From the IMG/VR virus record IMGVR_UViG_2778261065_000024, positions 1 through 49,328 of that record: a stretch of DNA of 49,328 nucleotides; one strand, given 5' to 3'. Within the stretch, counting starts at the first letter, position 1, and every line of letters begins with the position of its first letter. The position numbers and the translations under genes were made by a program. This DNA comes from a virus (taxonomy: Duplodnaviria > Heunggongvirae > Uroviricota > Caudoviricetes). Shown piece after piece: positions 1 through 49,328 of the stretch. A model generated the notes under the pieces. That model worked only from the letters and a program-made list of their open reading frames with translations. It did no database searches and was not told where the DNA came from.

Positions 1-1521
1 TTATTCAGGCTTTAATTTATTGATAATAGAATCTACCATTTTAATGCCTGCCTCATTGACTATGACTGAATTGACTACTCTATCAAAATAGTCTTCTATA
101 TGGTGGGAAAATAGGAAAGCAGCACTTGATGGTTTTTTGTTCTTTTCAACTGCAGATTGCAAGACTTCATGAGGCGGAATTTTAAACCTTTTGCATGATG
201 CAATGAGATATTCAAACTCTTCAAATGATAGACAAAAAATATTCTCTGTAGGGATATGATAGTTATGTTTAAACTTGTCATATATCTTATTCATCTCATC
301 TTTAGCATAAGTATTAGCTAGGATACTACCATTGCCTAAGAAAAGGTTTTTATATGTAATGCAAATGATATATGAGTTAGCCCTGAATGGAGCTATTATT
401 CGCTCATTAGAGTATATTTCTCGATTAACTTCGTGAGATTGTTCGATTGCTTTTAATACCGATTTCTTTATTTTTCCTGCAATATCCTCAGGGCGTAATG
501 TTACCATGCCTTTTTGGTGTATCTCAACGCCTTTAGCATCAATGAAAATATTTGCCTCAGTATGTGGAATGAAATAATCAACTACTTTATTATCTTTAGG
601 TAGTCGTTCTTTAAGGTATTTTTCGTTATGAAAATCAATTTCGCTTTCTTTTAGTATTAATTCCAGTGCATTTTCAAATACATTTCCAAAGCTATCCATG
701 AACTTCTCGGCATCAGTTCTTCTTAAAAGATCATATATGAACGTCTGTATGCTTGTTGAAGTCAGTTGTGTGTGTATCTGAAAATACTCTGAACCTTTTT
801 TTATTAATGGTTTTTCAAGGAAAGGTGATGATGAGTAGTATTCAAGCAAAGGTTTATCATAGGTTTTTGATTTGCAAAATGTAGATAGTTCATTGTAATT
901 TATTGATATTGCATCAAGAAATTTCTCAATGGTATTTCTAGGAATGATGTCAAATAATATAGTAAATGTATCTACATTCATTTTTCTCACGGGATGCTCT
1001 TCTGTTATGTGAGTTATTAATATGTAAGATAGCTTAAGAAAGTCTTCGATAGATACATTCGTGATAGTAAAAAAACTTGTCTTTATTTTATGGTTTTTTT
1101 CAAGTTCTGAAAATAGAAAGACTTGTCTGCTAATTGTGTTTAGAGCGTCAATTTTCTGGTAGATTCCTTGTTGGTATAGATTATTTCTAATGAAGAAATG
1201 CATGCCATTCTTCCTCTCAAGACCGATAGGAATAATGTTCAAGGTTTCATAAGTTTTTTGGAAGAGTTTTATTGCTTGATTTTTATCGAGGATTTTGAAT
1301 TTTTTATTCTTGCCAGTTACTGACGCAGACCACTTTAGACATAAATTAACAATCCAAGGCATGTGTCGTAACATGTGGATATTATCTTCAAATTTTTGTA
1401 AGTTATATTGCATACAGAATTCGATAAATAAATCAGGGGAATAACCTTGGATTTCTGAACGAATAGCATCCATTCTTAACTTTGCAACCGCATCAGATTG
1501 AATATCTAATTTTTGAATCAC
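1..1521 (-). CDS. hypothetical 506-aa protein; AT-rich cargo gene directly downstream of the prophage integrase; family not recognised
   Basis: Uninterrupted 506-codon ORF (TAA at 1-3) starting 12 bp after the int stop, same strand; visibly AT-rich relative to neighbouring phage genes; C-terminal half has VVDYF...IFIDAKG, which could be a PD-(D/E)xK-like motif (tentative). Confidence 0.7.
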   Translation of the reverse strand: MIQKLDIQSDAVAKLRMDAIRSEIQGYSPDLFIEFCMQYNLQKFEDNIHMLRHMPWIVNLCLKWSASVTGKNKKFKILDKNQAIKLFQKTYETLNIIPIGLERKNGMHFFIRNNLYQQGIYQKIDALNTISRQVFLFSELEKNHKIKTSFFTITNVSIEDFLKLSYILITHITEEHPVRKMNVDTFTILFDIIPRNTIEKFLDAISINYNELSTFCKSKTYDKPLLEYYSSSPFLEKPLIKKGSEYFQIHTQLTSTSIQTFIYDLLRRTDAEKFMDSFGNVFENALELILKESEIDFHNEKYLKERLPKDNKVVDYFIPHTEANIFIDAKGVEIHQKGMVTLRPEDIAGKIKKSVLKAIEQSHEVNREIYSNERIIAPFRANSYIICITYKNLFLGNGSILANTYAKDEMNKIYDKFKHNYHIPTENIFCLSFEEFEYLIASCKRFKIPPHEVLQSAVEKNKKPSSAAFLFSHHIEDYFDRVVNSVIVNEAGIKMVDSIINKLKPE

Positions 1522-1533
1522 AATAGGTCTCCA

Positions 1534-2547
1534 CTACAAATTATAAAGAGGATTTTTAGTCACCGCGTCTTCAAGGTGATCGGGCGAAAAGTGGGCGTAA
1601 ATCATGGTCATTTTTATATCGGCATGACCCAAAATATCACGCAGTACCAGTATGTTTCCGCCGTTCATCATAAAGTGACTGGCGAATGTATGGCGAAGCA
1701 CGTGGGTGCATTGGCCCTCCGGTAGGTCAATACCGGCCCGCTTTACTGCCCGCTCAAAGGCTTTTCTGCATGGCGTGAATAACTTTCTTCTGTTTTTGGG
1801 GAGTTCATCATACAGATCCTGAGATATCGGCACAGTACGGTTTTTCTTGCCTTTTGTTTTTGTATAAGTAATTCGGTATTTCGATATTTGATGGCCCTGC
1901 AGATTTTCGGCTTCACTCCACCGTGCGCCAGTAGCCAGGCATATTTTTGCAATCATTAGTAAGCTAGGGCTTTGAGATTCAGCACATGCCGCCAACAGGC
2001 GCTTGATTTCGTCCGTGGAAAGAAAAGCCAGCTCACCTTCGGCAATTTTGAAGGTCGGAAGTCCTGCCAGCGGGTTTGGTGCTGACCAGTGTCCTAGTTT
2101 TTTTAATGTACCGAACACAGATGATAGATTGCGCTGTTCAAGGTTTACCGTGCGGGGCTTAACGGGCGACATCAGCGTGCCATCTTCATTTCGCACTTCA
2201 CCTTTTAGCCGTGCTTCGCGGTATTTCGTAAAGTCACCGGCAGTCAGCTCTGAAGCGATGGGATCGCCCAGACCATTACAGATAATTCCAAGTTTCGCCA
2301 TGAGTCGCTTGGGGTCTGCGAGTGTTTGACCATACAGGGAATACCACAGCTCAATTAATTCTGATAGGTGTCGCCGATCTTCCTTTTCTCCCAGCCAAGG
2401 TTTCTTGTTTACCTCGTCCATGGTGAAATTCTCAAACGCAATGGCTTCGCCTTTCGTCGCAAATTGTTTGCGTACGCGTTTGCCATCTCGCCCGTTTGGG
2501 TAGCATTCACATAACCACTTTCCGTTCGGCTGTTTTCTGATGGTCAT
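1534..2547 (-). CDS. int: tyrosine integrase, P2/186 family
   Basis: 337 aa; N-terminus MTIRKQPNGKW..GKRVRKQFATKGEA and C-terminal HVLRHTFASHFMMNGGNILVLRDILGH typical of P2-family integrases; sits next to the repressor. Confidence 0.9.
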   Translation of the reverse strand: MTIRKQPNGKWLCECYPNGRDGKRVRKQFATKGEAIAFENFTMDEVNKKPWLGEKEDRRHLSELIELWYSLYGQTLADPKRLMAKLGIICNGLGDPIASELTAGDFTKYREARLKGEVRNEDGTLMSPVKPRTVNLEQRNLSSVFGTLKKLGHWSAPNPLAGLPTFKIAEGELAFLSTDEIKRLLAACAESQSPSLLMIAKICLATGARWSEAENLQGHQISKYRITYTKTKGKKNRTVPISQDLYDELPKNRRKLFTPCRKAFERAVKRAGIDLPEGQCTHVLRHTFASHFMMNGGNILVLRDILGHADIKMTMIYAHFSPDHLEDAVTKNPLYNL

Positions 2548-2548
2548 A

Positions 2549-3181
2549 TCAAAGGCTCTTAATGATTTTCAGTGCGCGGCCTATTACCTCAATGTCATCC
2601 AGTTCGCACTCAAACGATGAATCATCCTGATGCACTACTAATCTGTTTCCCGGGAGTCGTGTCAATTTTACAATGCTTTTTATCCCGTCGATGTCCACTA
2701 ACCACGTACCATTTACTGGTGGTGTTTGGTTGCGATCTATTAAATAAGAATCACCAGAAGTAGTCACCAGCAGCAGGTTGCTTGAGTCTGAGGGGAGTAT
2801 GCTGCTATCAATGATTGCTTTTCCAGCATCGATCAGCAAACCTCCGTTGAGAGTTGCCTTGTCAATTTCAGGAGATACAAGCTCCGAAAGAGGTTTAACT
2901 TTGCTAGAGTTCACGGAATTGATATTTTTTTTAGGGTCAATGTTTGAACCTGGATCGCCCTGTCCGGTAGTTAGCCACAGTAAAGAAACTCCTGTTTCCA
3001 AAGCGCACTGAATCACCCATTCTGCAGGAAAACTATCTCTTAAGTATCTGTTTGCCATAGTGCTTTTTGATGCGCCCAAGTGATCGCAAAGTTGCTGTCT
3101 GGACTTGAAATCATAGGCTGCCATTAGCCTATGGATAGCCTCTCTTCCCCCTGTATTCTCGCCAGCTTTTACTTGTATCAT
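2549..3181 (-). CDS. cI: CI-type immunity repressor (phage 186-like)
   Basis: 210-aa ORF divergent from an Apl-like gene and upstream of int; N-terminal HTH-like region; position and size fit 186 CI; no clear LexA-type cleavage motifs. Confidence 0.65.
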   Translation of the reverse strand: MIQVKAGENTGGREAIHRLMAAYDFKSRQQLCDHLGASKSTMANRYLRDSFPAEWVIQCALETGVSLLWLTTGQGDPGSNIDPKKNINSVNSSKVKPLSELVSPEIDKATLNGGLLIDAGKAIIDSSILPSDSSNLLLVTTSGDSYLIDRNQTPPVNGTWLVDIDGIKSIVKLTRLPGNRLVVHQDDSSFECELDDIEVIGRALKIIKSL

Positions 3182-3192
3182 TTTTTAATCCT

Positions 3193-3221
3193 GTTGACGT
3201 ATCAAATATTGGATCGTAGTA
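3193..3221 (+). promoter_or_regulatory. candidate sigma70 lytic promoter (pR-like): -35 TTGACG, 17-bp spacer, -10 TAGTAT
   Basis: TTGACG at 3193-3198 and TAGTAT at 3216-3221 in the cI/apl divergent intergenic region, pointing towards apl. Confidence 0.45.
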
Positions 3222-3240
3222 TCTTGGTGTATCAAATATT
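3198..3240. promoter_or_regulatory. two direct repeats GTATCAAATATTG (3198-3210, 3228-3240), candidate operator sites
   Basis: Exact 13-bp direct repeat 30 bp apart, overlapping and downstream of the putative promoter between repressor and apl. Confidence 0.4.
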
Positions 3241-3300
3241 GAATCAAATAAAACAAGATAAAACGACGTAAACCAAACCTTAATCGAGAGATACTGCACT

Positions 3301-3549
3301 ATGAGCAACGACATTTCAATTCGTGTACCAAAAGTGATGGCGACACCAGCTGAGTTCGCGGAATGGGAAGGCCGCTCTCGCGGTTCGGTATATCAAATGA
3401 TTCATAATGGTAAACTCGCTAAATTCTTGGAAAGAAAAGAAAAACCGAAAGACAGAGTATGTATACGTTACCTTGAGTACAAAAAGGAACAAGTCAGGAA
3501 AAACATGGGCCAATCCAATTTCAACTTTAATGTCATCGTTGGTGACTAA
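3301..3549 (+). CDS. Apl/Cox-like excisionase and transcriptional regulator
   Basis: 82-aa ORF, first gene of the rightward early operon, divergent from the repressor; position and size fit 186 Apl. Confidence 0.55.
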   Translation: MSNDISIRVPKVMATPAEFAEWEGRSRGSVYQMIHNGKLAKFLERKEKPKDRVCIRYLEYKKEQVRKNMGQSNFNFNVIVGD

Positions 3550-3581
3550 GTTCAATTATGAGAACTTTCTAAGGGGGCAGC

Positions 3582-4091
3582 ATGTTTGATTACAAGATTT
3601 CCAAACATCCGCATTTTGATGAAGCCTGTAGAGCTTTTGCACTACGTCACAATATGGCAAAGCTGGCAGAACGTGCAGGAATGAATGTTCAGACACTGCG
3701 AAACAAACTCAATCCAGAGCAACCGCATCAGCTCACCGCACCAGAAATCTGGTTGCTTACCGATCTGACTGAAGATTCAACGTTGGTAGACGGTTTTCTG
3801 GCACAGATTCATTGTCTGCCATGTGTTCCGATTAATGAGGTGGCAAAAGAGAAACTGCCGCATTACGTCATGAGTGCAACTGCAGAGATCGGGCGTGTTG
3901 CTGCAGGTGCGGTATCTGGCGATGTAAAAACCAGTGCAGGTCGTCGTGATGCTATCAGCAGCATTAACTCTGTAACACGACTGATGGCGCTGGCGGCTGT
4001 TTCATTGCAGGCCCGTTTACAGGCTAATCCTGCGATGGCAAGTGCAGTTGATACTGTAACTGGCCTCGGTGCGTCATTCGGTTTGCTGTGA
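3582..4091 (+). CDS. cII: CII-like lysogeny establishment regulator (186-type)
   Basis: 169 aa, the same length as 186 CII, immediately after the apl-like gene; N-terminal HTH-like region (QTLRNKLNPEQP). Confidence 0.65.
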   Translation: MFDYKISKHPHFDEACRAFALRHNMAKLAERAGMNVQTLRNKLNPEQPHQLTAPEIWLLTDLTEDSTLVDGFLAQIHCLPCVPINEVAKEKLPHYVMSATAEIGRVAAGAVSGDVKTSAGRRDAISSINSVTRLMALAAVSLQARLQANPAMASAVDTVTGLGASFGLL

Positions 4092-4299
4092 GGTGCTTAT
4101 GCTGACGAAAGAACCATCATTTGCATCGCTGCTGGTAAAACAAAGCCCGGCAATGCACTACGGTCACGGCTGGATCATGGGGGAGGATGGTAAACGCTGG
4201 CATCCGTGCCGTTCACAAGATGAATTGCTGGCAGAACTATCTACGAAAAAACGGGGGAACAAATGGCTATTGAAGGCGCTGCGGCGACTGTTCCATTAA
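4069..4299 (+). CDS. hypothetical early protein (76-aa ORF; start uncertain)
   Basis: ORF in the early operon, overlapping neighbours; no recognisable motifs. Confidence 0.35.
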   Translation: MRHSVCCEVLMLTKEPSFASLLVKQSPAMHYGHGWIMGEDGKRWHPCRSQDELLAELSTKKRGNKWLLKALRRLFH

Positions 4300-4604
4300 G
4301 CCCCGGTGAACGCCTGAATGGACTTAACCATATTGCGGAGTTAAGGGCGAAAGTATTTGGCCTGAATATTGAGTCAGAGCTTGAGCGGTTTATTAAAGAT
4401 ATGCGTGATCCACGGGATATCAATAACGAACAAAATAAACGGGCACTGGCTGCTATATTCTTTATGGCAAAAATTCCAGCTGAACGTCATAGCATCAGCA
4501 TTAATGAGCTGACCACTGACGAAAAGCGGGAGTTGATTAAAGCAATGAATCATTTTCGTGCAGTGGTGAGCTTATTTCCCAGACGGCTAACCATGCCGAA
4601 TTAA
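4263..4604 (+). CDS. hypothetical early protein (113 aa)
   Basis: ORF in the early operon between cII and A; start uncertain. Confidence 0.45.
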   Translation: MAIEGAAATVPLSPGERLNGLNHIAELRAKVFGLNIESELERFIKDMRDPRDINNEQNKRALAAIFFMAKIPAERHSISINELTTDEKRELIKAMNHFRAVVSLFPRRLTMPN

Positions 4605-4671
4605 CCAACTAATGAAATTAATGGCGTAAACCCGCCGGGTATCCCTTTATCTAAATTCAGGAGAATTGATT

Positions 4672-4905
4672 ATGCGTAATATTGAAACCCTCACGACTAA
4701 AACCGGACCGGATGATGCAGGGCTTAATATTTTACTGACAGAGGCTCGTCTGGAAGAACGCCGGGCAAGGGCTGAAGCAATGGCAGCTCGCCTTGATAGC
4801 CTGGCGTGTCATATCACATCCCGCCAGCTAAACCACGTCGAAGCAGCAGAACTACTGCGTGTAACTGCTGAAGCAATCCAGAACGAAGCGCAGGAGATCC
4901 ACTAA
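4672..4905 (+). CDS. hypothetical early protein (77 aa)
   Basis: ATG at 4672 preceded by CAGGAG 8 nt upstream; in the early operon. Confidence 0.5.
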   Translation: MRNIETLTTKTGPDDAGLNILLTEARLEERRARAEAMAARLDSLACHITSRQLNHVEAAELLRVTAEAIQNEAQEIH

Positions 4906-5132
4906 TGGCTGATGCAATGGATCTTGTACAGCAGCGCGTTGAAGAAGAACGCCAGCGCCATATCCGTGCTGCCCGTGCCAAAACGCCGGGCGTGTCCCGC
5001 GTGCTTTGCATTGAGTGTGAAGCGCCAATTCCGCCAGCACGCCGCCGCGCCATTCCAGGTGTGCAGCTTTGCATTACCTGTCAGGAAATCGCAGAACTGA
5101 AAGGCAAACATTACAACGGAGGTGCTGTATGA
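4905..5132 (+). CDS. TraR/DksA-family C4 zinc-finger protein
   Basis: 75 aa with CIECE...(17)...CITCQ, i.e. CxxC-x17-CxxC; CAGGAG RBS; stop overlaps the dam start (ATGA). Confidence 0.65.
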   Translation: MADAMDLVQQRVEEERQRHIRAARAKTPGVSRVLCIECEAPIPPARRRAIPGVQLCITCQEIAELKGKHYNGGAV

Positions 5133-5986
5133 GCACCATCCTGAAATGGGCGGGAAATAAAACCGCCATTATGTCCGAACTGAAAAAACACCTTCCTGCT
5201 GGCCCGCGACTGGTTGAACCTTTCGCGGGTTCCTGTGCTGTGATGATGGAGACGGATTACCCCAGCTATCTGGTTGCGGATATTAATCCTGATTTAATCA
5301 ACCTCTATAAAAAGGTTGCCGCTGATTGTGAATCGTTTATATCTCGCGCCAGAGTTTTATTTGAGATCGCAAACAGGGAGGTGGCTTATTACAACATAAG
5401 GCAGGAGTTTAATTACTCCACTGAAATTACTGATTTCATGAAAGCGGTATATTTCCTGTATCTCAATCGTCACGGTTACCGTGGTTTATGTCGCTATAAC
5501 AAGAGCGGGCATTTCAACATTCCCTACGGTAATTATAAAAATCCGTATTTCCCTGAAAAAGAAATTCGCGCATTTGCAGAAAAAGCCCAGCGGGCAACGT
5601 TTATCTGCGCCAGCTTTGATGAAACGCTGGCGATGTTGAAGGCGGGGGATGTGGTGTATTGCGATCCGCCGTATGACGGCACGTTTTCCGGTTATCACAC
5701 TGACGGCTTCACTGAAGATGACCAGTATCACCTGGCATCCGTTCTTGAACATCGGTCATCAGAAGGACATCCGGTCATTGTTTCTAACAGTGACACATCC
5801 CTGATCCGTTCGCTGTATCGCAATTTTACTCACCACTACATCAAGGCAAAACGCAACATCGGTGTGGCAGCTGGCGAGGGTAAATCAGCAACAGAAATCA
5901 TTGCTGTTTCCGGGCCGCGCTGCTGGGTGGGATTTGATTATTCGCGTGGCGTGGACAGTTCTGCCGTGTACGGAGTACGTGCATGA
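5129..5986 (+). CDS. dam: DNA adenine methyltransferase (Dam-like, GATC N6-adenine MTase)
   Basis: N-terminal [16 protein letters not shown] (SAM-binding motif) and catalytic DPPY (VYCDPPYDG); overlaps neighbours as in an operon. Confidence 0.85.
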
Positions 5987-8397
5987 GTCATGCCGATATG
6001 AACAACTGCTGCGGCTTTAACGAGGCTACCGCAGCATTCTCATGGAACAGCCCGAAAAAGGCCATTAACCCTTATCTGGACCCGGCGGAAGTTGCGCCGG
6101 TTTCTGCGCTTTCAAACCTGATCACTCTGTACGCTGCCGATAACGAGCAGGAACAACTGCGCCGTGAGGCACTGAGTGATCAGGTCTGGGAGCGTTATTT
6201 CTTTAATGAATCCCGTGATCCTGTCCAGCGCGAAATGGAGCAGGATAAGCTAATTAGCCGGGCAAAGCTGGCGCATGAGCAGCAGCGTTTTAATCCAGAC
6301 ATGGTCATTCTGGCGGATGTCAACGCCCAGCCTTCCCATATCAGCAAGCCGCTGATGCAACGTATTAAATACTTCAGCAACCTGGGCAGGCCAAAGGCTT
6401 ATTCCCGCTATTTGCGTGAGACGATTAAGCCATGCTTGGAACGACTGGAGCATGTACGCGACAGCCAGCTATCTGCATCTTTTCGTTTTATGGCAAGCCA
6501 TGAAGGGCTGGACGGTCTGCTGATCCTGCCTGAAATGAGTCAGGATCAGGTGAAACGCCTGTCCACCCTTGTCGCTGCGCATATGAGCATGTGTCTTGAT
6601 GCCGCTTGTGGTGATTTGTACGCCTCCGATGATGTTAAGCCGGAAGAAATCCGCAAGACATGGGAAAAGGTGGCAGCAGAAACCCTGCGACTGGATGTCA
6701 TACCGCCTGCGTTTGAGCAACTCCGCCGGAAAAGAAACCGCCGCAAACCTGTGCCCTATGAACTCATTCCGGGTTCGCTGGCGCGTATGCTGTGCGCCGA
6801 CTGGTGGTATCGGAAATTATGGAAGATGCGTTGCGAATGGCGGGAAGAGCAGTTGCGTGCTGTCTGTCTGGTCAGCAAAAAAGCATCTCCCTATGTCAGC
6901 TATGAAGCCGTGATGCATAAACGTGAGCAGCGCCGTAAGTCGCTGGAGTTTTTCCGTTCTCATGAACTGGTGAACGAAGACGGCGACACGCTGGACATGG
7001 AGGATGTGGTAAACGCCAGCAGCAGCAACCCTGCGCATCGCCGCAATGAGATGATGGCCTGTGTTAAAGGCCTGGAGCTTATCGCGGAAATACGCGGTGA
7101 CTGCGCCGTTTTCTACACCATCACCTGTCCGTCACGTTTCCATTCCACGCTAAATAACGGCAGGCCCAACCCGACCTGGACAAATGCGACGGTAAGACAA
7201 AGCAGTGATTATCTGGTTGGCATGTTTGCTGCATTTCGTAAGGCGATGCACAAAGCCGGATTGCGCTGGTATGGCGTGCGGGTGGCTGAGCCGCATCATG
7301 ACGGTACAGTTCACTGGCACCTGTTGTGTTTTATGCGCAAAAAAGATCGCCGCGCCATTACTGCTTTGTTGCGTAAGTTTGCCATTCGTGAAGACCGCGA
7401 GGAGCTGGGGAATAACACGGGACCACGCTTTAAGTCTGAGTTGATTAACCCGCGCAAAGGAACGCCGACAAGCTACATCGCGAAATATATCAGTAAGAAC
7501 ATTGACGGGCGTGGTCTGGCTGGCGAGATCAGCAAGGAAACGGGTAAATCCCTGCGTGATAACGCTGAATACGTGAATGCCTGGGCGTCTCTGCATCGTG
7601 TTCAGCAATTCCGCTTCTTTGGCATTCCGGGGCGTCAGGCTTACCGTGAACTGCGATTGCTGGCTGGTCAGGCGGCAAGGCAACAGGGTGACAAAAAAGC
7701 AGGTGCGCCGGTACTGGATAACCCGCGCCTTGATGCAATCCTGGCTGCTGCTGATGCTGGTTGTTTTGCCACCTACATCATGAAGCAGGGCGGCGTACTG
7801 GTTCCCCGTAAATATCACCTCATCAGAACCGCTTATGAAATCAACGAAGAGCCAACCGCCTATGGCGATCACGGTATTCGTATTTATGGCATCTGGTCAC
7901 CCATTGCAGAGGGCAAGATCTGCACTCATGCAGTGAAGTGGAAAATGGTTCGTAAGGCCGTTGACATTCAGGAGGCGGCAGCCGACCAGGGCGCTTGCGC
8001 CCCTTGGACTCGTGGCAATAACTGTCCCCTTGCTGAAAATTTGAACCAACAGGAGAAAGATAAATCAGCTGATGGGGGCCCCAGAACGGACTTTACCCGC
8101 ATGGATGACAAGGAGTTGCACGATTACCTGCACAGTATGAACAAAAAGGGGCGCCGGGAACTGGCTGCAAGGTTACGTCTGGTGAAACCGAAACGGCGTA
8201 GAGACTACAAACAGCGAATTACAGACCATCAACGACAGCAGCTCGTCTATGAACTGAAATCCAGAGGATTTGATGGCAGCGAGAAAGAGGTCGATTTACT
8301 CCTTCGCGGCGGCAGTATTCCGTCAGGAGCAGGCCTGCGTATCTTCTATCGGAACCAGCGTTTGCAGGAAGATGATAAGTGGCGGAACCTGTATTAA
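5983..8397 (+). CDS. A: replication initiation endonuclease gpA (rolling-circle)
   Basis: 804 aa; conserved block shared with the second copy at 41425-44247 ([36 protein letters not shown]); position after the early genes. Confidence 0.9.
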
Positions 8398-8467
8398 TTA
8401 CGCTGGTTAACAATTCGTGCTCTTAATAATACCAGGCATATCAGGCTGATAAGCGTAAAAAAAACGT

Positions 8468-8510
8468 TTTACATCAGTAAGATTATTATATACTGTAAAT
8501 ATAAACAGTG
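8468..8510 (+). promoter_or_regulatory. SOS-regulated promoter: TTTACA -35, TATACT -10, overlapping LexA box TACTGTAAATATAAACAGTG (8491-8510)
   Basis: CTGT-N8-ACAG core (CTGT 8493-8496, ACAG 8505-8508), close to the LexA consensus TACTGTATATATATACAGTA, 40 bp upstream of the 8552 ORF. Confidence 0.6.
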
Positions 8511-8551
8511 GTTATACATACAGCATTGCGTGTGGTGTCATAGGAGGAAAG

Positions 8552-8740
8552 ATGCAGGACTATTTTTTGGAGTCTTTGAAGCTCCAGCGCATTGATTTTT
8601 TTCTTAAGCTTGTAGCGGCTAGTGAGTGTAGTGATGAAGAGAAGGGGCTGGCTCTGCAGTGGGTTTCTGAATTGACTGATGAACTCATGGCAAAAATCAG
8701 AAGCCACGAATACAACCGCTCAATGGATGTCATCAGCTGA
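8552..8740 (+). CDS. small protein (62 aa), possibly a Tum-like antirepressor N-terminal module
   Basis: ATG preceded by TAGGAGGAAAG; downstream of the LexA box; followed 10 bp later by a DinI-like gene. Confidence 0.45.
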   Translation: MQDYFLESLKLQRIDFFLKLVAASECSDEEKGLALQWVSELTDELMAKIRSHEYNRSMDVIS

Positions 8741-8750
8741 GGTGACTTTT

Positions 8751-8984
8751 ATGCGCATTGAAATAATGATCGATAAAGAGCAGAAGATTAGCCAGTCTAC
8801 CCTGGACGCCCTTGAATCCGAGCTTTACCGCAATCTGCGCCCCCTGTATCCCAAAACGGTAATCCGTATCCGTAAAGGTAGCTCTAACGGTGTGGAACTG
8901 ACCGGACTGCAACTGGACGAAGAAAGAAAACAAGTGATGAAAATTATGCAGAAGGTGTGGGAAGACGACAGCTGGCTGTATTGA
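8751..8984 (+). CDS. DinI-family protein
   Basis: 77 aa MRIEIMIDK....TVIRIRKGSSNGVELTGLQLDEERKQVMKIMQKVWEDDSW, resembling the DinI family fold; GAGGTG RBS. Confidence 0.75.
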   Translation: MRIEIMIDKEQKISQSTLDALESELYRNLRPLYPKTVIRIRKGSSNGVELTGLQLDEERKQVMKIMQKVWEDDSWLY

Positions 8985-9097
8985 TTTTGTCAATAGACGC
9001 TTGTTTTTACTAATCAAAAAGGGTTACATATGAGTGAGAGGCGATGTCAATCAGATATCGCCTTGTTTTTTGTCAAGAAAAGAATAATAGGCTAAAA

Positions 9098-9775
9098 ATG
9101 AAAATTAATAATGTAGCGTTACCAATATCTCTTGCTGTAATCCTAACTGGTTGCGTGCCACATGCTTCTAACCGAAATATCACTGCTATTGAAGTGGTGA
9201 AGCCTGCTATTGGGCAAAGTGCTACCGCCTACATGGGCGATCCCATTATCACATCTGCTACTGGATTTAAAACGGACGTACTAGAACTTGGTGCGGCTAA
9301 TGGTGCATTGTCTTCTATCGCTGCTGGTACATATTGCAGTGAGGGGAATGGAATTTACCGCAATTATCATAACCCTCAAGCTGTTGCGTTAAAAAATCTC
9401 TATGGGCAAATCGGTAACTATGTTGATTATGTTAGTTACGATGCTGCAAAAAATGAGATATCACCGCCAAATGGTACTTCTTATACTGCATCAGAAATTT
9501 CTATCAAACGTGTTCCTGATGGGCTGTGTCGAGTTAGTAACTCATTGGTTAAGACTATCGAATACAATGGAAATGCAGGCGGTGTAATGAAGTTCACCTA
9601 TCGTGAATTTGCAAACGATATGGCTCGTGCAGCATTTACAACAGATTTTTCTGTAGATTCTAAGGGAAGTGACGTTATCGCTTACAAAGGTGCCAAGTTC
9701 AAAGTGAACAAGGCTGATAACTCGTCTATTTCTTATACAATTATTTCTGGCTTTGACAAGGCTGTCACGTTCTAG
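9098..9775 (+). CDS. putative lipoprotein (cargo gene; function unknown)
   Basis: N-terminus MKINNVALPISLAVILTGC with lipobox LTGC; alternative start at 9044 with GAGAGG RBS; moderately AT-rich; lies between A and the packaging genes. Confidence 0.7.
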   Translation: MKINNVALPISLAVILTGCVPHASNRNITAIEVVKPAIGQSATAYMGDPIITSATGFKTDVLELGAANGALSSIAAGTYCSEGNGIYRNYHNPQAVALKNLYGQIGNYVDYVSYDAAKNEISPPNGTSYTASEISIKRVPDGLCRVSNSLVKTIEYNGNAGGVMKFTYREFANDMARAAFTTDFSVDSKGSDVIAYKGAKFKVNKADNSSISYTIISGFDKAVTF

Positions 9776-9879
9776 GTTTCACGCTTACTGAGTATGTTAC
9801 GATTTTGCACATTCTGCATAAGCGCGCATGTCTATGCTGCATGAGATCGCATGATCGTTTGAGGATCTTTTGTGTTAAG

Positions 9880-9904
9880 GCCCGCCAGTTCTGGCGGGCT
9901 TTTG
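9880..9904 (+). terminator. rho-independent terminator candidate downstream of the lipoprotein gene
   Basis: GCCCGCCAG-tt-CTGGCGGGC hairpin followed by TTTTG. Confidence 0.5.
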
Positions 9905-9948
9905 CGTAGATCATGCAGGTGCATGAAAACCACTACATAAAGCGGGCA

Positions 9949-9967
9949 GGCGTGGCGGGGATACGAG
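9949..9967 (+). other. candidate cos (cohesive end) site of the 186-like prophage
   Basis: GGCGTGGCGGGGATACGAG resembles the P2 cos cohesive end GGCGAGGCGGGGAAAGCAC as I recall it; correct strand relative to Q; the recalled sequence is not verified. Confidence 0.3.
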
Positions 9968-10077
9968 CGCGCGCTCATGGTTGAATTAATGAAATTATGG
10001 TGTTAAATAGGCTAGCTTTTTAAGTCGTGAATATTCAATTTTTCAACTCATTTTTTTCATAGGGAGGAGTAATTGAC

Positions 10078-10776
10078 ATGGTTATGTTAGTGGATGACTG
10101 TCCACGATGTGGATCACAAAAAATAGCGTTTGATGTTAATGGGCTGAATTGCACTAGGGTTTACAATGCATTGGGCGGGGGTAAAACATACGAGTACGAG
10201 GTCTATTGTGTTTGCCGAGAGTGTCATAAAACGACAATGTTTCTTTGCAGACCTTTAACGAAAAATAAAACTTTAGATGGCTATAATTGGGAAAGTGGAA
10301 TATTCGGCTTAAAGGAAGTTGCAGAGGTTGTTAGGCCTATATCACCGGCAGACTTAGCAGTAGAGGAGCCACCAGAGTTCTTACCTGAGCATATCAATAG
10401 TGCATATGAGGAAGGGGCGAAATGTTTGGCTATAGGTTGTTATAATGCAGCAGCAACCATGTTTAGGCTTTGCCTTGATTATGCCACAAAAGGACTTCTT
10501 CCTGATGGGGAGCAAGGGCCTGCGCAAAAAATAAGGAGAAGCCTAGGGTTAAGAATGGAGTGGTTATTTGATAATCATCTACTGCCTGAAGCTTTAAGGG
10601 AACTAGCTGAATGCGTTAAAGATGACGGAAATGATGGAGCGCATGAAGGTATTTTGGATAAAGCTGCTGCTGAGGATCTTGAAGATTTTACCTATCTTTT
10701 TTTAGAACGGCTTTACACTGAACCTCAACGCCTTATCGAAGCCAAGACAAGGCGTGAACAAAGAAGAAACAAATAA
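10078..10776 (+). CDS. zinc-ribbon protein with DUF4145-like C-terminal domain (cargo gene, candidate defence)
   Basis: 232 aa; strong RBS AGGGAGGAG; N-terminal CPRCG...CVCRECH (C4 zinc ribbon); C-terminal VKDDGNDGAHEG resembles the GN..AH signature I associate with DUF4145; sits between candidate cos and the Q stop. Confidence 0.75.
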   Translation: MVMLVDDCPRCGSQKIAFDVNGLNCTRVYNALGGGKTYEYEVYCVCRECHKTTMFLCRPLTKNKTLDGYNWESGIFGLKEVAEVVRPISPADLAVEEPPEFLPEHINSAYEEGAKCLAIGCYNAAATMFRLCLDYATKGLLPDGEQGPAQKIRRSLGLRMEWLFDNHLLPEALRELAECVKDDGNDGAHEGILDKAAAEDLEDFTYLFLERLYTEPQRLIEAKTRREQRRNK

Positions 10777-10784
10777 GTTCGGAA

Positions 10785-11822
10785 TTATTCTTCTGAAAGA
10801 ATATAGGGCGTAAATTTAATCACTTCTTCGCCCAGCCAGTCGTTCAGCTCTTGTAGCCTTTTTTGCAAGGGAGTTAATTCATTACGTACAAATACGCGAC
10901 TGGCCTTCTCCACATCCCCAAACCCTCCAACATTATTAGGCATAATCCCCATCATTTGCGGCGGCACGCGGTGCGCAGCCATCATGTCGTCGCGGCTGAC
11001 ATTTTTGATATTCAAAAACTCATCCTTCGCCGCGACTTCTGACAATGGGATGATCTGAAGCCCGTCTTTTTTGCCGTTAGGCGAGTACATAAACAGGTTG
11101 CGGAAGTTGCCTGGACCTTTGGCGCTTTTCATCGCATTGCGGAGGTTGTTCACATCCTCCTGGTTTTGCGCGGCATCGGTCATGTACATGATAAAGCCCG
11201 CATGACTGCCGTTAATGTAATACTTGCGACGGAACAGCGTGGCGGACTCGTTGAGCAGGGCTGACGGAATGGCAGAAAGATAACCGGGCAGGCCGTAGAT
11301 CTCCTGATTAATATCCGGTTCCATCAGATGAAAAATGCTGCCTTTCGTGAACTGATACGGCTGGGTTGTCATACCGTATTGCACAAACCAGTAGGTATCC
11401 AGGTCTAACCCGCGTCGGGTGTATTTTGCCAGTGCAGGCTCAAGGGCGATAACTTCACCGAAGCGGTTCGTGCGTTTCTCCAGGTAGGCGTTACCAAAAA
11501 CCAGATAGTCCTGCACAAAACGCGAAAAAGCCTGCTGGCTGAGCAGCGGGTGAGGGATGTAGGTGCTGGTCAGAATGTTGCACTTTACTGCAATCGGGGA
11601 ACTATGATGCACGGCAGCGCGGAAGGTGCGCGCCAGTCCGTCAAAGCTGACGGGCGGCTCATACCAGCGGTCCATCTGTACGCATTCCACATAATCCAGC
11701 AGTTCTCGGCGGTCCAGAACAGGAACGGGATCGCCGAAGCTGAATGCTTCGGCTGTAGTTTGACTTTTAAGCTGGATCTGTTTCGTCGCCGCAGCGCGGT
11801 TCTTCTTACTCTTTCCCATCAA
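10785..11822 (-). CDS. Q: portal protein gpQ
   Basis: 345 aa; P2 Q-like length and position; paralogous to the 36740-37786 copy (HRVPPQMMG, GDVEKA). Confidence 0.9.
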   Translation of the reverse strand: MMGKSKKNRAAATKQIQLKSQTTAEAFSFGDPVPVLDRRELLDYVECVQMDRWYEPPVSFDGLARTFRAAVHHSSPIAVKCNILTSTYIPHPLLSQQAFSRFVQDYLVFGNAYLEKRTNRFGEVIALEPALAKYTRRGLDLDTYWFVQYGMTTQPYQFTKGSIFHLMEPDINQEIYGLPGYLSAIPSALLNESATLFRRKYYINGSHAGFIMYMTDAAQNQEDVNNLRNAMKSAKGPGNFRNLFMYSPNGKKDGLQIIPLSEVAAKDEFLNIKNVSRDDMMAAHRVPPQMMGIMPNNVGGFGDVEKASRVFVRNELTPLQKRLQELNDWLGEEVIKFTPYILSEE

Positions 11823-13585
11823 AAAATCTCCACAATATTGCTGGTATTGGCGGATTCGCCCTGCAGCGGTTCGTTAAACAGTGCGTGCATCGTTGCCCAG
11901 GCCAGATCGGCGTGGCTGGCTTCTTCGCTGCGGCTGGCTTCATAGGTCGGGCGGTTGCCACTGGCGGTGGTGGCGCGACGGATTGCCATAAAGGACTGCG
12001 CTATGTCGGTGTGTCCGGCGTCAAACTCCAGACGGCGGTGGCTGATAATGTCGTAGGCCTTGAGTACCAGGGCGTTTTTAACGTTGGGGTTGTAGACAAA
12101 CTCCCGGACGGCAGGAAAAAACGCTTTCACGTTCTCGTAAACCCCGTGACCAACGCCGGTTGAGTCGATACCGATATAGGTCACGTTGTACTGTTCGGTC
12201 AGTTTTTTGATGGCGTCAGCCTGGGCGCGGAAGTCCATTCCGCGCCACTGGTGACGCTCAAGAATGCGGAACTTACCGCCCGGCACGGCTGGCGGCGCCA
12301 CCACCACGCATCCGGCGCTGTCGCCGTTCTGCGTACCTTTCGCCGGGTCATATCCGATCCACACTTCGCGCCAGCCAAACGGGCGCAGGGCCAGTGCATG
12401 AAAGTCGGTCCAGACTTCCCAACTGTCCACCATGCACGCCTGCAGCTCGCTGAGCGGGAACACGGACGCGAGATCGTCCACGAACTCGCACATCAGCAGG
12501 TTCTGGTATTCGTCCGGGCTGTACTCCATGCGCAACTGGTCAAGGTCGAACAGGTTACAGCCGCCGCGCACCGCATCTTCCACGGTGACTATCTGGCGGT
12601 ACTGCCCGTCTGCGCACAGCAGGCCGGGGGCCAGATTGCTGTGGGACAGGTCGATGTCCACCTTATCGGCTTTGTTGCGCCCTCGGTTGAACAGCGCACC
12701 GGACCAGAACGGATAAGCACTGTGTGTCAGGCTGGATGGCGTGGAAAAATAGGTTTGTCGCCATTTTTTGTGAATAGCCATACCGGAAGCCACTTTGCGC
12801 AGCTCCTGGAATTTCGGTATCCAGAAATATTCATCCAGATACAGGTTGCCGTGGTAACTCTGGGCCGTGCGGGCATTGGTGCCGAGGAAGTAAAGCGTGG
12901 CCCCGTTAGGAAGCACCATCGGATCGCCTTTCAGCTCCACCTCGACTTCTTTGGCGAAGTCGATGATGTACTGCTTAAAGACGTGGGCCTGTGCCTTACT
13001 GGCGGAAAGGAAAATCTGGTTACGTCCGGTCAGCAGGGCGTCAATCAGGGCTTCACGGGCAAAGTAAAAGGTCGCGCCGATCTGGCGAGACTTCAGCAGG
13101 TTGCGGATGCGATTGGTTTTTCCGGCTTCCCACCAGTGGCGCTGGTAGTTGAACATGGAGGAATGGAAGATTTCTTCCAGCTTCTCAATCTGTTCATCGG
13201 TGAAAACATTCTTTTCCGGCTGACGGCGCGGCCCTTTGTTGCGGTTGGCGACGTTAGGGTTTAAGTCGGCTTCGTTGCCGCCATTGTTAAACTTGCCGAT
13301 CCGCGCGTGGCGCTCCGACTGGCGCGCCAGCAGGTCAATTTCTTTGAAATCTTTCCCTTCTTTGTGCTCCTTCATAATGAGCTGGCAGTAGCGGGCGGCG
13401 GTGGTGAGCTGCATCTGATCCAGCGGCCCATAGTCACCCCACTTGTCGCGTTTTTTCCAGCTGTGAACGGTTGCAACTTTCTCGCCCAGCATTTCAGCAA
13501 TGCGGGCTACGCGGTATCCCTGAAAGTACAGCAGCATGGCCTGCCGACGGGGATCGAGATCTGCGGGTGTCAGTGTGGTGTTCAT
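11819..13585 (-). CDS. P: terminase large (ATPase) subunit gpP
   Basis: 588 aa; paralogous to 34989-36740; conserved LKSRQIGATFYFA block; overlaps the Q start. Confidence 0.9.
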   Translation of the reverse strand: MNTTLTPADLDPRRQAMLLYFQGYRVARIAEMLGEKVATVHSWKKRDKWGDYGPLDQMQLTTAARYCQLIMKEHKEGKDFKEIDLLARQSERHARIGKFNNGGNEADLNPNVANRNKGPRRQPEKNVFTDEQIEKLEEIFHSSMFNYQRHWWEAGKTNRIRNLLKSRQIGATFYFAREALIDALLTGRNQIFLSASKAQAHVFKQYIIDFAKEVEVELKGDPMVLPNGATLYFLGTNARTAQSYHGNLYLDEYFWIPKFQELRKVASGMAIHKKWRQTYFSTPSSLTHSAYPFWSGALFNRGRNKADKVDIDLSHSNLAPGLLCADGQYRQIVTVEDAVRGGCNLFDLDQLRMEYSPDEYQNLLMCEFVDDLASVFPLSELQACMVDSWEVWTDFHALALRPFGWREVWIGYDPAKGTQNGDSAGCVVVAPPAVPGGKFRILERHQWRGMDFRAQADAIKKLTEQYNVTYIGIDSTGVGHGVYENVKAFFPAVREFVYNPNVKNALVLKAYDIISHRRLEFDAGHTDIAQSFMAIRRATTASGNRPTYEASRSEEASHADLAWATMHALFNEPLQGESANTSNIVEIF

Positions 13586-13631
13586 GGCACAAACCTACAG
13601 CCTTGAATGAAGGCTTTCCCCGCCTGCGGTT

Positions 13632-13649
13632 TGTGTGGTTGTCGGTACA
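13632..13649. promoter_or_regulatory. TGT-N12-ACA dyad (Ogr/B-type late activator site) in the divergent P/O late promoter region
   Basis: TGTgtggttgtcggtACA between the P and O start codons. Confidence 0.4.
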
Positions 13650-13727
13650 AATACCGCGCATTGTTTCACTGCCCCCATCACCGCAACCATAAGGCTCCAG
13701 TAAGTTTTTTCTAACGGAGCACGGCTC

Positions 13728-14561
13728 ATGACAGTGAAAGCAAAGCGTTTTCGCATCGGGGTGGAAGGTGCCACTACCGACGGACGCGAAATCCAGCGTG
13801 AATGGCTGGAACAGATGGCAGCCAGCTACAACCCGGCGGTGTATACCGCGCTGATTAACCTTGAGCACATTAAGTCTTATCTGCCGGACAGCACGTTTAA
13901 CCGCTACGGCAAGGTGACGGCGCTGTTTGCTGAAGAAATCGCGGAAGGTCCGCTGGCAGGCAAGATGGCACTGTATGCCGACGTTGAGCCAACGGAGTCC
14001 CTGGTGGAACTGGTGAAAAAAGGCCAGAAATTATTCACCTCTATGGAAGTCAGCCCGAAGTTTGCTGATACGGGCAAAGCCTACCTGGTCGGCCTGGCTG
14101 CCACTGATGATCCCGCCAGTCTGGGTACGGAAATGCTGACATTCAGCGCCAGTGCAGCCCATAACCCGCTGGCAAACCGCAAGCAGAATCCTGCCAATCT
14201 TTTTACCGCTGCAGAGGAAACGGTGATCGAACTGGAAGAAATCCAGGAGGACAAGCCGTCCCTGTTTGCCCGCGTCACGGCGCTGTTTACCAAAAAAGAG
14301 CAGTCCGATGACGTCCGGTTCTCTGATGTGCATAAGGCCGTGGAACTGGTCGCCACTGAGCAGCAGAACCTGAGCACGCGCACCGAAAAATCCCTGTCTG
14401 AGCAGGAAGAACGCCTGTCTGAGCTGGAGACTGCTCTGCAGGAGCAGCAAACCGCCTTTAACGAACTGGTGGATAAGCTGAGTCATGAAGACAGCCGCCA
14501 GGACTACCGCCAGCGTGCAACAGGCGGCAACGCCCCCGCTGACACTCTGACCAATTGCTGA
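13728..14561 (+). CDS. O: capsid scaffolding protein gpO
   Basis: 277 aa; N-terminal FRIGVEGATTDGREI; P2 O-like position before the major capsid gene. Confidence 0.85.
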   Translation: MTVKAKRFRIGVEGATTDGREIQREWLEQMAASYNPAVYTALINLEHIKSYLPDSTFNRYGKVTALFAEEIAEGPLAGKMALYADVEPTESLVELVKKGQKLFTSMEVSPKFADTGKAYLVGLAATDDPASLGTEMLTFSASAAHNPLANRKQNPANLFTAAEETVIELEEIQEDKPSLFARVTALFTKKEQSDDVRFSDVHKAVELVATEQQNLSTRTEKSLSEQEERLSELETALQEQQTAFNELVDKLSHEDSRQDYRQRATGGNAPADTLTNC

Positions 14562-14577
14562 TGGAGCATAAAACCCA

Positions 14578-15636
14578 ATGAAGAAGAATACCCGTTTTGC
14601 TTTTAACGCTTACCTGCAGCAACTGGCGCGTCTGAACGGTGTGGCAGTTGAGGAACTGTCCAGCAAGTTCACCGTAGAGCCGTCTGTGCAGCAGACGCTG
14701 GAAGACCAGATCCAGCAGTCCGCCGCTTTCCTGACGCTGATTAACGTCACGCCAGTGACTGAGCAGTCCGGTCAGCTGCTTGGATTGGGTGTTGGCAGCA
14801 CCATTGCCGGAACCACTGACACCACCGCGAAAGAGCGTGAACCTGTCGATCCGACGCTGATGATCGATGTGGAATACAAATGCGAACAGACCAACTTTGA
14901 CACGGTGCTGACCTACGCGAAGCTGGACCTGTGGGCGAAGTTTCAGGATTTCCAGGTGCGTATCCGTGACGCCATCGTGAAACGCCAGGCACTGGACCGC
15001 ATCATGATCGGCTTTAACGGCGTGAAGCGTGCGAAAACCTCCAACCGTAGCGAAAACCCGCTGCTGCAGGATGTGAACAAAGGCTGGCTGCAGAAAATCC
15101 GTGAGGATGCACCGGATCACGTCATGGGCAGCACCACCACGGGCGGTGAAACCACACCGGGTGCGGTGAAAGTCGGGAAAGGTGGCGAATATGCCAACCT
15201 GGACGCCGTGGTGATGGATGCGGTCAATGAGCTTATCGACGTGGTCTACCAGGACGATGACGATCTGGTGGTGATTTGCGGTCGTGAGCTGCTGTCTGAC
15301 AAGTATTTCCCGCTGGTCAACAAAGAGCAGGAAAACAGTGAAAAACTGGCTGCCGATATGATCATCAGTCAGAAACGCATGGGTGGCCTGCAGGCCGTGC
15401 GTGCGCCGTTCTTCCCGCCGAATGCGCTGCTGATCACCCGTCTGGATAACCTGTCCATTTACTGGCAGGAAGACACCCGCCGCCGTTCGGTTATCGACAA
15501 CCCGAAACGTGACCGGATTGAAAATTTTGAATCCGTTAACGAAGCCTATGTGGTTGAGGACTACCGCTGCGCCGCACTGGTGGAAAACATCCAGATTGGC
15601 GACTTCAGCGCCGCCGCAGCAGAAACCGGAGCGTAA
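14578..15636 (+). CDS. N: major capsid protein gpN
   Basis: 352 aa; paralogous to 32923-33975; P2 N-like length and synteny. Confidence 0.9.
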   Translation: MKKNTRFAFNAYLQQLARLNGVAVEELSSKFTVEPSVQQTLEDQIQQSAAFLTLINVTPVTEQSGQLLGLGVGSTIAGTTDTTAKEREPVDPTLMIDVEYKCEQTNFDTVLTYAKLDLWAKFQDFQVRIRDAIVKRQALDRIMIGFNGVKRAKTSNRSENPLLQDVNKGWLQKIREDAPDHVMGSTTTGGETTPGAVKVGKGGEYANLDAVVMDAVNELIDVVYQDDDDLVVICGRELLSDKYFPLVNKEQENSEKLAADMIISQKRMGGLQAVRAPFFPPNALLITRLDNLSIYWQEDTRRRSVIDNPKRDRIENFESVNEAYVVEDYRCAALVENIQIGDFSAAAAETGA

Positions 15637-15639
15637 ACC

Positions 15640-16290
15640 ATGAGCCTGAGTCCCGCACGGCAGCATCGCCTGCGCGTTCAGGCTGAACAGGCCGCCCGCG
15701 AGGGCGGCAGCGTTCGCCACGCGTCGGGCTATGACCTGATGCTGCTGCAACTGGCAGAAGACCGCCGCCGTCTCAAGGGCGTTCAGTCCACGGTCAAAAA
15801 AGCGGAAATCAAGGTGGAGCTGCTGCCGAAATACGCCGCCTGGGCGGAGGGTGTCCTGGCTGCCGGAGGCGCTCAACAGGATGACGTGCTGATGTACGTG
15901 ATGCTGTGGCGCATTGATGCCGAAGATTATGTCGGAGCGCTGGAGATCGGGCGTCATGCCCTGCGTCATGGCTGGGTGATGCCGCTGGGTAACCGCAACG
16001 TGCAGACCGTGCTGGCAGAGGAAATGGCAGACGCAGCGCAGAGCGCAATGCTTGCCACTACCGGCTTTGATGTCGATCTGCTGCTGCAGACGCTGGAGCT
16101 GACAGACGGTCTGGATATGCCGGACCAGTCACGGGCGCGTCTGCATAAAGCGATTGGCGCTGTCCTGAGTGAAAGTAATCCGGCTTCCGCCCTTAATCAT
16201 CTCAACCATGCGTTACAGCTCGATCCCCGCTGTGGCGTGAAAAAAGACAAACAGCAGCTGGAGCGCAGACTGCGCAATGACAGCCGCTGA
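15640..16290 (+). CDS. M: terminase small/endonuclease subunit gpM
   Basis: 216 aa; synteny O-N-M-L; paralogous to 32077-32877. Confidence 0.85.
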   Translation: MSLSPARQHRLRVQAEQAAREGGSVRHASGYDLMLLQLAEDRRRLKGVQSTVKKAEIKVELLPKYAAWAEGVLAAGGAQQDDVLMYVMLWRIDAEDYVGALEIGRHALRHGWVMPLGNRNVQTVLAEEMADAAQSAMLATTGFDVDLLLQTLELTDGLDMPDQSRARLHKAIGAVLSESNPASALNHLNHALQLDPRCGVKKDKQQLERRLRNDSR

Positions 16291-16385
16291 CAGAACGTGC
16301 CCCCGCGCACGGGCGGCACGGGGTGGCGAAAGGCACTGCCACATCAAAACCCCGTCCACCGCCCTTTATTTCAGGAGAAAGCAGC

Positions 16386-16850
16386 ATGAAGTTTGTTGCG
16401 CCAGAACAGGCACCGGAACAGGCGGAAATCATCAGAAATACGCCGTTCTGGCCTGATGTGGACCTGTCGGAGTTTCGCAGTGTCATGCGCACTGACGGCA
16501 CGGTGACGCAGCCGCGTTTAAAGCAGGTTGCGCTGTCGGCAATTTCGGAGGTCAACGCAGAGCTGTATGAGTTTCGCAGACGCCAGCAGATGCTGGGGTA
16601 TGCCTCGCTGGCAGAAGTCCCGGCGGAACAACTGGACGGCAAAAGCGAGCGCATTCAGCACTATTTCAACGCGGTTTACTGCTGGGCACGCGCCATGCTC
16701 AACGAACGTTACCAGGACTATGACGCCACGGCATCCGGTGCGAAGCGAGGCGAGGAACTGGCGGAAGCAAGCGGTGATTTATGGCGTGACGCCCGCTGGG
16801 CCATCAGCCGGGTGCAGGATGCGCCGCACTGCACAGTGGAGCTTATCTGA
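16386..16850 (+). CDS. L: head completion protein gpL
   Basis: ATG at 16386 after AGGAGAAAG; synteny; paralogous to 31479-31973. Confidence 0.85.
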   Translation: MKFVAPEQAPEQAEIIRNTPFWPDVDLSEFRSVMRTDGTVTQPRLKQVALSAISEVNAELYEFRRRQQMLGYASLAEVPAEQLDGKSERIQHYFNAVYCWARAMLNERYQDYDATASGAKRGEELAEASGDLWRDARWAISRVQDAPHCTVELI

Positions 16851-17053
16851 TGAAAGTGCGTGCGCATCAGTATGACACGGTGGACGCACTTTGCTGGCGT
16901 CATTACGGGCGCACGCAGGGTGTCACGGAGCAGGTACTGAAGGCAAATCCGGGGCTTGCCGAATACGGCCCCTTTTTACCTCACGGGCTGCAGGTGGAGC
17001 TGCCGGACATTCCGACAACCACCACCGTGCAGACCGTCCAGCTATGGGACTGA
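16850..17053 (+). CDS. X: tail protein gpX
   Basis: 67 aa MKVRAHQYDTVDALCWRHYGRTQGVTEQVLKANPGL; paralogous to 31279-31479. Confidence 0.8.
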   Translation: MKVRAHQYDTVDALCWRHYGRTQGVTEQVLKANPGLAEYGPFLPHGLQVELPDIPTTTTVQTVQLWD

Positions 17054-17056
17054 ATT

Positions 17057-17272
17057 ATGACGCTTGAGCGAATCAGCGCCTTTATCACGTATTGCATCGC
17101 CGTCGTGCTGGCCTGGCTGGGCGATTTGTCCATCAAGGATGCCTCAACGCTGGGCGGCCTGATGATTGGTGTGCTGATGCTGGCTATCAACTGGTACTAC
17201 AAACACAAAGCCTACCAGCTTCTGCGCGACGGGCAGATTTCGCGGGAGGACTATGAATCCATCAATCGTTAA
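17057..17272 (+). CDS. holin (small membrane protein)
   Basis: 71 aa with hydrophobic helices, immediately upstream of the endolysin. Confidence 0.6.
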   Translation: MTLERISAFITYCIAVVLAWLGDLSIKDASTLGGLMIGVLMLAINWYYKHKAYQLLRDGQISREDYESINR

Positions 17273-17768
17273 ACGCTGCCTTGTCGGAGCCGTGCTGGCT
17301 ATTGCTGCCACGCTGCCGGGGTTTCAGCAGCTTCACACCTCCGTGGAGGGGCTGAAACTGATTGCCGATTACGAAGGTTGTCGTCTGCAGCCGTATCAGT
17401 GCAGCGCGGGTGTCTGGACCGACGGCATTGGAAATACGTCGGGCGTCATTCCCGGCAAAACAATCACGGAACGACAGGCAGCAGAAGGGCTTATTTCCAA
17501 CGTGCTGCGTGTGGAGCGGGCGCTGGAAAGGTGTGTGAAGCAACAGCCGCCGCAGAAGGTATATGACGCTACGGTGTCGTTTGCCTTCAACGTGGGAACG
17601 GGCAATGCCTGCAGTTCTACGCTGGTGAAATTGCTCAATCAGCGGCGCTGGGCAGAAGCGTGCCGACAGTTGCCGCGCTGGGTTTATGTGAAAGGTGTGT
17701 TTAATCAGGGGCTGGATAACCGCCGTGCGCGGGAGATGGCCTGGTGCCTTAAAGGAGCTGGATTATGA
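17253..17768 (+). CDS. endolysin, lysozyme with SAR-type N-terminal hydrophobic anchor
   Basis: N-terminal LVGAVLAIAATL; lysozyme catalytic-region pattern DYEG...TDGIGNT; lysis cassette position. Confidence 0.8.
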   Translation: MNPSIVKRCLVGAVLAIAATLPGFQQLHTSVEGLKLIADYEGCRLQPYQCSAGVWTDGIGNTSGVIPGKTITERQAAEGLISNVLRVERALERCVKQQPPQKVYDATVSFAFNVGTGNACSSTLVKLLNQRRWAEACRQLPRWVYVKGVFNQGLDNRRAREMAWCLKGAGL

Positions 17769-18193
17769 CGCGTGCGCTGGCGGTAGTGGCGGCGCTGGCA
17801 CTCGTTGCGCTGGGCTGGCAGTCGTGGCGGCTTAACAGCGCCAGCCACACCATCGAAACGCAGCGCGCGGCGCTGAAAAGTAAAGCGCACGAACTAACGA
17901 AGAAAAATAGCCAGCTGATCAGTCTGTCCATTCTGGCTGAAACCAATAACAGGGAGCAGGCGCGGCTCTATGCCGAAGCAGAACAGACCAGCGCGCTGCT
18001 GAGACAACGACAACACCGGATCGAGGAACTGAAACGTGAGAACGAGGATTTACGCCGCTGGGCTGATACTCCTTTGCCTGCTGACATTATCCGGCTGCGG
18101 GAACGTCCGGCACTCACCGGAGGTGCAGCTTACCGTCAGTGGTTGTCCGCGAGTGACGCCGTGTCGGCTGGAGCAGGCAGCGCCGCGCACTAA
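17765..18193 (+). CDS. i-spanin (Rz/LysB-like)
   Basis: N-terminal TM helix, charged coiled-coil-like body; follows the endolysin; embeds the start of an overlapping lipoprotein ORF. Confidence 0.6.
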   Translation: MTRALAVVAALALVALGWQSWRLNSASHTIETQRAALKSKAHELTKKNSQLISLSILAETNNREQARLYAEAEQTSALLRQRQHRIEELKRENEDLRRWADTPLPADIIRLRERPALTGGAAYRQWLSASDAVSAGAGSAAH

Positions 18194-18326
18194 CGGTGAT
18201 CTGAACGCATTGCTGGATGAAACGGAGGCCGCCTGGGCGGTCTGTGCAGACAAAGTGGACATGATTATTGCGTGTCAGGAGCGAAACAGTGAACAAACCA
18301 CAATCCCTGCGCCACGCCCTCAATAA
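18036..18326 (+). CDS. o-spanin (Rz1/LysC-like lipoprotein)
   Basis: GTG start; signal peptide with lipobox LSGC; overlaps the 3' end of the i-spanin gene in another frame. Confidence 0.5.
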   Translation: MRTRIYAAGLILLCLLTLSGCGNVRHSPEVQLTVSGCPRVTPCRLEQAAPRTNGDLNALLDETEAAWAVCADKVDMIIACQERNSEQTTIPAPRPQ

Positions 18327-18720
18327 AGCAGTGCCTTATGTCCGCAATAACCCGGATAAGCTGCATCTGTTTGTGGATAACGGTTCGCTGGTTGCCACGG
18401 GGGCCAGCTCCATGTCATGGGAGTACCGTTATACCCTCAACGTGGTGATTGAGGATTTCAGCGGCGACCAGAATCTGCTGATGGCCCCGGTTTTGCTGTG
18501 GCTGCGTGATAACCAGCCCGATGCCATCAATAATCCGGCGTTACGGGAAAAGTTATTCACCTTTGAGGTGGATATTCTGCGCAACGATGTCTGTGATATC
18601 AGCCTCAACCTGCAACTGACGGAACGTGTGCTGGTCAGCACTGACGGAAGTGTGTCGAGCGTTGAAGCAGTAGCGGAACCCGATGAACCTGAAGAAATGT
18701 GGACGGTGAAACGTGGCTGA
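18289..18720 (+). CDS. R: tail completion protein gpR
   Basis: GTG at 18289 after AGGAG; aligns with the paralogue at 29344-29811 (YRY, LLxWLxxNQP); alternative TTG start at 18268. Confidence 0.8.
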   Translation: MNKPQSLRHALNKAVPYVRNNPDKLHLFVDNGSLVATGASSMSWEYRYTLNVVIEDFSGDQNLLMAPVLLWLRDNQPDAINNPALREKLFTFEVDILRNDVCDISLNLQLTERVLVSTDGSVSSVEAVAEPDEPEEMWTVKRG

Positions 18721-19165
18721 ACTGCAGAAGGTGGACGACTGGCTGAGTGCTTTGCTGGCGAATCTGGAACCAGCCGCAAGAAGCCGAATGATGCGCCAGC
18801 TGGCGCAGGAACTGCGCCGGACACAGCAGCAGAATATCAGGATGCAGCGCAATCCAGATGGCAGCAGTTATGAGCCGCGCAGGGTAACAGCACGCAGCAA
18901 GAAGGGGCGCATCAAACGTCAGATGTTTGCAAAGCTGCGCACCACAAAATACCTGAGAACTGCCGCCAGCGCGGATTCTGCCAGCGTACAGTTTGAAGGT
19001 AAGGTACAGCGTATTGCCCGTGTTCATCACTACGGTCTGCGCGATCGCGTCAGTCCAAAGGGGGGAGTCATTAAGTATCCATCCCGAAAATTGCTGGGTT
19101 TAAATGAACATACTGAAAATGAAGTAAGAGATTTACTTTTAAAGTATTTATTGATGAAAAATTAG
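18713..19165 (+). CDS. S: tail completion protein gpS
   Basis: 150 aa; GTG start overlapping the R stop; paralogous to 28716-29360 (IARVH, LLG). Confidence 0.85.
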   Translation: MAELQKVDDWLSALLANLEPAARSRMMRQLAQELRRTQQQNIRMQRNPDGSSYEPRRVTARSKKGRIKRQMFAKLRTTKYLRTAASADSASVQFEGKVQRIARVHHYGLRDRVSPKGGVIKYPSRKLLGLNEHTENEVRDLLLKYLLMKN

Positions 19166-19170
19166 AATGT

Positions 19171-19701
19171 TTACGCTCTTAATAAACTTAAATAACTTTT
19201 TATGCTTTGGCAAAAAGGGAAAAGGTCTATTTTAATTTTCCAGTTTTTTTTGTTTTGAACCCCAGAAGCAATAATAGAACCGTCCCAATATTTTATTCCA
19301 TTTTTGCCGGTCTTTTTTGTTAACTCAAAACTTAATGCGTGAATAATTTTATTGCAGCATTCGCGTATAGAATCTTTAACATGACCATCTATAACAAAAA
19401 GTATATTTTCATGTTCTTCAAATGCTTCTTTCTCAGGTGAGTAATCTGGGTTCCACTCATGTTCACTAGTGTCTTGGAGAATTCGTAGTTTTGTACAAAG
19501 GCTAATAAGATTGTTGCTAATGGTATATTCCAACCATCCGTTGTACGATAACTCCTCCATTTCAAATTCAGTTACTATAGAACCATCATATACTTTCTGT
19601 GTGGAATATATACGCTGTAAATAAAATTCAGATGAACAGCATAATTGCTCAATTATTCTTGCGTGTTCTTCTATAGCGTAATAATCAATTGGATGGCTCA
19701 T
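19171..19701 (-). CDS. hypothetical protein (AT-rich moron between S and V, antisense to the late operon)
   Basis: 176 aa from ATG 19701 (ORF extends to 19740); markedly AT-rich; opposite strand to the flanking tail genes; no recognisable family. Confidence 0.7.
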   Translation of the reverse strand: MSHPIDYYAIEEHARIIEQLCCSSEFYLQRIYSTQKVYDGSIVTEFEMEELSYNGWLEYTISNNLISLCTKLRILQDTSEHEWNPDYSPEKEAFEEHENILFVIDGHVKDSIRECCNKIIHALSFELTKKTGKNGIKYWDGSIIASGVQNKKNWKIKIDLFPFCQSIKSYLSLLRA

Positions 19702-19732
19702 TCTTTTACCTTTCTTTGATTGGAATTGTATT

Positions 19733-19750
19733 TGTGTCATTTACCACACA
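19733..19750. promoter_or_regulatory. TGT-N12-ACA dyad upstream of gene V (late promoter activator site candidate)
   Basis: TGTgtcatttaccacACA about 50 bp upstream of the V start. Confidence 0.35.
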
Positions 19751-19796
19751 AGGACGTATTGATGCCATAGATTCAAGGTCCGTGCAACCTAACCCT

Positions 19797-20375
19797 ATGA
19801 ACGCACAACTAACCGAAATCATGCGCCTTATCACCAACCTGATCCGCACTGGTGTAGTCACCGAAGTGGACCGGGAAAACTGGCTTTGCCGGGTTAAAAC
19901 GGGCGAGCTTGAAACCAACTGGATCAGCTGGCTGACGCTGCGTGCCGGGAATGCCCGCACATGGTGGCGACCATCGGAAGGTGAGCAGGTGGTGCTGCTG
20001 AGTCTGGGCGGCAATCTGGAAACTGCCTTTGCGCTGCCCGCTGTCTATTCGAATCAGTTCGCACCACCGTCGACGTCGGCAGACGCCTGCGTGACAGAAC
20101 ATCCTGACGGCGGCTGGTTTGAATACGAACCCACTACCGGGCGCTGGTATGTCAGGGGCATCAAATCAATGGTCATTGAGGCCGCTGACAACATCACCAT
20201 GAAAACCAGTGAGTTTGTACTGGAGGCTGACCGCACGCGCATTAACAGCGAAGTGGTGATCAATGGTGGCGTTACCCAGGGCGGCGGAGCGATGAGTTCT
20301 AACGGGATCGTGGTTGATGCGCATCAGCATACTGACGTCCTGAAAGGCGGCGACACAACCGGAGGCCCGGTATGA
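19797..20375 (+). CDS. V: baseplate spike/assembly protein gpV
   Basis: N-terminus aligns with the paralogue at 28138-28719 (MRLxxNxIRTG..EVD); C-terminal HxH..GG motifs. Confidence 0.85.
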   Translation: MNAQLTEIMRLITNLIRTGVVTEVDRENWLCRVKTGELETNWISWLTLRAGNARTWWRPSEGEQVVLLSLGGNLETAFALPAVYSNQFAPPSTSADACVTEHPDGGWFEYEPTTGRWYVRGIKSMVIEAADNITMKTSEFVLEADRTRINSEVVINGGVTQGGGAMSSNGIVVDAHQHTDVLKGGDTTGGPV

Positions 20376-20731
20376 CGCTTTATAGCGGGATGAACAATAC
20401 CAGCGGTAAAGCCATTACTGATATTGATCATCTGCGCCAGTCGGTGCGGGACATTTTGCTGACGCCGCAGGGTAGCCGCATTGCCCGTCGGGAATATGGT
20501 TCCCTGCTGTCGGCACTGATAGACCAGCCACAAAATCCGGCATTACGCCTGCAGGTCATGTCGGCAGTGTATGTGGCGCTGAGTCGCTGGGAGCCACGGC
20601 TGACGCTGGATTCCATCACCATTAACAGCAATTTTGACGGTTCAATGGTGGTGGAGCTGACCGGGCGGCGTAATAACGGTGTGCCTGTTTCCCTTTCCGT
20701 ATCAACAGGAGCAGAGAATGGCAGTGATTGA
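20372..20731 (+). CDS. W: baseplate protein gpW
   Basis: 119 aa; paralogous to 27791-28141 (RREYGSL, LTRWEPR). Confidence 0.85.
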   Translation: MTLYSGMNNTSGKAITDIDHLRQSVRDILLTPQGSRIARREYGSLLSALIDQPQNPALRLQVMSAVYVALSRWEPRLTLDSITINSNFDGSMVVELTGRRNNGVPVSLSVSTGAENGSD

Positions 20732-21626
20732 CCTTTCGCAGTTGCCTGCGCCGCAGATTGTGGATGTGCCGGACTTTGAGACGCTGCTTGCCGAACGCAA
20801 GGCAGAATTTGTGGCGCTTCATCCGAAAGATGAGCAGGAAGCAGTGATCCGCACGCTGGAACTGGAATCTGAACCCGTCACCAAATTGTTGCAGGAGAAT
20901 GCTTACCGTGAGTTGCTTCTGCGCCAGCGCATTAACGAAGCCGCGCAGGCGGTGATGGTGGCTTATGCCATAGGGGGCGATCTGGACCAGCTCGCCGCCA
21001 ACTACAACGTGAAACGCCTGACGGTGACGCCTGCTGATAATGACGCTGTGCCGCCCGTTGCAGCTGTGATGGAAAGCGATGAAGCGTTACGCCTGCGTGT
21101 GCCTGCAGCCTTTGAAGGGCTTTCAGTTGCGGGGCCAACTGCAGCTTATGAATTTCATGCCCGAAGCGCCGACGGTCGGGTGGCGGATGCCAGTGCAACC
21201 AGCCCAGCACCTGCAGAGGTGGTGCTGACTGTCCTTAGCCGCGAAGGCGATGGAACTGCAGAAAAAGACCTGCTGGACGTGGTGAAAAAAGCTCTGAACA
21301 GTGAGAACGTCCGCCCGGTGGCTGACCGTCTTACGGTTCGCAGCGCAGAAATCATCCCGTATCGCGTGGAAGCCACCATTTTTCTCTATCCGGGACCGGA
21401 AGCAGAGCCGGTAATGGCAGCGGCAAAAGCCAGTCTGCAGAAGTACATTGCCAGCCAGACGAGGCTTGGTCGGGATATTCGCCGTAGCGCCATCTTTGCT
21501 GCTCTGCATGTTGAGGGTGTTCAACGTGTGGAACTGGCTTCTCCGCTGGCGGATGTGGTCCTGAACAAAACACAGGCGGCATCATGTACGCAGTGGAGCG
21601 TAACCAACGGAGGAACGGATGAATAG
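20718..21626 (+). CDS. J: baseplate assembly protein gpJ
   Basis: ATG at 20718 after AGGAGCAGAGA; paralogous to 26891-27787. Confidence 0.9.
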   Translation: MAVIDLSQLPAPQIVDVPDFETLLAERKAEFVALHPKDEQEAVIRTLELESEPVTKLLQENAYRELLLRQRINEAAQAVMVAYAIGGDLDQLAANYNVKRLTVTPADNDAVPPVAAVMESDEALRLRVPAAFEGLSVAGPTAAYEFHARSADGRVADASATSPAPAEVVLTVLSREGDGTAEKDLLDVVKKALNSENVRPVADRLTVRSAEIIPYRVEATIFLYPGPEAEPVMAAAKASLQKYIASQTRLGRDIRRSAIFAALHVEGVQRVELASPLADVVLNKTQAASCTQWSVTNGGTDE

Positions 21627-22224
21627 TCTGCTGCCACCGGGTTCAACTTCACTGGAGCGCCGACTGGCGCAAACCTGTAGCGGGATTTCTGATCTGCAGG
21701 TGCCGCTGCGTGACTTGTGGAATCCGGCTACCTGTCCGGTCAGCTTCCTGCCTTATCTCGCCTGGGCGTTCTCTGTGGATCGCTGGGACGAGGGCTGGAC
21801 AGAAAGCGTCAAACGCCAGGTAGTGAAGGATGCTTTTTATATTCATCAGCATAAAGGAACTACCAGTGCCGTGCGGCGGGTGGTGGAACCGTTCGGATTC
21901 CTGATCCGCATTATTGAGTGGTGGCAGACCGGAGAAACACCGGGCACGTTTCGCCTGGATATCGGCGTGCAGGACCAGGGCATCACTGAAGATACCTATC
22001 TGGAACTTGAGCGGCTGATAAGCGATGCCAAACCATGTAGCCGTCACATGATCGGCATGTCCATCAATCTGCAGACCAGCGGTCCGCATTGGGTGGGGGC
22101 CGCCAGCTATCTTGGCGAAGAAATCACGATCTATCCGTATATCAACGAAACAATTATTTCCGGCGGCACCGCGCATGAAGGCGGGGCGGTCCATGTTATT
22201 GACACAATGAGAGTGAATCCATGA
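21619..22224 (+). CDS. I: baseplate/tail protein gpI
   Basis: 201 aa; paralogous to 26290-26931 (LPYLAWAFSVDRWD). Confidence 0.85.
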   Translation: MNSLLPPGSTSLERRLAQTCSGISDLQVPLRDLWNPATCPVSFLPYLAWAFSVDRWDEGWTESVKRQVVKDAFYIHQHKGTTSAVRRVVEPFGFLIRIIEWWQTGETPGTFRLDIGVQDQGITEDTYLELERLISDAKPCSRHMIGMSINLQTSGPHWVGAASYLGEEITIYPYINETIISGGTAHEGGAVHVIDTMRVNP

Positions 22225-23642
22225 GCACAAAATTTTATACCCTGCTGACGGATATTGGCGCGGCGAAACTTGCCAGCGCCGCCGCGCTCGGTGTGCCGCT
22301 AAAAATTACCCATATGGCGGTGGGCGATGGCGGCGGAACATTGCCAACGCCGGACGCCAAGCAGACAGCATTGGTAAATGAGAAACGCCGGGCTGCGCTG
22401 AATATGCTCTATATCGACCCGCAGAACAGCAGCCAGATTATTGCTGAACAGGTGATCCCTGAAAACGAGGGCGGTTGGTGGATACGTGAAGTGGGCCTGT
22501 TTGATGAGTCCGGGGCATTGATTGCCGTGGGCAACTGCCCGGAAAGCTATAAGCCGCAACTGGCTGAAGGCAGCGGGCGTACCCAGACCGTGCGCATGGT
22601 GCTGATTACCAGCAGCACGGACAATATCACCCTGAAAATCGACCCTGCCGTAGTGCTGGCAACCCGCAAGTATGTGGATGACAAGGTACTGGAGCTGAAG
22701 GTGTACGTGGATGATCAGATGGCAAAACATCTTGCCGCACCGGACCCGCATTCACAGTATGCACCCAAAGAAAGTCCGACGTTTACCGGGACACCAAAAG
22801 CGCCAACTCCAGCGGCAGGGAATAACACCACGCAGGTTGCGACCACCGCGTTTGTTCAGGCGGCACTGACGGCTCTTATTAATGGTGCGCCAGCCACGCT
22901 GGACACGCTGAAAGAAATAGCCGCAGCCATTAACAATGATCCGAATTTCAGTACCACCATTAACAATGCGCTGGCACTGAAAGCGCCGTTGTCGAGTCCG
23001 GCACTCACCGGAACGCCAACAGCCCCCACTGCTGCACAGTCGGTCAACAATACACAGATTGCCACCACGGCTTTTGTGAAATCGGCGATTGCAGCAATGG
23101 TAGGTTCTGCACCTGCGGCACTGGATACACTGAACGAACTGGCGTCGGCGTTGGGGAATGATCCGAACTTTGCCACGACAATGCTTAATGCGCTGGCAGG
23201 TAAACAACCGCTGGACAATACGCTGACTAATTTGAGTGGAAAGGATGTCGCTGGTCTTCTCGCATACCTTGGTTTGGGAGAAGCGGCAAAACGGGAGGTG
23301 GGGACAGGGGAAAATCAGATACCGGACATGGCTTCTTTTGCCAGTGGTGATGGATGGATGAAATTACCCAACGGGAAAATCCTGCAATATGGTCGAGGTG
23401 CGGTTACGCCAACATTATCGACGCAAACAATGAGAATTACATTCAGCATCCCTTTTCCTAAAAAAGTGGACTGCGCCATGCTTACCCATTCTGGTGATGG
23501 TGGTGCGCCTTTAGGCGCTGGACGGGGATTCGTGATGACTGCAGAAGGTCCAACACTAACCGGTTTTAATTCCGCTTACAGAACTGCATCAACCAGCTCC
23601 ACAGTATCGATGAATTACAGTTGGTGGGCTGTTGGTGAGTAA
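22221..23642 (+). CDS. H: tail fibre protein gpH
   Basis: 473 aa; conserved N-terminal about 150 aa shared with 24680-26293; repeated NDPNF / ATTAFV motifs. Confidence 0.85.
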   Translation: MSTKFYTLLTDIGAAKLASAAALGVPLKITHMAVGDGGGTLPTPDAKQTALVNEKRRAALNMLYIDPQNSSQIIAEQVIPENEGGWWIREVGLFDESGALIAVGNCPESYKPQLAEGSGRTQTVRMVLITSSTDNITLKIDPAVVLATRKYVDDKVLELKVYVDDQMAKHLAAPDPHSQYAPKESPTFTGTPKAPTPAAGNNTTQVATTAFVQAALTALINGAPATLDTLKEIAAAINNDPNFSTTINNALALKAPLSSPALTGTPTAPTAAQSVNNTQIATTAFVKSAIAAMVGSAPAALDTLNELASALGNDPNFATTMLNALAGKQPLDNTLTNLSGKDVAGLLAYLGLGEAAKREVGTGENQIPDMASFASGDGWMKLPNGKILQYGRGAVTPTLSTQTMRITFSIPFPKKVDCAMLTHSGDGGAPLGAGRGFVMTAEGPTLTGFNSAYRTASTSSTVSMNYSWWAVGE

Positions 23643-23662
23643 TTTTATTCAGGGTGATTTAT

Positions 23663-24106
23663 ATGAACGAATATGTTTATAGCGCAAGGCATAATGCTTT
23701 TTTCCCTGTGGATATGATTGATAAATATAAATCAGAGGGATGGGATTTATCAGATGCAAAGGAGGTGAATCAAAATATTATCAGTGAGTTTATGGCTGAA
23801 CCGCCACAAGGAAAAATCCGTATTGCCGGAGATGATGGGCTGCCTGCGTGGGCAGATATTCCTCTACCCACGCATGAAGAGCTTATTGAAATTACTGAAT
23901 CAGAAAGACAGCTACTAATTAACCAGGCCAACGAATACATGAACAGTAAGCAATGGCCCGGTAAAGCCGCTATTGGTCGTCTGAAAGGTGAGGAACTGGC
24001 GCAATATAATTTGTGGCTGGATTATCTGGATGCACTGGAGCTGGTTGATACCTCCAGTGCACCAGATATTGAATGGCCTACGCCTCCAGCAGTACAGGCC
24101 AGATGA
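23663..24106 (+). CDS. G: tail fibre assembly protein gpG
   Basis: Follows H; C-terminal ...SAPDIEWPTPP resembles the C-terminus of the convergent paralogue; ORF opens with GTG at 23654. Confidence 0.75.
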   Translation: MNEYVYSARHNAFFPVDMIDKYKSEGWDLSDAKEVNQNIISEFMAEPPQGKIRIAGDDGLPAWADIPLPTHEELIEITESERQLLINQANEYMNSKQWPGKAAIGRLKGEELAQYNLWLDYLDALELVDTSSAPDIEWPTPPAVQAR

Positions 24107-24680
24107 CCTCCGGCGCGGTGCTGGTATCTGTTGCCGTCACCGCGTCAATGTAATCCAGCACGGCGTTAAGTCGGGTTGTTTCTGCCTGCGTCAACTTCCG
24201 TCCGGCCTGCAATTTCAGTTGAATCAGACTGATGGAGGCCATCGCAGCATCAATCAGTGACTGGCGCTGTGCTTCTGCTGCTTCTACTGCGGCGTTATGC
24301 TGTGCCTCAGTATCTGTCACCCATTTCTCACCATCCCATTTATCGTATAGCGTTAACGGGGCGATAGTGGTTGTATTTTCAGGGTAATTACCCGGCACCG
24401 TGATTTCTTTTGCTTCTCCTGTTTCGGTGCTATAGATAATTTCACCGCGATGGTCTGGCATATATTCCCATGAGTTTAAATCTACTGAACGGCAGATTGC
24501 ATAACCAGCCTTATATGTGCCAGGAGCATCTAAACAGGAATATGCCGGGATACCGACACCAACAGCAAGATATTCATTTGAAGTGGAAATATATTCCCGT
24601 GTTTCACCATCATAGTTATAGACGGTAATATTCCCCGCCTTCGTGGCAATAAGTTCGCTATTTAATACGGCTTTATCCAT
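24078..24680 (-). CDS. G: tail fibre assembly protein gpG (second prophage segment)
   Basis: 200 aa, downstream of the second H gene; C-terminal ...STAPEVIWPVLLEA; 3' end overlaps the other G ORF by 29 bp. Confidence 0.8.
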   Translation of the reverse strand: MDKAVLNSELIATKAGNITVYNYDGETREYISTSNEYLAVGVGIPAYSCLDAPGTYKAGYAICRSVDLNSWEYMPDHRGEIIYSTETGEAKEITVPGNYPENTTTIAPLTLYDKWDGEKWVTDTEAQHNAAVEAAEAQRQSLIDAAMASISLIQLKLQAGRKLTQAETTRLNAVLDYIDAVTATDTSTAPEVIWPVLLEA

Positions 24681-26293
24681 TATGCAGCTCTCACGATATA
24701 GTTAAATGCAATATTTCGTGGACGGGTTTCGCTCCCACCTGTGTTACCAATACTCCCTCGTGTATGTAGCGTTGGTGATGGAATCAGAGTTCCTCCGACA
24801 TCGGCAGCATCAAGCCCCCGGCCTTGCGTATATGCTCTTCTGAAGATTGTCGCCAGTTCCCATTCCTCTTTTGAATCATACCCATCGTTGGCAACAACAA
24901 TATGGCGGTGCTTCTCCAGCATCCCAGTCTGAATGCTCAATAAAGCACGTCCAGCATCAACGCCTCGTCCGTCATCCCAGCCACGAATAAACTCACCACG
25001 GAGATCAGGTAGTTTCCCTGATGGATATGCTGTAGCAAGATGGGGATATTTAACCTTATCAAAGGCGGCGCCATTGCATTTCAACCAGCCTGTCGGCAAA
25101 GTGGCTGAAGGCCATGGAACAGGCACACCAACGGGTAATGCAGAGCCTTCTCCCAAACCAAGGTAATCAAGAACCCCCTGCGTGCTGGGCTTACTAAGAA
25201 TGGCACGTCCAACACTTGTCAGTGCGGTTAACGCGGCGCGATCTGCACCTGTAAAATAAGGGAGTTTATCTGCTGCTGTAGCAAGTCCTGCCAGCGCCGT
25301 CAGGGTAGCATCCTTCGGTTGCTTACCCGCAAGCGCGTTAGTCATGGTTGTCGCAAAATTCGGGTCGTTACCCAGCGCCGCCGCCAGCTCGTTCAGCGTG
25401 TTCAGTGCGTCAGGTGACGAGTCTACAAGCGCGGCAATCGCGGCCATAACATAAGCCGTGCTTGCGATCTGAGTATTATTAGTCCCCTGTGGCGCTGTTG
25501 GCGTTGTTGGCGTTCCGGTCAGTGCCGGGCTGTTTAATGGGGCTTTCTTGTTTGTTTCATCCATTACCACCTTAACGGCTTTTGGTGTCGCTGCCAGTGT
25601 TTCAGACGTGCTGTTCGTGGCGCTACTGAGCTGAACAATCCCTTTTTGTGTTGTGGTGGCATTCTGGGCGGTATATTTCCCGCTAGCCAGGTCATATGCA
25701 GCCTTAACCGCTTTCGGTGTTGCGGCCAGTGTTTCTGATTCACTGTTAATTGCACTGCTTAACTGAGTGAAACCTTTTGCGGTCAGCGAGGCGTCCGGGT
25801 GGCGTCGTGACTGTTCGTGCTCTGAGATTTTGTCATCCACATATTTGCGGGTTGCCAGAACCACAGACGGGTCGATTTTCAGCGTGATAGCTTCGGTATT
25901 CGTGACAACCAGAATCATGCGGATAGTCTGGGTACGACCACTGCCTTCCTGCAACTGCGGTTTGTACGTTTCCGGGCAGTTCGCCACCGCAATGAGTACG
26001 CCTTCATCATCATAAAGCCCAATCTCACGTATCCAGAATCCGCCCTCGTTCTCAGGGATGATTTGCTCCGCAATAATCTGGTTCTGGTTGTTCGGGTCAA
26101 CACTCAGAAGATTCAGCGGTGCAATGCGTTTCTGGTTAATCAGTTTTGTTTGTGCAGGGTCTGGTGTTGGTAACACACCATTTGCATCACCAACGGCCAT
26201 TTGCGTCAGATTCAGCTTACTGCCGAGCATCGTCGCGTTAGCCAGTCGTGCCGCGCCCTGATTAGTCAGAATGGCGTAGTATTTCACTGTCAT
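24680..26293 (-). CDS. H: tail fibre protein gpH (second segment)
   Basis: 537 aa; conserved N-terminus (AVGD..LPTPD, IPENEGG.WIRE) shared with 22221-23642. Confidence 0.85.
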   Translation of the reverse strand: MTVKYYAILTNQGAARLANATMLGSKLNLTQMAVGDANGVLPTPDPAQTKLINQKRIAPLNLLSVDPNNQNQIIAEQIIPENEGGFWIREIGLYDDEGVLIAVANCPETYKPQLQEGSGRTQTIRMILVVTNTEAITLKIDPSVVLATRKYVDDKISEHEQSRRHPDASLTAKGFTQLSSAINSESETLAATPKAVKAAYDLASGKYTAQNATTTQKGIVQLSSATNSTSETLAATPKAVKVVMDETNKKAPLNSPALTGTPTTPTAPQGTNNTQIASTAYVMAAIAALVDSSPDALNTLNELAAALGNDPNFATTMTNALAGKQPKDATLTALAGLATAADKLPYFTGADRAALTALTSVGRAILSKPSTQGVLDYLGLGEGSALPVGVPVPWPSATLPTGWLKCNGAAFDKVKYPHLATAYPSGKLPDLRGEFIRGWDDGRGVDAGRALLSIQTGMLEKHRHIVVANDGYDSKEEWELATIFRRAYTQGRGLDAADVGGTLIPSPTLHTRGSIGNTGGSETRPRNIAFNYIVRAA

Positions 26294-26931
26294 GCGTTTA
26301 CTCTCAGATTATCAATTAAATGAATGGCCGGGGCAGGGAAATAATCCCCTTCGACAATAATGGACTCCGGGGTGTAGGGATAAACCGTCAGGGCATCGCC
26401 GTGATAGCATCCCGTACCAACGAAAATCTTTCCGTTCACACTCAGACTGATCGCCAGCCCTGTCAGATGGCGACTTACTGGTTTTGCATCCGCAATAAGG
26501 CGCTCAAGTTCCTGATACATTTCATCGGTGATGCCCTGATCAAGTACTCCGACAACAATGCGAAATGTTCCTGGCTCCTCGTTGAGTTGCCACCACTCCT
26601 TTACTTCAATCAGGTAGCCGAGAGGCTCCACGGCTCTTCGCAGTGCGCTGATGGTCCCTTTGTGTCGGTGTATCAGCCATGCATCACGAATCACCTGTCG
26701 CTTTGTCTCTTCCGGCCAGTTGCGATCCCAGCGGTCAACGGAAAACGCCCAGGCGAGATAAGGCAGCAGATGCGCCGGGCAGGTGTCCGGCGACCACAGC
26801 GTGTTGAGGTCTACCGGAATGTCTGTAATGCGTGTTCCGACGGCTTCGGCACAACGCATGAAATTGCTGGCTGATGGTGGTAACAGTGAATTACTCATTA
26901 CGCCCACCTTCGCTGATGGTGAATGACTCAC
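26290..26931 (-). CDS. I: baseplate/tail protein gpI (second segment)
   Basis: 213 aa; paralogue of 21619-22224. Confidence 0.85.
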   Translation of the reverse strand: MSHSPSAKVGVMSNSLLPPSASNFMRCAEAVGTRITDIPVDLNTLWSPDTCPAHLLPYLAWAFSVDRWDRNWPEETKRQVIRDAWLIHRHKGTISALRRAVEPLGYLIEVKEWWQLNEEPGTFRIVVGVLDQGITDEMYQELERLIADAKPVSRHLTGLAISLSVNGKIFVGTGCYHGDALTVYPYTPESIIVEGDYFPAPAIHLIDNLRVNA

Positions 26932-27787
26932 AGCGCGCCGCCTGTATGTCGCTGATGGCCATATTCTGTGTGGGTTCGATTATCTCCACGCGTTGCACAC
27001 CGTGCACATGCAGTGCGGCAGCAATGGCGGACAACGCCACGTCCTGACCGATAAGCCCCTGCTCAGCCAGCCACTTCCTGAACGACGATTCAGCCGCAGC
27101 CAGAATAGGTTCGGATTCCGGGCCGGGGTAAAAGTACAGTTTTGCATTCAGCCGCCATGTCACGATTCTGGCGCTCTGTACGGTCAGGCGGTCGGCCACC
27201 GGGCGGGTATCCTCTGCATTCAGAACGGCGCGAACGGTATTAAGCAACGCCTCCGTTGCTGTGCCGTCGCCTTCAGTGGACAGGATGGAAACCGTCACAT
27301 TTGCCGGAGACGGACTGATAGCCCGCGCATCACGCACCAGACCACTGGCGCTGCGGGCAAAATACTCGTATGCACCTGACGGGCCAGCAACACTCAGGCC
27401 GTCGTACGCCCGCTGCGCCCGCAGTCTCAGCGAGGTGTCGCTCTCCATCACCGCGTCGGTGGTATCCGTTGCCGGAGTGATAACCAGGCGCTTTGTGTTC
27501 ATATTGCCCGCGAGGTTGTCCAGGTCTGTCCCGGCGCTGTGGCTTAACATGCAGGCGCGTGCACCCTCATTGACCCGCTGGCGTAACAGCATTTCACGAA
27601 ACGCTGTTGTCTGGGCGATAACGTTCAGGGGTTCCGATTCCAGCTCCAGCGCGGCGGAGACGGCTTCACGCTGTTCGGCGGGATAAGCTGCAATCATCAT
27701 GGCCTTTGTGTCAGCCAGAATTGCCTCAAAATCAGGCTCCGCGATGATGGCGGGTTCCGGTAACTGGGAAAGGTCAACGGCAGGCAT
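26891..27787 (-). CDS. J: baseplate assembly protein gpJ (second segment)
   Basis: 298 aa; paralogue of 20718-21626. Confidence 0.9.
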   Translation of the reverse strand: MPAVDLSQLPEPAIIAEPDFEAILADTKAMMIAAYPAEQREAVSAALELESEPLNVIAQTTAFREMLLRQRVNEGARACMLSHSAGTDLDNLAGNMNTKRLVITPATDTTDAVMESDTSLRLRAQRAYDGLSVAGPSGAYEYFARSASGLVRDARAISPSPANVTVSILSTEGDGTATEALLNTVRAVLNAEDTRPVADRLTVQSARIVTWRLNAKLYFYPGPESEPILAAAESSFRKWLAEQGLIGQDVALSAIAAALHVHGVQRVEIIEPTQNMAISDIQAARCESFTISEGGRNE

Positions 27788-27790
27788 GAT

Positions 27791-28141
27791 TTACTCTCTC
27801 AGCGTGATGGTTAATTCAACATTCTGCATGGTCTGCATGACGGTGCCCGACAGCGTCACCCCGGCGCGGCCTCCTGCCTTCCAGACAACATCGATGGCAT
27901 CCAGGGCAATGCGGGGTTCCCATCGTGTCAGTGCAATCACGGCAGCACTCATGCATTGCAGACGCGTGGTGTTATTCATGGGTTCGTCAATCAAATCAGG
28001 CACAAGGCTGCCATATTCCCGTCGCATAACCCGGCTTGCCAGCGGGGTGGTCAGGATGTCCCTGACTGACTGTTTCAGGTGCTCCGTATCGTTCAGGTTT
28101 CCCGTCCCGTCCGGATTCATTCCTGTGTAGCGGGTTGTCAC
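27791..28141 (-). CDS. W: baseplate protein gpW (second segment)
   Basis: 116 aa; paralogue of 20372-20731. Confidence 0.85.
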   Translation of the reverse strand: MTTRYTGMNPDGTGNLNDTEHLKQSVRDILTTPLASRVMRREYGSLVPDLIDEPMNNTTRLQCMSAAVIALTRWEPRIALDAIDVVWKAGGRAGVTLSGTVMQTMQNVELTITLRE

Positions 28142-28719
28142 TGCGGGCCTCCTGTCGAATCGCTGCCGCCTTTCACGCCACCGTGTTTATGCGTATGCAC
28201 GGTAATGCCGTTTGAGGTGAAGTTGCCGCCGCTGTGCGTGATATTGCCGCTCATCTTTCCTCCTTTTGTGACGTCAAGCGTCGCCGTTCTCAGAAGGTTT
28301 GTGCATTCCACGACGGGCGTATCCAGTTTCACGCTGACGGATGCCTGCAAAGTGGCCGTTTTCATGCCGCTGGCGCTCAGTGCGCCTGCGTCCGCGTCGT
28401 AGCGGAACACCGCGCCATCCGGCGCGCTGACCACGATTTCTTTCAGGCTTTTGCCGGGTGCCGGAATGGCATCACTCCACAGACTGCCAATTATCATGGC
28501 GGTTTCCGGGTTGCCGCCGATGCAGGCAATTACCACCTGTTCGCCGGGTGATGGCGGCAGCCACACATTGAAGGCACCCGCGCGCGTGGTGTTCCAGCGC
28601 AGCCAGCCTGTTTCCAGTTCGCCGCTGCGAACGCGCACGCGCCAGGATTCCTCATCAACTTCAGAGATGATCCCGGTGCGGATGATATTGCTCAGCAGTC
28701 GCATGAGTTCTGCGCTCAC
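28138..28719 (-). CDS. V: baseplate spike/assembly protein gpV (second segment)
   Basis: 193 aa; paralogue of 19797-20375. Confidence 0.85.
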   Translation of the reverse strand: MSAELMRLLSNIIRTGIISEVDEESWRVRVRSGELETGWLRWNTTRAGAFNVWLPPSPGEQVVIACIGGNPETAMIIGSLWSDAIPAPGKSLKEIVVSAPDGAVFRYDADAGALSASGMKTATLQASVSVKLDTPVVECTNLLRTATLDVTKGGKMSGNITHSGGNFTSNGITVHTHKHGGVKGGSDSTGGPQ

Positions 28720-29360
28720 CGTACAGCCTCCGCAATCCGGCCCAGCACCGTGTTATAAATCAGGCGCTCATCTGCCTGGCTGATACCCAGCAGCTCACGT
28801 ACCGGGTAATCGGTGAAAATGCCCGGCGCAACCTGATCGCGCTCACCGAACTGATGAACGCGGGCAATACGTGCGGCCACGCCGCTGTAACCCACCGTCA
28901 CACCGGAAGCATCTGCACGGGCTTTCAGGTAGCGGGCGGTGCGCAGTTTTACGAACATGGGGACGCGCTTTGTGCTATCCTGGTTGATGCGCCGGGTGCG
29001 TATTTCCAGAAAACGGTCGATGTCATCCCGGTAAAACGTGCGGATATTGTTTTTATCCTCATCCCACCCGGTAATGGTTCGCCCGTATTTCCCCGTGTCG
29101 TGATGCCAGTTTTTCAGCGTGCGTGCTTCGTTATTCCAGATAAAGCGAATGCGCTCCTGTATCCGGGTTACGCGGCGTCTGCGTGGTGTCCACGCGGTCC
29201 CGTCCGGCGCTTTCTGTGACCGGATACGCGCCTGCTGGGCGCGGCGTAAATCCTGTGCCAGCTTTCTGGCGATGTTATTGATGGCCTGCTGATTCAGGCT
29301 GTCGCGGATGGCCTCAAAGGTTTCATCCACGCGGATGAATGCCTTATCCATCGCTTTCAC
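28716..29360 (-). CDS. S: tail completion protein gpS carrying an in-frame internal insertion of about 60 aa
   Basis: 214 aa against 150 aa for the other copy; both ends align with gpS but a block (RIRFIWNNEARTLKNWHHDTGKYGRTITGWDEDKNNIRTFYRDDIDRFLEIRTRR) is inserted. Confidence 0.8.
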   Translation of the reverse strand: MKAMDKAFIRVDETFEAIRDSLNQQAINNIARKLAQDLRRAQQARIRSQKAPDGTAWTPRRRRVTRIQERIRFIWNNEARTLKNWHHDTGKYGRTITGWDEDKNNIRTFYRDDIDRFLEIRTRRINQDSTKRVPMFVKLRTARYLKARADASGVTVGYSGVAARIARVHQFGERDQVAPGIFTDYPVRELLGISQADERLIYNTVLGRIAEAVR

Positions 29361-29811
29361 CCCACGTCACATCCTGGAATACATGCGACCAGTCGCCTTC
29401 GGAAGAGGGCAGGCGGGGTTTTGGCTCCGGCAGGTGTTCTGCCTGCGGTGTACCCTGACTGCTGCGCGTGATGCGAACGCGTTCCCGCAGGGGGAGCGTA
29501 AACAGGAGATCGGCGCTGTCATCGTCATTGATAACGGCAGAAAATTTGATGTCCTGATTACGCTCCGGATTGAGCAACAACTGTGGCTGATTTTCGGATA
29601 ACCACGCCAGCAGCGGCAGCGTGAGGTCGTCCAGCTCTCCGGCGTAATCCATGACAAACATCACCATCTGATAGCGGTAAACAAACGAGGGAGTTTCTCC
29701 GGTCGTTTCAATATTGCCGCTCTCCACGAAAATGGTGAATTTTTCCGGGTTGGCCTGACACCATCGGCATGAACGGGTCATGGCTTCACGCAGGGAATCA
29801 GTTTTCAGCAT
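29344..29811 (-). CDS. R: tail completion protein gpR (second segment)
   Basis: 155 aa; P2 R-like; paralogue of 18289-18720. Confidence 0.8.
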   Translation of the reverse strand: MLKTDSLREAMTRSCRWCQANPEKFTIFVESGNIETTGETPSFVYRYQMVMFVMDYAGELDDLTLPLLAWLSENQPQLLLNPERNQDIKFSAVINDDDSADLLFTLPLRERVRITRSSQGTPQAEHLPEPKPRLPSSEGDWSHVFQDVTWGESDG

Positions 29812-30088
29812 GGTTGTTATCCTCGTTGTTCAGTCGTTGCAGCCTGCGCTGTTCCAGTAATTCAATGGCCCGTTTATCCGCGTTACAGGTTTCCAGTGCA
29901 TCCAGAAGGCGGTCGCCCCATATACCGAGATTTCCCCATGTGGGAGTATCAGGGAAGGGGGGAGGCGTTACCGGTATGGTCAGCGTCTGCGGTATAAGCC
30001 GGACTGACGGCGCTGGCCGTGGCGCGTTCTGCGTGCCTGCGCAACCTGTCAGTAAAACGAGCGTCAGGCAAAGCGTGGGCGCATTCAT
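29798..30088 (-). CDS. lysC: o-spanin (LysC/Rz1-like lipoprotein)
   Basis: MNAPTLCLTLVLLTGC with lipobox LTGC; proline-rich body; overlaps the i-spanin 3' end. Confidence 0.55.
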   Translation of the reverse strand: MNAPTLCLTLVLLTGCAGTQNAPRPAPSVRLIPQTLTIPVTPPPFPDTPTWGNLGIWGDRLLDALETCNADKRAIELLEQRRLQRLNNEDNNHAEN

Positions 30089-30356
30089 CTTTTGCAATAT
30101 CGTTGCGTAGCTGTTCACGTCTGGCCTCTCCGTCCTGATTTCTCTGTTGATTTTCCACGCGGAGTTGCGCCAGCACCTGCTGCATATCCTGTACCCCGGT
30201 GCTGATGATATTCAGGGTGTCGACGGTACTTTTCAGGGTGCTGGCCTGCGCTTCGTTTCTGGCGTTCTCCCGGCCCAGCGACCACGACAGACGCATGGAT
30301 GTTCCCCATGCGGCAATCAGAAGAAAAGCGACGCCCAGAGAAGTCCATAACCTCAT
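29949..30356 (-). CDS. lysB: i-spanin (LysB/Rz-like)
   Basis: 135 aa; N-terminal TM helix (LGVAFLLIAAWG); follows the endolysin. Confidence 0.6.
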   Translation of the reverse strand: MRLWTSLGVAFLLIAAWGTSMRLSWSLGRENARNEAQASTLKSTVDTLNIISTGVQDMQQVLAQLRVENQQRNQDGEARREQLRNDIAKDECAHALPDARFTDRLRRHAERATASAVSPAYTADADHTGNASPLP

Positions 30357-30898
30357 GCTGCCACGCGTTCCTTTATCCAGCCGTAGACAAACGACTCGTT
30401 GGCTTCGCGTTTTTCCGCCAGCTCCAGATAGCGTTCACCCTGTGTACAGTTCAGTGCTGTTAACATCACCATCTCGCCGTCCCGACCGCGTTTTTCCAGA
30501 TATGCACACAATGCGTTAATCGTGCGTGGGCCAGTGCGTCCGTCCGTGTCCATATCGGGATACAGTTTCCCGCCCTGATTGAATGCGTTCAGCCAGCGCT
30601 GAAGCATTCTGGTTGCCACAGACGGTCCCATATTTACTCCGGTGTCACACAGTTCTGCGGCAATATCCGGGGACAGCTTCGCTATCTGATCAAAACGCGG
30701 TCCGTACCAGTAATCAGCTTCAAGGATTTCCAGTGCCTGTCCGCGCGTTAAATCACGCATATCGCCACGGTATCCGTGCGCCCGTGCCACCTTTTCAGTG
30801 ATGCCCCATTTTGTCGGACCGCCTCTGTCATCCGGGTGATTGACGTAGCCGCCTTCTTTGCCAAGAACGGCATCAAAAATTTCGTCTTTCGATTTCAT
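30353..30898 (-). CDS. endolysin, GH108-type N-terminal domain plus peptidoglycan-binding C-terminal domain
   Basis: N-terminal EGGYVNHPDDRGGPTKWGIT pattern typical of the GH108 family; lysis cassette position. Confidence 0.8.
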   Translation of the reverse strand: MKSKDEIFDAVLGKEGGYVNHPDDRGGPTKWGITEKVARAHGYRGDMRDLTRGQALEILEADYWYGPRFDQIAKLSPDIAAELCDTGVNMGPSVATRMLQRWLNAFNQGGKLYPDMDTDGRTGPRTINALCAYLEKRGRDGEMVMLTALNCTQGERYLELAEKREANESFVYGWIKERVAA

Positions 30899-30952
30899 TT
30901 CGTCACCTCTGTGAATGATTTTTATGGTGATTACCGGCTTTAAGCCTGCGAC

Positions 30953-31276
30953 TTATTCATCTCCCTTTTGGGTTATGCGGTTAAAGGCGGCAATGATCTT
31001 GTCGCGTGCTTTTTCTGCGCCCATAAAACCGATAGATGCGCCGAAAAACGTCACGGCATCTTCAGGAACTCCGAAGAAGCGCAACGACCCGGCCACGGCC
31101 ATGGCAAGAACGCCGCACGCCAGCGATCCCGTTACGGTCTGAACCAGCGTTCGTCCGTCATAAAGACTCATCAGCGCGGAAATGCTGACCGCCGCGCCTG
31201 CTGCATACACCGTTGGCAGGTGGTCAAAGAGCCACGCAATAACCTGCTCTGTGATCCCTGTTTGAATGGTGCTCAC
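30953..31276 (-). CDS. holin (start assigned to GTG at 31276)
   Basis: About 107 aa with hydrophobic helices; between X and the endolysin; the track ORF extends upstream through the X gene in another frame. Confidence 0.55.
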   Translation of the reverse strand: MSTIQTGITEQVIAWLFDHLPTVYAAGAAVSISALMSLYDGRTLVQTVTGSLACGVLAMAVAGSLRFFGVPEDAVTFFGASIGFMGAEKARDKIIAAFNRITQKGDE

Positions 31277-31278
31277 TA

Positions 31279-31479
31279 CTACCCCCCCCACAACTGAATC
31301 ATTTCTCGTTTCTTCTTCTCCGGCTCCGGCATCTCCACGTCCTGCCCGGCGTCCAGAAATACCTGCTGACAGAGTCCGGGGTTGGCATCCAGTACCTTTT
31401 CGGTGACGCCCTGCGTCGTGCCGTAGTACCGGAAACAGAGCGAATCCACGGTGTCGCCTTCCTGTGCCTTCACTTTCAT
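31279..31479 (-). CDS. X: tail protein gpX (second segment)
   Basis: 66 aa MKVKAQEGDTVDSLCFRYYGTTQGVTEKVLDANPGL; paralogue of 16850-17053; ATG overlaps the L stop (ATGA). Confidence 0.75.
   Translation of the reverse strand: MKVKAQEGDTVDSLCFRYYGTTQGVTEKVLDANPGLCQQVFLDAGQDVEMPEPEKKKREMIQLWGG
31282..31289. repeat. C8 (G8 on the coding strand) homopolymer at the 3' end of gene X, at the X/holin junction
   Basis: cccccccc at 31282-31289; on the minus strand it encodes W-G-G followed by TAG. Confidence 0.9.
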
Positions 31480-31973
31480 CAGCACAGCTCCGCAAAGATT
31501 CGCGGGCGGCACAGAATGTCAGAGATGGCCCAGCTCACATCGCGCCACAAATCCGATGTCTGTATATCCAGTGCGTCCGCCCGGCGGTCGCCCTTGTCCG
31601 TTGTGTCCGCATCGCGGTAACGCTCCAGAATCAGGGCGCGTGTGGCGGTATAAACAGCATTGCGCCAGTGCCAGAGATTGACGCTTTCTCCGTTAATTAC
31701 GGGTGCCGGAACATCGGCCAGCGTCTGATGGCCAGCCGCCTGCTGTTCCTGCTGCCATGCTTCCAGCTCGCGGGTAACGTGAGCCACGGCCCCGGTGGCA
31801 GTATGCAGCAGGCGGGAGGTGGTCACGCGGCCCGGCAGTCGTACCGCCAGACGCAGCTCGCGCAGCACAATATCCGGCCAGAATGCACCTGCTGAAATGC
31901 GAGTGTCGCCATCATCGGTATCGGTGATGTCGTCCTCTGCGGGTCTTGGTTCAGTTCTGGCAACCATACTCAT
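31479..31973 (-). CDS. L: head completion protein gpL (second segment)
   Basis: ATG at 31973 after AGGAGTG; paralogue of 16386-16850 (SDLWRD, WAIS). Confidence 0.8.
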   Translation of the reverse strand: MSMVARTEPRPAEDDITDTDDGDTRISAGAFWPDIVLRELRLAVRLPGRVTTSRLLHTATGAVAHVTRELEAWQQEQQAAGHQTLADVPAPVINGESVNLWHWRNAVYTATRALILERYRDADTTDKGDRRADALDIQTSDLWRDVSWAISDILCRPRIFAELC

Positions 31974-32076
31974 GGGGTTCACTCCTGAAAAAAAATCGGG
32001 CGGTGGGTGCGCGGTGTAAACGGTCACGGAGTCAAACCGGAACACCGCGCACGCCGCCCGCTGACGGGGTCAGTCG

Positions 32077-32877
32077 TTAACCGCGCTTCGCTTTCTGCGT
32101 CGCGGTGGTTTTTCGTGTTGCAGGCTTCCGCGTTGTCTTTTTACTTTTGCTGCTTTCGTCCTGCGCCTGCTGTGCGCTGGCGTCTTCTGATGCGTCTGCG
32201 GAATCGGCTTTTTTCAGGGCGCGGGAAAGGGTTGCAATCTCGCGTTTCACACCTGCGTTCGGGTTCAGGTGCATCGCTTCGCGCAGCAGCTTCAGTGATG
32301 AGGCCATGCTGTCTGCATCGGTCAGGCCACGACGGGCAAAGGCACACGCCTTGCATAATTTGGCGCGCACTTCGTCCGGCATGTCCTGGTTGGCGACAAT
32401 TTCCCAAAGTGTGTCCAGTGGTTCGATAAAGGCGGATAAATCCGCGTCGGCATCCGTCCCGGCCTGCGTCAGTACCGGGTTGCAGATTTCTTCGGTCAGT
32501 ACCGTGGCAGCAGTACGTCCAAAGTTATCCGGCATGATGAGGTTGTGACGGACCACATATGCACCAATACGCAGCGCCAGCGGAAGATCGCCGCAGTCAA
32601 TCGCCCACACCATCAGCGTGGCAATCACTTCATCCTGCTGCCCGCCGTCAGCCTCCAGCGTTCCCTCAATCCAGCCGGAAAAGTCCGGCAATAACTCTTT
32701 TTTGATGGCGGCTTTCGCGCTTCTGGCCTGTACGCCCTTAAGCCGGGCCTGTGCCAGACGCAGACGATACAGCACCTCTTCATGCGCGGTACGCGCGGCG
32801 TGGTCCACGCCTTCATTCGCCCGGCCTGCGCGCTGTGCCATCACGTTCTGCCAGTGTTGCTGTGCAGGAGTAATCAT
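32077..32877 (-). CDS. M: terminase small/endonuclease subunit gpM (second segment)
   Basis: 266 aa; synteny; basic C-terminal tail. Confidence 0.85.
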   Translation of the reverse strand: MITPAQQHWQNVMAQRAGRANEGVDHAARTAHEEVLYRLRLAQARLKGVQARSAKAAIKKELLPDFSGWIEGTLEADGGQQDEVIATLMVWAIDCGDLPLALRIGAYVVRHNLIMPDNFGRTAATVLTEEICNPVLTQAGTDADADLSAFIEPLDTLWEIVANQDMPDEVRAKLCKACAFARRGLTDADSMASSLKLLREAMHLNPNAGVKREIATLSRALKKADSADASEDASAQQAQDESSKSKKTTRKPATRKTTATQKAKRG

Positions 32878-32922
32878 TTTTTCTCTCCGTTACAGGCGGG
32901 CATGATGCCCGCCGTGAGTTGA

Positions 32923-33975
32923 TTAGCTGTCGGCGAACTTCAGGCCAGTGACCATCGCGCACTTGCCATAGTCTTCAACGACATAAGCGTCATTGATGGA
33001 CTGGTAGGTGGCGATGCGGTTGTATTCCGGTTCGTCTTTCATCAGACGACGCATTGAACCTTTCTGCCAGTAAATCGACAGGTTGTTGAACGAGGTGATC
33101 AGCATCGTTGCATCCGGGAAGAACGGCGCAAGGAACACGCCCAGCCCGCCAATGGTGCGCGATGACAGGATGAGCTGCCCGGCAAGTAATTCCGCATTGG
33201 GATTCTGGCCGCTGATGCTGTTCAGCACGGGCAGACGCAGCGAGTTAAACAGGTTGCGCCCCATAATCACCACGAGGTCGTCAGCTTCCTTGTGCCATTC
33301 ATCCAGCAGGGATGAGCGTGCGTCCTGTACCAGTGCATCAGCGTTCGCATACTTACCCGCGTGCGCCACGGTGTTGTCCATGTTGCGGGAGGTCAGCGTC
33401 ACGTCATTCATAACGCGCTCGCTGGCGTCGGTTCTGATGTGCTCCAGCCAGCCCACGTTAACGTCCTGAAGCAGCTTGTTGGTGCTGAAGTTGGACTCAT
33501 CCGCGTGAGACGTGCCGTTGAAACCGATCATGATGCGGTCAAGTGCCACCTGCCGGGCAATCTGTGCGCTGATGCGGGACTGAAAATCAGGGTGTGCCGA
33601 CCAGGCATCAAGCTGCGGATATGAAATAAACGTGTCGTAGTTCACCTGTTCGCACTGGTATTTGCGGTTTTTCAGATCAACCACGTTATTCGGGTTACGG
33701 CGTTTTGTGCCGTCATAACTGGTATTCGTGCGCGCAATCGGTCCTGTGGTGTCCAGGAGGATTTTTTCGCCTTTCTGGTCGGTCACGCCGATCACGTTAA
33801 TTCTTTTCGTAAATTCGGTACTTTCCTTTGAGGCGTTTTCAAAACGCTGCTGCACTGCGGGTTCCACGGTAAATCGCGATACCAGTGCAGAAACCGGGAT
33901 ATTGTTAAGCGACGCCTGCTGCGCCATATAGCAACCCAGCTTGTTGCGGGTAATATCTGACATCACCAGATTCAT
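32923..33975 (-). CDS. N: major capsid protein gpN (second segment)
   Basis: 350 aa; paralogue of 14578-15636. Confidence 0.9.
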   Translation of the reverse strand: MNLVMSDITRNKLGCYMAQQASLNNIPVSALVSRFTVEPAVQQRFENASKESTEFTKRINVIGVTDQKGEKILLDTTGPIARTNTSYDGTKRRNPNNVVDLKNRKYQCEQVNYDTFISYPQLDAWSAHPDFQSRISAQIARQVALDRIMIGFNGTSHADESNFSTNKLLQDVNVGWLEHIRTDASERVMNDVTLTSRNMDNTVAHAGKYANADALVQDARSSLLDEWHKEADDLVVIMGRNLFNSLRLPVLNSISGQNPNAELLAGQLILSSRTIGGLGVFLAPFFPDATMLITSFNNLSIYWQKGSMRRLMKDEPEYNRIATYQSINDAYVVEDYGKCAMVTGLKFADS

Positions 33976-33997
33976 AAAAATTTGCTCCTTTGTCTTA

Positions 33998-34834
33998 TCA
34001 GAAGTCAGCCAGCTGGTCGGAGGCTGCGCCCGTTGCGGTGAACCGGTTCTGCGGATCGCCGTCCTGCGTGCGCAGTTTTTCCTTCAGTGCTGCCAGCTCT
34101 GTGGTCAGTGACGTGATTTTCTGGCGGTCCTGCTGATGGCGGGTTTCCAGCACATTAAAACGGTCGATAATGTCGGCCTGTGACGTTGCGACGCTTTCCA
34201 CCGCTTCCTGAATACGGGAGAAACTGGCGTCATCCGCTTTGCGGCCACGACCAATAATCCCCATTACGCGGTTAAACCACTGGGTGCCTTCTTCCTGGCG
34301 TTGTTCTGCCATTTCGATGATTTCAGACTCGATGGCTTCGGAGATAAGCGGTGCTTCACCCTGGATACTGTTGAACGTCATCACCGCCTGACGTTGCTGT
34401 GCCGTGAATTTCAGGCGCTCAGTGCCCAGGCTTGCCGGGGTGTCGGTCATCGCCAGCCCGACCAGATAGGCGCGCCCGTTAACGGAGAACTGCGGGTGCA
34501 GTTCGATACTGGAATAGATTTTCTTGCCGTCAGCGACAAGCTGCTTCATGCGCTCGGTCGGTTCGATTTCTGCATACAGCGCAGTACGTCCGGCCAGCGG
34601 GCCTTCCGTAATATCTTCCGTACTCAGCGCGGTGACATCGCCCATTGCGGAAAATTCGCTTGACGGGCATGGCGAGAGATAGTGCTCAACGTTCACGCGG
34701 GCAGCGTAAACATCCGGGTTGAAGTTCTCGGCGGCTTCACGCAGATGTACCGGGCTGATTTCGCGGCCATCAACAGTTGATCCGGAGACAGCCACGCGAA
34801 ACTTTTTGCGGGATGTCTTTTTTTCATTAGCCAT
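33998..34834 (-). CDS. O: capsid scaffolding protein gpO (second segment)
   Basis: ATG at 34834 after AGAGGGG; N-terminus MANEKKTSRKKFRVAVSGSTVDGREI; ORF extends to 34867. Confidence 0.85.
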   Translation of the reverse strand: MANEKKTSRKKFRVAVSGSTVDGREISPVHLREAAENFNPDVYAARVNVEHYLSPCPSSEFSAMGDVTALSTEDITEGPLAGRTALYAEIEPTERMKQLVADGKKIYSSIELHPQFSVNGRAYLVGLAMTDTPASLGTERLKFTAQQRQAVMTFNSIQGEAPLISEAIESEIIEMAEQRQEEGTQWFNRVMGIIGRGRKADDASFSRIQEAVESVATSQADIIDRFNVLETRHQQDRQKITSLTTELAALKEKLRTQDGDPQNRFTATGAASDQLADF

Positions 34835-34988
34835 AGTTTTTGCCCCTCTGACTGGTTCTTCAGTCATGATGGCAAAGCGTAACAGGCTGATACAAAGGGC
34901 TTTTGTTGTAAGAAAACGGCCAGAACAGGGGGTTAAGGAGAACGGTTTCGCGCGCGGGTAATCTTCCTGTAATTACTCAGGGGGAGCA

Positions 34989-36740
34989 ATGATTCAGGAC
35001 GCTTTTGTGCGCCAGCGTGCGCGGCAACTTTACTGGCAGGGTTATCCGCCCGCAGAAATATCACGTCTGATGGGAATAAACCCGAACACGATTTATGCGT
35101 GGAAAAAACGCGACCAGTGGGATGAAACGCCACCCGTGCAGCGTGTCACGCAGTCCATCGATGCGCGCCTCATCCAGCTTACTGAAAAACAGAATAAAAC
35201 AGGCGGTGACTTTAAGGAAATAGACCTGCTGACCCGGCAGCTTAAAAAGCTGCATGATGGCCAGCCGGATGTGATGGCCGCAGGAAAGAAAGGCCGGGCG
35301 AAAAAACTCAAAAATCATTTCACGCCGGAACAGATTGCCGCACTGCGGGAAAAAATCATCAGCAGGCTGGAGTGGCATCAGCGGGGCTGGTTTGACTCCC
35401 TGACCCTTTGCAGGGAAGCCGGGATACGTAACAGGATGATCCTGAAATCCCGACAGATTGGGGCGACCTGGTATTTTGCACAGGAAGCTCTGCTGATGGC
35501 GTTGCGTGACGATGTGGCGCAACCTTACCAGCGTAACCAGATTTTTTTGTCTGCGTCGCGTCGTCAGGCGTTCCAGTTTAAAAGCATTATTCAGAAGGCC
35601 GCGGCTGAAGTTGATGTGGAGCTGAAAGGGGGCGATAAAATCATCCTCTCCAACGGCGCAGAGCTGCATTTTCTCGGCACTTCTGCTGCGTCGGCACAGT
35701 CCTATACGGGCAATTTTTATTTTGATGAATTTTTCTGGGTCAGTCGCTTTGCTGAACTGCGCAAGGTGGCTGGCGCTATGGCAACCCTCAGCGGACTGCG
35801 GCGCACCTACTTCTCCACGCCATCCACCGAAACGCACGAGGCATACGCCTACTGGAACGGCGACCGCTGGAACGAGAAAAAGGCCTCGCATAAACGCCAG
35901 CGTTTTTCTGTGGACTGGAAAACGCTGCATAACGGGCTTATCTGCCCTGACCGGACGTGGCGGCAAATTGTTACGCTGGAAGATGTGGTTAATCACGGCT
36001 GGAAACACACCGATATTGACGAAATCCGTGATGAAAACACCGAAGACGAGTTCCTCAATCTCTATATGTGTGAGTTTGTTCGCGAAGGGGAATCGGCATT
36101 TAACCTGAATATCCTGATTGGCTGCGGTGTTGACGGATACGACGACTGGAAAGACTGGAAACCTTTTGCTCCCCGCCCGATGGGGAATCGTCCGGTATGG
36201 ATTGGGTATGACGCAAACGGCAGCAGTGGCAACGGCGACAGCGGCGCTGTGTCCGTGGTGGTTCCTCCGGCTGTTCCTGGTGGCCGTTTTCGAACGGTGG
36301 AGACGCGACGCGTTCAGGGGCTGGAGTTTGAAGAACAGGCCAGAGTCATTGAAGAGTTCACGTGTCGCTACAACGTGGAACACATCGGCATTGATGTGAC
36401 GGGCGGGAACGGGGAGGCTGTTTATCAGATAGTGAAGCGGTTTTTCCCTGCTGCTATTCCGTACACCTTCACGCTGTCATCCAAACGGTCGCTGGTACTG
36501 AAAATGCTGCAAATAATGCGTGCCGGACGGTGGGAATACGATCGCGCCGAACGCGAGCTGGTCGCGGCCTTTAACGCCGTGCGTAAGGTGAAAACACCGG
36601 GCGGCTTTATCACTTACGAAACGGACCGCGCGAGGGGGATCAGCCACGGCGACCTTGCGTGGGCAACCATGCTTGCTGTCATTAACGAACCGATTGGCGG
36701 CGAAGGAGAAAACGAGCGTTTCACGGTTATGGAGTTCTGA
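34989..36740 (+). CDS. P: terminase large (ATPase) subunit gpP (second segment)
   Basis: 583 aa; paralogue of 11819-13585. Confidence 0.9.
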   Translation: MIQDAFVRQRARQLYWQGYPPAEISRLMGINPNTIYAWKKRDQWDETPPVQRVTQSIDARLIQLTEKQNKTGGDFKEIDLLTRQLKKLHDGQPDVMAAGKKGRAKKLKNHFTPEQIAALREKIISRLEWHQRGWFDSLTLCREAGIRNRMILKSRQIGATWYFAQEALLMALRDDVAQPYQRNQIFLSASRRQAFQFKSIIQKAAAEVDVELKGGDKIILSNGAELHFLGTSAASAQSYTGNFYFDEFFWVSRFAELRKVAGAMATLSGLRRTYFSTPSTETHEAYAYWNGDRWNEKKASHKRQRFSVDWKTLHNGLICPDRTWRQIVTLEDVVNHGWKHTDIDEIRDENTEDEFLNLYMCEFVREGESAFNLNILIGCGVDGYDDWKDWKPFAPRPMGNRPVWIGYDANGSSGNGDSGAVSVVVPPAVPGGRFRTVETRRVQGLEFEEQARVIEEFTCRYNVEHIGIDVTGGNGEAVYQIVKRFFPAAIPYTFTLSSKRSLVLKMLQIMRAGRWEYDRAERELVAAFNAVRKVKTPGGFITYETDRARGISHGDLAWATMLAVINEPIGGEGENERFTVMEF

Positions 36741-37786
36741 TGAGCAGAAAAAATAAAAAAGCGCGCATGAGTTCACGCATTGATCTCGCTGATGCGCTCA
36801 GGAAAGAATCATCGCTCAGTGCATTCACATTTGATGGTCCTTATCGCCTGACCGGGCATGACCTGCTGGACAATATGTACTGTGCTGATAACGGGCGGTG
36901 GTATGAAACCCCGGTGGACTGGTACGGTCTGGCAAGAGCAGCCCGGCAAACGTCCTGGCATCAGTCTGCGCTTTACTTTAAGCGCAATGTATTACTCGGT
37001 TGCTACATCCCGCACCCGCTGCTTTCCCGGCAGGATTTCTCGGCGCTGGCGCTGGACTGGTTTGTGTTCGGTAACGCATTCCTTGAGCTTCGAAGCAATA
37101 TGCTCGGCGAACCGCTTAAATTACGGCACGCACTGGCGAAATACATGCGACGCGGAAGCGATCTTGAATCATGGTGGTATGTGCAGGATGGCAAGGACGC
37201 GTTCCAGTTTCGCCCTGGCAAAGTGTGCCACCTGATGAATCCTGACATTAGCCAGGAAATCTACGGCATGCCGGAATATCTCGGCGCATTACTCTCGGCC
37301 AGCCTGTCTCATTCGGCGGACATGTTCAGAAAACTGTATTACGACAACGGATCCCACGCCGGGTGCATCATCTACATCGGTGCAGCGCAGGTAAACCGCG
37401 AAAGCATGGACTCCCTGAAAGAAACGTTACAGGGTGCGCGCGGTGGTGGCGCGTTTAAAAACGTGCTCATCCATGCGCCCAACGGGGGCAAAGAGGGGGT
37501 GCAAATTTTGCCGTTCCAGCAGATCACCGCAAAGGATGAGTTCATGAATGTTAAGGCGGCATCCCGTGATGATGTGCTGGCTGCGCACCGCGTTCCGCCG
37601 CAACTGATGGGGGCGATGCCGGGCGAAAAAAGTGCGTTTGGTGATGTGGAGAAGGCCGCGCGGGTTTACGCAATTAACGAGCTGATGCCCGTCATGGAGG
37701 CCATGAAGCACATCAATGACTGGCTTGGCGAAGAGGTGATCCGCTTTAACCCTTACGCACTGTTAGACACCCAGCCCACATCCTGA
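36740..37786 (+). CDS. Q: portal protein gpQ (second segment)
   Basis: 348 aa; paralogue of 10785-11822. Confidence 0.9.
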   Translation: MSRKNKKARMSSRIDLADALRKESSLSAFTFDGPYRLTGHDLLDNMYCADNGRWYETPVDWYGLARAARQTSWHQSALYFKRNVLLGCYIPHPLLSRQDFSALALDWFVFGNAFLELRSNMLGEPLKLRHALAKYMRRGSDLESWWYVQDGKDAFQFRPGKVCHLMNPDISQEIYGMPEYLGALLSASLSHSADMFRKLYYDNGSHAGCIIYIGAAQVNRESMDSLKETLQGARGGGAFKNVLIHAPNGGKEGVQILPFQQITAKDEFMNVKAASRDDVLAAHRVPPQLMGAMPGEKSAFGDVEKAARVYAINELMPVMEAMKHINDWLGEEVIRFNPYALLDTQPTS

Positions 37787-37803
37787 CGCGCTTCGCTTGT
37801 CTG

Positions 37804-37846
37804 CTGCTTCGCCGGGGCATAAAAAATTTATGCCCCGGCGAAGCAG
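37804..37846. terminator. perfect 20-bp inverted repeat with 3-nt spacer downstream of Q (terminator-like or structural site)
   Basis: CTGCTTCGCCGGGGCATAAA-aaa-TTTATGCCCCGGCGAAGCAG. Confidence 0.5.
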
Positions 37847-38097
37847 CTCCTGTATCAGTCAGATAATTTCACGACGCTTTCCTGCTGATTGCCATCATCG
37901 ACAGTCAGACTCTTACGCAATTCCACCGCGTTGACTGCATGTTTTCGCCGTCTCAGTGCGATTTTGACGGCCTTACCTTTCACCCCATCAAATCAAAAGC
38001 CCTCACGTCTTTTTCACGCTCAGCGTGAGAAATACAGCCATTCTGTTGTATCTCTGCGACATCGTTCAGGGAATGCTATTTACCCCCTGAAACGCGG

Positions 38098-38121
38098 GCT
38101 GTTCCCCCGTCACCTGCGCGC
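38098..38121 (-). other. possible cos-like element of the second segment (very tentative)
   Basis: gctgttcccccgtcacctgcgcgc loosely resembles the reverse complement of the candidate cos at 9949-9967. Confidence 0.2.
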
Positions 38122-38210
38122 AGAAAAAACGCGTTTTTTTGTGCACGCACGGATCCCTGACGGATCCAGCCGCCACGCGGGCCGGAAGGGCAAAAAGTCG
38201 TTCAAAAAAA

Positions 38211-38240
38211 TTGTGCAAATTTGTGCACTATTGTGCAACA
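38211..38240. repeat. three tandem 10-bp repeats TTGTGCA(aat/cta/aca)
   Basis: ttgtgcaaat ttgtgcacta ttgtgcaaca, helical-turn periodicity, in the Q / cargo intergenic region. Confidence 0.6.
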
Positions 38241-38263
38241 GAGAAAGAAGGCCAGGAAGAAAG

Positions 38264-38290
38264 AAAAGCCGCCTTTAAAAGGCAGCTTTT
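38264..38290 (-). terminator. rho-independent terminator candidate for the cargo operon
   Basis: Imperfect hairpin AGCCGCCTTT/AAAGGCAGCT followed on the minus strand by a T-rich run; just downstream of the toxin gene stop. Confidence 0.45.
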
Positions 38291-38328
38291 CAGATTAGTA
38301 AGGGATTGATAGATAGTCGTCGCAAAAC

Positions 38329-38709
38329 TCAAAAAGAAGACTGGAACTCTTCTGCTCTGCGCTCAATTTCTGCCATGTAGGATGTACGGGCTAACTCATG
38401 CGCATTGGGTGTCATAATGCTGATTAGCTGATACTTATCTGGATATAAGAAATGGCGGGAGTAAACAAGATAACTGTTTGATTTACGCGAGGCGGCAGGT
38501 AGCTTTGCAGGCCACGGCTGTTCATCAGGTAAACGAATGTGAATCTTAAAAACAAAAGAATCACGAAGACGCCCGCTATCTTCCCACTGCCCTTCGTTGC
38601 CAAAGACTGAGGGTAAAGATCCGCCGTTTTTCCATGACTGCAAAGCATGTGCATATTTACGAGCAACTGCGGGGAGTTCTATGTCATTGTGGACAGAGAC
38701 TTTAATCAT
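38329..38709 (-). CDS. YafO-family toxin (ribosome-dependent mRNA interferase family)
   Basis: 126 aa; blocks GSLPSVFGNEGQWEDS, FKIHI, SYLVYSRHF..YQLISIMTPNAHELAR..MAEIERRAEEF align with E. coli YafO as I recall it. Confidence 0.75.
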   Translation of the reverse strand: MIKVSVHNDIELPAVARKYAHALQSWKNGGSLPSVFGNEGQWEDSGRLRDSFVFKIHIRLPDEQPWPAKLPAASRKSNSYLVYSRHFLYPDKYQLISIMTPNAHELARTSYMAEIERRAEEFQSSF

Positions 38710-38718
38710 GGCCCTGCC

Positions 38719-39312
38719 TTAATGGAACGTTGGATCTTCAAGGCCCAGCTTTTTATGTTCACTGCGGATAAGTGCGTGAACCTGATCGGCGGTAACACCC
38801 AGATCAGCATCTGAAGTTTTCTTCGGCACATGCGTGCTTTCAATGAAGGATAAAATATCTTCAATCGTATAGCGAAGCGTCGCAGCGGAACGAGCAAAAG
38901 CGACAATCTCTTTTCTCAGTTCCGCGTTACTTTCAGGTACGCTTTTCAGCGCAACCTTTGCAGCCTCGACAAAACTTGCACATACCGCAATATGACGGAA
39001 AAGGCTTTCAAACCCTTCCTGAGTCTCTTTTTTCTGATTTTTCAGAATAATAGGGAGCTGCTTTTCTTCCCATTCGATGCGAAGGTTTGCCCTGTGTGTC
39101 TTCATCCTATCAGCCAGGTTAAGCATATAACTGGTGGCCTCATCAATAGGAAGGTATGCCACAGAATCCTTTACGTCCTGGAGGGATAGCGTAGACGTAC
39201 TGTGCCGGGAGATTGATAAGTCATGATGCACAATGCTACTGGCAGGAACAGGGGCGAGAGCCACCGCCAGCGCTGCGGCCATAGATGTTATTTTATTTTT
39301 TTTACTGCTCAT
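38719..39312 (-). CDS. hypothetical protein with signal-peptide-like N-terminus, co-oriented 10 bp upstream of the YafO-family toxin
   Basis: ATG at 39312 after AGGAAAGG; N-terminus MSSKKNKITSMAAALAVALAPVPASS; ORF opens at 39363; unlike YafN. Confidence 0.6.
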   Translation of the reverse strand: MSSKKNKITSMAAALAVALAPVPASSIVHHDLSISRHSTSTLSLQDVKDSVAYLPIDEATSYMLNLADRMKTHRANLRIEWEEKQLPIILKNQKKETQEGFESLFRHIAVCASFVEAAKVALKSVPESNAELRKEIVAFARSAATLRYTIEDILSFIESTHVPKKTSDADLGVTADQVHALIRSEHKKLGLEDPTFH

Positions 39313-39484
39313 AATTGCCTTTCCTGCCAATAATCGTGAACCACTGCCGGAATGATAGCGCAAAAAATCACCCGCTGAAACGAATTATCCTTGCGGCAAA
39401 ACTAGCCCGCGTCAACCTCATACCACGCCAGCGTCGATTGATAGTTTTGTGCCGCCTCGCGTAATGCCTGATAGTCAATCTTGC

Positions 39485-40012
39485 TCACTGGTTGCCTCCT
39501 TTGCGGAGTAGCGCCAGCTCTTCCTGCGCCTGCATCATGCGATTGACCTGAACGCGTGTGCGTCGAACGGCAAAATTAAATTGAAACATGAGCCGGAACA
39601 TTTCTGAGGCTTCCGTGTGAACATCATGGAGAGGTGACAGGCGGTACAGTTCTGCCTCCGTAGCTTGTTGAATCAATGACAGATCAAATTGAAGTGCGGG
39701 TCTGGTACATTTTGCACATCTGGCAGCAAGCTCCGGCATCAGTTTCTTAACGAAGGTGTTTTGCACCGCTTTGTTGAGTTGTGTCTGCATCCAAATCGCA
39801 AATTTCAGCGAACGCATAAATTTGATAGCCTCGGGCAGCGGCAGATAGATCATGCTAGTAGATTTGGGTGGTTGGTGAATCATCTTCACGGATACGCGAT
39901 TTCGCAGCGTTCGGAAAATCGTGTTCCCAACAACAGCTTCTACGGATACAGGACAGGGAGCCAGACCAGCCCGCAGTGCTTCTTTCATTAGCATGTATTC
40001 GTATTTTTTCAT
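39485..40012 (-). CDS. hypothetical protein (175 aa) downstream of parR
   Basis: ORF co-oriented with parMR; no recognisable motifs. Confidence 0.55.
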   Translation of the reverse strand: MKKYEYMLMKEALRAGLAPCPVSVEAVVGNTIFRTLRNRVSVKMIHQPPKSTSMIYLPLPEAIKFMRSLKFAIWMQTQLNKAVQNTFVKKLMPELAARCAKCTRPALQFDLSLIQQATEAELYRLSPLHDVHTEASEMFRLMFQFNFAVRRTRVQVNRMMQAQEELALLRKGGNQ

Positions 40013-40072
40013 TGTGTTTTCCTCGTGCGGGGCGACAGTGCGCCCCGATAAAATTAAAAGCCGTCAAATTCG

Positions 40073-40384
40073 TCATTCAGGAAATAATGCCCGGATATTC
40101 CCTGCCATCTGGCTGGTTATCTGTGCGGTTGGTGCTGTCTGTGACGCGAGGCGTTCTGTCCTGGTTTGTGTCACTGATAACGCCTCATCGTCAGCCCATG
40201 CGGCCAGTCGGTAAGCCTCTGCCGGATTCATTTTCAGAAGTGCCAGCCCGGCCAGAAAAGCCATGCGTTGGACGCTTTTGCGGGCTTCTGGTGTAAGGCT
40301 GTCCAGCCAGGCGCATGCTTCGCCTTCGTTCTTGACGGCGGCGGGCTTCAGATAGAAACTTATCCGTCTGGTTGGTGTCGTCAT
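40073..40384 (-). CDS. parR: ParR/StbB-like centromere-binding partition protein
   Basis: 103 aa; ISFYLKPAAV...LDSLTPEARKSVQRMAFLAGLAL resembles R1 ParR; immediately downstream of parM. Confidence 0.7.
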   Translation of the reverse strand: MTTPTRRISFYLKPAAVKNEGEACAWLDSLTPEARKSVQRMAFLAGLALLKMNPAEAYRLAAWADDEALSVTQTRTERLASQTAPTAQITSQMAGNIRALFPE

Positions 40385-40388
40385 TGGT

Positions 40389-41348
40389 TTACTCCTTGTT
40401 CATTGCGTACAGCCCATTAACCAGAGCAAACTGTGGCACCCCGTCCGCGATGAAAGTCGCATTAACTCCGCAGGCTTCGCGGATAGCGGGTGCCACAATC
40501 TCCGCTCCTCCACCGACAACCATCACCCGCCCGTAACCGGAAAAACCCGCCAGCACGCGGATCACACGTTGTTTCAGTGTTTCTTCCTTTTCACGAATAA
40601 CCGCCACCAGGCTGGCGTAATGCGCGTCATTGTGGATGTGCTGGCGCAGCCAGGCTTCATCATGGCGATGTTCGATAATGGTATTGGCGATGTGGTGACT
40701 GGTACGCATACCGTTAGTGGCCATCACCGACAGTACGGCATCGGCCATCAGGGAAACGCCTACGTGTGGATCGCAAAACACCTGGCTGATACCTGCCAGT
40801 TGTCCCTGAACCTTTGCCACATCCAGCGTGGTTCCGCCTAAATCCACAATCAGCAGGGATTCAAACGGACTCATGTCAGCCAGTGCTTTAAAACCAGCCG
40901 GAATGGATTCAGGCATAACCCGTACGTTACGGATAGTGAATGCTTTTCCGTTCTGGTATTCCACCGGGCGCATGACGTTTGCTTTTTTGCGGTTGATGTT
41001 GGCCATGTCCGGCTGTGCGTTTGTGTCGAAATACTCGCTCAGTGGCAGGGTGACAACCACATCCACCTCCTGTGGTGTGATGCCTGATTTGACCAGCGCG
41101 TGATGAATGGCAATGACATTCACATCGCTGTACTGGTATTGCGTGTCGGTCGTCTGGACAAAGCGATCGCTGACCGGATCAAAACCATAGCGCACGCCAT
41201 CAAGCATGTAGTTCGCGGGCTGCGTGCCACCGAACGGCGCAGACCATTCCGACTTGAAGCTGTTCGGGCTGATAGCGTTGCGGCGTTCGCCGTTCTCAGT
41301 CCATGCCAGCTTGATGTTGGTGGAGCCGTCGTCGATACAAATTTTCAT
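40389..41348 (-). CDS. parM: ParM/StbA actin-like partition ATPase
   Basis: 319 aa; MKICIDDGSTNIKLAW, SPNSFK, YSDVNVIAIHHAL, VMPESIPAGF, LIVDLGGTTLDV, VMVVGGGAEI match ParM/StbA conserved blocks. Confidence 0.9.
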   Translation of the reverse strand: MKICIDDGSTNIKLAWTENGERRNAISPNSFKSEWSAPFGGTQPANYMLDGVRYGFDPVSDRFVQTTDTQYQYSDVNVIAIHHALVKSGITPQEVDVVVTLPLSEYFDTNAQPDMANINRKKANVMRPVEYQNGKAFTIRNVRVMPESIPAGFKALADMSPFESLLIVDLGGTTLDVAKVQGQLAGISQVFCDPHVGVSLMADAVLSVMATNGMRTSHHIANTIIEHRHDEAWLRQHIHNDAHYASLVAVIREKEETLKQRVIRVLAGFSGYGRVMVVGGGAEIVAPAIREACGVNATFIADGVPQFALVNGLYAMNKE

Positions 41349-41379
41349 GTCGCTTTTCCTTATGTTGATTAATTAATCG

Positions 41380-41492
41380 TTTACGGGATTCTGAAATCCC
41401 GTTTTTGCCTGTTTTGTGCGCGCTTCATATATCGCTGCGCGTTTTTTGGTCATTTACGGGATTCGTGAGTCCCGTTTCTGTCTGTTTTTTGT
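41380..41492. repeat. two about 40-bp direct repeats, each with a palindromic core (ACGGGATTC..AATCCCGT), upstream of parM; candidate parC-like site
   Basis: tttacgggattctgaaatcccgtttttgcctgttttgtg (41380-41418) and tttacgggattcgtgagtcccgtttctgtctgttttttgt (41453-41492); the second lies within the 3' end of the A ORF. Confidence 0.5.
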
Positions 41493-44247
41493 TTCCGCTG
41501 GTCAGGCCACCCCGCAGCAGGTCTGCTTTGCGGCTGGCGCGTTCAGTGGTTTCACTGATTCTCTGTGCGTGCTCTGCGTCGCGGATGGCGCGCAGCATGT
41601 CAGAAAGCACGGTAACGGGTGTTTTCATGGTGTTCTGGTCCTGCTGAAGTGTGGATGCCAGGCGTGCGGCGGCTTCAGGGTCTGATGCCCCCAGCTGTGC
41701 CAGATAGCTGGCGACCGGGTTATGGCGGATCTCCGTGCTGCTTACGCCATGATTACGGCTCAGGCGCTGCCAGAGCTGCGTGATTCGGCTGTCCGGGCGG
41801 GTATCCGGTTTGCGTACAATTTCAAATCCCTGCGGTGCAATGATGCTGCCGTCAACGTACAGACTGCCGCCCCGTAACAGGTGCTGCATCTGTTGTTCAC
41901 CGATATGCAGGCCGAGAGATTCAGCAGACTCCCGCCATTCTTTAGCGAGTAACTCGTGGTTATCAGGCAAAGGTCGCGGCTGTTTGCGGCTCTGTGTCCA
42001 GTTCTGCATTTCATCGCTGCTGTTTTTTGCCTGTTTGTCACGAAGCGAACGCATCAGCGCCCGGCGTTCGTGTCGTTTCAGTGAGCGCATCCATTCATTC
42101 ACTTCAACGCCGTCAGGGATCTGCGGCCACGGTGCTGGCCGTTCTTCCGGCTGTTCTGTCCCGTTGTTGTCCGTTTCCTGTGCACGGGGACAGTTATTGC
42201 CACGAGTCCAAGGGGCGGCAGGGCCGCCCTGAAGGTCAAAACCATTTTCGTGGGTGCTGTCTTCCGCTTCCGGTTTACGTCTTACCAGCTTCCAGTTATC
42301 CGGGTGCGTGCACACACGGGAGGATTCCCCGATGAGTGGCGACCAGATCCCGTAAATCTGTACACTCTGTTCGCCGTAATCGTTCAGCTCATCTGCGAGG
42401 TCGTAGGCTGTGCGAATCAGGTAGTCCTTGCGCGGAACAAGTACGCCACCCTGTTTTTCAATGTAGGTGGCAAAACACCCGGCATCAGCGGCAGCAAGAA
42501 CCGCATCCATTGCGTCATCCTTCAGCCGTTGCGGGCCCTCCGGGTTGCGTGCCATCTGGCTGGCAAGGCGGCGGAGTTCACGCCACACCTGACGGGAGGG
42601 AATGCCAAAGAACTGGAACTGGCGGACCCGGTGAAGGCGCGCCCAGCCGATGGCGCGCTCCACGCTCTCGGCCATTGATTTTCCTGTTTCGTGGTCAACG
42701 CGTGGTTTGCCCGTTTTCGGGTCGATGCCATCCACGGCGCGGCTGTCCAGGTTCTTTCCGATGTAGGTGGCGATGTAGCTGGTTGGCGTGCCTTTTGAGC
42801 CGTCTACATACTCCGCCTTAAAGCGCGGAGTAATATCATCGCCCAGCTCGTGACGATCTTCCTGAATGGCAATATCGCGGGTGTGGGACACAATGGTGTC
42901 GATTTCTTCCGGATGGGCAAAGACCATCATATGCCAGTGCACGGTTCCGTCATGGTGAGGCTCCACCGTGCGGATGCCATACCAGCGCAGGCCGTCGCGG
43001 TTCAGTTTTTTGCGGACCGCCGCAAAAAACGTGTTAACCAGGTAATCGCTGGAGTCGCGCATGGTGGCCCCGTTCCATTTGGGGTTCGGATGACCGTTCT
43101 CCGTTGTTGCGTGGTATTTTGACGGGCAGGTGACAGTCAGAAACACCGCTCTGTCGCCACGGGCTTCGGCCAGAAGTTCCAGTCCCTTCATGGTGGCCAT
43201 CATTTCTGCCTTACGGTGAACCGGGTTACTTACTCCCGCGTAATACACTGTCTCGAGATCAATCGTGAACCCGTCTTCATTTTCCAGCATGAAACTTTTC
43301 AGGAAATCGCGTGTTTTCTCGCGCTGTGCGCGAAACTCGCTTAACGCGTCCTGGCTCAGATAGGGTGATGTTTTTCTGGAAACCAGACAGGCGGCGCGGA
43401 GTTGTTCTTCTCTCCACTCGCAACGTAACAGCCACAGTTTGCGTTTCCACCATTCCGCACAGGTCAGGCGAAGGATTGCGCCCGGCAGCAGCTCCGTGTC
43501 CGGTTCGTTCCTCCGGTCTTTGTCTGTTGTCAGTGCGTCATAATGTGGAGGCATGGCGTGCAGGTGTAACGCCATGCGGGCCAGCATCTGATACGCCTTC
43601 AGCGTTACATCCATGGTCAGTTCGCCATCAGTCGCGCCAAAGCCATCGCAGAGTTTTTCGAAGGTGCTGCTGAACATCGCCGCCGTCATGGTGGCCAGCG
43701 TCTGTATCTGGTGCTTGTTGAGCTGCGGCAGGTAAAGCAAATCATCCAGGCGTTCGCGTCCGGCAAGGGAGCGATAACCCGGTGTCAGCCAGCGGTGGTC
43801 GGTGCGGTCCAGACGTTCGAATATTTTGCGCAGGGTTCCGCGCGCGTAGCGTTCAGCCTGCCAGCTCTTTTTGCCTTTCCGGCGATCGACTTCCTGTTTT
43901 TTGCGCAGGAAGGAGAGGTGGCGAATAAGCGGATCGCGCAGATAGGACGGCAGCAGGCGCAGCGAGGCCATGGCTTCATCCACCGCGCCGCGTGCCTGTT
44001 TTCTGGCGTCTCCTGCCAGTGTGATGGTTTTGTCCTGTTTTTCCTGTGCATCCAGGCTTTTATTAATCAGGTTGCCCAGCGGCGTGGCGGAGAACGCCGC
44101 ATCAGCCATTTCCTGGCGGCGCTCGTTCTCTGCCCGGTAGGCATCCAGCCAGGAGGAAAGCGCAGATTCAGGAACGGGGATCCCCGTTCCTTCACGTCCC
44201 ACTGCGTGGCGCGGTTGTTGCCAGTCCCTGATGTACTCTGCCGTCAT
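41425..44247 (-). CDS. A: replication initiation endonuclease gpA (second segment)
   Basis: 940 aa; paralogue of 5983-8397 with the same conserved blocks. Confidence 0.9.
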   Translation of the reverse strand: MTAEYIRDWQQPRHAVGREGTGIPVPESALSSWLDAYRAENERRQEMADAAFSATPLGNLINKSLDAQEKQDKTITLAGDARKQARGAVDEAMASLRLLPSYLRDPLIRHLSFLRKKQEVDRRKGKKSWQAERYARGTLRKIFERLDRTDHRWLTPGYRSLAGRERLDDLLYLPQLNKHQIQTLATMTAAMFSSTFEKLCDGFGATDGELTMDVTLKAYQMLARMALHLHAMPPHYDALTTDKDRRNEPDTELLPGAILRLTCAEWWKRKLWLLRCEWREEQLRAACLVSRKTSPYLSQDALSEFRAQREKTRDFLKSFMLENEDGFTIDLETVYYAGVSNPVHRKAEMMATMKGLELLAEARGDRAVFLTVTCPSKYHATTENGHPNPKWNGATMRDSSDYLVNTFFAAVRKKLNRDGLRWYGIRTVEPHHDGTVHWHMMVFAHPEEIDTIVSHTRDIAIQEDRHELGDDITPRFKAEYVDGSKGTPTSYIATYIGKNLDSRAVDGIDPKTGKPRVDHETGKSMAESVERAIGWARLHRVRQFQFFGIPSRQVWRELRRLASQMARNPEGPQRLKDDAMDAVLAAADAGCFATYIEKQGGVLVPRKDYLIRTAYDLADELNDYGEQSVQIYGIWSPLIGESSRVCTHPDNWKLVRRKPEAEDSTHENGFDLQGGPAAPWTRGNNCPRAQETDNNGTEQPEERPAPWPQIPDGVEVNEWMRSLKRHERRALMRSLRDKQAKNSSDEMQNWTQSRKQPRPLPDNHELLAKEWRESAESLGLHIGEQQMQHLLRGGSLYVDGSIIAPQGFEIVRKPDTRPDSRITQLWQRLSRNHGVSSTEIRHNPVASYLAQLGASDPEAAARLASTLQQDQNTMKTPVTVLSDMLRAIRDAEHAQRISETTERASRKADLLRGGLTSGNKKQTETGLTNPVNDQKTRSDI

Positions 44248-44253
44248 AGTGAT

Positions 44254-44619
44254 TTACTTCGTCATGCCATTCAGGGTGTCGCGGCAGACGGCAGCCAGCC
44301 GCTGAATTTCCAGCACGGTGTCTTCTGTGTCGGCATGGCGATGTGTGATGCGGATGCTGTCGGCAATCACATCGACGATTGCAGAGGATGAGCGCTGGTA
44401 AATGCCAATAACGGACGGGGTGCCACCTTCAATGCGGTAAAGCCTGTAATTTCCCTCGTGGCTGTCAATCATGTAGCGACCATCAATAACAATCTTTCCG
44501 TCAGCGAGCTGCGGTACAGGCAGGGATTTCAGGTACATGTCATAACGATCACGCACGCGAGCGGCAAGATCACGTTCTGTGTTGAGCAGGTATTCAAGAA
44601 AGTCGTTGGCGAGAATCAT
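44254..44619 (-). CDS. hypothetical early protein (121 aa)
   Basis: ORF directly upstream of A in the early operon. Confidence 0.55.
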   Translation of the reverse strand: MILANDFLEYLLNTERDLAARVRDRYDMYLKSLPVPQLADGKIVIDGRYMIDSHEGNYRLYRIEGGTPSVIGIYQRSSSAIVDVIADSIRITHRHADTEDTVLEIQRLAAVCRDTLNGMTK

Positions 44620-44691
44620 TGCGGCAATCCTCTTGTTACAGATGTGCGAAGGCCTCCCGCCGCAAGGTGCAGGAAAGGCCCGGAACAGGAA

Positions 44692-44922
44692 TTAATGGAG
44701 TTTGTTTTGCTGCTGGATGAGCTGTTGAAGCTCGCGCAGATCATCCGCCAGATAGCTGAAAACAGCGGATGAATAGAGGTTTGAAAGTTCGCAGCTACGC
44801 TCATGCAGCATATTGATGTGCATGATTTTAGCGACGCGGAATGCGCGGGAAAGTCTGCGGTTGATTTCAGTCTGGATGTGACGACGCTCCGCGATAGTGC
44901 GGTGCTGTTTGCGGTTTGCCAT
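44692..44922 (-). CDS. hypothetical early protein (76 aa)
   Basis: ORF in the early operon; basic N-terminus. Confidence 0.45.
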   Translation of the reverse strand: MANRKQHRTIAERRHIQTEINRRLSRAFRVAKIMHINMLHERSCELSNLYSSAVFSYLADDLRELQQLIQQQNKLH

Positions 44923-45244
44923 GATATGTGGCCTCTTGTAGTAAGTTGTGAAAACTCACCATCCAGAGCTGCGAAACTGTGGGTGGCGAGACGTACGAGG
45001 TTCGCAGTACCGGCTACAAGAGATCCCGGCCCGACCGAAGTCGGCCCCGTACGCCCCGCCATAATTCTGACGCGAAAAAAACGTGGCAATACAGTACGCA
45101 CAAAAAAACCGCTGGCGCGGTTGTGCGCTCTTGTAGTCAGCAGGCTGCGAAACCCGGCACCCGTTTTATGAGGTGCAGCGGAAATGTAACCTGACTGATT
45201 GCGGCATGGCAAGCGGTTTTTTTGTGTGTGCATGCTCTGGTTTC

Positions 45245-45544
45245 TTACTGGTTCAAAAAAAAATCAAAAACCTTGTCAATACGTTGCAGCAGCTCTTGCT
45301 GTATTGCTTCCGGCGTTTCCGGTTCGCCTGGCACCTCCAATGTCGCGCAGAAATCAGCGATTTCATGATGGAGCGTCAGGCGAATGGCAGGAGCCGTGGT
45401 TCTGGCGTGCTCCAGCTCATCCAGCAATGCCAGCGCAGCAGACGGCGAGAGCATTGCGCGAAATGCCAGTAATTTTTGAGGTGTTGCCATTCGTTGCAGG
45501 GCAAATGCCAGTTCGCGTAGCTTCTGGTGGTTGATGGTGCTCAT
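45245..45544 (-). CDS. hypothetical early protein (99 aa)
   Basis: ORF whose start overlaps the stop of the upstream ORF. Confidence 0.5.
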   Translation of the reverse strand: MSTINHQKLRELAFALQRMATPQKLLAFRAMLSPSAALALLDELEHARTTAPAIRLTLHHEIADFCATLEVPGEPETPEAIQQELLQRIDKVFDFFLNQ

Positions 45545-45807
45545 GTTCTGGCTTCCTTCAGTAGCTGGTTAAACATGTGAGTAAGTGGATTGCTACACCC
45601 GAACGGCATCGGGTTTACGTGGTAAGAAGCCTGGCCTCCAGTTTTGCGAGCGCGACCACCTGTGCTGCGGTTTGTTCTGATGACTAAGCCGCCGCGCCAA
45701 AGTTGGCGTAACTCAGCATTAATGGCTGTGGTTGGAGTATTCAGTGCTGCGGCGATCTCTCCGCCGCTACACCCCGGATGAGTAGCGATGTAGTCCAGAA
45801 TGGTCAT
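45541..45807 (-). CDS. hypothetical protein, possible winged-helix DNA-binding domain (88 aa)
   Basis: ORF with overlapping start/stop on both sides (operon coupling). Confidence 0.5.
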   Translation of the reverse strand: MTILDYIATHPGCSGGEIAAALNTPTTAINAELRQLWRGGLVIRTNRSTGGRARKTGGQASYHVNPMPFGCSNPLTHMFNQLLKEART

Positions 45808-46007
45808 CTGCGTGGCTCCTGTACCTGTCGGATAAGGTTTACCCGCGCCACATTAGTGGCGCAGAAGTAAGTGCCGTCAGTGAGGTAGATGTGGTGTGCA
45901 TCCTTTTCCGAACGATGTTTGTCGATAGTGGTAATCAGGCGTTCGTCGACCTCGTATTCGCGCCCTCTGGAGGTAAAGCGAACGACGGGAAAATGCTTAA
46001 TTGCCAT
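45804..46007 (-). CDS. hypothetical early protein (67 aa)
   Basis: Coupled ORF in the early operon. Confidence 0.45.
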   Translation of the reverse strand: MAIKHFPVVRFTSRGREYEVDERLITTIDKHRSEKDAHHIYLTDGTYFCATNVARVNLIRQVQEPRR

Positions 46008-46030
46008 TGCGCCCCCTTTGTCCAGTAACT

Positions 46031-46441
46031 CTATGCGTTAAATACGGTGCACTGTGCGTCATCAATGAATGCGACTTGAGAGCGCTCTATCAGGCGGAGA
46101 TTTGTCAGAATTTCTGATTCCCTTATGGGGTGAGGAGTGATCAGGTATTTATCCTGTAACCCGGCGATAATGGTGTATCGCTGTAGCTCCGGGCCAATTG
46201 TGTAAATAAGGCGTCCGGTGTTAGACAAATCCAGTCCGGTGACTGGTTGTGTTCTGAGAACCGCCAGTTCAGCATCCTGTTTTGCGATAATTTCGGCTGC
46301 TTCTGCCGTGACTCTTGCGACTATCAGTGTGTGGGTTGCGACGTCCATATGATTATTTGCTATGGCTTTTTTCGCTACTTCGTTTTCTGTCTTTGAAATT
46401 TCTTTCAGTGCTCTGATGATACCTTCTTCTTTTGCGTGCAT
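46031..46441 (-). CDS. hypothetical early protein (136 aa)
   Basis: ORF in the early operon. Confidence 0.55.
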   Translation of the reverse strand: MHAKEEGIIRALKEISKTENEVAKKAIANNHMDVATHTLIVARVTAEAAEIIAKQDAELAVLRTQPVTGLDLSNTGRLIYTIGPELQRYTIIAGLQDKYLITPHPIRESEILTNLRLIERSQVAFIDDAQCTVFNA

Positions 46442-46534
46442 TTTTGTATCTCCGTTATTTGCGTGTGCGAATACCTCCGTTAATACGGATGGTTTTCACG
46501 TTTTCTTATTTAATTTGATGTTTTATTTGTATCG

Positions 46535-46648
46535 TTATTCACCAGTGAAAAAACGTTCAATCTTTTTTACTGAATGAATAATTCGCATAATTCCAATGGC
46601 GCAGGCCACCGAAATAATCAGAACAAGCCATGAGATAAATATACTCAT
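46535..46648 (-). CDS. small hydrophobic peptide (37 aa, MSIFISWLVLIISVACAIGIMRIIHSVKKIERFFTGE), not in the ORF track
   Basis: ATG overlaps the TGA of the upstream 80-aa ORF (ATGA coupling); one predicted TM helix then a basic tail; TAA stop at 46535-46537. Confidence 0.45.
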   Translation of the reverse strand: MSIFISWLVLIISVACAIGIMRIIHSVKKIERFFTGE

Positions 46649-46887
46649 GCGATATTCCCCAGCTTATACGGTTCAATATGTTCCCCGCATTCTGCGGCAC
46701 AGATCAGCTCGGAAAGTTCGTTAAGTGCATCCAGATCATCAGCGTAAAAAGCGACGTCATACAAACTCCGGATTGCCCTGGTCAATGAGTCACGGGCTGC
46801 ACGTTCAGCATGAGCGCCTGATGCACTTAAGCGAAAATAAAATCGTTCAAGTGCTTTGTTAATGAGAGTTTTATATTCTTTGCCCAT
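46645..46887 (-). CDS. hypothetical early protein (80 aa)
   Basis: ORF in the early operon. Confidence 0.5.
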   Translation of the reverse strand: MGKEYKTLINKALERFYFRLSASGAHAERAARDSLTRAIRSLYDVAFYADDLDALNELSELICAAECGEHIEPYKLGNIA

Positions 46888-46898
46888 CGCAACGCCCT

Positions 46899-47177
46899 TT
46901 AATCTGCTTTCTGAATTTCAGCTTCTGAATCCATACAAATAATTTCGATATATGGTTCATCGCCATTAACCTGACGTGCCTTTTCAGCTTCGCTAATGAT
47001 TTCTCGCACGGTCTGGTACAGAAGCTCCACAGTCAGGCGCGTACCGTTCAGATAAACGTAAGTAGCTGCGTTTTTTTCGGATGGAACAACTCCGTCAATG
47101 GCTGATGCGCGTAATAACAGTTCACCGCGAAAATCAATAAAACGGATAAATACACCTTGTGCATGCTCTTTGGTCAT
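46899..47177 (-). CDS. hypothetical early protein (about 92 aa; ORF extends to 47237)
   Basis: ATG at 47177 after AGGTG, 11 bp after the upstream stop. Confidence 0.5.
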   Translation of the reverse strand: MTKEHAQGVFIRFIDFRGELLLRASAIDGVVPSEKNAATYVYLNGTRLTVELLYQTVREIISEAEKARQVNGDEPYIEIICMDSEAEIQKAD

Positions 47178-47187
47178 AAAGCACCTG

Positions 47188-47529
47188 TTATAAATCAGCC
47201 TGTTTAATAAAACTTTGCCCACGAAGCAGACGATCAACCGTGCGAAGTGCTTCGTATAATGTGAAATCCTGCCCGAATTGATTGTCGCCGCAGCTCAATG
47301 CAAAAATGCGGTTTCCGGTAAACGGATTGCGTGGGCATTTGTGGACCACGATTCCAGCTTTCTCAATCAGCCAGGCATGCTCGCCGATTTGTTTTACTGG
47401 GTAGCCATCCGGCGTTGCGTGTGTATCACTCAGGCTGTAGCGGATGTTGCTGCGTGATGCACTGGTAGCGAAACGGTTAGCGTGGCGTTCAGCACCATTA
47501 CGAAAGCGTGAATTACGTTGCTGTTTCAT
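47188..47529 (-). CDS. hypothetical early protein (113 aa)
   Basis: ORF immediately downstream of the cox-like gene. Confidence 0.55.
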   Translation of the reverse strand: MKQQRNSRFRNGAERHANRFATSASRSNIRYSLSDTHATPDGYPVKQIGEHAWLIEKAGIVVHKCPRNPFTGNRIFALSCGDNQFGQDFTLYEALRTVDRLLRGQSFIKQADL

Positions 47530-47547
47530 ATCAAAACTCCCTGCATC

Positions 47548-47874
47548 TCATGCAGCAAAATTAAGAAAGCCTAATCCCAAATCTTCCGCCAGCTTCTTGG
47601 CTTTCTTAAGCCAGTGATTGCGCCAATCTTTACGCTCAGGAGGAAGCTGTTTCGTTGCGTCATAGACCATTTCGAGCCACTCATTCCAAAGGATGAGAAG
47701 ACGGCGCGAACTCCCTTCCTCGCCTAAAACCTCGCGCTCAGTAGTTAGAGGGATGAGTCGACGCTCTACCAACTTTCTTACGGCTGATTCGGTCTTACCT
47801 GTGCGGCGGGAAAACTCATCGACGGTGATGGGGTCTGGGATCTTAAACAATGCCCTCAATAGTTCTTCATTCAT
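47548..47874 (-). CDS. Cox-like regulator/excisionase candidate (108 aa)
   Basis: ATG at 47874 after AGGGAGA; first gene of the early operon, divergent from the C repressor; call rests on position. Confidence 0.45.
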   Translation of the reverse strand: MNEELLRALFKIPDPITVDEFSRRTGKTESAVRKLVERRLIPLTTEREVLGEEGSSRRLLILWNEWLEMVYDATKQLPPERKDWRNHWLKKAKKLAEDLGLGFLNFAA

Positions 47875-47888
47875 GTGATAATCTCCCT

Positions 47889-47920
47889 GTTTGGGGTATT
47901 TCTTGCGACGGATGCCCCAA
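47889..47920. promoter_or_regulatory. inverted repeat TTTGGGG...CCCCAAA in the C/cox divergent promoter region (operator candidate)
   Basis: 7-bp inverted repeat arms at 47889-47895 and 47914-47920 between the divergent start codons. Confidence 0.3.
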
Positions 47921-47969
47921 ATCAAACTCATTTGTATAAACATTAATACAGACGTTGGAGAATTGCAAC

Positions 47970-48272
47970 ATGCGTATGACTATTGGAGAGCGCATAAAAA
48001 TCATGCGTGAAAGCGAGAGACTTACTAGCCTCCCGGATACAGCAAAAATGCTTGGTTTAAACCGTGATGCTCTGTGGAGATATGAAAGCGGTAAAACTAT
48101 CCCTAATGCTGAAGTAATTGAGCAAATACTAAACAACCCCAGATTTGAGAAATATGCGTTGTGGTTTATGACTGGGAAAATTGCGCCTGAATCCGGGCAG
48201 ATAGCTCCGGCTCTCGCACACTATGGGCAAGAGCCAACGGACTTACCCCCATCCGAAAGGAAAATTGGCTAA
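47970..48272 (+). CDS. C: immunity repressor C (P2 C-like)
   Basis: 100 aa; RFEKYALWFMTGKIAPESGQIAPALAHYGQ closely matches the P2 C repressor C-terminus as I recall it; GGAG RBS; upstream of int. Confidence 0.8.
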   Translation: MRMTIGERIKIMRESERLTSLPDTAKMLGLNRDALWRYESGKTIPNAEVIEQILNNPRFEKYALWFMTGKIAPESGQIAPALAHYGQEPTDLPPSERKIG

Positions 48273-48338
48273 CCCTTTATTATTCTTACGTTTTACAAAC
48301 TGGAAATGTCTTTCCTCGTTTCACCGGAGGGCTTGCCA

Positions 48339-49328
48339 ATGGCAATTAAAGCGCTCGATGGTGGACGGTATAAAGTGGATGTTAGACCGCGTGGCCGAAG
48401 TGGACGTCGGATTCAGCGGATTTTTAAGAAAAAGGCAGATGCAGTGGCCTTTGAGCGTTATGTTCTCAGCCACATGCACGATAAGGAATGGCTTGAAAAG
48501 CCAACAGAGCAACGTCATCTCTCAGATCTGCTTCCGTTATGGTGGGAATTGGGTGGACGCAATAAGCCATATGCTAACGGCGTTCTAACCAGGTTGAAAA
48601 AAATCATCAAAGAAATGAATGATCCAAGGGTTAGCCAGATTAATGCTCGTTTCATGGCCGCTTATCGAAGCTCCCGTTTATCCTTGGGAGTAAAAGAGTC
48701 TACTGTTCGGCGTGATGAGTCGGATCTCGGAGGAATGTTTACACTCCTGGCAAATGCCGGGGAATTTCACGGAGAAAATCCGCTCCGCGCCCTCCCCTCT
48801 TTGAAACGAAAATCACCCGAAATGACGTATCTCACCACGGAAGAAATCGCCAAATTACTGGATGCAGTAAGCGGTGATGCCCGGCGGATTACGCTACTTT
48901 GTCTCAGTACTGGGGCGAGATGGGGAGAAGCGAAAAATCTGCGCGCGGAACACATCATCAATAATCGCGTGACGTTTAACAAAACTAAAAACGGAAAAGT
49001 TCGAATTATTCCTGTCTCTGATGAAGTTGTTAGTGAGATCAAAACAAAGAAATCCGGCCTTTTGTTTGACGTCAATTATGAGGAATATCGCAAGGTGCTT
49101 CGCAGTGTTAAGCCAGACCTACCAAAAGGACAGGCTGTACATGTTCTACGCCATACCTTTGCTGCTCACTTTATGATTAATGGAGGAAATATACTTACGC
49201 TCCAGCGAATTATGGGGCACGCCACGATCCAGCAAACTATGACCTATGCGCACCTCGCTCCTGATTTCCTCCAGGATGCAATTTCACTTAATCCGTTAAA
49301 AGGAGGCATCCACATTTCATCCACATAA
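48339..49328 (+). CDS. int: tyrosine integrase, P2 family (second segment)
   Basis: MAIKALDGGRYKVDVRPRGRSGRRIQRIF N-terminus like P2 Int; C-terminal HVLRHTFAAHFMINGGNILTLQRIMGH; ORF opens at 48306; TAA at the window end. Confidence 0.9.
   Translation: MAIKALDGGRYKVDVRPRGRSGRRIQRIFKKKADAVAFERYVLSHMHDKEWLEKPTEQRHLSDLLPLWWELGGRNKPYANGVLTRLKKIIKEMNDPRVSQINARFMAAYRSSRLSLGVKESTVRRDESDLGGMFTLLANAGEFHGENPLRALPSLKRKSPEMTYLTTEEIAKLLDAVSGDARRITLLCLSTGARWGEAKNLRAEHIINNRVTFNKTKNGKVRIIPVSDEVVSEIKTKKSGLLFDVNYEEYRKVLRSVKPDLPKGQAVHVLRHTFAAHFMINGGNILTLQRIMGHATIQQTMTYAHLAPDFLQDAISLNPLKGGIHISST

Follow-up and report, generated by a model that had tools for sequence, protein, structure and literature searches.

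By its sequence, the 506-residue protein encoded at one end of the window (the whole 49,328-nucleotide stretch of DNA analysed here) belongs to GapS1 (GAPS1), a family of single-protein antiphage nucleases that has already been described and is not new. Its gene, gapS1, is carried by a 186-like prophage (P2 family, Peduoviridae) integrated at ssrA, and we consider it very probable, by analogy with characterized homologues, that it serves there as a one-gene antiphage defence in which a phage structural protein would switch on the nuclease and the infected cell would become dormant. For this reading, family membership, catalytic residues, fold and position within the prophage were obtained in the present analysis. 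The original prediction had put the gene forward as a candidate novel defence or nuclease effector; the defence nuclease stood up and the novelty did not, the family having been characterized experimentally in 2023–24. The gene should thus be annotated as gapS1 and not as hypothetical.

The gene product matched the NCBIfam model NF047931 ('antiphage_GapS1') along the entire profile (positions 1–455 of 455, residues 20–474) with E=3e-128 and 428.5 bits, the curated cut-off being 320 bits; the experimentally validated homologue P0063 scores 401.9 bits on the same model. RefSeq mostly labels the identical gene 'gapS1: GapS1 family protein' (WP_000615103.1), and a further match was to PHROG 14259, of unknown function (E=5e-165). 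The earlier statement that no family could be recognized therefore fails, and family membership, judged from one curated HMM plus homology, is clear. Like other GapS1 proteins, the product is a stand-alone protein of about 500 residues without a partner gene, its neighbours being int and the att arm. A search of 1.84 billion representatives with a profile returned 630 clusters at E<=1e-30; among the best 150 of these, most proteins were 490–530 aa long with a near-full profile match, and the shorter ones look truncated. The Pfam search of the window protein gave only a sub-threshold TPD match (E=0.029, 14.6 bits against 27), which was taken as chance, and PADLOC-DB 2.0.0 (2023) gave no match. 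Both results are consistent with libraries that contain no GAPS1 model, and the PADLOC-DB result was not counted against a role in defence.

The ORF is intact, with 506 codons on the minus strand between a GTG start (1521–1519) and a TAA stop (3–1), at which the window begins; at the base composition of gapS1, 506 stop-free codons would arise by chance with a probability of ~1e-18. The int ORF on the same strand ends in TAG (1536–1534), and the 12-nt spacer that follows (1522–1533) bears out the distance given in the original prediction. Its suggestion that the ORF is AT-rich and horizontally acquired also agrees with the composition, as the GC content is 0.314 for gapS1, 0.478 for int and 0.516 for the prophage backbone (window 1522–23283). 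A read-through fusion of int and gapS1 via the in-frame TAG was considered separately and ruled out, because both spacing and frame vary among clades (+8, −4). The features at this end of the prophage are:

1–1521, minus strand: gapS1 coding sequence, 506 aa (ORF list, NCBIfam, PHROG and RefSeq)
1529–1532, minus strand: GGAG ribosome-binding site, 7 nt upstream of the GTG and inside the int–gapS1 spacer (read from the sequence)
1534–2547, minus strand: ssrA-specific tyrosine integrase, 337 aa, directly upstream of gapS1
2549–3181, minus strand: 186-type CI repressor, 210 aa, first gene of the leftward cI–int–gapS1 string (Phage_CI_repr and Phage_CI_C)

A possible PD-(D/E)xK arrangement had been noticed in the C-terminal half, where the product contains the motif VVD315YFIPHTEANIFID328AK330G. 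To compare it with the prototype GAPS1 of Vibrio parahaemolyticus, the active-site sequence of the latter was rebuilt from the mutagenesis primers in the supplement of the GAPS1 paper. The prototype (...GKVVD313FLHQRNGTSIFID326AK328GVEPNQK) and the window protein (...NKVVD315YFIPHTEANIFID328AK330GVEIHQK) have identical spacing, and the residues picked out originally (VVD...IDAK) are those essential in the prototype, in which D313A and K328A each abolish defence against T7 (bioRxiv 10.1101/2023.03.28.534373). Glu283, Glu300, Asp315, Asp328 and Lys330 are invariant in 26 homologues (28–78% identical). Among 61 family representatives that are 21–45% identical to the window protein, Asp315 and Lys330 remain invariant, so the loss of catalytic residues that would have spoken against the motif was not seen, and Glu283 and Glu300 are kept in at least 90%. 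In the same 61 sequences Gln118 is invariant and Pro55, Trp56, Lys63, Trp64, Gln117, Gln122, Arg132, Phe137 and Phe150 are each found in at least 90%.

An AlphaFold2 model of the window protein, built on the 26-sequence alignment, had a mean pLDDT of 88 and a pTM of 0.88. In this model Asp315 precedes a strand (316–319) and Asp328-Ala-Lys330 ends another (324–330) within an alpha/beta core that is followed by C-terminal helices; this is the restriction-endonuclease core of the PD-(D/E)xK superfamily, with an Asp at the start of one strand and a (D/E)xK on the next. The predicted domains and residues are:

1006–1521, minus strand: all-helical N-terminal region, residues 1–172, presumed sensor or regulatory part (AlphaFold2 helices 10–172, pLDDT mostly >90)
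772–975, minus strand: winged-helix-like segment, residues ~183–250 (helix–helix–strand–helix plus beta hairpin; AlphaFold2 model)
226–711, minus strand: PD-(D/E)xK nuclease/phosphodiesterase domain, residues ~271–432
675–673, 624–622, 579–577, 540–538 and 534–532, minus strand: PD-(D/E)xK residues Glu283, Glu300, Asp315, Asp328 and Lys330 respectively

Only chance matches (E>=0.095) came from searching PDB sequences with the family profile, indicating that the structure of GAPS1 has not yet been solved; the division of GapS1 into sensor and effector is for that reason a model, in which the helical and winged-helix N-terminal part may be the sensor or regulator. The search of BFVD viral folds gave nothing below E=0.037. 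The AlphaFold model has restriction-endonuclease-like neighbours, namely N.BspD6I, R.BspD6I, HindIII, Bse634I, FokI and Cfr10I. With restriction enzymes and nickases as its closest solved folds, a winged-helix-like DNA-binding element ahead of the nuclease domain and a DNA adenine methylase encoded by the prophage, the protein could be read as a conventional restriction endonuclease (Type II, IIS or IV-like) that cuts DNA directly and needs no trigger, with the prophage Dam (5069–5986) protecting self. However, a Type II restriction–modification pair would have an adjacent, co-varying methyltransferase, and the sole methylase here is the backbone Dam, 3.5 kb away, a gene that relatives without gapS1 in their slot also have. 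Together with published results that favour a phage-protein trigger, this makes direct restriction very unlikely.

GAPS1 was named from a GMT island of V. parahaemolyticus as a single protein with a C-terminal PD-(D/E)xK domain (Mahata et al., bioRxiv 10.1101/2023.03.28.534373). In that work, T7 escape mutants carried substitutions in the capsid protein Gp10, GAPS1 in combination with Gp10 led to a growth arrest that the authors termed dormancy, three cloned Escherichia coli homologues protected against coliphages, and the native homologue of strain ZH142-A was required against BASEL21 (bioRxiv 10.1101/2023.03.28.534373). The prototype (VPaI-6, WP_005477165.1) resembles the window protein in being a single protein of ~500 aa with the same full-length NCBIfam match and a C-terminal PD-(D/E)xK domain in which Asp313, Asp326 and Lys328 are spaced as Asp315, Asp328 and Lys330. 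The two differ in carrier, a GMT island for the prototype and a P2/186-like prophage for the window gene. In addition, the prototype alone has an established trigger (T7 Gp10) and phage range, and because its identity to the window protein is only ~24–29%, as stated for E. coli homologues by Mahata et al. (bioRxiv 10.1101/2023.03.28.534373), trigger and phage range of the window allele may be different.

The tested E. coli alleles (WP_152927281.1, EJP5250929.1 and the native WP_194242909.1 of ZH142-A) belong to the same enterobacterial clade as the window protein but are distinct from it, and WP_000615103 is absent from the supplements of the GAPS1 paper (bioRxiv 10.1101/2023.03.28.534373). 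The comparison with the tested alleles was made over the first 126 residues and by cluster membership. Over these 126 residues the cloned WP_152927281.1 is 100% identical to P0004 and shares 85.6% identity with the window protein; full-length P0004 and the window protein share 78%. EJP5250929.1 falls in the P0017 cluster, whose identity to the window protein is 58%. The contigs of the P0004 and P0017 representatives carry gapS1 in the same slot, right after the int of a 186-like prophage. Thus a single slot of P2/186-like prophages at ssrA carries, as cargo, the window allele and the clusters matching two of the E. coli alleles that were tested. Prophages are not mentioned in the GAPS1 paper (bioRxiv 10.1101/2023.03.28.534373); GAPS1 on Klebsiella prophages has been noted in two other papers. 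Upx (PDB 9wuf) is also a single-protein antiphage PD-(D/E)xK nuclease that senses a phage protein (PMC13099982). Unlike GapS1, it has 1212 aa and two nuclease domains, shares 10–11% identity with the window protein and belongs to another family, and its reported trigger is terminase/gp16 (PMC13601566) instead of the capsid.

An AT-rich cargo gene at a prophage end, encoding a predicted nuclease of a family with a growth-arrest phenotype, might call to mind an addiction or stabilization toxin of the toxin–antitoxin kind, or a lysogenic-conversion gene unrelated to defence. A toxin–antitoxin module needs a small antitoxin gene or RNA next to it, however, and neither the 12-nt spacer nor the 132-nt arm downstream contains an ORF; the arm has its homologous counterpart in empty-slot relatives. 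Against this reading are also the published observations that GAPS1 homologues are non-toxic when expressed alone and lower plating 100- to 10,000-fold, and the need for the native homologue against BASEL21 noted above (bioRxiv 10.1101/2023.03.28.534373). We regard such a role as highly improbable, a shade more so than direct restriction.

The location between int and the expected attachment site had left two possibilities, cargo inside the prophage or the edge of an adjacent island. The att position was read at an identical locus, L003 (NZ_CP169309), as it lies outside the window. At L003, the ssrA 3′ end is repeated perfectly over 46 bp (attL) 132 nt past the gapS1 stop, and the attR partner of this copy, the genuine ssrA 3′ end, lies just past ogr. 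Because attL lies beyond the gene, gapS1 is inside the prophage and adjoins attP in the excised phage; the cargo alternative therefore holds and the island edge does not. Consistent with this boundary, 12 Klebsiella prophage records (Kp4845-2 and others) carry gapS1 at 99.9% identity and start exactly 132 nt ahead of its stop-codon end. Window positions 1–8982 are 99% identical to positions 133–9113 of Klebsiella phage Kp4845-2 (L004), a left arm comprising gapS1, int, cI, an apl-like gene, cII, fil, dam and A. The sharing of this arm by the E. coli-type window and Klebsiella pneumoniae prophages indicates recent movement of the phage lineage between genera.

The host prophage appears rearranged in the window, its right half being replaced by a second prophage, which could mean that gapS1 is an inactive remnant without current function. 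Yet the ORF is intact with all conserved catalytic residues, and copies of 99.8–100% DNA identity occur in 15 of 5426 complete E. coli genomes, in addition to the 12 Klebsiella records. The 90% cluster of the protein has 285 member sequences, one of which is found on at least 1000 contigs. Decay is accordingly the least probable of the explanations we weighed.

To place gapS1 among its relatives, 80 loci with related integrases were surveyed. In empty ssrA slots (L007, L009, L011–L014, L018 and L077) the att core lies 122–158 nt after the int stop, and in the cargo-bearing loci L005, L006 and L008 it lies 1149–1679 nt from it. Alignment of the arms showed that in all of them the homology begins with two conserved TGGCGGC repeats, which lie ~110 nt from the core; in the empty locus L007, 4 nt separate the repeats from the int stop. 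Cargo has therefore been inserted after the int stop and ahead of the att arm. The direct repeats (TGGCGGC-N5-6-TGGCGGC) are present in all ssrA-targeting relatives, at ~730–760 of L003, 24–50 nt past the end of gapS1; they probably serve as arm-type Int binding sites and form the distal boundary of the slot. The region thus behaves as a P2-like int–att hotspot, lying between int and the att core and holding cargo that varies among relatives. A variable cargo site between int and att is already known: its cargo was published as mobilized with the phage, and ~3% of P2 defence systems are found there. The site was reported earlier, and its exact boundaries, from the int stop to the TGGCGGC repeats, were defined in the present analysis; neither GAPS1 nor ssrA appears in the main text of the paper on this P2 cargo position.

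The slot of L005 holds a GapS1 that is 49% identical to the window protein. Other relatives carry different slot proteins. Those of L002 (NZ_CP172871, 4729–5985, minus strand, WP_416042178.1) and L006 (Citrobacter pasteurii, 1–1276 nt after the int stop) have 418 and 424 aa and are 58% identical to each other, and that of L008 has 318 aa (59–1016 nt past the int stop). None of the three had a Pfam, PADLOC or NCBIfam match, and these unannotated proteins are better candidates for undescribed defence than gapS1; in close relatives of the gapS1 prophage, they might merit further interest. Where int is a more distant homologue (~53–55% identical), the ORFs that follow it in the corresponding position, placed by int and not by att, encode PRTase_III-A, an Old-like ATPase–TOPRIM protein, a pAgo-associated (Aga) nuclease, PDC-S49 and a HEPN-like protein.

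The gapS1 genes of clades at 78%, 58% and 49% identity to the window protein each follow int immediately in the same CI/CII/Fil/Dam backbone, with int–gapS1 spacings of +12, +8 and −4 nt (a 4-nt overlap). The constant position of three such divergent clades argues for long residence of gapS1 in the slot, and suggests operon coupling and co-transcription with int. A promoter and terminator scan of the int–gapS1–attL region found sites no more frequently than in shuffled sequence.

Antiphage activity, the capsid trigger and dormancy are taken from the literature on homologues, and on this analogy we propose the following sequence of events. In the lysogen, gapS1 would most likely be transcribed together with cI and int, and the helical N-terminal and winged-helix part of the product would keep the C-terminal PD-(D/E)xK phosphodiesterase switched off. 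GapS1 would be activated by a structural protein of a superinfecting phage, as Vibrio GAPS1 is by the major capsid protein of T7, and its nuclease would then arrest the growth of the infected cell. The resulting dormancy would block phage multiplication and so protect the lysogen population and the resident prophage; GapS1 presumably tolerates the P2-type capsid of its own prophage. A more specific version is that enterobacterial GapS1, with the tested E. coli alleles among it, is a long-standing resident of one slot in ssrA-targeting 186-like phages, precisely delimited by the int stop and the TGGCGGC arm repeats of attP, providing defence from the lysogenic cI–int transcript, and that its divergence to 49% on a conserved backbone reflects capsid-driven evolution of the sensor that spares the phage's own P2-type capsid. 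This we put forward tentatively, at slightly under even chances; if true, prophage carrier and regulation would add modestly to the picture of GAPS1.

Several observations were made elsewhere in the window and in neighbouring elements. The classical P2 hotspot, which separates replication gene A from portal gene Q, occupies window 8400–10785. NZ_CP169309 has an IS21 insertion there, and the Klebsiella relative differs in this region; INPHARED lists GAPS1 together with Lamassu for 12 phages. Two of its ORFs are:

9044–9775: 243-aa ORF without a family match
10078–10776: 232-aa DUF4145 protein with a weak PD-T7-4 match

A possible moron in a tail-gene hotspot is represented by an ORF that had no Pfam or PADLOC match:

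19171–19740, minus strand: 189-aa ORF on the opposite strand between the virion-morphogenesis and baseplate V genes (RefSeq hypothetical)

Inverted cix/gix-like crossover sites at 23257–23283 and 25147–25173 (TTCTCGCATACCTTGGTTTGGGAGAAG and CTTCTCCCAAACCAAGGTAATCAAGAA; context 22221–26293) flank an 1863-bp invertible tail-fibre segment. They came only from an inverted-repeat search, as exact and fuzzy searches for canonical gix/hix found none. On both sides the segment is, unusually, continued by a complete tail-fibre constant region together with an entire P2-like structural module: the gapS1 prophage (1–23283) on one side and, on the other, a second, divergent P2-like prophage in inverted orientation (~24.7–47 kb). 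No invertase, sheath, tube, tape-measure, D or ogr gene of the first prophage lies within the window, and the two-prophage junction is reproduced in no complete E. coli genome. This suggests either an inversion between two prophages, invertase-mediated or homologous, or an assembly mis-join, and the junction at the invertible tail-fibre segment might also be of further interest. The second prophage encodes:

40389–41348, minus strand: ParM-like actin-type segregation protein
41425–44247, minus strand: adjacent replication gene A protein, unusually long (940 aa)

Directly past the gapS1-side att at ssrA, three loci (L085, 5885–9530; L088, 5868–9527; L089, 7123–9551) have a second integrase and defence-like cargo, comprising an nSTAND/Mrr_cat protein, a large serine recombinase with ParB, and a reverse transcriptase with an SMC-like ATPase. 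The arrangement resembles tandem arrays of defence-carrying elements at ssrA.

Follow-up and report, generated by a model that had tools for sequence, protein, structure and literature searches.

A probable LexA-controlled tumA/tumB operon as the SOS induction module of a Fels-2/186-like prophage

The window analysed here (the whole stretch of 49,328 nucleotides, IMG/VR virus record IMGVR_UViG_2778261065_000024) very probably carries, at an estimated probability of roughly 0.9, an SOS operon of two genes by which a Fels-2/186-like (Peduoviridae) prophage is induced. This operon would be repressed by LexA, its first product, TumA, would sequester the CI repressor, and its second product, a DinI-like protein, would be an accessory. 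Sequence elements, homologies, conservation and purifying selection are all observed for the window locus. The preliminary description of this DNA had proposed that a Tum-like induction module is the DNA-damage sensor of the prophage; this proposal is supported by the LexA box, by the Tum homology of both ORFs, by the presence of a 186-type CI and by the published genetics of the Escherichia coli HS prophage DuoHS. The features of the module are as follows:

8468-8473, plus strand: -35 hexamer TTTACA of the SOS promoter, equivalent of p95 (read from the sequence)
8489-8496, plus strand: -10 region, overlapping the left arm of the LexA box (read from the sequence)
8491-8510, no strand assigned: LexA (SOS) box TACTGTAAATATAAACAGTG, 17/20 to the consensus
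8543-8547, plus strand: Shine-Dalgarno sequence GGAGG for ORF1, 4 nt 5' of the ATG (read from the sequence)
8552-8740, plus strand: ORF1, tumA-type antirepressor gene, 62 aa (identity to ECHS_RS04495, profile homology to 186 Tum)
8739-8745, plus strand: Shine-Dalgarno sequence GAGGTGA for ORF2, overlapping the ORF1 stop codon (read from the sequence)
8751-8984, plus strand: ORF2, tumB / DinI-family gene, 77 aa (Pfam DinI, C-terminal half of 186 Tum)
9038-9073, plus strand: terminator-like hairpin with T-run, counterpart of 186 t95a (terminator scan)

Several known systems share this organization. Indeed (i) in the E. coli HS prophage DuoHS, the tum gene ECHS_RS04495 encodes a protein identical to ORF1 (62/62) and the adjacent DinI-like ECHS_RS04500 is nearly identical to ORF2 (76/77); the 701-bp module has 99.1% DNA identity, and the LexA box, the gene order and the downstream lipoprotein-like gene are shared, whereas CI (189 aa versus 210 aa in the window) and the cargo past the lipoprotein gene differ, (ii) the same two ORFs (STM2728 / STM2726.1) are found in the Salmonella prophage Fels-2, 60/62 and 76/77 identical to those of the window, and (iii) both Fels-2 and PSP3 have, as in the window, the split arrangement after gene A with a LexA box upstream. 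PSP3 annotates its two genes as tumA ('similar to 5' end 186 tum; UV induction of prophage') and tumB ('similar to dinI and 3' end of 186 tum'), but differs from the window in that its TumA belongs to another subfamily (phrog_1993) and its CI has 286 aa and two HTH domains. The SOS operon of coliphage 186 (p95, LexA site, tum, orf97) shares with the window its position, the promoter/LexA-box layout and a 186-type CI; 186 Tum is, however, one fused 146-aa polypeptide with internal starts, whereas the window has separate genes in different frames. The 186 Tum protein is described as an anti-CI factor, sequestering CI once p95 is no longer repressed by LexA (PMC7708051). More distantly, the dinI-antirepressor operons of the Salmonella prophages Gifsy-1/2/3 (GfoA, GftA) also have a LexA box driving a small antirepressor and a DinI homologue, but in the reversed order, with dinI first, in lambdoid phages and with another repressor family; in these operons the repressor is inactivated by binding and not by cleavage (PMC3121763).

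According to supplementary file 3 of PMC12055606 (Nat Microbiol 2025), ECHS_RS04495 is the 'tum' that was removed in the Phollow study; its deletion abolished mitomycin C lysis and virion foci of DuoHS, and lexA(Ind-) did likewise, so that both tum and a cleavable LexA are required for induction. The two DuoHS tests (PMC12055606) are essentially the experiment put forward in the preliminary description, carried out on a prophage with an identical ORF1.

ORF1 and ORF2 lie directly downstream of a P2/186 gpA-type replication gene of 804 aa (5983-8397; PF05840, E 2.6e-127). The location after A, which had been likened to that of 186 Tum, is thus borne out, the p95-LexA site-tum segment of 186 also following gene A. 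A portal-like ORF is present at 10785-11822 on the minus strand, and the order A-ORF1-(ORF2)-Q holds in most species-level loci with both flanks. A 186-type CI, CII and an integrase are encoded in the same prophage. An ORF of at least 506 aa (1-1521, minus strand), which runs off the start of the window and adjoins the integrase, lies outside the prophage early region.

The LexA box at 8491-8510, with its core CTGT-N8-ACAG at 8493-8508, is the sole site in the 49.3-kb window that matches the consensus TACTGTATATATATACAGTA with at most three mismatches. Two -10 candidates, TATACT (8489-8494, 15-nt spacer) and TACTGT (8491-8496, 17-nt spacer), both overlap its left arm. The SOS promoter at 8468-8496 went unreported in a generic promoter scan, because TACTGT matches at 3/6 positions only and the 15-nt spacer is outside the scan range; its assignment is therefore based on the layout of 186 p95, annotated with a -35 TTCACA, a -10 TACTGT and a LexA site, which the window promoter shares, and on conservation. 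Aligning the promoter region to that of 186 by MAFFT was uninformative, the sequences being too diverged, and the LexA box was used as the anchor instead. In the resulting set of about 35 loci (Escherichia, Salmonella, Citrobacter, Enterobacter, Klebsiella, Raoultella, Pantoea, Tatumella, Erwinia and others), TTTACA, TA-TACTGT and the CTG-N10-CAG arms are conserved and the distance from TTTACA to the box is fixed, while the approximately 17 bases between the -35 and the box vary freely. Of 81 viral loci (80 IMG/VR loci, L005-L084, plus the window), 77 retain the strict CTGT-N8-ACAG core; three of the other four have a single-base core change and in one the promoter region is replaced. Furthermore, CTG-N10-CAG is kept in 31 of 33 species-level loci, which come from a single-protein scan of genome contigs, the exceptions being one contig end and one truncated ORF1. 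LexA presumably binds directly at 8491-8510.

An alternative would be that the LexA-box-like sequence is a chance AT-rich palindrome and that the operon is constitutive or under another regulator. The silence of the generic promoter scan at this site is in line with this alternative, which nevertheless has almost no probability: a match of this quality was obtained in 0/100 dinucleotide-preserving shuffles, the CTG-N10-CAG arms are conserved across genera while adjoining spacer bases vary, 186 and PSP3 have near-perfect LexA boxes at the same place, and the prophage DuoHS, whose module is 99.1% identical, is not induced in a lexA(Ind-) host (PMC12055606). The near-consensus SOS box overlapping a promoter that had been noticed in the letters of this DNA is thus present, with 17/20 matches, overlap with the -10 and conservation across genera, and the promoter does read into a 62-aa ORF (8552-8740) and then into a DinI-family ORF (8751-8984).

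Two observations concern the surroundings of this control region. An A-tract, AAAAAA, at 8459-8466 of the window, directly 5' of the -35, is conserved in the roughly 35 box-anchored loci and might act like an UP element or belong to the end of the gene A transcript. In one rare decayed variant (L005, 7900-8000), unrelated sequence stands in place of the LexA box and promoter.

The first gene, ORF1, is preceded by an AGGAGG that is conserved in relatives. Its product shares about 20% identity with residues 1-46 of 186 Tum, and BLASTP of ORF1 against 186 Tum gave no match; no meaningful match was found in Pfam, in PADLOC or in a PDB sequence search. A search of 1.84 billion representative proteins returned 67 matches, nearly all short stand-alone proteins (52-133 aa), and did not reach 186 Tum; leaving out one 217-aa and one 1218-aa entry, none of the longer matches has the matching part N-terminal to a DinI-sized extension. 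The family alignment built from this search has the pattern M.DLF.ES..LQRI.L..RLVA...CS...K.LA..W..ELT.EL. Compared by hhalign with the single 186 Tum sequence, this alignment gave a probability of 94.7% over Tum residues 3-44, and the profile-profile comparison with the N-terminal region of 186-type Tum proteins gave 96.4% (E 1e-9) over residues 1-46 of both. Furthermore, 186 Tum matches the PHROG family of ORF1, phrog_698 (E 2.4e-5), and ORF1 matches phrog_1993, the family of PSP3 TumA (E 0.002). On the basis of the negative BLASTP together with the hhalign results and the reciprocal PHROG matches, ORF1 is remotely homologous to the antirepressor (N-terminal) half of Tum, a relationship recognizable at the profile level only. 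The AlphaFold2 model of ORF1 is a two-helix hairpin (helices 2-22 and 28-61; pLDDT 87.7).

The second gene, ORF2, encodes a protein of the DinI family, as had been suggested from its translation: it matches the Pfam DinI family PF06183 over profile positions 1-63 of 63 (E 6.6e-23; 81.3 bits for a gathering cut-off of 24.2), matches phrog_189 and aligns over its full length with the solved E. coli DinI 1GHH (E 2.4e-6). Its C-terminal segment EERKQVMKIMQKVWEDDSW aligns with the DinI C-terminus. Proteins of the DinI family are expected to bind RecA filaments through the acidic C-terminal helix. The chromosomal E. coli DinI (1GHH) and ORF2 both belong to Pfam DinI, but ORF2 is phage-borne and is predicted to be co-transcribed with an antirepressor gene. 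ORF2 is also 41% identical to residues 71-146 of 186 Tum (E 3e-24). The alignment to 186 Tum that the preliminary description had suggested as a check therefore held by direct sequence comparison for ORF2 (41%), and for ORF1 it failed by BLASTP and held by profiles.

It could be argued from this asymmetry that the DinI-like ORF2 is the actual induction factor, acting for example through RecA, and that ORF1 is an unrelated small leader protein, since a recognizable Pfam domain and clear BLASTP similarity to 186 Tum are found in ORF2 only. This is very unlikely. Indeed (i) the annotation of 186 presents the DinI-only products as modulators, full-length Tum alone inhibiting CI, (ii) 13 of the 33 species-level loci (L091, L093, L102, L105, L110-L117, L119) keep the LexA box and the tumA homologue with no DinI-like gene after it, (iii) in the DuoHS deletion (PMC12055606), the start codon was joined to the stop codon of the 62-aa ORF alone, although a polar effect on ORF2 translation is possible, and (iv) the antirepressor activity of PSP3 lies in the upstream gene (PMC3121763). 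The lack of a DinI-like gene in these 13 loci implies that it is dispensable for the module and fits an accessory role. ORF1 is thus retained as the probable inducer, and the DinI-like product would be, judging from these comparisons, accessory to induction in this prophage.

The two ORFs are in different frames, as had been reported, and 10 nt apart, the ORF1 stop codon (8738-8740) preceding the ORF2 start (8751). Since ORF1 stops before ORF2 starts in another frame, the locus is assigned to the split tumA/tumB form; the fused single-polypeptide Tum of phage 186 is absent from the window locus. Whether such a split is natural or reflects a disrupted gene had been left unsettled in the preliminary description. 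According to the latter possibility, ORF1 and ORF2 would derive from a 186-type fused tum that a frameshift or a stop codon had interrupted, i.e. be a pseudogene in a prophage that is no longer SOS-inducible; the different frames and a joint length of roughly the 146 aa of 186 Tum would fit, and the frameshifted ORF2 of one locus (L049) indicates that decay can occur. However, all 81 viral loci have an intact ORF1, and in 79 of them an intact ORF2 follows, likewise spaced by 10 nt, the exceptions being one contig end and one frameshift; the same split is also seen in Fels-2, PSP3 and E. coli HS, again with this gap and a separate ribosome-binding site. The G-rich element at the ORF1-ORF2 junction is kept in relatives. 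Moreover, both ORFs are under strong purifying selection, with dN/dS of 0.03-0.14 for ORF1 and 0.07-0.14 for ORF2 against species-level relatives at 71-94% protein identity, synonymous sites being near saturation. A prophage with an identical ORF1 is inducible in an ORF1-dependent manner (PMC12055606), and stand-alone short forms are common in the 186-type subfamily. The broken-gene explanation, already contradicted by the conserved split, the purifying selection and this ORF1-dependent induction elsewhere, is extremely improbable.

According to Lemire et al. (PMC3121763), tum is split in two in PSP3 and Fels-2, with the antirepressor activity in the upstream gene; for this they cite Bunny et al. 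2002, the original source being a personal communication by Christie. In view of the PSP3/Fels-2 split, the 79/81 intact loci, the low dN/dS and the possession of their own ribosome-binding sites, the two-gene form is clearly natural and maintained, and not a broken gene; the question raised earlier is settled in favour of a natural tumA/tumB pair, in agreement with the PSP3 annotation. The module is present in 1125 of 5426 complete E. coli genomes, i.e. about a fifth. Stand-alone proteins of 63-78 aa, some of them named 'Tum protein', are common among the close homologues of 186 Tum residues 1-70 (P0183-P0302); tum fusion or splitting would therefore, to judge from the presence of stand-alone forms within the 186-type subfamily, have happened repeatedly or be polymorphic. 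The phage 186 record also contains an internal ribosome-binding site and a GTG start that give the DinI part separately. The same two activities are thus delivered either by a fused protein or by two separate ones.

Decay of the module was seen in single loci: besides the frameshifted DinI-like ORF of L049 (at about 8200-8430), tumA is cut to 20 aa by a stop codon in L117 (8001-8179), both being rare variants.

The CI-type nature previously attributed to the prophage is confirmed by a 186-type CI encoded at 2549-3181 on the minus strand (PF07022, E 6e-31; PF16452, E 4.8e-28). This CI was compared with that of locus L004 (1234-1803) and those of the IMG/VR loci L005-L084. Despite identical TumA proteins, the CI of the window (210 aa) and that of E. 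coli HS (189 aa) share 43% identity, the divergence being mainly in the C-terminal domain; the action of TumA on the CI of the window is therefore extrapolated, and TumA would be expected to bind CI in this prophage. Among prophages with 98-100% identical TumA, 42 distinct CI sequences (152-318 aa) were found, several of them carrying two tandem HTH domains; the HTH domains have a median identity of 74%, as against 33% for the C-terminal domains. In the species-level loci, no tight relation between TumA identity and CI HTH-domain identity was detected, as illustrated by an ORF1 at 94% with a CI HTH at 56% and, conversely, an ORF1 at 71% with a CI HTH at 86%. The number of CI variants per TumA and this weak coupling suggest that TumA may recognize a conserved HTH feature and act across CI variants. 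It is tentatively proposed, at less than even odds, that one TumA allele could be a general antirepressor for many 186-type CI variants by way of a conserved HTH surface (FPA(E/D)W(V/I)IQCALETG region).

In the proposed mechanism, host LexA bound at 8491-8510 in the lysogen would occlude the -10 region and the operon would be silent. Following DNA damage, RecA would become active, LexA would cleave itself, and transcription would start and then end at the hairpin 9038-9073. TumA, a predicted 62-aa helical hairpin, would bind the 186-type CI (2549-3181, minus strand) non-covalently and keep it off its operators, whereupon the early lytic promoter would fire, CI being sequestered and not cleaved. 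The stand-alone DinI-family protein probably modulates RecA filaments and could thereby influence the strength or the duration of the SOS signal; on the other hand, deletions of dinI homologues in Gifsy prophages had no measurable effect on induction (PMC3121763). In phage 186, the same two activities are supplied by one fused 146-aa ORF with an internal start for the DinI part, and the split form of the window corresponds to the PSP3/Fels-2 (tumA/tumB) arrangement.

The hairpin at 9038-9073 is the probable end of the SOS operon. The terminator scan describes a GC-rich 11-bp stem followed by GTTTTTTGTC, and the hairpin is kept in both the MFE and the centroid RNA folds (z -2.6). Downstream of it, two further genes were predicted on the plus strand. 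The first (9098-9775) codes for a lipoprotein-like product with a MKINNVALPISLAVILTGC lipobox, assigned to phrog_1353 ('unknown function') and having no Pfam match. A promoter-like site of its own lies past the terminator, at 9070-9099, and the ATG at 9044 given as its start by the ORF finder sits inside the terminator hairpin and is probably not the true start. In 186 the corresponding slot is taken by orf97, a gene not homologous to this one (17% identity when the two are aligned globally). The second (10078-10776), between the SOS operon and the portal gene, codes for a DUF4145 protein (PF13643, E 4.5e-7) whose PADLOC match to the candidate defence protein PD-T7-4 is weak (E 1.2e-6); relatives carry other cargo in this slot, and the annotation of RE-2010 has an 'abortive infection protein' there.

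Both the tumA/tumB split and the dependence of this form on LexA are already in the literature, and nothing scientifically new is established here. The remaining points are the annotation gap for the 62-aa antirepressor and the idea of one TumA serving many CI types. RefSeq calls the 62-aa antirepressor a 'hypothetical protein', PHROGs lists its family phrog_698 under 'unknown function', and Pfam has no family for it; as a recognizable label is attached to the DinI-like neighbour only, automated annotation misses the gene that actually triggers induction. If the proposal on TumA specificity is true, SOS-induced TumA from one Fels-2-like prophage could induce co-resident P2-like prophages with different CI in trans. 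The module accounts for DNA-damage sensing by this prophage in the absence of a self-cleaving repressor, which is relevant to any prediction of the P2-like prophages that antibiotics induce.

Follow-up and report, generated by a model that had tools for sequence, protein, structure and literature searches.

T5 Llp and the Cor proteins of phages phi80 and N15 are phage-encoded lipoproteins of the outer membrane, where they block the receptor FhuA. T5 Llp is made during lytic growth. In P2, the interval between gpA and gpQ is a hotspot in which old, tin and numerous defence systems are found (Rousset et al. 2022, PMC9122126). In Fels-2 and PSP3, tum is split into an antirepressor gene and a homologue of dinI, which are controlled by LexA (PMC3121763). 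Induction of DuoHS, a prophage of Escherichia coli HS, needs both tum and a cleavable LexA, and the control of tum by LexA is experimental in this case (PMC12055606). Virions of DuoHS use the O9 O-antigen, adsorb to capsule-less lysogens, cause lysis from without and become trapped on lysis debris (PMC13622650).

The stretch of DNA analysed here (the window) comprises 49,328 nucleotides of IMG/VR record IMGVR_UViG_2778261065_000024, and its first half is a P2-like (Peduoviridae) prophage. A lipoprotein gene, here called lpp, and then a cos-like site lie 3′ of a gene of the DinI family in this prophage. The gene is already catalogued, as STM2726 and under phrog_1353, without an assigned function. 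The identity of lpp, the localisation class of its product and the anatomy of its cassette can, taken jointly, be stated with high confidence. Envelope-level exclusion of incoming phages or DNA is put forward, tentatively, as the most likely role.

Gene order between gpA and the terminase gene

The features of the region are as follows.

5983–8397, plus strand: gpA
8493–8508, plus strand: LexA (SOS) box, CTGTAAATATAAACAG, 5′ of the tum-like reading frame; exact match to CTGT-N8-ACAG
8552–8740, plus strand: tum-like reading frame, 62 aa, the antirepressor half of a split Tum (phrog_698, E 5.9e-38)
8751–8984, plus strand: DinI-like (TumB-like) gene (Pfam DinI, E 6.6e-23; phrog_189, E 1.5e-29)
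8985–9821: variable slot 1, the lipoprotein cassette (0.84 kb), from the dinI stop to the cos block; defined by comparison with lpp-less E. coli P2-like prophages
9038–9074, plus strand: hairpin and U-tract resembling an intrinsic terminator, between dinI and lpp (11-bp stem, dG −16.9 kcal/mol, z −4.0)
9098–9775, plus strand: lipoprotein coding sequence (lpp), 225 aa; signal peptide residues 1–18, lipobox L16-T-G-C19, Cys codon 9152–9154 (phrog_1353, dN/dS, AlphaFold2)
9822–9975: conserved cos block of P2-like phages, 154 bp (aligned with the KMi025 and BL21 prophages and with P2 cos)
9877–9907, plus strand: GC-rich hairpin followed by UUUUG, a predicted rightward terminator within the cos block (dG −22.3 kcal/mol, z −4.5)
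9949–9967, plus strand: equivalent of the 19-nt cohesive end, GGCGTGGCGGGGATACGAG (13 of 19 positions identical to cosL/cosR of P2, NC_001895)
9976–10784: variable slot 2, on the far side of cos, here holding DUF4145
10078–10776, plus strand: DUF4145 gene
10785–11822, minus strand: portal gene Q
11819–13585, minus strand: terminase gene P

Over 8400–9975, the DNA shares 98% identity with Klebsiella phage 4LV2017, many other Klebsiella P2-like phages and Salmonella Fels-2, and this homology breaks off sharply at 9975. The tum-like reading frame is 97–100% identical among Fels-2-like and DuoHS-like loci. An earlier note on this DNA had described lpp as following a DinI-like gene, and the Pfam match bears this out. 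It had also called lpp AT-rich and without a counterpart in the second P2-like segment of the window. Correspondingly, lpp has a GC content of 40.7%, compared with 51.7% in the window as a whole, and a tblastn search of the second prophage segment found no lpp counterpart. Between A and Q, that segment instead carries genes for ParM/StbA, StbB and a YafO toxin, together with two unknown ORFs. An Rfam search for structured RNA across the region returned no match.

Start codon, allelic variation and selection

An open reading frame from 9044 to 9775 is present on the plus strand of the window. The earlier note had taken all of it as the gene, with a product of about 226 aa; the predicted size was close, but the start lies at 9098. 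The ATG at 9044 was rejected because it falls within the terminator-like hairpin, at 9038–9064, and because the 18-codon N-terminal extension that it would add is missing or out of frame in the diverged alleles L049, L051 and L053. Furthermore, the RefSeq coding sequence of E. coli HS begins at the second ATG, which is equivalent to 9098. On these three grounds the product has 225 aa and is encoded by 9098–9775.

Proteins 100% identical to it occur in at least 25 records of Klebsiella phages; STM2726 of Fels-2 and the counterpart in Salmonella RE2010 are 99% identical. At the nucleotide level, the gene is 100% identical to that of WP_000700647.1 in DuoHS. The protein is nearly invariant across phages of Klebsiella, E. 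coli and Salmonella. Among 50 copies of lpp there are 16 nucleotide alleles, several of which differ from the window allele by five to nine synonymous changes and no non-synonymous change. The dN/dS ratio is 0–0.15 overall and 0.04–0.15 in the more distant alleles, values that point to strong purifying selection. As it is represented by 16 alleles, several with synonymous changes only, lpp is a real gene and not a chance reading frame.

Lipoprotein signal, sorting and predicted structure

The N-terminus of the protein, MKINNVALPISLAVILTGC, carries the lipobox LTGC at residues 16–19, which agrees with the pattern [LVI][ASTVI][GAS]C. The lipobox cysteine, Cys19 here, is kept in all of 22 close and 52 distant homologues, which confirms the lipobox that had been proposed from the window alone. 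The residue at position +2 is valine. An aspartate at +2, the signal for Lol avoidance, was sought in these homologues and in the members of alignments A1, A3 and A4, and none was found; sorting to the outer membrane is therefore predicted for Enterobacteriaceae. The lpp product is probably a Lol-sorted lipoprotein anchored in the outer membrane.

The mature protein has 206 aa. In most family members the mature part contains an even number of cysteines, with two or four besides the lipobox cysteine, as would fit an exported, disulphide-bonded protein. The AlphaFold2 model (pLDDT 80, pTM 0.60) contains 17 β-strands, and residues 1–27 are disordered. From this model, it appears that Cys19 is followed by a tether of about 10 disordered residues and then by an all-β globular part with two conserved cysteines. 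A Foldseek search of the model against PDB and BFVD returned nothing at E ≤ 1e-3, and sequence and profile searches of the PDB gave no match.

An optional cassette beside a conserved cos block

The boundaries of the two variable slots were taken from lpp-less E. coli P2-like prophages that encode an identical DinI protein. Homology between the window and these relatives ends at the dinI stop (8984), resumes at about 9822 and ends again at 9975. In slot 1, KMi025 carries a short spacer only, so that dinI runs almost directly into the cos block, and the BL21 prophage carries a reversed ORF of 111 aa. Because lpp is present or absent among phages that are otherwise collinear, with sharp homology boundaries, it is optional accessory cargo of the gpA-to-cos interval, as the earlier note had proposed. 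In complete E. coli genomes, lpp occurs in 50 of 5,426 and the cos block in 1,277 of 5,426.

A candidate cos had likewise been placed downstream of the gene, and the alignment of 9949–9967 with the cohesive end of P2 upholds it; the flanks of the P2 cohesive end are conserved as well. The cassette had further been said to end in a terminator before cos. There is indeed a hairpin with a U-run, at 9877–9907, but it lies about 100 nt past the lpp stop codon and inside the cos block, and its stem is kept in the lpp-less relatives. By this comparison, the predicted terminator belongs to the cos block and not to the lipoprotein cassette.

Across about 47 lpp-carrying P2-like contigs in IMG/VR, the order gpA-tum-dinI-lpp is constant, and the spacing between lpp and Q differs by more than 3 kb among contigs. 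The slot-2 cargo of 4LV2017 includes a retron, and Fels-2 and HS have ORFs of 565 aa and 463 aa, respectively, in this slot. As judged from these sequences, lpp is stable cargo in the lineage that carries it, and the hypervariable slot lies across cos. A conserved link between lpp and DUF4145, which the earlier note had entertained, did not hold: the two genes occur together in only 2 of the approximately 47 related phage contigs, and the neighbours of lpp homologues elsewhere are unrelated. A two-gene system was rejected on these grounds. The two-slot layout around cos sharpens the parsing of the P2 gpA–gpQ hotspot when defence genes are mined from it.

Proposed transcription of lpp from the tum operon

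DuoHS, with its LexA-controlled tum, carries a block 100% identical to that of the window. The hairpin between dinI and lpp is conserved in Fels-2 and in alleles L047 and L049, the last of which shows a compensatory change from C:G to T:A. Both a scan and manual reading of the DNA between this hairpin and the lpp start gave no convincing σ70 promoter; a match of the scan at 9070–9099 was rejected as a promoter of lpp itself because it overlaps the start codon. Alleles at 79% identity are without the hairpin and carry the promoter-like sequence TTGATG-17-TATGAT.

In a Salmonella microarray study, STM2726, STM2727 and STM2728 were listed as one operon, and all were upregulated after treatment with the mutagen MX (PMC2225428). 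The fold changes for the three genes span 14.8 (best p) to 2.6 (worst p) (PMC2225428). Prophage replication may inflate the signal. The spread from 14.8 to 2.6 fits an attenuating terminator. From this operon table and the sequence features, on which the account of lpp expression is based, attenuated read-through from the SOS promoter is suggested as the way in which lpp is transcribed. As lpp sits behind the LexA-controlled tum-dinI operon, a context that the earlier note had overlooked, it is more likely a gene of the DNA-damage response or lytic phase than one expressed constitutively in the lysogen.

A large family of phage lipoproteins

The lpp protein matches the unannotated PHROG family phrog_1353 with E 3.1e-105, residues 1–223 aligning with positions 1–230 of the 230-position profile, and homologues from Acinetobacter, Klebsiella, Pantoea and a bioreactor match the same family. 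Databases name the protein only 'hypothetical protein' or 'Lipoprotein'. Searches with lpp gave no meaningful match in Pfam (none at E ≤ 1) or NCBIfam, no family in PADLOC and only unannotated families in PHROGs; a Pfam scan of 52 diverse family members yielded nothing above noise. A spanin was considered and rejected on account of size, and because weak matches to O_Spanin and LysC rest on the signal peptide only. Apart from the MX microarray table, a literature search for STM2726, EcHS_A0921, phrog_1353 and A0A482J845 found no functional report.

When 1.84 billion cluster representatives were searched with a profile, 2,434 clusters, defined at 50% identity, matched at E ≤ 1e-3, of which 1,256 reached E ≤ 1e-10. 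Among the named members are proteins from Acinetobacter, Moraxella, Providencia, Vibrio, Photobacterium, Pseudoalteromonas and Idiomarina, and the family was found in more than 250 IMG/VR phage contigs. Taxonomic spread was judged from this cluster search and the named members, and not from a profile scan of genome contigs. Such a scan, made with alignment A1, found a single Erwinia locus. Nearly all members of the phrog_1353 family are lipoproteins of about 220–240 aa, in which the N-terminal half is variable and the C-terminal domain conserved. The latter contains the motif SFQQTLIYNGK..G..L.F.YREF....AR.AF..D..YDL..S..IGYKGA..EV..A.N..I.Y.V...F.

Homologues at 24–60% identity recur as accessory cargo of unrelated mobile elements. 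A Klebsiella homologue lies on an island with serine recombinases and putAbiC, homologues in a Citrobacter-like prophage and a Pantoea element adjoin OLD-like nucleases, and a Brenneria homologue lies in an integrative element. In an Idiomarina prophage, the homologue is found between RecT/YqaJ and a CI-like repressor. The subfamily in siphophages of the Moraxellaceae type (Acinetobacter and Moraxella) accounts for 208 IMG/VR contigs. In 13 of 16 diverse contigs of these phages, the homologue stands directly upstream of the tape-measure gene and in the same orientation; genes for the tail tube and chaperone precede it, and toxin–antitoxin or antirepressor accessory genes often adjoin it. Conversely, a Providencia prophage has its homologue directly downstream of the tape-measure gene, beside HicAB and Arc/Mnt genes. 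A bioreactor siphophage carries an antisense homologue between gpK-like and gpJ-like tail genes. Two homologues are apparently chromosomal, with no phage genes nearby.

In all these settings the lpp homologues are solo, with no conserved partner gene, which supports the view that the family comprises extracytoplasmic, membrane-tethered proteins that would be useful on their own to mobile elements. The gene orders also support the placement, in two phage lineages, of the family's gene in what appear to be operons of lytic development. Taken alone, lpp would be an ordinary hypothetical prophage gene; the size of the family (about 2,400 clusters), the lack of a Pfam model and of any PDB or BFVD relative raise its interest.

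Possible functions of the lipoprotein

Envelope-level exclusion of incoming phages or DNA is considered the most likely role of lpp, although less than an even chance can be given to it. Under this proposal, transcription from the LexA-controlled tum promoter would reach lpp by attenuated read-through of the hairpin terminator, and the protein would be made mainly after DNA damage and at the onset of lytic growth, at a level below that of the tum and dinI products. It would bind a component of the host envelope that is conserved in Enterobacteriaceae and is not the phage's own receptor, and this binding would make it harder for other phages or foreign DNA to enter at a time when repressor immunity is lifted. 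The role would then be superinfection exclusion in the lytic phase or in the lysogen, with a logic like that of T5 Llp or T4 Imm/Sp.

Exclusion is favoured by the company that the family keeps, namely defence and toxin–antitoxin accessory genes and the P2 hotspot with old and tin, and by the predicted timing of expression, when repressor immunity is off. The lpp alleles show no arms-race signature, and so nearly invariant a protein is better explained by a target in the host that is conserved than by an arms race with proteins of phages. The same near-invariance also counts against exclusion, as do the family members that look chromosomal and the lack of resemblance to known exclusion or defence proteins in searches of Pfam, NCBIfam, PADLOC, PHROGs, PDB and BFVD and in comparisons with TraT and Bor. 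Two further points against it are that DuoHS virions still adsorb to capsule-less lysogens with this same gene and that lpp is identical in phages with differing tail-fibre tips.

A rival role is that of an envelope factor that acts in the lytic cycle for the phage itself, without excluding others. Such a factor might tune the integrity of the outer membrane or peptidoglycan, the timing of lysis, vesiculation or the attachment of the capsule; the gain would be an efficient release of progeny, or survival of the induced cell up to the burst. This is a rather unlikely account, but it draws on several of the observations above. In P2-like phages lpp shares an SOS-induced operon with the antirepressor, and the position in 13 of 16 Moraxellaceae-type siphophage contigs leads to a late tail operon, where late expression is expected. 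The extreme conservation fits a conserved envelope target of the host, and lpp-positive phages are concentrated in capsulated hosts, that is, Klebsiella and E. coli HS, the latter with a Klebsiella-like capsule. Yet lpp is optional, and most P2-like phages have a full lysis cassette without it; the protein has no similarity to spanins, holins or endolysins, and family members also occur outside lytic contexts, in integrative elements and chromosomes. If the product served the lysogen instead, it could be a conversion factor comparable to lambda Bor or F TraT, giving serum or complement resistance, adhesion or stress tolerance. An outer-membrane lipoprotein encoded by an accessory gene of a temperate phage, similar in size to TraT (243-aa precursor) and spread across the pathogens Klebsiella, Salmonella, Acinetobacter and Moraxella, would suit this role, as would those 79%-identity alleles that have a promoter-like site and no upstream hairpin. 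Conversion is nevertheless judged improbable: a LexA-repressed promoter followed by a terminator predicts low expression in uninduced lysogens, TraT is not homologous, Bor aligns over the signal peptide only, and no literature linking STM2726 to virulence was found.

Blocking of a phage's own receptor, by which progeny are saved, has been reported for diverse prophages, and lpp might act similarly, as an Llp/Cor-type mask ('anti-Kronos') that keeps progeny from binding again to induced cells and to debris. Production at induction would fit, and one family member adjoins a gpJ-like receptor-binding gene. However, DuoHS carries the identical gene, yet capsule-less lysogens and lysis debris still trap its virions; the receptor of DuoHS, the O9 O-antigen, is an abundant polysaccharide. 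Furthermore, lpp is 99–100% identical between Klebsiella phages, Fels-2 and the window, the tail-fibre tips of which are unrelated at the C-terminus: only residues 1–343 of the window gpH are common to Klebsiella and Salmonella phages, and the C-terminal tips are unmatched. At minimum, the O-antigen receptor of the phage itself is left unmasked by lpp; own-receptor masking is disfavoured and is given very little weight. The probability left over from exclusion and these three rivals remains for something else.

The exclusion proposal can be extended from lpp to its whole family, in a broader reading that is speculative and probably incorrect. According to it, phrog_1353 would be a structurally orphan class of outer-membrane lipoproteins that provides general lytic-phase exclusion through a new fold. 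Many unrelated temperate phages of Gammaproteobacteria would switch on a phrog_1353 protein during lytic development. In P2-like phages the SOS antirepressor operon would bring this about, and in Moraxellaceae siphophages the tail operon near the tape-measure gene. The conserved C-terminal β domain (YREF...ARxAF...YKGA) would bind a conserved envelope component, and the envelope would be closed to phage DNA or other invaders for as long as repressor immunity is down. A tractable model with an identical copy of lpp is DuoHS in E. coli HS, in which progeny re-adsorption and lysis from without are already being measured, and this copy could allow a function to be assigned to a widespread family of phage envelope proteins.

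Comparison with known systems

The lpp gene is a sequence-unrelated addition to the known phage-borne accessory genes for outer-membrane lipoproteins. With T5 Llp and the Cor proteins of phi80 and N15 it shares a phage-encoded lipoprotein product and a presumed site of action at the outer membrane. Llp and Cor have about 60–80 aa, compared with 206 aa for mature lpp protein; there is no PHROG or Pfam relationship between them, and lpp does not co-vary with the receptor-binding tip. F TraT, which mediates surface exclusion and serum resistance, and lambda Bor are likewise outer-membrane lipoproteins of mobile elements, and TraT is of similar length. Homology was rejected in both cases: hhalign of the family profile with TraT gave a probability of 12.8%, and with Bor it aligned only the 22-residue signal peptide.

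As with old, tin and other cargo of the P2 hotspot, lpp lies in the interval between gpA and gpQ, is optional and is AT-rich. It differs from this cargo in being nearly invariant and in lying on the A-proximal side of cos; the hypervariable defence cargo of the lpp-carrying lineage lies on the Q-proximal side. Its product is also not a cytoplasmic nuclease or an abortive-infection protein. The closest known counterparts are STM2726 of Fels-2, WP_000700647.1 of DuoHS and phrog_1353, which represent the same gene at the same position in the order gpA-tum-dinI-lpp-cos-Q. The Fels-2 record differs only in its over-extended start, which gives a protein of 243 aa.

The cos block and its flanking slots

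The P2 'gpA–gpQ hotspot' is two variable slots with a conserved cos block between them. In the window's P2-like prophage, the block separates slot 1 (8985–9821), which holds the lipoprotein cassette, from slot 2 (9976–10784).

9822–9975: conserved cos block, 154 bp
9877–9907: terminator hairpin within the cos block, rightward
9949–9967: cohesive-end equivalent within the cos block
10078–10776 (+): gene for a DUF4145 protein of 232 aa, the slot-2 cargo

The N-terminus of the DUF4145 protein carries a zinc-ribbon-like CxxC...CxxC motif. Its match to phrog_1305 (E 9.5e-53), together with a weak match to PADLOC PD-T7-4 (E 1.2e-6), suggests the gene as a candidate anti-phage gene. It is present in only 2 of the approximately 47 related contigs.

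Lipoprotein start codon, alleles and clustering

The Fels-2 counterpart of the lipoprotein gene, STM2726 (3947–4678 in NC_010463), is annotated as 243 aa from an upstream ATG that falls within a terminator hairpin, and this annotation is probably an over-extension. The upstream hairpin is absent from the two loci with 79%-identity lipoprotein alleles (L051 and L053), where a conserved promoter-like site, TTGATG-17-TATGAT, lies in its stead at about 5930–6000. This replacement suggests that cassette variants may differ in regulation.

In a 90%-identity clustering of a large protein collection, the window lipoprotein was placed under a 308-aa branched-chain amino-acid transaminase as cluster head, which looks like a clustering artefact. 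This grouping explains why the homology matches did not include the cluster to which the lipoprotein itself belongs.

The lipoprotein family beside tape-measure genes

In unrelated siphophages, a hotspot of accessory genes adjoins the tape-measure gene, as seen in two loci.

L003 4091–5907: accessory region of Acinetobacter phage PhabP_R1
L164 7001–10287: accessory region of a Providencia prophage

The hotspot contains the phrog_1353 lipoprotein, toxin–antitoxin pairs (DUF4258/XRE and HicAB) and antirepressors. The Acinetobacter group also has a conserved 87-aa ORF (phrog_4839), which follows the lipoprotein gene in tight coupling with it.

Tail fibre and second P2-like segment

22221–23642 (+): gpH tail fibre

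Residues 1–343 of gpH are 97% identical to their counterparts in Klebsiella phages, which, like Fels-2, do not share the C-terminal receptor-binding region of ~130 aa. The best fuller matches are the E. coli phages Cartapus and pro483. Taken together, these comparisons suggest that the fibre tip has been swapped and that the prophage carrying this gpH has a host range of the E. coli type.

The second P2-like segment (34989–44247) is more divergent, with identities of 42% for gpA, 50% for Q and 45% for P. It is without tum, dinI and the lipoprotein gene, and its cos was not found with the P2/186-type pattern. Its A-to-Q interval holds two ORFs of unknown kind and the following genes.

40389–41348 (−): ParM/StbA
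40073–40384 (−): StbB
38329–38709 (−): YafO toxin

SOS switch upstream of the lipoprotein gene

8493–8508: perfect LexA box
8552–8984: operon of split tum (a 62-aa antirepressor-like ORF) and dinI

The LexA box, lying upstream of the split tum–dinI operon, forms with it the SOS induction switch of the window prophage. Fels-2, PSP3 and DuoHS, the E. coli HS prophage with an identical lipoprotein gene, have the same kind of switch.

Follow-up and report, generated by a model that had tools for sequence, protein, structure and literature searches.

In a 49,328-nt stretch of tailed-phage DNA (IMG/VR record IMGVR_UViG_2778261065_000024, referred to here as the window), the 19-mer at positions 9949–9967 is very probably, judging from its alignment with annotated phage ends, the cohesive-end (cos) site of a Fels-2/Cartapus-like member of the P2 family (Peduoviridae) that carries a cargo locus on the Q side. 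The interval which separates this site from the portal gene Q is an accessory hotspot enriched in known and candidate anti-phage systems. The window gene in this interval is more aptly called one cassette of a standing exchange locus than a cargo insertion, a large gap between cos and Q being the rule in this lineage.

Identity of the cohesive-end site

The 19-mer GGCGTGGCGGGGATACGAG was read directly from the sequence as an exact match on the + strand, and a search of both strands allowing up to three mismatches found it only once in the window, compared with 0.02 occurrences expected from shuffled sequences. Its 12-nt core, GGCGWGGCGGGG, has no second exact copy in the window, and the sole match with one mismatch lies inside a second gpA gene. 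For comparison, the annotated cohesive ends of P2 (GGCGAGGCGGGGAAAGCAC; NC_001895, 1–19) and 186 (GGCGTGGCGGGGAAAGCAT; NC_001317, 1–19) were fetched, and the circular junctions of P2, 186 and P4 were rebuilt. The window 19-mer is identical to the ends of 186 and PSP3 at 15 of 19 positions and to those of P2 and P4 at 14 of 19. Positions 1–12 are the same as in the 186 end, and the five differences from the P2 end all fall at position 5 or in the 3′ half.

The similarity extends beyond the 19-mer. A 55-bp cos core (−29 to +26) common to P2, 186 and P4 is attributed to Ziermann & Calendar 1990 in passages of two later papers (PMC5694545, PMC9594776), and over this core the window shares 42/55 bases with P2, 44/55 with 186 and 43/55 with P4. 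The alignment is gap-free to these three phages as well as to Fels-2 and SEN8, flanks included, with a conserved left flank of the form TGCATnAAAACC...AAAGnGGGCn and a right flank, nGCGCGC, directly after the 19-mer. Further, the identical 19-mer with the same flanks was present in 106 of 140 related cos segments, always downstream of Q. The SEN8 record begins at this 19-mer, annotated there as ‘putative cos site’, and positions 1–59 of the Cartapus record (equal to window 9917–9975) are annotated ‘putative cos site, homologous to the cos of P2 phage’; both features are labelled putative, and the agreement with these records is one of sequence.

As in P2, the 19-mer lies on the top strand and Q lies downstream on the bottom strand. 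The P, Q and M genes stand in P2 order, with O and N after P and then M on the + strand (Table 1). The initial annotation of this DNA, made from the letters alone, had proposed that the 19-mer resembles a P2-family cohesive end, that it is correctly oriented with respect to Q, and that a whole gene separates it from the Q stop codon; all three points hold, and the gap-free alignment with the P2 and 186 cos regions bears out the first of them. Terminase would be expected to cleave at this site, with predicted 19-nt 5′ overhangs.

Table 1. Features of the cos region and of the genes around it in the window
Feature	Coordinates	Strand	Basis
Replication gene A	5983–8397	+	gpA side of cos
DinI/Tum-like gene	8679–8984	+	Pfam DinI; order as in 186 (tum, orf97, t95b, cos)
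Orf97-like gene	9044–9775	+	phrog_1353; 186 annotation
Upstream TGCAT-type repeats, gpA side; candidate terminase-binding (cosB-like) region	9815–9853	+	position-fixed motifs; further TGCAT at 9920–9924
GC-rich hairpin with TTTT; positional equivalent of 186 terminator t95b	9880–9903	+	read from sequence
55-bp cos core (−29 to +26): TGCATGAAAACC...AAAGCGGGCA, 19-mer, CGCGCGC	9920–9974	+	gap-free alignment; column conservation
19-nt cohesive-end sequence (putative cos cleavage region), Fels-2/Cartapus-like prophage	9949–9967	+	exact, unique, homologous to 186/P2 ends
Left junction and AT-rich leader of the cargo cassette	9968–10077	+	homology to other phages ends at ~9974–9979
Cargo gene, 232 aa, Cys4 zinc ribbon and DUF4145 (HEPN-like); candidate anti-phage abortive-infection RNase	10078–10776	+	Pfam; PADLOC
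Portal gene Q; last ~30 codons (10785–10877) in the variable zone	10785–11822	−	Pfam Phage_portal
Large terminase gene P, enzyme expected to cut cos	11819–13585	−	Pfam Terminase_6N, Terminase_6C, Terminase_5 (gpP-like)
Small terminase gene M, presumed cos-recognition subunit	15640–16290	+	Pfam Phage_term_smal, 1.6e-39

Arrangement of the putative packaging signals

The gpA side of cos carries short motifs at fixed distances. Five sequences, those of P2, 186, P4, SEN8 and the window, share a TGCAT at −111 and another at −29 from cos; P2, 186 and P4 have additional copies at −124 (−123 in P2) and −101, and the −124 copy is present in SEN8. In the window the −101 position reads CGCAT, and a TGCAT lies at −134. 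No TGCAT is found within 160 nt to the right of cos, and the density of the motif over the whole window is 0.46 per 200 nt. Between the motifs, the sequences of P2 and P4 are otherwise unrelated. The repeats may represent a cosB-like region bound by terminase, perhaps an array for binding of the small subunit.

The GC-rich hairpin that follows the repeats occupies the place of t95b, which in 186 is annotated between orf97 and cos and closes the tum-orf97 operon, and a similar hairpin is kept in Fels-2 and SEN8. It was not called by a simple terminator scan because its T run consists of only four T. A perfect LexA box (CTGTAAATATAAACAG, 8493–8508) lies ahead of the DinI/Tum-like gene, where it overlaps a promoter-like TTTACA...TATATA, as is the case at p95 of 186.

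On the other side of cos, the terminator scan called no intrinsic terminator between the Q stop codon and the cos flank, and the sole terminator-like site downstream of Q in the window is a − strand hairpin with a T run at 9945–9930, within the cos core. This hairpin and its TTTT read CCGCTTTATGTAGTGG TTTTCATGCA; the P2 counterpart, CCGCCCGCTTCACGGGGCGG TTTTAATG, is much stronger.

Conserved sequence near cos thus extends for at least 120 bp on the gpA side, where it includes the TGCAT repeats and the t95b-like hairpin, and for only 7 bp (CGCGCGC) on the Q side. Since all conservation lies either on the gpA side or within these 7 bp, the gpM/gpP terminase would need nothing to the right of cos+7, and DNA past this point could be replaced without harm to packaging while the genome length still fits the capsid. 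Such replaceability would allow the interval from cos+7 to the 3′ end of Q to serve as a standing site of cassette exchange.

The interval between cos and the portal gene

In the window, 817 nt lie between the last base of the 19-mer and the Q stop codon; the corresponding distances in P2 and 186 are 167 and 176 nt. This gap is filled by an open reading frame on the + strand, the stop codon of which lies 8 nt from that of Q at 10785; this single cargo gene runs from cos toward Q, convergently with Q. To place the gap among those of related phages, we assembled 160 loci that encode relatives of the window Q protein, with 80 loci each from IMG/VR and the GTDB species representatives, sought the cos core downstream of Q in each and kept those in which it matched only once (136 loci). 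Gap lengths in this set took 105 distinct values between 148 and 5352 nt, with a median of 1654 nt, and only 11 were shorter than 300 nt. It is because the other 125 of 136 exceed 300 nt, and because the 3′ end of Q varies with the cassette, that we regard the window gene as one cassette at an exchange locus.

The 231 reading frames in these intervals (230 from relatives plus the window cargo) fell into 125 protein clusters, the largest being the DUF4145 cluster to which the window cargo belongs, with eight members. Among the reading frames of the relatives, 217 of 230 run from cos toward Q, a bias also seen for those of at least 150 aa (174/180). The same direction is found for ctx in phiCTX and gop in P4. 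PADLOC matches were obtained for 13 of 20 cluster representatives and included a retron II-A reverse transcriptase with NDT, bSEFIR, AbiU/AIPR, PD-T4-9, PDC-M03A/B, Hp1/Hp2 and NsnA; further representatives carried a KAP NTPase, a DUF4062 domain or a PIN domain.

The variable unit begins at cos+7 and reaches into Q, taking in its last ~30 codons, since conservation stops at +26/+27 on one side and at the C-terminus of Q on the other. Over 136 unique cos-centred segments, column conservation was 0.8–1.0 from about −120 to +26 and about 0.35 from +27 onward. In agreement with this boundary, BLAST matches to a phage collection ended at window 9975–9978, and the cos module was present in 1278 of 5426 complete E. 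coli genomes with matches that always ended at 9973–9979, the cargo being common to only 43 of these 1278 genomes. The leader that begins at this junction has a GC content of 0.38–0.40 vs. 0.50–0.60 in Q and P. At the other boundary, the column conservation of Q among 94 relatives was 0.94–1.00 over residues 31–315 and dropped over the final two blocks of 15 residues, to 0.79 and then 0.56; Q was 94–100% conserved in 75 of the 136 surveyed loci. The C-termini of Q differ among the window, Fels-2, RE-2010 and SEN8, i.e., among phages with different cassettes.

The cargo gene

The cargo protein matches Pfam DUF4145 (PF13643) at 4.5e-7 and PADLOC PD-T7-4 (PDLC04109) at 1.2e-6 and 26 bits, residues 36–200 being aligned to positions 39–165 of the profile. 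All 34 members of the family that were compared match PD-T7-4 alone in PADLOC, with low scores (best 9.2e-10). As judged from the sequence pattern, CPRCG...CxCxxC, the protein begins with a Cys4 motif, and C8, C11, C46 and C49 are invariant in the 34 homologues. In the alignment of these homologues, the N-terminal part is variable and the C-terminal part is highly conserved, including an invariant K181-DDGNDGA-H189 motif (residues 181–189; window 10618–10644). Homologues of about 230 aa, all unnamed, are widespread in Gammaproteobacteria and beyond.

PD-T7-4, renamed RAZR, was characterised by Zhang et al. 2026 (PMC13017515) as an RNase with a zinc finger and a DUF4145/HEPN domain; it forms a 24-mer that surrounds portal or Erf-like rings of phages, and it cuts RNA. 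Its specificity is set by the zinc finger, the domain that varies most, and catalysis in RAZR-Ec depends on R146 and H154 (PMC13017515). The cargo shares with RAZR an N-terminal Cys4 zinc ribbon, a C-terminal DUF4145/HEPN domain and the location of the greatest variability in the zinc ribbon. The two differ in that the cargo is distant (26 bits) and has K-x7-H in place of R146-x7-H154, a correspondence between K181-x7-H189 and the RAZR residues that is drawn from the offset of PADLOC coordinates only; the HEPN arginine thus seems to be replaced by lysine throughout the cargo family. Neither a PDB sequence search nor a search with the 34-sequence profile returned a RAZR or HEPN chain, and a single-sequence AlphaFold2 model of the cargo had a pLDDT of 39 and was not used for a fold search. 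The cargo is plausibly a distant relative of the RAZR (PD-T7-4) defence RNase, and it is probably an abortive-infection defence gene that serves the lysogen against other phages. The location reported for PD-T7-4 homologues is an overlap with integrase genes and not a place next to cos (PMC9519451).

The DNA of the cargo is 100% identical to CARTA_1 of Cartapus, prophage 4 of strain LF82, and published RNA-seq of LF82, which is not the strain of the window, records transcription of CARTA_1 while gpA, Q and P are silent. In overnight LB culture, CARTA_1 stood at ~25.6 (log2 4.7) vs. 7.7 for the portal gene, in the units of that paper's supplement, and in macrophages its log2 value was 9.2–9.6 vs. 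2.5–3.0 for the portal gene. CARTA_1 rose in macrophages together with the SOS-type tum operon (CARTA_44–47) and was also expressed when the tum operon was low. These data on the identical gene place the cargo among genes expressed from a repressed prophage, in the manner of a moron. They are what the expression claim rests on, since a consensus scan called no + strand sigma-70 site between cos and the cargo start codon. If the cargo were indeed related to an RNase activated by portal rings, its position 8 bp from the phage's own portal gene would invite speculation as to how self-activation is avoided in the lytic cycle.

State of the prophage in the window

Within window 1534–49328, two P2-family left halves lie head to head between integrase genes at 1534–2547 (−) and 48306–49328 (+). 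The first half is Cartapus/Fels-2-like and reads int ... A, cos, Q, P, O, N ... H; the second is an inverted P88-like (Xuanwuvirus) half that reads H ... N, O, P, Q, ParM, gpA, int. They meet near 24.1 kb (junction ~23654–24680), where tail-fibre and tail-fibre-assembly genes converge, and genes for the tail sheath, tube, tape measure, D and ogr are absent between the two integrases. A 1.8-kb segment at the junction has a 100% identical counterpart in P88-like prophages of strains GB089 and MFDS1022581, namely their invertible tail-fibre segment, which a recombinase gene follows in both. What the arrangement suggests is an inversion between two prophages, with the invertible segment as its site. 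If the inversion is real, the cos site would be intact in sequence and the element unable to excise as a unit in this arrangement.

The P88-like half has a weak candidate for a diverged cos of its own, CGCGTGGCGGCTGGATCCG, at 38179–38161 (−), which matches the first cos at 11 of 19 positions. It is preceded by TGCACAA repeats and lies ~375 nt from the second Q stop codon (37786), with no cargo reading frame between them. The P88_4B11 record begins at window 38192, and no annotation of the candidate (38161–38179) is found in P88-like records. On the gpA side of this region, 38719–41348 (−), are a ParM-like actin ATPase gene (40389–41348) and small reading frames of no assigned function. The GB089 and MFDS1022581 prophages carry there ParM and a partition protein, together with either a YafO-type toxin or a ClpX-type zinc-finger protein, and this difference in content indicates that the gpA-side locus of the P88-like phage is also variable.

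Discussion

Our reading of 9949–9967 as the cos site has to be weighed against two others. The five mismatches to the 19-nt P2 end could be taken to mean that the 19-mer is merely a chance G-rich resemblance and no cos at all. However, the expected number of such matches is 0.02, the other 36 bases of the 55-bp core and the position-conserved TGCAT motifs also align to P2, 186 and P4, and the same 19-mer with its flanks recurs downstream of Q throughout the related loci noted above; the flank alignment refutes chance resemblance, to which we give essentially no probability. Hardly more credible is the view that the true packaging site lies elsewhere, next to the Q stop codon, and that 9949–9967 is a displaced relic. 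While it is the case that cos stands 167–178 nt from the Q stop codon in P2, 186 and PSP3, the cargo and Q stop codons of the window have only 8 nt between them, and no second cos-like core occurs in the Cartapus-like prophage. Moreover, the core and its left flank are strongly conserved over the 136 segments, unlike a relic, and the same displaced layout occurs in viable phages, phiCTX and SEN8.

A different question is whether the site, although intact by sequence, is idle here, the prophage having been split by inversion with a second P2-family prophage and left with neither self-excision nor tails. The two head-to-head left halves, the absence of the sheath, tube, tape-measure, D and ogr genes between the integrases, and a junction that coincides with the invertible tail-fibre segment, 100% identical in GB089 and MFDS1022581 beside a recombinase gene, all speak for this scenario, whose chance of being correct we would put somewhat short of even. 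On the other hand, the arrangement could be reversible, through an invertase, or an assembly artefact, and the reciprocal junction would lie outside the window. An idle cos is compatible with the identity of the site and does not contradict it.

The closest known relative of this region is Cartapus (OV696611; Elveevirus), from which the window differs by six mismatches over 9917–13080 (3164 nt). The Cartapus record gives a putative cos, then the gene of a DUF4145 protein, then the portal gene, which is the order of the window. Cartapus is a complete 33.4-kb prophage, unlike the window copy, which is joined at its tail-fibre genes to the inverted P88-like half-prophage, and Cartapus DNA has been found at low titre in DNase-protected virion preparations of LF82. 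In Fels-2 (STM2723.1) and RE-2010/ELPhiS, the cos core and left flank are 98–100% identical to the window, and a cargo gene of the same orientation, annotated ‘abortive infection protein’, starts directly after cos+7; it differs from the window cargo in encoding an AbiU/AIPR-type protein of 554–565 aa, with a gap of ~1.86–1.89 kb. SEN8, a plaque-forming Felsduovirus, has two genes over 2.2 kb between cos and Q. In the Pseudomonas phage phiCTX (Citexvirus), cosL (1–21), ctx (362–1222, +) and Q (1417–2469, −) show the convergent layout of the window, and ctx has its own promoter and terminators; the phage belongs to a distant genus, its cohesive end is 21 nt long, and its cargo is a pore-forming toxin responsible for lysogenic conversion, unlike that of the window. 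The displaced layout is tolerated by phiCTX and SEN8, both viable phages. They uphold the suggestion of the initial annotation that the packaging region has tolerated cargo between cos and Q; its picture of a single insertion gives way to that of one cassette at an exchange locus.

The interval itself has a long history. According to passages in PMC5694545 and PMC6868368, Dodd & Egan 1996 (Virology 219:115) described 186-related prophages in which the retrons Ec67 and Ec86 lie in foreign DNA that replaces the stretch from cos to the portal-gene terminator, i.e., the same interval. Retron II-A cassettes are likewise present in the cos–Q interval of the relatives surveyed here; in contrast, the window cargo is a single zinc-ribbon/HEPN gene with no retron, and no intrinsic terminator was called downstream of its Q. 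In the phiRSY1 paper (PMC5694545), with reference to Dodd & Egan 1996 and Nakayama 1999, the site between cosL and Q is presented as a suggested hotspot of P2-like genomes. More recently, a gpA-gpQ hotspot ‘adjacent to the cos site’ was defined from 18,150 E. coli loci (Rousset 2022, PMC9122126), and four new systems were found in it, as hotspot #1, by Vassallo 2022 (PMC9519451). A 2026 survey confirmed this hotspot and reported essentially no recent exchange of defence genes between P2 and P4 (PMC13586616), and on this ground we dropped the idea of P2/P4 cassette exchange. Like the cargo described in these studies, that of the window lies between gpA and gpQ, adjoining cos. What the initial annotation called an extra accessory hotspot is a hotspot, as seen from the 105 gap lengths and 125 protein clusters; it is not an extra one, for it falls within the published cosL–Q and gpA-gpQ hotspot.

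The original observation was confirmed and its interpretation supported, and the finding is an ordinary one, because the cargo sits in a hotspot described since the 1990s. Nor is it new, since the P2 literature from the 1990s onward and the annotated Cartapus record already give the site, the position of the cargo and this gene order. The only increments offered here are the base-level definition of the Q-side locus, the orientation bias of the cargo, the one-sided distribution of conserved packaging signals and the tentative assignment of the cargo as RAZR-like. Rousset and Vassallo treat gpA-gpQ as one locus; P2 old and tin lie on the gpA side of cos, and the window cargo lies on the Q side. 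It is possible, though on balance we consider it doubtful, that the published hotspot is really two loci split by cos, of which the Q-side one would be the main variable locus in Fels-2/Elveevirus-like phages, with the cos core and the 3′ end of Q serving as homology arms for swapping and all packaging signals, the position-fixed TGCAT repeats at −124, −111, −101 and −29 among them, placed on the gpA side. The bounds of the Q-side locus in such a scheme are cos+7 on one side and the last ~25–30 codons of Q on the other. We did not find this two-locus resolution spelled out in the literature examined.

For annotation of Fels-2-like prophages, these results mean that a search for cos should extend to ~5 kb from the portal gene instead of covering only the nearest 200 bp, and that defence genes can reliably be looked for between cos+7 and the portal stop codon. 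The cargo of the window is itself a plausible relative of the recently characterised RAZR, with an identical copy in the well-studied strain LF82.

Follow-up and report, generated by a model that had tools for sequence, protein, structure and literature searches.

RAZR (ring-activated zinc-finger RNase), known as PD-T7-4 and described as 'Zn finger-HEPN' before it was renamed in 2026 (Zhang et al. Nature 2026, PMC13017515), is a single-gene abortive-infection protein of 219 aa in which an N-terminal Cys4 zinc ribbon (ZFD) is combined with a C-terminal DUF4145/HEPN domain (PMC13017515). Its source is E. coli UMB1727, its PDB entries are 9Y9C/9Y6U, and it also features in Vassallo et al. 2022 (PMC13017515, PMC9519451). 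RAZR alone is non-toxic even when over-produced and forms inactive linear oligomers; its triggers are the portals of T7, T3 and SECphi18, or the Erf-like Gp77 of SECphi27, and it assembles as 12 dimers (24-mer) around ~170 Å phage rings and then cleaves ssRNA non-specifically (PMC13017515). Specificity is set by the ZFD, and R146 and H154 are both essential, with R146A inactivating RAZR (PMC13017515). The DUF4145 family of HEPN domains had itself been defined computationally in 2013, when fusions to zinc ribbons as well as R-M and Abi contexts were noted (Anantharaman et al. 2013, PMC3710099). The zinc-ribbon/DUF4145 fusion of that study is of the same class as the protein described here, with no function or trigger assigned there. 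The DefensePredictor preprint (10.1101/2025.01.08.631726) validated DS-38, which comes from an E. coli collection and is described as a defence protein combining HEPN with a zinc finger. It aligns to PD-T7-4 over the HEPN domain only, and our protein relates to RAZR likewise (DS-38 being compared by description only); DS-38 could belong to the family studied here, to relatives of the POCJ13-gp20 type, or to another family.

The interval in which our gene resides is equally well described, as the cos-proximal region between gpA and gpQ of P2-like prophages is a published defence hotspot (PMC9122126, PMC9519451, PMC13586616). Rousset et al. 2022 counted 1,650 arrangements across 18,150 hotspot loci (PMC9122126), Vassallo et al. 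2022 named the interval 'P2 defence hotspot #1' (PMC9519451), and it is also included in a 2026 NAR survey. DUF4145 genes are found in this hotspot in Table S5A of Rousset et al., including WP_000245245 (PMC9122126), which is the accession of the protein from E. coli LF82 and from strain MFDS1019527. The catalogued hotspot with its DUF4145 genes and the domain fusion noted in 2013 (PMC3710099) were thus already known, as was the solved mechanism of the closest relative, RAZR (PMC13017515). What is of moderate interest here is the Lys-type active site, a distinct and longer sensor region, and an invariant adjacency to the phage's own portal gene.

The DNA analysed, hereafter the window, is a 49,328-nt stretch of a tailed-phage genome (IMG/VR record IMGVR_UViG_2778261065_000024). 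It contains a 232-aa ORF at 10078..10776 on the + strand that opens with ATG, is preceded by a Shine-Dalgarno sequence GGAGG (10063..10067, +, read from the sequence) 10 nt 5' of that codon, and encodes a zinc-ribbon plus DUF4145/HEPN protein. The choice of ATG agrees with the family alignment, in which all homologues start at the same Met column. Escherichia phage Cartapus (NC_070909, Peduoviridae), which resides in E. coli LF82 as a P2-like prophage, has an identical gene in its gp01, and Cartapus gp01, LF82_788 and WP_000245245-type are names of the same gene. Clustering of the family at 90% and 50% identity gives 603 and 927 clusters, respectively; the ORF is thus a real, conserved gene, and the ORF and ribosome-binding site proposed in a first-pass annotation of this DNA, made from the sequence alone, were upheld.

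That annotation had also placed the ORF between a candidate cos and the portal stop, and both elements proved genuine. The junction at cos in P2 aligns with window positions 9917-9981 (E=7e-10, 50 of 65 positions identical) and thereby locates a P2-type 19-nt cohesive end, GGCGTGGCGGGGATACGAG, at 9949..9967 (+); the Cartapus record begins at window position 9917 and marks the same stretch as a putative cos. With cos at this site, the ORF lies to its right at a distance of 110 bp. The AT-rich region in between (9968..10077, +) presumably holds the gene's own promoter, given its transcription in the LF82 lysogen, and a sigma-70 consensus scan of the + strand from cos to the ATG found no promoter. 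On the far side, the convergent portal gene (gpQ, 10785..11819, -) forms the right edge of the cargo slot, its stop codon 8 bp from that of the ORF, and a terminator scan between the two convergent stops found none. The gene order is accordingly gpA (5983-8397), cos, the ORF and the portal. Left of cos, the same hotspot holds further cargo at 8552..9775 (+), consisting of a small ORF (phrog_698, 8552-8740, +), a DinI-like ORF (8751-8984, +) and a lipoprotein-like ORF of 243 aa (phrog_1353, 9044-9775, +), and a G+C hairpin followed by a T-run at 9877..9902 (+), 5' of cos, is the likely terminator of these left-hand cargo genes. Cos and the Q stop are 817 bp apart in the window vs 167 bp in P2, where the interval carries only the tQ terminator; the P2 gap of about 100 bp cited in the first-pass annotation was too small. 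The G+C content is 0.416 for the cargo region (8398-10784) and 0.418 for the ORF, vs 0.51-0.57 for gpA, portal and terminase.

Four regions can be distinguished in the protein. Residues 1-56 (10078..10245, +) form an N-terminal Cys4 zinc ribbon, the presumed sensor domain, whose N-terminus reads MVMLVDDCPRCG and whose second knuckle is CVCRECH, giving the layout C8-x2-C11 ... C46-x2-C49. C8, C11, C46 and C49 are invariant in two independent family alignments (28 and 37 members), in agreement with the C4 ribbon seen at first pass, and each ribbon Cys is kept in 227-237 of 244 relatives; profile matches of the ribbon to the L33 and RPA12 zinc ribbons were weak and non-significant. A hypervariable spacer follows (residues 57-95, 10246..10362, +; mean column conservation 0.27), and then a conserved Pro-rich linker (residues 96-110, 10363..10407, +) whose PPEFLPEHI aligns to PNPDMPDDC of the RAZR linker in both hhalign and HMMER alignments. 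Residues 111-215 (10408..10722, +) constitute a HEPN domain of the DUF4145 type, as indicated by profile comparisons and by a Pfam DUF4145 (PF13643) match at residues 114-203 (profile positions 4-82 of 88) with 30.3 bits and E=4.5e-7. This score exceeds the gathering cut-off of 23.1 bits, by which the protein is assigned to DUF4145 and the HEPN superfamily. The domain had first been suspected from a GN..AH signature, which corresponds to G184-N185-D-G-A188-H189 and is nearly invariant among the 244 relatives; it is part of the predicted active-site motif K181-DDGNDGA-H189 (10618..10644, +), defined by alignment to RAZR, while the stretch ECVKDDGNDGAHEG lies inside the helical C-terminal half. 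An NCBIfam search with the protein returned no match, and a single-sequence AlphaFold2 model was unusable (pLDDT 39.4, pTM 0.26).

Searches against defence-system profiles led to RAZR. The only meaningful PADLOC match was PD-T7-4 (E=1.2e-6), which together with the Pfam result bears out the defence-domain relationship suspected at the outset. This match to the PD-T7-4 profile (PDLC04109) was partial, covering positions 39-165 of 211 with 26.1 bits, vs 315-339 bits over positions 1-209 for genuine RAZR proteins; the same profile was matched by 40 of 52 divergent relatives, the best at 3.4e-11. Searches of the PDB with phmmer and with a profile of close relatives retrieved no RAZR chain, and a profile of the 52 divergent relatives matched chain 9y9c_OA (E=5.6e-6). 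We take this chain to be RAZR-Ec because its residues V21, R29, Y31, R35, T41, E43 and A68-G69-N70, as well as R146, H154, D179, D180 and R184, agree with the numbering of the published work. Pairwise BLASTP against RAZR gave 26% identity over 136 aa (E=8e-6). With narrow family alignments hhalign returned a probability of just 7.6%, a value superseded by more diverse alignments (97.4%, E=9.7e-12) and by larger local ones (97.1%, E=7.6e-11). Reciprocal family HMMs scored at most 27 bits across families, yet all 117 RAZR proteins were matched.

The aligned region joins residues 98-222 of the window protein to residues 74-191 of RAZR, that is, linker plus HEPN, and pairs K181 with R146, G184 with G149, N185 with N150, H189 with H154, E112 with E88 and R130 with R105; the zinc-finger regions of the two families were aligned by no method used. 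Both systems consist of a single gene of ~220-230 aa carried on mobile elements without a partner gene, and both proteins join a Cys4 ribbon through a Pro-rich linker to a C-terminal DUF4145-type HEPN domain, have the N-terminal domain as their most variable part, and share a basic-x7-His motif with an internal GN in the same register (R146-IVGNQAV-H154 in RAZR). They differ in the spacing between the zinc knuckles (34 residues in the window protein vs 29 in RAZR), in a ribbon-linker spacer that is ~27 residues longer in the window protein, and in the Lys it carries where RAZR has the catalytic Arg. The RAZR oligomerisation residues D179/D180/R184 correspond to E210/R211/E215, which are charged and conserved with another charge pattern. 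Their genomic addresses differ as well: RAZR 'often overlaps an integrase gene', and the window gene sits between cos and portal of a P2-like prophage. By sequence, RAZR/PD-T7-4 is the closest characterised relative of the window protein; given 26 vs 315-339 bits, the Lys for Arg and the longer, non-alignable sensor region, the protein belongs to a distant sister family and not to RAZR itself.

The last core helix of HEPN domains begins with the catalytic motif R-x4-6(7)-H. In the window protein the His is present (H189) and a Lys stands at the Arg position that aligns with RAZR R146, as it does throughout its close clade. Lys occupies position 181 in 157 of the 244 relatives and Arg in 72, with H189 retained in 240 and N185 in 236; distant phage homologues with Arg at this position include sequences such as VRIDANKAVH and VRLDGNDALH. 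Because K and R alternate while H and N stay fixed, position 181 probably holds a basic residue with a function that either K or R can fill. Within DUF4145 as a whole, the R-x(n)-H motif is kept in just ~80% of members (Anantharaman et al. 2013, PMC3710099).

To define the slot, we compared the window with other E. coli prophages. Positions 8398-9974 are common to >1,280 E. coli genomes, most of which diverge directly after cos. A query in which the left flank (to 9975) was fused straight to the right flank (from 10785) recovered prophages that keep both flanks and hold 0.6-2.1 kb of differing DNA between them. Genes annotated in these flank-sharing prophages encode AIPR, TIR, SEFIR, PIN, DUF262, and DUF262 plus HEPN proteins, together with HIRAN, STAS-like, DUF6953 and RNA-binding-domain proteins and hypotheticals. 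Judging from the composition of the flanks, these named genes probably occupy the cos-portal slot, and a 463-aa hypothetical protein of E. coli HS was confirmed there directly. The window gene accordingly lies between the replication endonuclease and portal genes, next to cos, at a site whose content varies among prophages, as in the P2 A-Q hotspot. The P2 genes old and tin and other hotspot cargo share this hotspot and are non-essential, prophage-expressed and able to exclude other phages; old and tin encode proteins unrelated to the window protein and are located left of cos, whereas the window gene is right of cos and adjoins the portal. The literature on hotspot systems that were cloned and tested gave no sign of this gene, and no experiment on this protein family, plaque data included, was found in published work.

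The gene was found in 46 of 5,426 complete E. coli genomes (about 1%), with one copy in each. Six contexts were inspected (the window, RM10740, MFDS1019527, L3_E36, E7476 and E41), and in all of them the gene adjoins the 3' end of the portal gene at 3-8 bp, with nucleotide identities among the alleles in this position ranging from 100% down to 69%. Portals are among the triggers of RAZR, hence the interest of a portal-adjacent position. On the other side of cos the content differs from strain to strain: the window carries the 243-aa lipoprotein-like ORF, LF82 has a pair of small ORFs, L3_E36 has DUF2971, E7476 two hypotheticals and E41 no gene, and in MFDS1019527 an IS21 copy sits between cos and the gene. 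Synonymous divergence among alleles is saturated (dS > 1.5), and in allele pairs the nucleotide identities of the gene and its adjacent portal are 81/81, 74/81 and 69/79%, the gene diverging more in step with the portal than with the terminase. This fixed position, the saturated dS and the tracking of the portal mark it as an old, stably placed cargo gene of one P2-like phage lineage rather than a demonstrably recent insertion. The first-pass annotation had called the gene a recent cargo insertion: its cargo nature stands, as prophages that share these flanks differ in what the slot holds, and its recency is not supported, because alleles at the same position have anciently diverged. Relatives in other phages sit at accessory (moron) positions. 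A distant homologue of about 25% identity in the lambdoid Stx phage POCJ13 (gp20-type) has a Ren-like exclusion gene and a RelE/ParE pair as neighbours, and another is gene 1, beside the cohesive end, of Gordonia phage Meyran.

Variation within the protein is unevenly distributed. Among E. coli alleles, the ribbon plus spacer is 44-80% identical (spacer 44-77%) and the HEPN domain 82-96%, and the N-terminal part shows a 3-6 times higher dN. Set against HEPN in the comparison with RAZR, identity of the N-terminal part among these alleles is 44-64%. Family column conservation shows the same gradient (0.46 and 0.27 in the N-terminal regions vs 0.65 in HEPN), as it does in RAZR (0.54 vs 0.92 in HEPN), a pattern that fits a variable sensor joined to a constant effector. 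The dN/dS ratio was <1 in both regions, and since synonymous sites are saturated, positive selection on the sensor could not be demonstrated.

Published RNA-seq data from LF82 cover the gene directly, as LF82_788 in S1 Table of Misson et al. 2023 is CARTA_1, at exactly the LF82 coordinates of this gene (PMC9928086). After overnight growth in LB, CARTA_1 reached 25.6 normalised counts, or 3.7x the prophage median background of 6.9, and the CI repressor 33.0, whereas gpA, portal, terminase and capsid remained at about 5-8 (PMC9928086). On a log2 scale, CARTA_1 rose from 4.7 in LB to 7.0-7.6 in DMEM and 9.2-9.6 in macrophages, with CI rising in parallel, and gpA, portal, terminase and capsid held at 2.3-3.1 in every condition, gpA, portal and terminase being at the floor in all five conditions (PMC9928086). 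The transcript is thus strongly present inside macrophages, ~30-fold up from LB to the intramacrophage state. As CARTA_1 stands above background while the lytic genes are silent, these published data indicate expression in the repressed prophage that does not depend on the lytic operons. Misson et al. set their 'moron' cut-off at 5x background (PMC9928086), and CARTA_1 is missing from their list because it falls just under this value. An identification of CARTA_1 with one of the two listed Cartapus 'morons' was wrong, as LF82_789 is the neighbour and this gene is LF82_788.

Gene neighbourhoods were compared across 80 species-level loci from many phyla, in which 303 neighbouring proteins fell into 286 clusters. 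The P2 portal and terminase were the only recurring neighbours, with the portal adjoining the gene in only 5 of the 80 loci, and no conserved partner gene was present among the 303 neighbours. A recurrent same-strand upstream ORF in non-P2 loci had been considered as a partner and was ruled out by clustering. Some neighbours are related to defence or mobility (TIR, type I/II methyltransferases, GajB, mad2, RmrA, integrase core and DDE transposases); neighbourhoods outside P2-like phages are mixed and include housekeeping genes, counted without a background control, and neighbourhood content lends weak support to a defence role.

Our preferred reading is that the ORF, which comes from a sister family of RAZR, is probably a prophage gene of the zinc-finger-HEPN type that acts alone against phages. 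Its basis is what was observed: the domain architecture, the homology over linker and HEPN, the conservation of the motif, the hotspot slot, the single-gene state without a partner, and transcription in the lysogen. From these we infer an RNase activity with Lys in place of Arg, a trigger, oligomerisation and a defence phenotype. The protein would be produced constitutively from the repressed prophage, and its variable zinc ribbon and spacer, by analogy with RAZR, would bind a protein of an incoming phage. Such binding may rearrange the oligomer and bring paired HEPN domains together into an active site formed by K181, N185 and H189; non-specific RNA cutting could then stop translation, and the infected cell would release no phage (abortive infection), with the lysogen population and its prophage being protected. 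A role in anti-phage defence as such seems reasonably likely to us, and ring-templated activation in the manner of RAZR specifically about half as likely, which leaves that part of the scheme tentative.

Several other functions were weighed against this one. The substitution at position 181 makes it conceivable, if unlikely, that the HEPN domain is altered or inactive and serves as a binder or regulator, for instance as a decoy or as a sensor without RNase output: K181 replaces the Arg of R-x(n)-H throughout the window clade, and the motif is conserved in only ~80% of DUF4145 (PMC3710099). Yet K and R alternate within a tightly kept motif in which H189, N185 and G184 are near-invariant, as one would expect of a basic catalytic residue that functions, and a decaying site would not remain invariant across phyla. 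That motif, as the most conserved part of the protein, also bears on whether the gene serves the phage cycle itself, as a zinc-finger DNA-binding protein or a packaging or late-transcription factor at or near cos. P2-family phages employ zinc-finger activators (Ogr), the window protein has a zinc ribbon, its gene sits directly beside cos and the packaging genes, like gene 1 of Meyran, and phrog_1305 is labelled 'DNA binding protein' in PHROG. This label seems, however, to derive from an unreferenced annotation, the gene is absent from most prophages whose cos and portal flanks match, where unrelated genes take its place, P2 has none, and its transcript is present in the lysogen when the early and late lytic genes are off, all of which makes a phage-cycle function highly improbable.

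Many HEPN proteins are toxins of toxin-antitoxin systems (PMC3710099), and such genes are common hotspot cargo, as exemplified by YafO in the second element of the window and by RelE/ParE beside the POCJ13 homologue, so that the protein might be the toxin of an addiction module that stabilises the prophage instead of a phage sensor. We consider this very unlikely, as no conserved adjacent antitoxin candidate emerged from the 286 clusters of 303 neighbours, left-hand neighbours vary among E. coli strains, an MNT partner is lacking, and RAZR, the closest relative, is not toxic by itself even at high expression. Little probability is likewise given to a lysogenic-conversion gene acting on host physiology or counter-defence (stress, macrophage adaptation) and not through Abi. 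The functions of morons are diverse, and the transcript is up-regulated in DMEM and macrophages, ~30-fold from LB to the intramacrophage condition, but this rise is not specific to the gene because CI and all other cos-flanking cargo genes increase alike; moreover, its nearest homologue among characterised proteins acts in defence, and classic defence domains alternate with it in the slot. A more elaborate version of the defence reading concerns the portal itself: an RNase sensing portals or rings may have been kept linked to its own portal gene, with sensor and self-portal co-adapted such that the resident P2-type ring is tolerated and the rings of rivals set off the response, amounting to a module for self vs non-self portal discrimination. 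It is suggested by the adjacency to the portal stop in all E. coli and enterobacterial P2-like contexts inspected, over 69-100% nucleotide identity, and by a divergence that tracks the portal more than the terminase, and we regard it as a distinctly improbable extension.

Returning to the anti-phage reading, the gene, if active, would widen the RAZR paradigm, in which assembly around a phage structure turns defence on, by a branch that is spread over many phyla and whose sensor domain differs, whose spacer is longer and whose active site is of the Lys type. Should the self/non-self portal reading be true, the Lys-type HEPN site would be catalytically competent. An active protein would also be useful for understanding how triggers are chosen and what portion of the HEPN motif is indispensable, and it would give a function to an unannotated gene that ~1% of complete E. 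coli genomes carry, Crohn's-associated LF82 among them.

The stop codons of the DUF4145 gene, which encodes the 232-aa zinc-ribbon and HEPN candidate defence protein (10078-10776, plus strand), and of the convergent portal gene (gpQ, 10785-11819, minus strand) are separated by only 8 bp (10777-10784), and no terminator hairpin was detectable between them, whereas P2 carries its tQ terminator at the matching position. Because of this short gap and the lack of a detectable hairpin, antisense read-through from either gene into the other may occur.

To the left of the P2-type cos (9949-9967), a 243-aa lipoprotein-like ORF (9044-9775; signal …AVILTGC…) was assigned to phrog_1353, a family of unknown function, and had no Pfam or PADLOC match. 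This ORF represents a separate piece of cargo, since other genes take its place in the E. coli strains LF82 (host of the prophage Cartapus, which carries the same DUF4145 gene), L3_E36, E7476 and E41. A small phrog_698 ORF (8552-8740) and a DinI-like gene (8751-8984) adjoin gpA (5983-8397), and over 1,200 E. coli genomes conserve the pair at this place. Published LF82 data (Misson et al., S1 Table, PMC9928086) show transcripts of the pair climbing from log2 values near 3-4.5 in LB to 9-11 within macrophages, with gpA remaining silent.

The region between cos and the portal gene was also variable among other strains. In E. coli MFDS1019527, a frameshifted IS21 (istA/istB, 2390-4353 of that record) lies between cos and the DUF4145 gene, so that about 2 kb separates cos from the portal side; apart from this insertion the prophage is identical. 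A sibling prophage of E. coli HS encodes a 463-aa hypothetical protein in this slot (5664-7055 of the HS record), and the slot survey found SEFIR, STAS-like, HIRAN, DUF6953 or "RNA-binding domain" proteins there in other strains. Several slot proteins of sibling prophages, which are not recognised defence systems, could be further candidates.

A zinc-ribbon-HEPN relative, about 25% identical and with the canonical R-x7-H motif, was found in Stx-type lambdoid phages. In Shigella phage POCJ13 it lies at 4001-4714 on the opposite strand, flanked by a Ren-like exclusion gene on one side and a RelE/ParE pair on the other, and is labelled "DNA binding protein" in RefSeq and PHROGs without evidence. 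As a phage from ECOR13 carries a similar gene, it is possible that DS-38, the HEPN and zinc-finger defence protein of the DefensePredictor preprint, is a relative of the POCJ13 type.

Between gpA and the portal gene, the second P2-like element also carries a cargo region (37800-41400), with content quite unlike that of the first. Its minus strand encodes a YafO-family toxin (38329-38709) and a ParM-like actin segregation protein (40389-41348), and the region further holds a 103-aa ORF and unknown ORFs of 214 and 175 aa. The ParM-like protein, together with its partner, suggests maintenance of a plasmid-like kind. The region yielded no P2-type cos core. Across the window (1-49328), two different P2-like prophages are each represented by an integrase-to-tail-fibre arm, and the arms are joined back to back, with integrases at the two ends (1534-2547, minus strand; 48306-49328, plus strand), two tail-fibre and assembly gene sets converging at about 24.1 kb, and a junction at about 24078-24106; neither arm has the genes for tail sheath, tube and tape measure, or gpD and ogr. 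An intact copy of the second phage, with an invertible tail-fibre cassette and a recombinase, is present in the complete genome MFDS1022581. The window therefore looks like the product of two prophages that inverted or recombined across homologous tail-fibre cassettes, or else like a join made during assembly. If the junction is real, the DUF4145-bearing prophage is defective in this window.

Follow-up and report, generated by a model that had tools for sequence, protein, structure and literature searches.

What is the AT-rich gene that lies antisense to the tail genes between S and V of a P2-like prophage, and whom does it serve? We analyzed a window of 49,328 nucleotides (IMG/VR record IMGVR_UViG_2778261065_000024, positions 1 to 49,328), in which a preliminary description had noted, between the tail completion gene S and the baseplate gene V, a minus-strand gene for a 176-amino-acid protein of unrecognised family. 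That description considered the gene an accessory (moron-type) gene and proposed that it serves the lysogen in defence or exclusion. The features under discussion are listed in Table 1.

Table 1. Positions of features in the 49,328-nucleotide window
Feature	Position	Strand	Basis or remark
X coding sequence (176 aa + stop)	19171..19701	-	ORF call, homologue starts, RefSeq coordinates
Upstream in-frame extension of X, 13 codons	19702..19740	-	Orthologues begin at MSHP; upstream not conserved as protein
S, tail completion / virion morphogenesis gene	18713-19165	+	ORF and annotation; convergent with X
AT-rich 3' end of S	19063..19165	+	GC 0.29; composition and alignment
V, baseplate spike gene	19797-20375	+	ORF and annotation; divergent from X
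TGT-N12-ACA dyad TGTGTCATTTACCACACA	19733..19750	.	Pattern match; conserved in filled and empty S|V sites
Other TGT-N12-ACA dyads	13574-13591; 13632-13649	.	Divergent terminase/scaffold (P/O) promoter region
V and S of second segment, empty S|V junction	28138-28719 (V); 28716-29360 (S)	-	tblastn, ORFs, Pfam Phage_base_V and Phage_tail_S
GapS1-family gene	1-1521	-	Adjoins integrase; Cartapus has a RES-domain gene there
225-aa protein	9098-9775	+	Just before cos; no Pfam or PADLOC match
DUF4145 (Pfam PF13643, HEPN clan) + zinc-ribbon protein	10078-10776	+	cos-proximal hotspot; PADLOC PD-T7-4 model, E 1.2e-6
YafO toxin	38329-38709	-	Second-prophage hotspot
ParM-type segregation ATPase	40389-41348	-	Second-prophage hotspot
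Three ORFs without family match	37889-38278; 38719-39363; 39485-40012	+; -; -	Second-prophage hotspot

We found the gene, here called X, where it had been described, with a GC content of 0.324 over its coding sequence compared to 0.571 in the body of S and 0.572 in V (32% against about 57%). The maximal open reading frame runs from 19740 to 19171 on the minus strand and encodes 189 amino acids from its first ATG; the start common to homologues and RefSeq copies is the ATG at 19701 (MSHPIDYY...), which bears out the length of 176 amino acids, 189 being the maximal reading. Judging from the orthologues, the 13 upstream codons are most likely a 5' leader rather than coding sequence, and they include an AAGG 9-12 nt ahead of the ATG. 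The chance of 189 stop-free codons at the base composition of X is 8e-8, and in 2000 shuffles the longest open run averaged 62 codons and reached at most 167. The product is acidic (pI 5.4) and has no match in Pfam, NCBIfam or the PADLOC-DB 2.0 defence models at E<=10; the family was rightly called unrecognised, and the description of X itself was confirmed as accurate. The stretch of the window from 9917 to 23339 is 99.9% identical to positions 1-13423 of Escherichia phage Cartapus (Elveevirus, Peduoviridae), which resides as a prophage in E. coli LF82, and X is 100% identical (tblastn to Cartapus) to Cartapus gp14 ("hypothetical protein"), also LF82_787 and WP_000019234. The gene was already on record, though uncharacterised, and the slot that it fills was known to vary.

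The literature on P2-like phages describes three variable regions, one of which is the S|V junction, and none of the genes reported there has a known function (PMC6823313; PMC3091744). In the P2 annotation, S is followed by a terminator, the antisense orf30 (261 amino acids, 'nonessential'), the 'activator binding site' for P_V, and V, with transcription of the V operon starting at the V start codon. Like P2 orf30 (NP_046770) and ORF16 of phage R18C, X is an AT-rich accessory or non-essential occupant of the S|V slot and, like orf30, it is antisense between S and V, directly beside the P_V activator site. X differs from Orf30 in its length (176 compared to 261 amino acids) and in its surroundings, as the terminator that follows S in P2 is absent at the X locus. 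Moreover, no sequence homology was found between X and P2 Orf30 (hhalign probability 0.8%), and membership of X in the Orf30 family was rejected. By its position between S and V, its proximity to the P_V activator site, its accessory distribution and its deviant composition, X is a moron of the P2-like orf30 slot.

Orthologues of X are found at the same antisense site between S and V in P2-like prophages of Salmonella (74% identity), Enterobacter (60%) and Pantoea (51%); they diverge in step with S, V, W and R and have a GC content of 0.37 compared to 0.53-0.59 in the flanks. The P2 S|V slot has thus housed this gene in no fewer than four genera of enterobacteria. Empty S|V sites also exist among related phages, and in the second, divergent P2-like late region of the window, which begins at about 24 kb on the opposite strand, we found no gene at this junction, as had been claimed: V and S overlap there by 4 bp. 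X is present in 2 of the 54 phage records that have this S-V region, with Cartapus as its only carrier among 50,697 phage records. Among 5,426 complete E. coli genomes, 22 contain it, each time at the S|V junction, while a related early region is found in 1,351 of these genomes; the exact X sequence is present on at least 1000 contigs. With its absence from most related phages, its deviant GC content and the empty sites, the proposal that X is an accessory gene held up. The further statement that morons in this position typically serve the lysogen did not, as neither P2 orf30 nor R18C ORF16 has a known function and the precedents for defence (old, tin, fun(Z) and the cos-proximal hotspot) are all at other loci. 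The P2-like defence hotspot of Rousset et al. is likewise another locus, between gpA and gpQ. Since the S|V slot offers no lysogen-serving precedent and no known defence model matches X, we treat a defence role of X as a hypothesis.

We also note that the AT-rich block extends beyond X. It starts inside S, the last ~100 nt of which (~34 codons) have 29% GC and co-vary with X. DNA homology to an empty-site relative fades in the 3' end of S and returns at the TGT-N12-ACA dyad upstream of V, and three filled-site orthologous loci share the AT-rich version of the S 3' end. Since this end of S travels with X, the incoming exchange that brought X also replaced the C-terminus of S. The stop codons of the convergent S and X genes are 5 bp apart, and a consensus promoter and terminator scan detected no terminator between them; late transcription probably reads through X in the antisense direction. 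An Rfam scan of 18500-20500 gave sub-threshold chance matches only.

The start of X lies close to a putative control site of the neighboring late operon. The center of the dyad at 19733-19750 is 55.5 bp upstream of the V ATG, and the dyad is 32 nt from the start codon of X. The window contains eight such dyads in total, which is not above chance, such that their positions alone are informative; those in the P/O region and before V are where Ogr-activated P2 late promoters are expected. Since the dyad before V is conserved and has the P2-type layout, and since in the Cartapus-like segment the other dyads at a known late-promoter position are found only in the divergent P/O region, we take it as the probable site at which Ogr activates the late promoter P_V. 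We had considered this palindrome as a CRP site, a reading that was dropped for the P2-type late-promoter dyad after comparison with the P2 annotation. On the minus strand, a TACAAT -10-like hexamer is present at 19725-19730 and a similar hexamer recurs in X orthologues; the consensus promoter scan called no minus-strand promoter for X. The -35 element of a TACAAT promoter would fall within the dyad. This layout suggests a promoter of X that would be accessible in the lysogen and blocked when Ogr and RNA polymerase are bound at P_V.

To assess expression, we used the published stranded RNA-seq of the LF82 lysogen, reported as log2(fpkm+5) (PMC9928086, S1 Table). In these data, X (CARTA_14/LF82_787) was at 3.5 and 2.7 in LB stationary phase, 5.1-6.0 in B1/B6 samples, and 5.1-5.3 at 1 h and 4.4-4.6 at 6 h in macrophages, compared to 2.3-3.3 for S and V (4.1-4.3 for V at 6 h in macrophages) and 8.1-9.3 for cI outside LB stationary phase (PMC9928086). 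Thus X reached 5.1-6.0 in four conditions, in which S and V were at 2.3-3.3, and was at background level in LB stationary phase. X appears to be weakly transcribed, independently of its neighbors, in the LF82 lysogen. On independent expression in the lysogen, which had been named as a check, these data show weak transcription while S and V are silent, but background level in LB stationary phase. The latter explains why X is missing from the moron list of the LF82 study, since its authors applied a 5-fold cut-off to LB stationary-phase data (PMC9928086) and X falls below it there. Where dS is unsaturated, dN/dS of X is 0.08-0.12, a ratio indicating that X is a working gene under constraint; that X is functional follows from this ratio together with the same-slot orthologues, the confident predicted fold (see below) and the improbable open frame.

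We examined how far the family of X extends. A single-sequence search of 5.8 billion proteins with X yielded 12 clusters, and a profile search of 1.84 billion representatives yielded 431 clusters at E<=1e-3 and 131 at E<=1e-10 (50% identity clusters). Family members are nearly all single-domain proteins of 170-210 amino acids. Every name found in any source for 155 profile matches and for cluster members was 'hypothetical protein'; Pfam searches with 124 members gave scattered chance matches only; the sole PHROGs match of X was its own unknown-function family, 18838; and a literature search by accession or locus tag found nothing on X. What is new here is that X belongs to a sizeable, wholly unannotated, cross-phylum family that is under strong constraint.

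Relatives of X are found on 19 of 2.9 million viral contigs, 17 of which are enterobacterial P2-like elements, and the remaining family members reside in chromosomal islands and integron cassettes. We scanned the gene neighborhoods of the family with one genome per species, which gave 80 loci from Vibrionaceae, Pseudoalteromonas, Xanthomonadales, Rhodobacterales, Rhizobiales, cyanobacteria, Chloroflexi, Bacteroidota and one archaeon. All-against-all BLAST of the neighbors revealed no conserved partner gene in the 80 loci, bar five loci from Rhodobacterales. In Vibrio and Aliivibrio, the X homologue is the sole ORF of ~700-bp cassettes with attC/VCR repeats on both sides, in long arrays. At four loci (L004, L008, L032 and L010) attC/VCR-type repeats every 450-1400 bp flank the homologue, which identifies integron cassettes, a status that pertains to relatives of X and not to the copy in the window. 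The cassettes and the absence of a partner gene make X a one-gene module, and the picture is of a self-sufficient, autonomous gene moving between mobile and variable regions. The immediate neighbors include AbiEii (5), a Lit-like protease, Drt4, Drt6, LmuB and mad3, and further HEPN/Toprim, GmrSD, resolvases and GNATs; TIR proteins and IS200 transposases appear at +/-2, and many neighbors are housekeeping or ordinary metabolic genes. Judging from these neighbors by themselves, the association of the family with defence genes appears to be real but modest.

Two arrangements differ from the single-gene pattern. In the five Rhodobacterales loci (L033, L034, L047, L049 and L053), the X homologue is third in a DUF6088(AbiEi-like)-AbiEii-X operon and in most of them overlaps AbiEii by 1-4 bp; in L033 and L034 it is followed by a small conserved ORF of about 105 amino acids. 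A distant member (29% identity; locus L106, 5001-5546) belongs to an unrelated P2-like viral contig, where its neighbors are gpD, gpU and the tape-measure gene. It follows two overlapping ORFs (387 and 220 amino acids) that have no Pfam match, and this trio may be a three-gene cargo operon in another moron slot.

We predicted the structure of X with AlphaFold2 from 13 sequences (pLDDT 90, pTM 0.85). The model has helices at 7-34, 45-78, 89-95, 112-120 and 160-175 and strands at 101-105, 124-131, 137-149 and 152-159, and the product is predicted to be soluble, with a long alpha-hairpin core and a beta-meander insert. Across 124 sequences, R73 (99%), D77 (87%), R113 (94%), N117 (99%), K118 (98%) and H121 (99%) are conserved; G147 and W154 are also nearly invariant, and H3 is kept in 84%. 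The R-E-x-C-N-K-I-I-H motif is present in 147 of the 160 family sequences retrieved. R113, N117 and H121 are spaced i, i+4, i+8, with H121 as the first residue after the short helix. This invariant R/N/K/H signature, as a sequence pattern, is compatible with metal-independent RNA cleavage. A Cys-His catalytic pair was rejected, as some members have A, S, F or W in place of C116, and so were motifs of the PD-(D/E)xK, RES, Fic and ART types, since the family does not conserve the acidic or Ser/Tyr residues that these need. Two family profiles, run as HMMs against PDB sequences, gave nothing credible (9cap, E 0.28; an SH3 strand pair, E 1.8), and Foldseek of the model against PDB and BFVD gave no match at E<=0.001. 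The YW-G...G..G...W pattern of the beta-meander resembles an SH3 strand pair, but weakly and without statistical significance.

We considered that X might be a divergent HEPN protein. HEPN domains are four-helix bundles with an Rx4-6H motif that ends helix 3, a polar residue after the R, and an acidic residue in helix 2 (PMC3710099). The Rx4-6H motif is absent from X, in which R113-E-x-C-N117-K-I-I-H121 reads R-x7-H, with the Arg one turn too far. The N-x3-H part and the helix-end position of the His do fit HEPN, and an acidic residue of helix 2 is found in D77, which lies with R73 near the C-terminal end of the predicted helix 45-78. Neither Pfam with 124 members, nor HMM searches of PDB, nor hhalign against DUF4145 (<1%) detected profile similarity of X to HEPN, and none of the HEPN families compared has an equivalent of the 38-residue beta-meander that separates the motif from the last helix. 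Specifically, X has no detectable sequence similarity to the integron-cassette HEPN protein Vpc_cass2 (PDB 3jrt) or to the MNT-associated HEPN toxins (7ae2, 5yep, 1jog), differing from these proteins in its R-H spacing (7 compared to 4-6) and its extra beta insert; except in the AbiEii-linked subgroup, no MNT-type nucleotidyltransferase adjoins X homologues. The single-gene Abi HEPN proteins (AbiD/AbiF/AbiJ/AbiU2/AbiV; Anantharaman et al. 2013) resemble X in that each is a one-gene module on a mobile element and combines a helical domain with an R/N/H signature, but X matches no Abi model of PADLOC or Pfam; they serve as our working analogy for how X might act. We take a divergent HEPN-like RNase to be the best lead for X, one that we hold tentatively and not as established membership.

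A candidate comparison is also available within the window. The DUF4145 (PD-T7-4) gene in the cos-proximal hotspot is, like X, single-gene prophage cargo for a protein with a helical core, a helix-2 R-x3-D (R130-x3-D134, in the second core helix) and a basic-x3-N-x3-H before the last helix (K181-x3-N185-x3-H189, just before it). In contrast to these likenesses, the two show no profile-profile similarity (hhalign <1%), X misses both the PF13643 and the PD-T7-4 models, and X has its 38-residue beta-meander and lacks the N-terminal zinc-ribbon/beta domain of the DUF4145 protein. Homology of X to DUF4145 was rejected, since hhalign stayed below 1% for the single sequence, a 36-sequence alignment and sub-alignments in local, low-mact and global runs. 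The DUF4145 gene (CARTA_1) is itself transcribed in LF82 lysogens, at log2 4.7 in LB and up to 9.5 in macrophages.

Several other explanations of X have to be weighed against a lysogen-serving HEPN-like effector. X could serve the phage, as an anti-defence protein, a regulator of the lytic-lysogenic decision, or a modulator of P_V or tail assembly, and both its place directly against the P_V activator site within the tail gene cluster and its retention in the S|V slot over a long divergence of P2-like phages speak for this. We nevertheless judge it improbable, as most family members are outside phages (19 of 2.9 million viral contigs carry one), close phages without X are viable, X runs opposite to the late genes and has transcripts when these are silent, and Pfam detected no DNA-binding domain in X or in 124 members. 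Alternatively, X could be the toxic component of a toxin-antitoxin or addiction module by which the prophage or a cassette array is stabilised, with an unrecognised antitoxin such as a small RNA or a short overlapping ORF. Integron arrays and prophages are rich in such modules, the Rhodobacterales homologues stand third in an AbiEi-AbiEii operon, and the convergent S transcript could supply an antisense RNA; still, the 80 loci have no conserved neighboring ORF, ~700-bp cassettes fit one gene only, the region has no Rfam match, and the acidic protein is transcribed without an evident partner, all of which make a toxin of this kind a distinctly improbable reading. That X is a decaying or functionless hitch-hiker ORF would agree with its low expression in LB stationary phase and with some truncated alleles in databases, but is effectively refuted by conservation, given a dN/dS of about 0.1, nearly invariant residues across phyla, a confident structure prediction and 431 clusters at E<=1e-3.

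We favor, tentatively and at something short of even chances, a combined model in which X is a moron of the orf30 slot that encodes a HEPN-like RNA effector and serves the lysogen through phage exclusion. X would be a horizontally mobile single-gene accessory module in the orf30 slot of a Cartapus-like P2-family prophage, held at a low level in the lysogen by a weak antisense promoter that overlaps the Ogr-dependent P_V activator site. Once late transcription starts, X would be turned off, both through occlusion of its promoter and through transcription running in from the convergent S operon. Acting alone, the protein would be a divergent HEPN-like, metal-independent RNA-cleaving or RNA-binding effector using R73/D77 and R113/N117/K118/H121, and it would serve the lysogen by excluding other phages or aborting their infection or, more generally, by a stress-triggered growth arrest. 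In favor of these parts stand the defence genes among the neighbors of the family, the active-site-like set of conserved residues and the precedent of the DUF4145 protein in the window. Counting against the HEPN and defence parts of this model are the low expression in the lysogen, the lack of a match in Pfam, PDB, Foldseek or PADLOC and the R-H spacing of 7; moreover, a lone RNase without an antitoxin or sensor domain would need a control mechanism that the model leaves unexplained. It is possible, if rather unlikely, that X serves the lysogen as neither a HEPN RNase nor an anti-phage protein, being instead a novel-fold enzyme or binder of phosphate-bearing ligands (nucleotides, second messengers), or a stress or dormancy factor as has been proposed for integron-cassette proteins. 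A bolder extension of the combined model, which we consider unlikely, is that X is the founding member of a phylum-spanning family of single-protein immunity. Its members would be divergent HEPN-like RNases with an embedded beta (possibly SH3-like) sensor insert, partner-free and shuttling among the orf30 slot, Vibrio integron cassettes and defence islands, and S|V would be a third defence hotspot of P2-like phages.

In enterobacteria, P2-like prophages rank with the most frequent ones. Many defence systems have already come from their cos-proximal hotspot, whereas the S|V (orf30) slot has had no function assigned so far. X is short, partner-free, present in the well-studied pathobiont LF82 (phage Cartapus), and belongs to a family of several hundred unnamed clusters. 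If its defence role is true, hundreds of dark genes, including integron cassettes, would be annotated, and S...V would become a second searchable anchor for mining prophage cargo; if X has no phage or toxicity phenotype, it would be an ordinary uncharacterised moron.

Inspection of the whole window revealed an unusual architecture. Positions 1-23339 and 24000-49328 are two P2-like prophage halves joined tail-to-tail at their tail-fibre genes. The first half is Cartapus-like and extends from int up to tail fibre H; the second is divergent and, on the other strand, extends from its tail fibre to int. Inverted repeats at 22416-22684 and 25830-26098 are 76% identical. The junction of the halves is absent from the 5,426 complete E. 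coli genomes, and it could be an inversion between two prophages, a sign of a non-E. coli source, or an artefact of assembly or concatenation. In strain MFDS1019527, an IS21 element lies between the gene for the 225-amino-acid protein and the DUF4145 gene. The hotspot of the second prophage (37889-41348) lies between the portal gene and the replication gene.

Follow-up and report, generated by a model that had tools for sequence, protein, structure and literature searches.

Two P2-family prophage halves converge on one invertible tail-fibre cassette, a product of probable invertase-mediated inversion between prophages in Escherichia coli

How two prophages of the P2 family came to face each other at their tail-fibre genes, with the remainder of both tail gene sets missing, is the question raised by a 49,328-nucleotide stretch of viral DNA, which we refer to as the window. 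In agreement with the original prediction, ORF, Pfam and gene calls revealed two left halves, each running from int to the tail-fibre gene H and its assembly gene tfa (G), in converging orientation (Table 1). On both sides, the genes I, J, W, V, S, R, lysis, L, M, N, O, P and Q lie upstream of H, with replication protein A, repressor and integrase genes further upstream, and a full tail-fibre gene carrying the P2 H N-terminal domain PF12571 is found 5′ of each tfa. The two tfa ORFs overlap by 29 bp, as had been reported; the plus-strand gene encodes 150 aa if read from its GTG and 147 aa if read from the ATG at 23663, and the minus-strand gene bears the annotation tfaE in loci L001 and L023.

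Table 1. Positions of the prophage halves, tail-fibre genes, invertible cassette and crossover sites in the window.
Feature	Position	Strand	Basis
Left half L(A) of 186-like P2-family prophage A	1534-23256	+	Pfam, gene calls
int of prophage A	1534-2547	-	Pfam, gene calls
H(A), hybrid tail-fibre gene, 473 aa	22221-23642	+	PF12571 + PF21882
Left crossover site, TTCTCGCATACC TT GGTTTGGGAGAA	23257-23282	.	Inverted repeat, 12-2-12 scan, consensus search
Invertible cassette X: Hv(gp53-like), tfa147 (rightward), tfa200 (leftward), Hv(collar)	23265-25161	.	100% identical to L001, L004, L005
tfa147, tail-fibre assembly chaperone for gp53-like tip	23654-24106	+	PF02413 (Caudo_TAP)
Convergent tfa/tfa overlap, 29 bp	24078-24106	.	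Native to cassette
tfa200, TfaE-like assembly chaperone for collar-type tip, 200 aa	24078-24680	-	PF02413 (Caudo_TAP)
H(B), native tail-fibre gene, 537 aa (constant part + collar-type tip)	24680-26293	-	PF12571, PF03406, PF07484
Right crossover site, native ixL(B), TTCTCCCAAACC AA GGTAATCAAGAA	25148-25173	.	Inverted repeat, 12-2-12 scan, consensus search
Left half L(B) of second P2-family prophage B	25174-49328	-	Pfam
int of prophage B	48306-49328	+	Pfam

The segment on the left (prophage A) carries int, the CI repressor, CII, a Dam methylase, replication protein A, Q/P, O, N, M and L, followed by lysis, R, S, V, W, J, I and the constant part of H; CI, CII, Fil and a DinI-like gene are its 186-like traits. 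The segment on the right (prophage B) carries the constant part of H, I, J, W, V, S, R, lysis, L, M, N, O and P/Q and, on its early side, a cargo region, replication protein A, a cox-like gene, the C repressor and int. Both are incomplete, as originally claimed, since Pfam detected no sheath, tube, tape-measure, U, D or ogr gene within the 49-kb window, and the full late set of FI, FII, E/E′, T, U, D and ogr that is contiguous with H-G in native relatives is absent from both sides. No invertase gene was detected in the window either, by Pfam or by tblastn with both invertase types (best E = 1.1). A tRNA search over the window found none, and the joint described below was not marked by any sharp change in base composition.

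The segments had also been said to carry TGT-N12-ACA late-activator sites on both sides with no activator gene in cis. This claim is weak: eight copies of this motif occur in the window versus 11.6 expected by chance; three of them (13574, 13632 and 19733) do lie at the expected late-promoter positions of prophage A, but the P/O intergenic region of prophage B contains none. The lack of ogr in the window was correctly noted, but it poses no problem because Ogr acts in trans, and we expect the tail and ogr half of prophage A at a distance of about 18 kb within the same contig.

The region in which the two halves meet (23265-25161) is, by its sequence, a Din-type invertible tail-fibre cassette of prophage B, of the kind represented by Mu G, P1 C and e14 P. 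It is flanked by a 27-nt inverted repeat that resolves into two 26-bp sites of 12-2-12 structure, inverted relative to each other and with complementary AA and TT cores. A consensus search for such crossover sites over the window returned these two matches (23257 and 25148) versus zero expected, and the ordinary prophages examined have exactly two sites each, in the same places. The right-hand site is identical to sites on the other strand of L004 (11121) and L001 (11993), and its half TTCTCCCAAACCAAGG agrees with the pix/hix-type consensus. The cassette encodes two fibre tips, Gp53-like_C with tfa147 and Collar with tfa200, each with its own chaperone and in convergent orientation. Both H frames read YLGLGE across the crossover site, so that an in-frame fibre results in either orientation; consistent with this, the flipped fusion of the constant part of H(B) to the gp53-like tip is an open ORF of 501 aa in L001, L032 and L034.

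Relatives hold the cassette in both states. Relative to H(B), it is oriented as in the window in L004, L027, L030, L031 and L036 and reversed in L001, L032, L033 and L034, with the sequence being 100% identical between the two flip states in L004 and L001. A Resolvase + HTH_7 invertase of 188-203 aa follows the block in native prophages, and it lies next to the identical cassette in L001, L004-L006 and L027-L036. Although a megablast search of 5,426 complete E. coli genomes showed the cassette block (23265-25165) to be widespread among P2-like prophages, three of these genomes match it at 99% identity or more, which makes the exact cassette rare. Cassette matches in the phage collection include phage pro483 and the "P2" prophage of O157:H43 T22. 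The exact tfa147 protein was present in 171 collection blocks, and in 87 of these the longest contig carrying it was shorter than 2 kb, which is about cassette size and suggests that short-read assemblies routinely break at the crossover sites. Exact tfa147 was also observed on a third P2-like backbone, locus L035. When the gp53-like tip is switched "on", H appears in RefSeq as two pieces, an "incomplete" pseudogene and a separate gp53-like ORF (L001:10873-12378, NZ_CP169399.1; L025:2221-3642). This split is an annotation artefact, given the open 501-aa fusion in L001.

The original prediction took the overlap between the two tfa genes as the junction between the prophages. That breakpoint is ruled out, because the overlap is a conserved feature of the native cassettes examined and ordinary prophages carry the cassette uninterrupted, with 100% identity. 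An identical 29-bp overlap was annotated in all six cassettes examined (L001, L021, L022, L023, L025 and L026), which belong to four different sequence types. Comparison with related genomes, which had been proposed as a check, thus showed the overlap to be ordinary, even though the arrangement around it was found in none of the complete E. coli genomes searched. Within the overlap, the C-terminal Trp-Pro codons of both tfa genes form an inverted repeat (TGGCCT...AGGCCA), and the C-terminal regions of tfa are the best conserved part (88-93%) between otherwise different cassettes; these regions may be a place where cassettes swap halves.

On sequence grounds, the sole abnormal joint is the left crossover site (23257-23282), about 800 bp to the left of the overlap, where the H constant part of prophage A replaces the invertase of prophage B. 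The left half of prophage A is 99.6-99.97% identical to the ssrA prophages of the complete genomes WEC, MFDS1019527 and ML35, and the A-type identity of these three nearest relatives, which holds within this range from 20000 onward, stops at 23282, 23291 and 23330. B-type identity begins at 23265-23269, and these limits together confine the exchange point to the crossover site. Past the left site, the three relatives carry three different cassettes that diverge 0-47 bp after it, and they share 14-61 bp with the cassette at the joint. The site itself has its TT core at 23269-23270, with an outer half that comes from ixL(A) and an inner half that is the cassette's. H(A) is accordingly a hybrid, being A-derived in its constant part to 23268 and having a variable C-terminus (Gp53-like_C) from a B-type cassette; the exact H(A) protein was found on one contig only and, among about 15 billion proteins, remains a singleton at the 90% clustering level. 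On the other side, positions 23269-28000 of the window are 100% identical to the B-type loci L004 and L005, indicating that the right site and everything to the right of it constitute a normal B prophage. The exact H(B) protein occurs on eight contigs, and those shown, the source contig aside, are ordinary prophages in which an invertase gene, or the contig end, follows the cassette.

The window corresponds to positions 455-49,782, approximately, of a 76,738-bp contig from the draft assembly GCA_002966065.1, which extends 26,956 bp past the window. In other genomes, prophage B lies between raiA and pheL, with int beside pheL-pheA and its ogr end beside raiA. Prophage A occupies ssrA in the genomes of its relatives, where the ogr end abuts ssrA and, toward csiD, a P4-type integrase island lies opposite the int end. 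Gene orientation relative to ssrA, pheL and raiA in WEC, MFDS1022581 and L009-L020 shows that prophages A and B are natively co-oriented. The distance from ssrA to pheL is about 18 kb in strain WEC, and the essential genes ffh, rpsP-rimM-trmD-rplS, grpE and nadK lie between the two sites. In the window, B is reversed relative to A and, by implication, so is the host DNA that adjoins B. The argument that homologous recombination between inverted prophages should give collinear hybrids, on which the original prediction relied, is therefore inapplicable here: integration sites fix the two prophages in the same orientation, and recombination of the ixL of one with the oppositely oriented ixR of the other yields the observed non-collinear product.

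Measured on strain WEC, the distance from int(B) through pheL and ssrA to ixR(A) is about 27,060-27,080 bp. Comparing this value with the 26,956 bp of contig past the window places the contig end about 110 bp short of ixR(A), and, judging by these distances, the source contig very probably ends there. Beyond the window it would then run from pheL to ssrA and on into the tail half of prophage A. The 5′ ends of the A and B invertases are about 93% alike from the predicted contig end point onward. The arrangement of two H genes converging on one cassette was found in none of the 5,426 complete E. coli genomes when searched with a 16-kb query in megablast and a 4-kb query in blastn; the best query coverage was 53% (16 kb) and 73% (4 kb), and matches always ended at one or the other crossover site. 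In the phage collection, matches were to the cassette only, and the arrangement was not found.

Since the joint lies inside a crossover site, we infer that an invertase was the recombining agent. We consider it probable that such an enzyme recombined the two prophages and thereby turned around a stretch of about 55 kb in the E. coli chromosome, giving a state that is represented by this single draft contig and would have been fixed or dominant in the culture. The order in each prophage would normally be the H constant part, ixL, cassette, ixR, invertase, tail genes and ogr. In the presumed starting state, the 186-like prophage A would occupy ssrA and prophage B the interval between raiA and pheL, about 18 kb apart and in the same orientation, which makes ixL(A) and ixR(B) inverted repeats. 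A serine invertase from either A or B could then recombine ixL(A) with ixR(B), and the stretch of about 55 kb that would be inverted comprises cassette A, the tail half of A, the chromosome from ssrA to pheL, the left half of B and cassette B. The predicted product would read A-left, cassette B, B-left (reversed), pheL to ssrA and the tail half of A (reversed), the first three of which would make up the window. Its reciprocal product would hold the invertase of A, cassette A and the invertase of B, with the two tail halves diverging; the length of the contig is what speaks for this second joint.

In favor of an inversion, the source contig passes unbranched through both crossover sites. That it does so, in contrast with the contigs shorter than 2 kb that are the longest in 87 of the 171 tfa147-bearing blocks, speaks for a cassette that is present here in one copy and does not flip. 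Hin and Gin invertase genes contain enhancers, and with the invertase genes and their enhancers about 50 kb away, the cassette would be nearly frozen. Other properties of these systems and of the locus count against the inversion. Din invertases need an enhancer-dependent and supercoil-dependent synapse, so inversion over about 55 kb should be inefficient. The inversion would also put the rpsP operon and ffh head-on to replication, although this orientation may in turn explain why the state is absent from finished genomes. If real, the arrangement would be rare or counter-selected, given its absence from 5,426 complete genomes.

The original prediction listed deletion, rearrangement and assembly artefact as possible origins. 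A rearrangement or an artefact is indeed needed, whereas the orientation of the prophages and the essential genes between them speak against a deletion. An assembly chimera is unlikely, though its chance is appreciable. It would require that two ordinary prophages had cassettes identical over at least the gp53-like end and that short reads were misjoined there, so that a two-copy 1.9-kb repeat with four flanks had H(A) paired with H(B) and neither H with its own invertase. Consistent with a misjoin, the source contig comes from a draft assembly, the arrangement occurs in none of the 5,426 complete genomes searched, the same cassette type recurs on a number of P2-like backbones, among them A-like ones with about 92% identity, and a contig end near ixR(A) would be expected if the repeat had already been used. 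However, such a misjoin requires that A's own cassette match that of B at about 100% identity over more than a read or insert length, whereas each of the three nearest A relatives has a different cassette that departs from this one within 47 bp of the site, the two co-resident cassettes of the complete genome FRIK944 are just 91% alike, and the exact cassette is as rare as described above (3/5,426 at 99% identity or more). An assembler that halted about 110 bp before ixR(A) is, moreover, unlikely to have crossed an exact 1.9-kb repeat blindly, and in about half of the blocks with exact tfa147 the cassette is confined to contigs shorter than 2 kb. Among 24 contigs examined for exact tfa147, the source assembly was represented by this one contig, a result that a collapsed repeat would mimic.

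The same inversion of about 55 kb could also have been made by RecA-dependent homologous recombination through inverted homologous stretches, either of the H genes or of cassettes in opposite flip states, and homologous prophage-to-prophage inversions are well known in E. coli. The H constant parts of A and B share 73-74% inverted homology over 250-340 bp, and the tfa region may be 88-93% alike between the cassettes of different prophages. We nevertheless give this route a very small chance, because the switch from A to B falls inside the 26-bp site, where the nearest relatives share 14-26 bp, too short for efficient exchange, and because there is no mosaic tract, the cassette being 100% B-type outwards from the core. 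A deletion between natively inverted prophages that removed both tail halves and everything between them would account for a window devoid of tail genes, ogr and invertase. It is nonetheless very unlikely, to the point of being excluded in practice: site-specific integration leaves the two prophages co-oriented, and a deletion between them would then yield a collinear hybrid, the essential genes ffh, rpsP-trmD-rplS and grpE would be lost, and the 26,956 bp of contig past int(B) match the length expected of host DNA plus the tail half of A.

An extension of the inversion, to which we attach a small chance, is that the four crossover sites of the two prophages form one reversible multiple-inversion system, which would act as a phase-variable lock on the prophages instead of being a single accident. 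The invertases would then reversibly flip about 55 kb that include ssrA, smpB, grpE, ffh, the rpsP operon and pheA; excision of both prophages would be blocked, with one cassette frozen between a pair of fibre genes and the other left between a pair of invertase genes. The Min system of plasmid p15B and the R64 shufflon have more than two crossover sites per replicon and several alternative inversions. Their sites are clustered within a few kb, whereas the four sites here would be spread over about 55 kb, with core genes between them.

A single inversion between prophages, the reading that we favor, can be compared with several known systems. The window shares with Mu G, P1 C and e14 P (Gin, Cin and Pin) the inverted 26-bp sites of 12-2-12 structure at the boundary between the constant and variable parts of the fibre, as well as two convergent fibre tips that each have a chaperone, and native copies of the present cassette share with them the serine invertase beside it. 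Unlike those systems, the cassette in the window has a fibre constant part on both sides and no invertase, and both tips are consequently fused to a complete fibre gene at once. Inversions between prophages of E. coli O157:H7 arise by homologous recombination, have their end points in two prophages and generate chimeric prophages. They involve long homologous tracts and give collinear hybrids, in contrast with the 26-bp site-specific crossover site and non-collinear products proposed here. Fin of Fels-2 acts on the Salmonella H segment. PinQ of Qin acts in trans on the P segment of another prophage, e14 (PMC12529663), and thus, like our proposal, provides a case in which the invertase of one prophage uses sites in another element. 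In the PinQ and Fin cases, both sites belong to one element, whereas one site per prophage would be used here.

The closest likeness in backbone family, cassette type and position after H is to the P2-like prophage cassettes of EPEC E2348/69 described by Goldberg et al. in 2014, which belong to a class shown to flip in E. coli cultures (PMC4272514), and to phage pro483 and the "P2" prophage of O157:H43 T22. These known cassettes undergo intra-prophage inversions of about 2 kb or form a three-site shufflon, and none joins two prophages. Our literature search found no direct precedent for an invertase-mediated inversion between prophages; as far as the literature was searched, the cassette itself is textbook, while its role as a bridge between two prophages is apparently undescribed.

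If the arrangement is real, a tail-fibre invertase can recombine the sites of two prophages and rearrange tens of kb of core chromosome, an outcome normally credited to homologous recombination. Both prophages would be split into non-excisable halves, since each attL/attR pair would now be inverted and neither prophage should be able to excise until the inversion is reversed, which would represent an unappreciated route to prophage grounding and chromosomal inversion. Both fibre genes would be complete at the same time, each with its matching chaperone, and a flip of the cassette would exchange tips between prophages A and B. If the arrangement is an artefact, it provides a clean case of identical invertible cassettes misleading short-read assemblers. 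Prophage finders would report the window as a single tail-less prophage of 49 kb, and the joint is easily misplaced; convergent, overlapping tfa genes should be taken to mark an invertible cassette, whose 26-bp sites deserve to be checked first.

Several further features were observed in the prophage A segment. Located 13 bp downstream of int(A) is a 506-aa ORF (1-1521, minus strand) whose G+C content is very low, at about 32-38%. It had no Pfam or PADLOC match but was present in more than 2,000 collection blocks, with the identical int adjoining it in all six loci shown and the DNA beyond varying, and it may be a cargo or defence gene of the prophage end. Another minus-strand ORF (19171-19740; 176-189 aa; 39% G+C) lies between S and V on the strand opposite to its neighbors. 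This low-GC, 189-aa ORF was considered as a hidden invertase and rejected, as it has no Resolvase domain and no tblastn match. It is kept in WEC, MFDS1019527 and ML35 (WP_000019234.1), has no domain match and looks like a moron within the late operon. The interval from replication gene A to portal gene Q (8679-10776) is a variable cargo slot that holds the DinI-like gene, a 243-aa ORF with no assigned function and a DUF4145 protein with a weak PADLOC match to PD-T7-4 (E = 1e-6); in relatives (L015-L020; L023:3631-6719) this slot holds a Cap4-nuclease gene pair, an AIPR protein or a P-loop NTPase.

The cargo slot of prophage B (38329-41348, minus strand) contains a YafO-like toxin gene (126 aa), a ParM/StbA-like actin segregation gene and two ORFs of 214 and 175 aa with no assigned function; in relatives of this prophage, a small Plasmid_stab_B gene adjoins the ParM/StbA-like gene. 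The whole B-type lineage has its tail operon FI-FII-E-E′-T-U on the strand opposite to H, the invertase, D and ogr, such that a 5.6-kb tail block is inverted relative to the P2 order (L004:13721-19296; L001:14593-20168; L027-L036), while the A-type prophages (L021-L023) and L035 keep the P2 order. The two cassette sites were the only scoring sites when loci of the B-type lineage were scanned for crossover sites. Lastly, in strain MFDS1022581 the ssrA site beside the B-type prophage holds a Stx2g-encoding lambdoid prophage (L037, NZ_CP169399.1:1180000-1229000), many genes of which are frameshifted.
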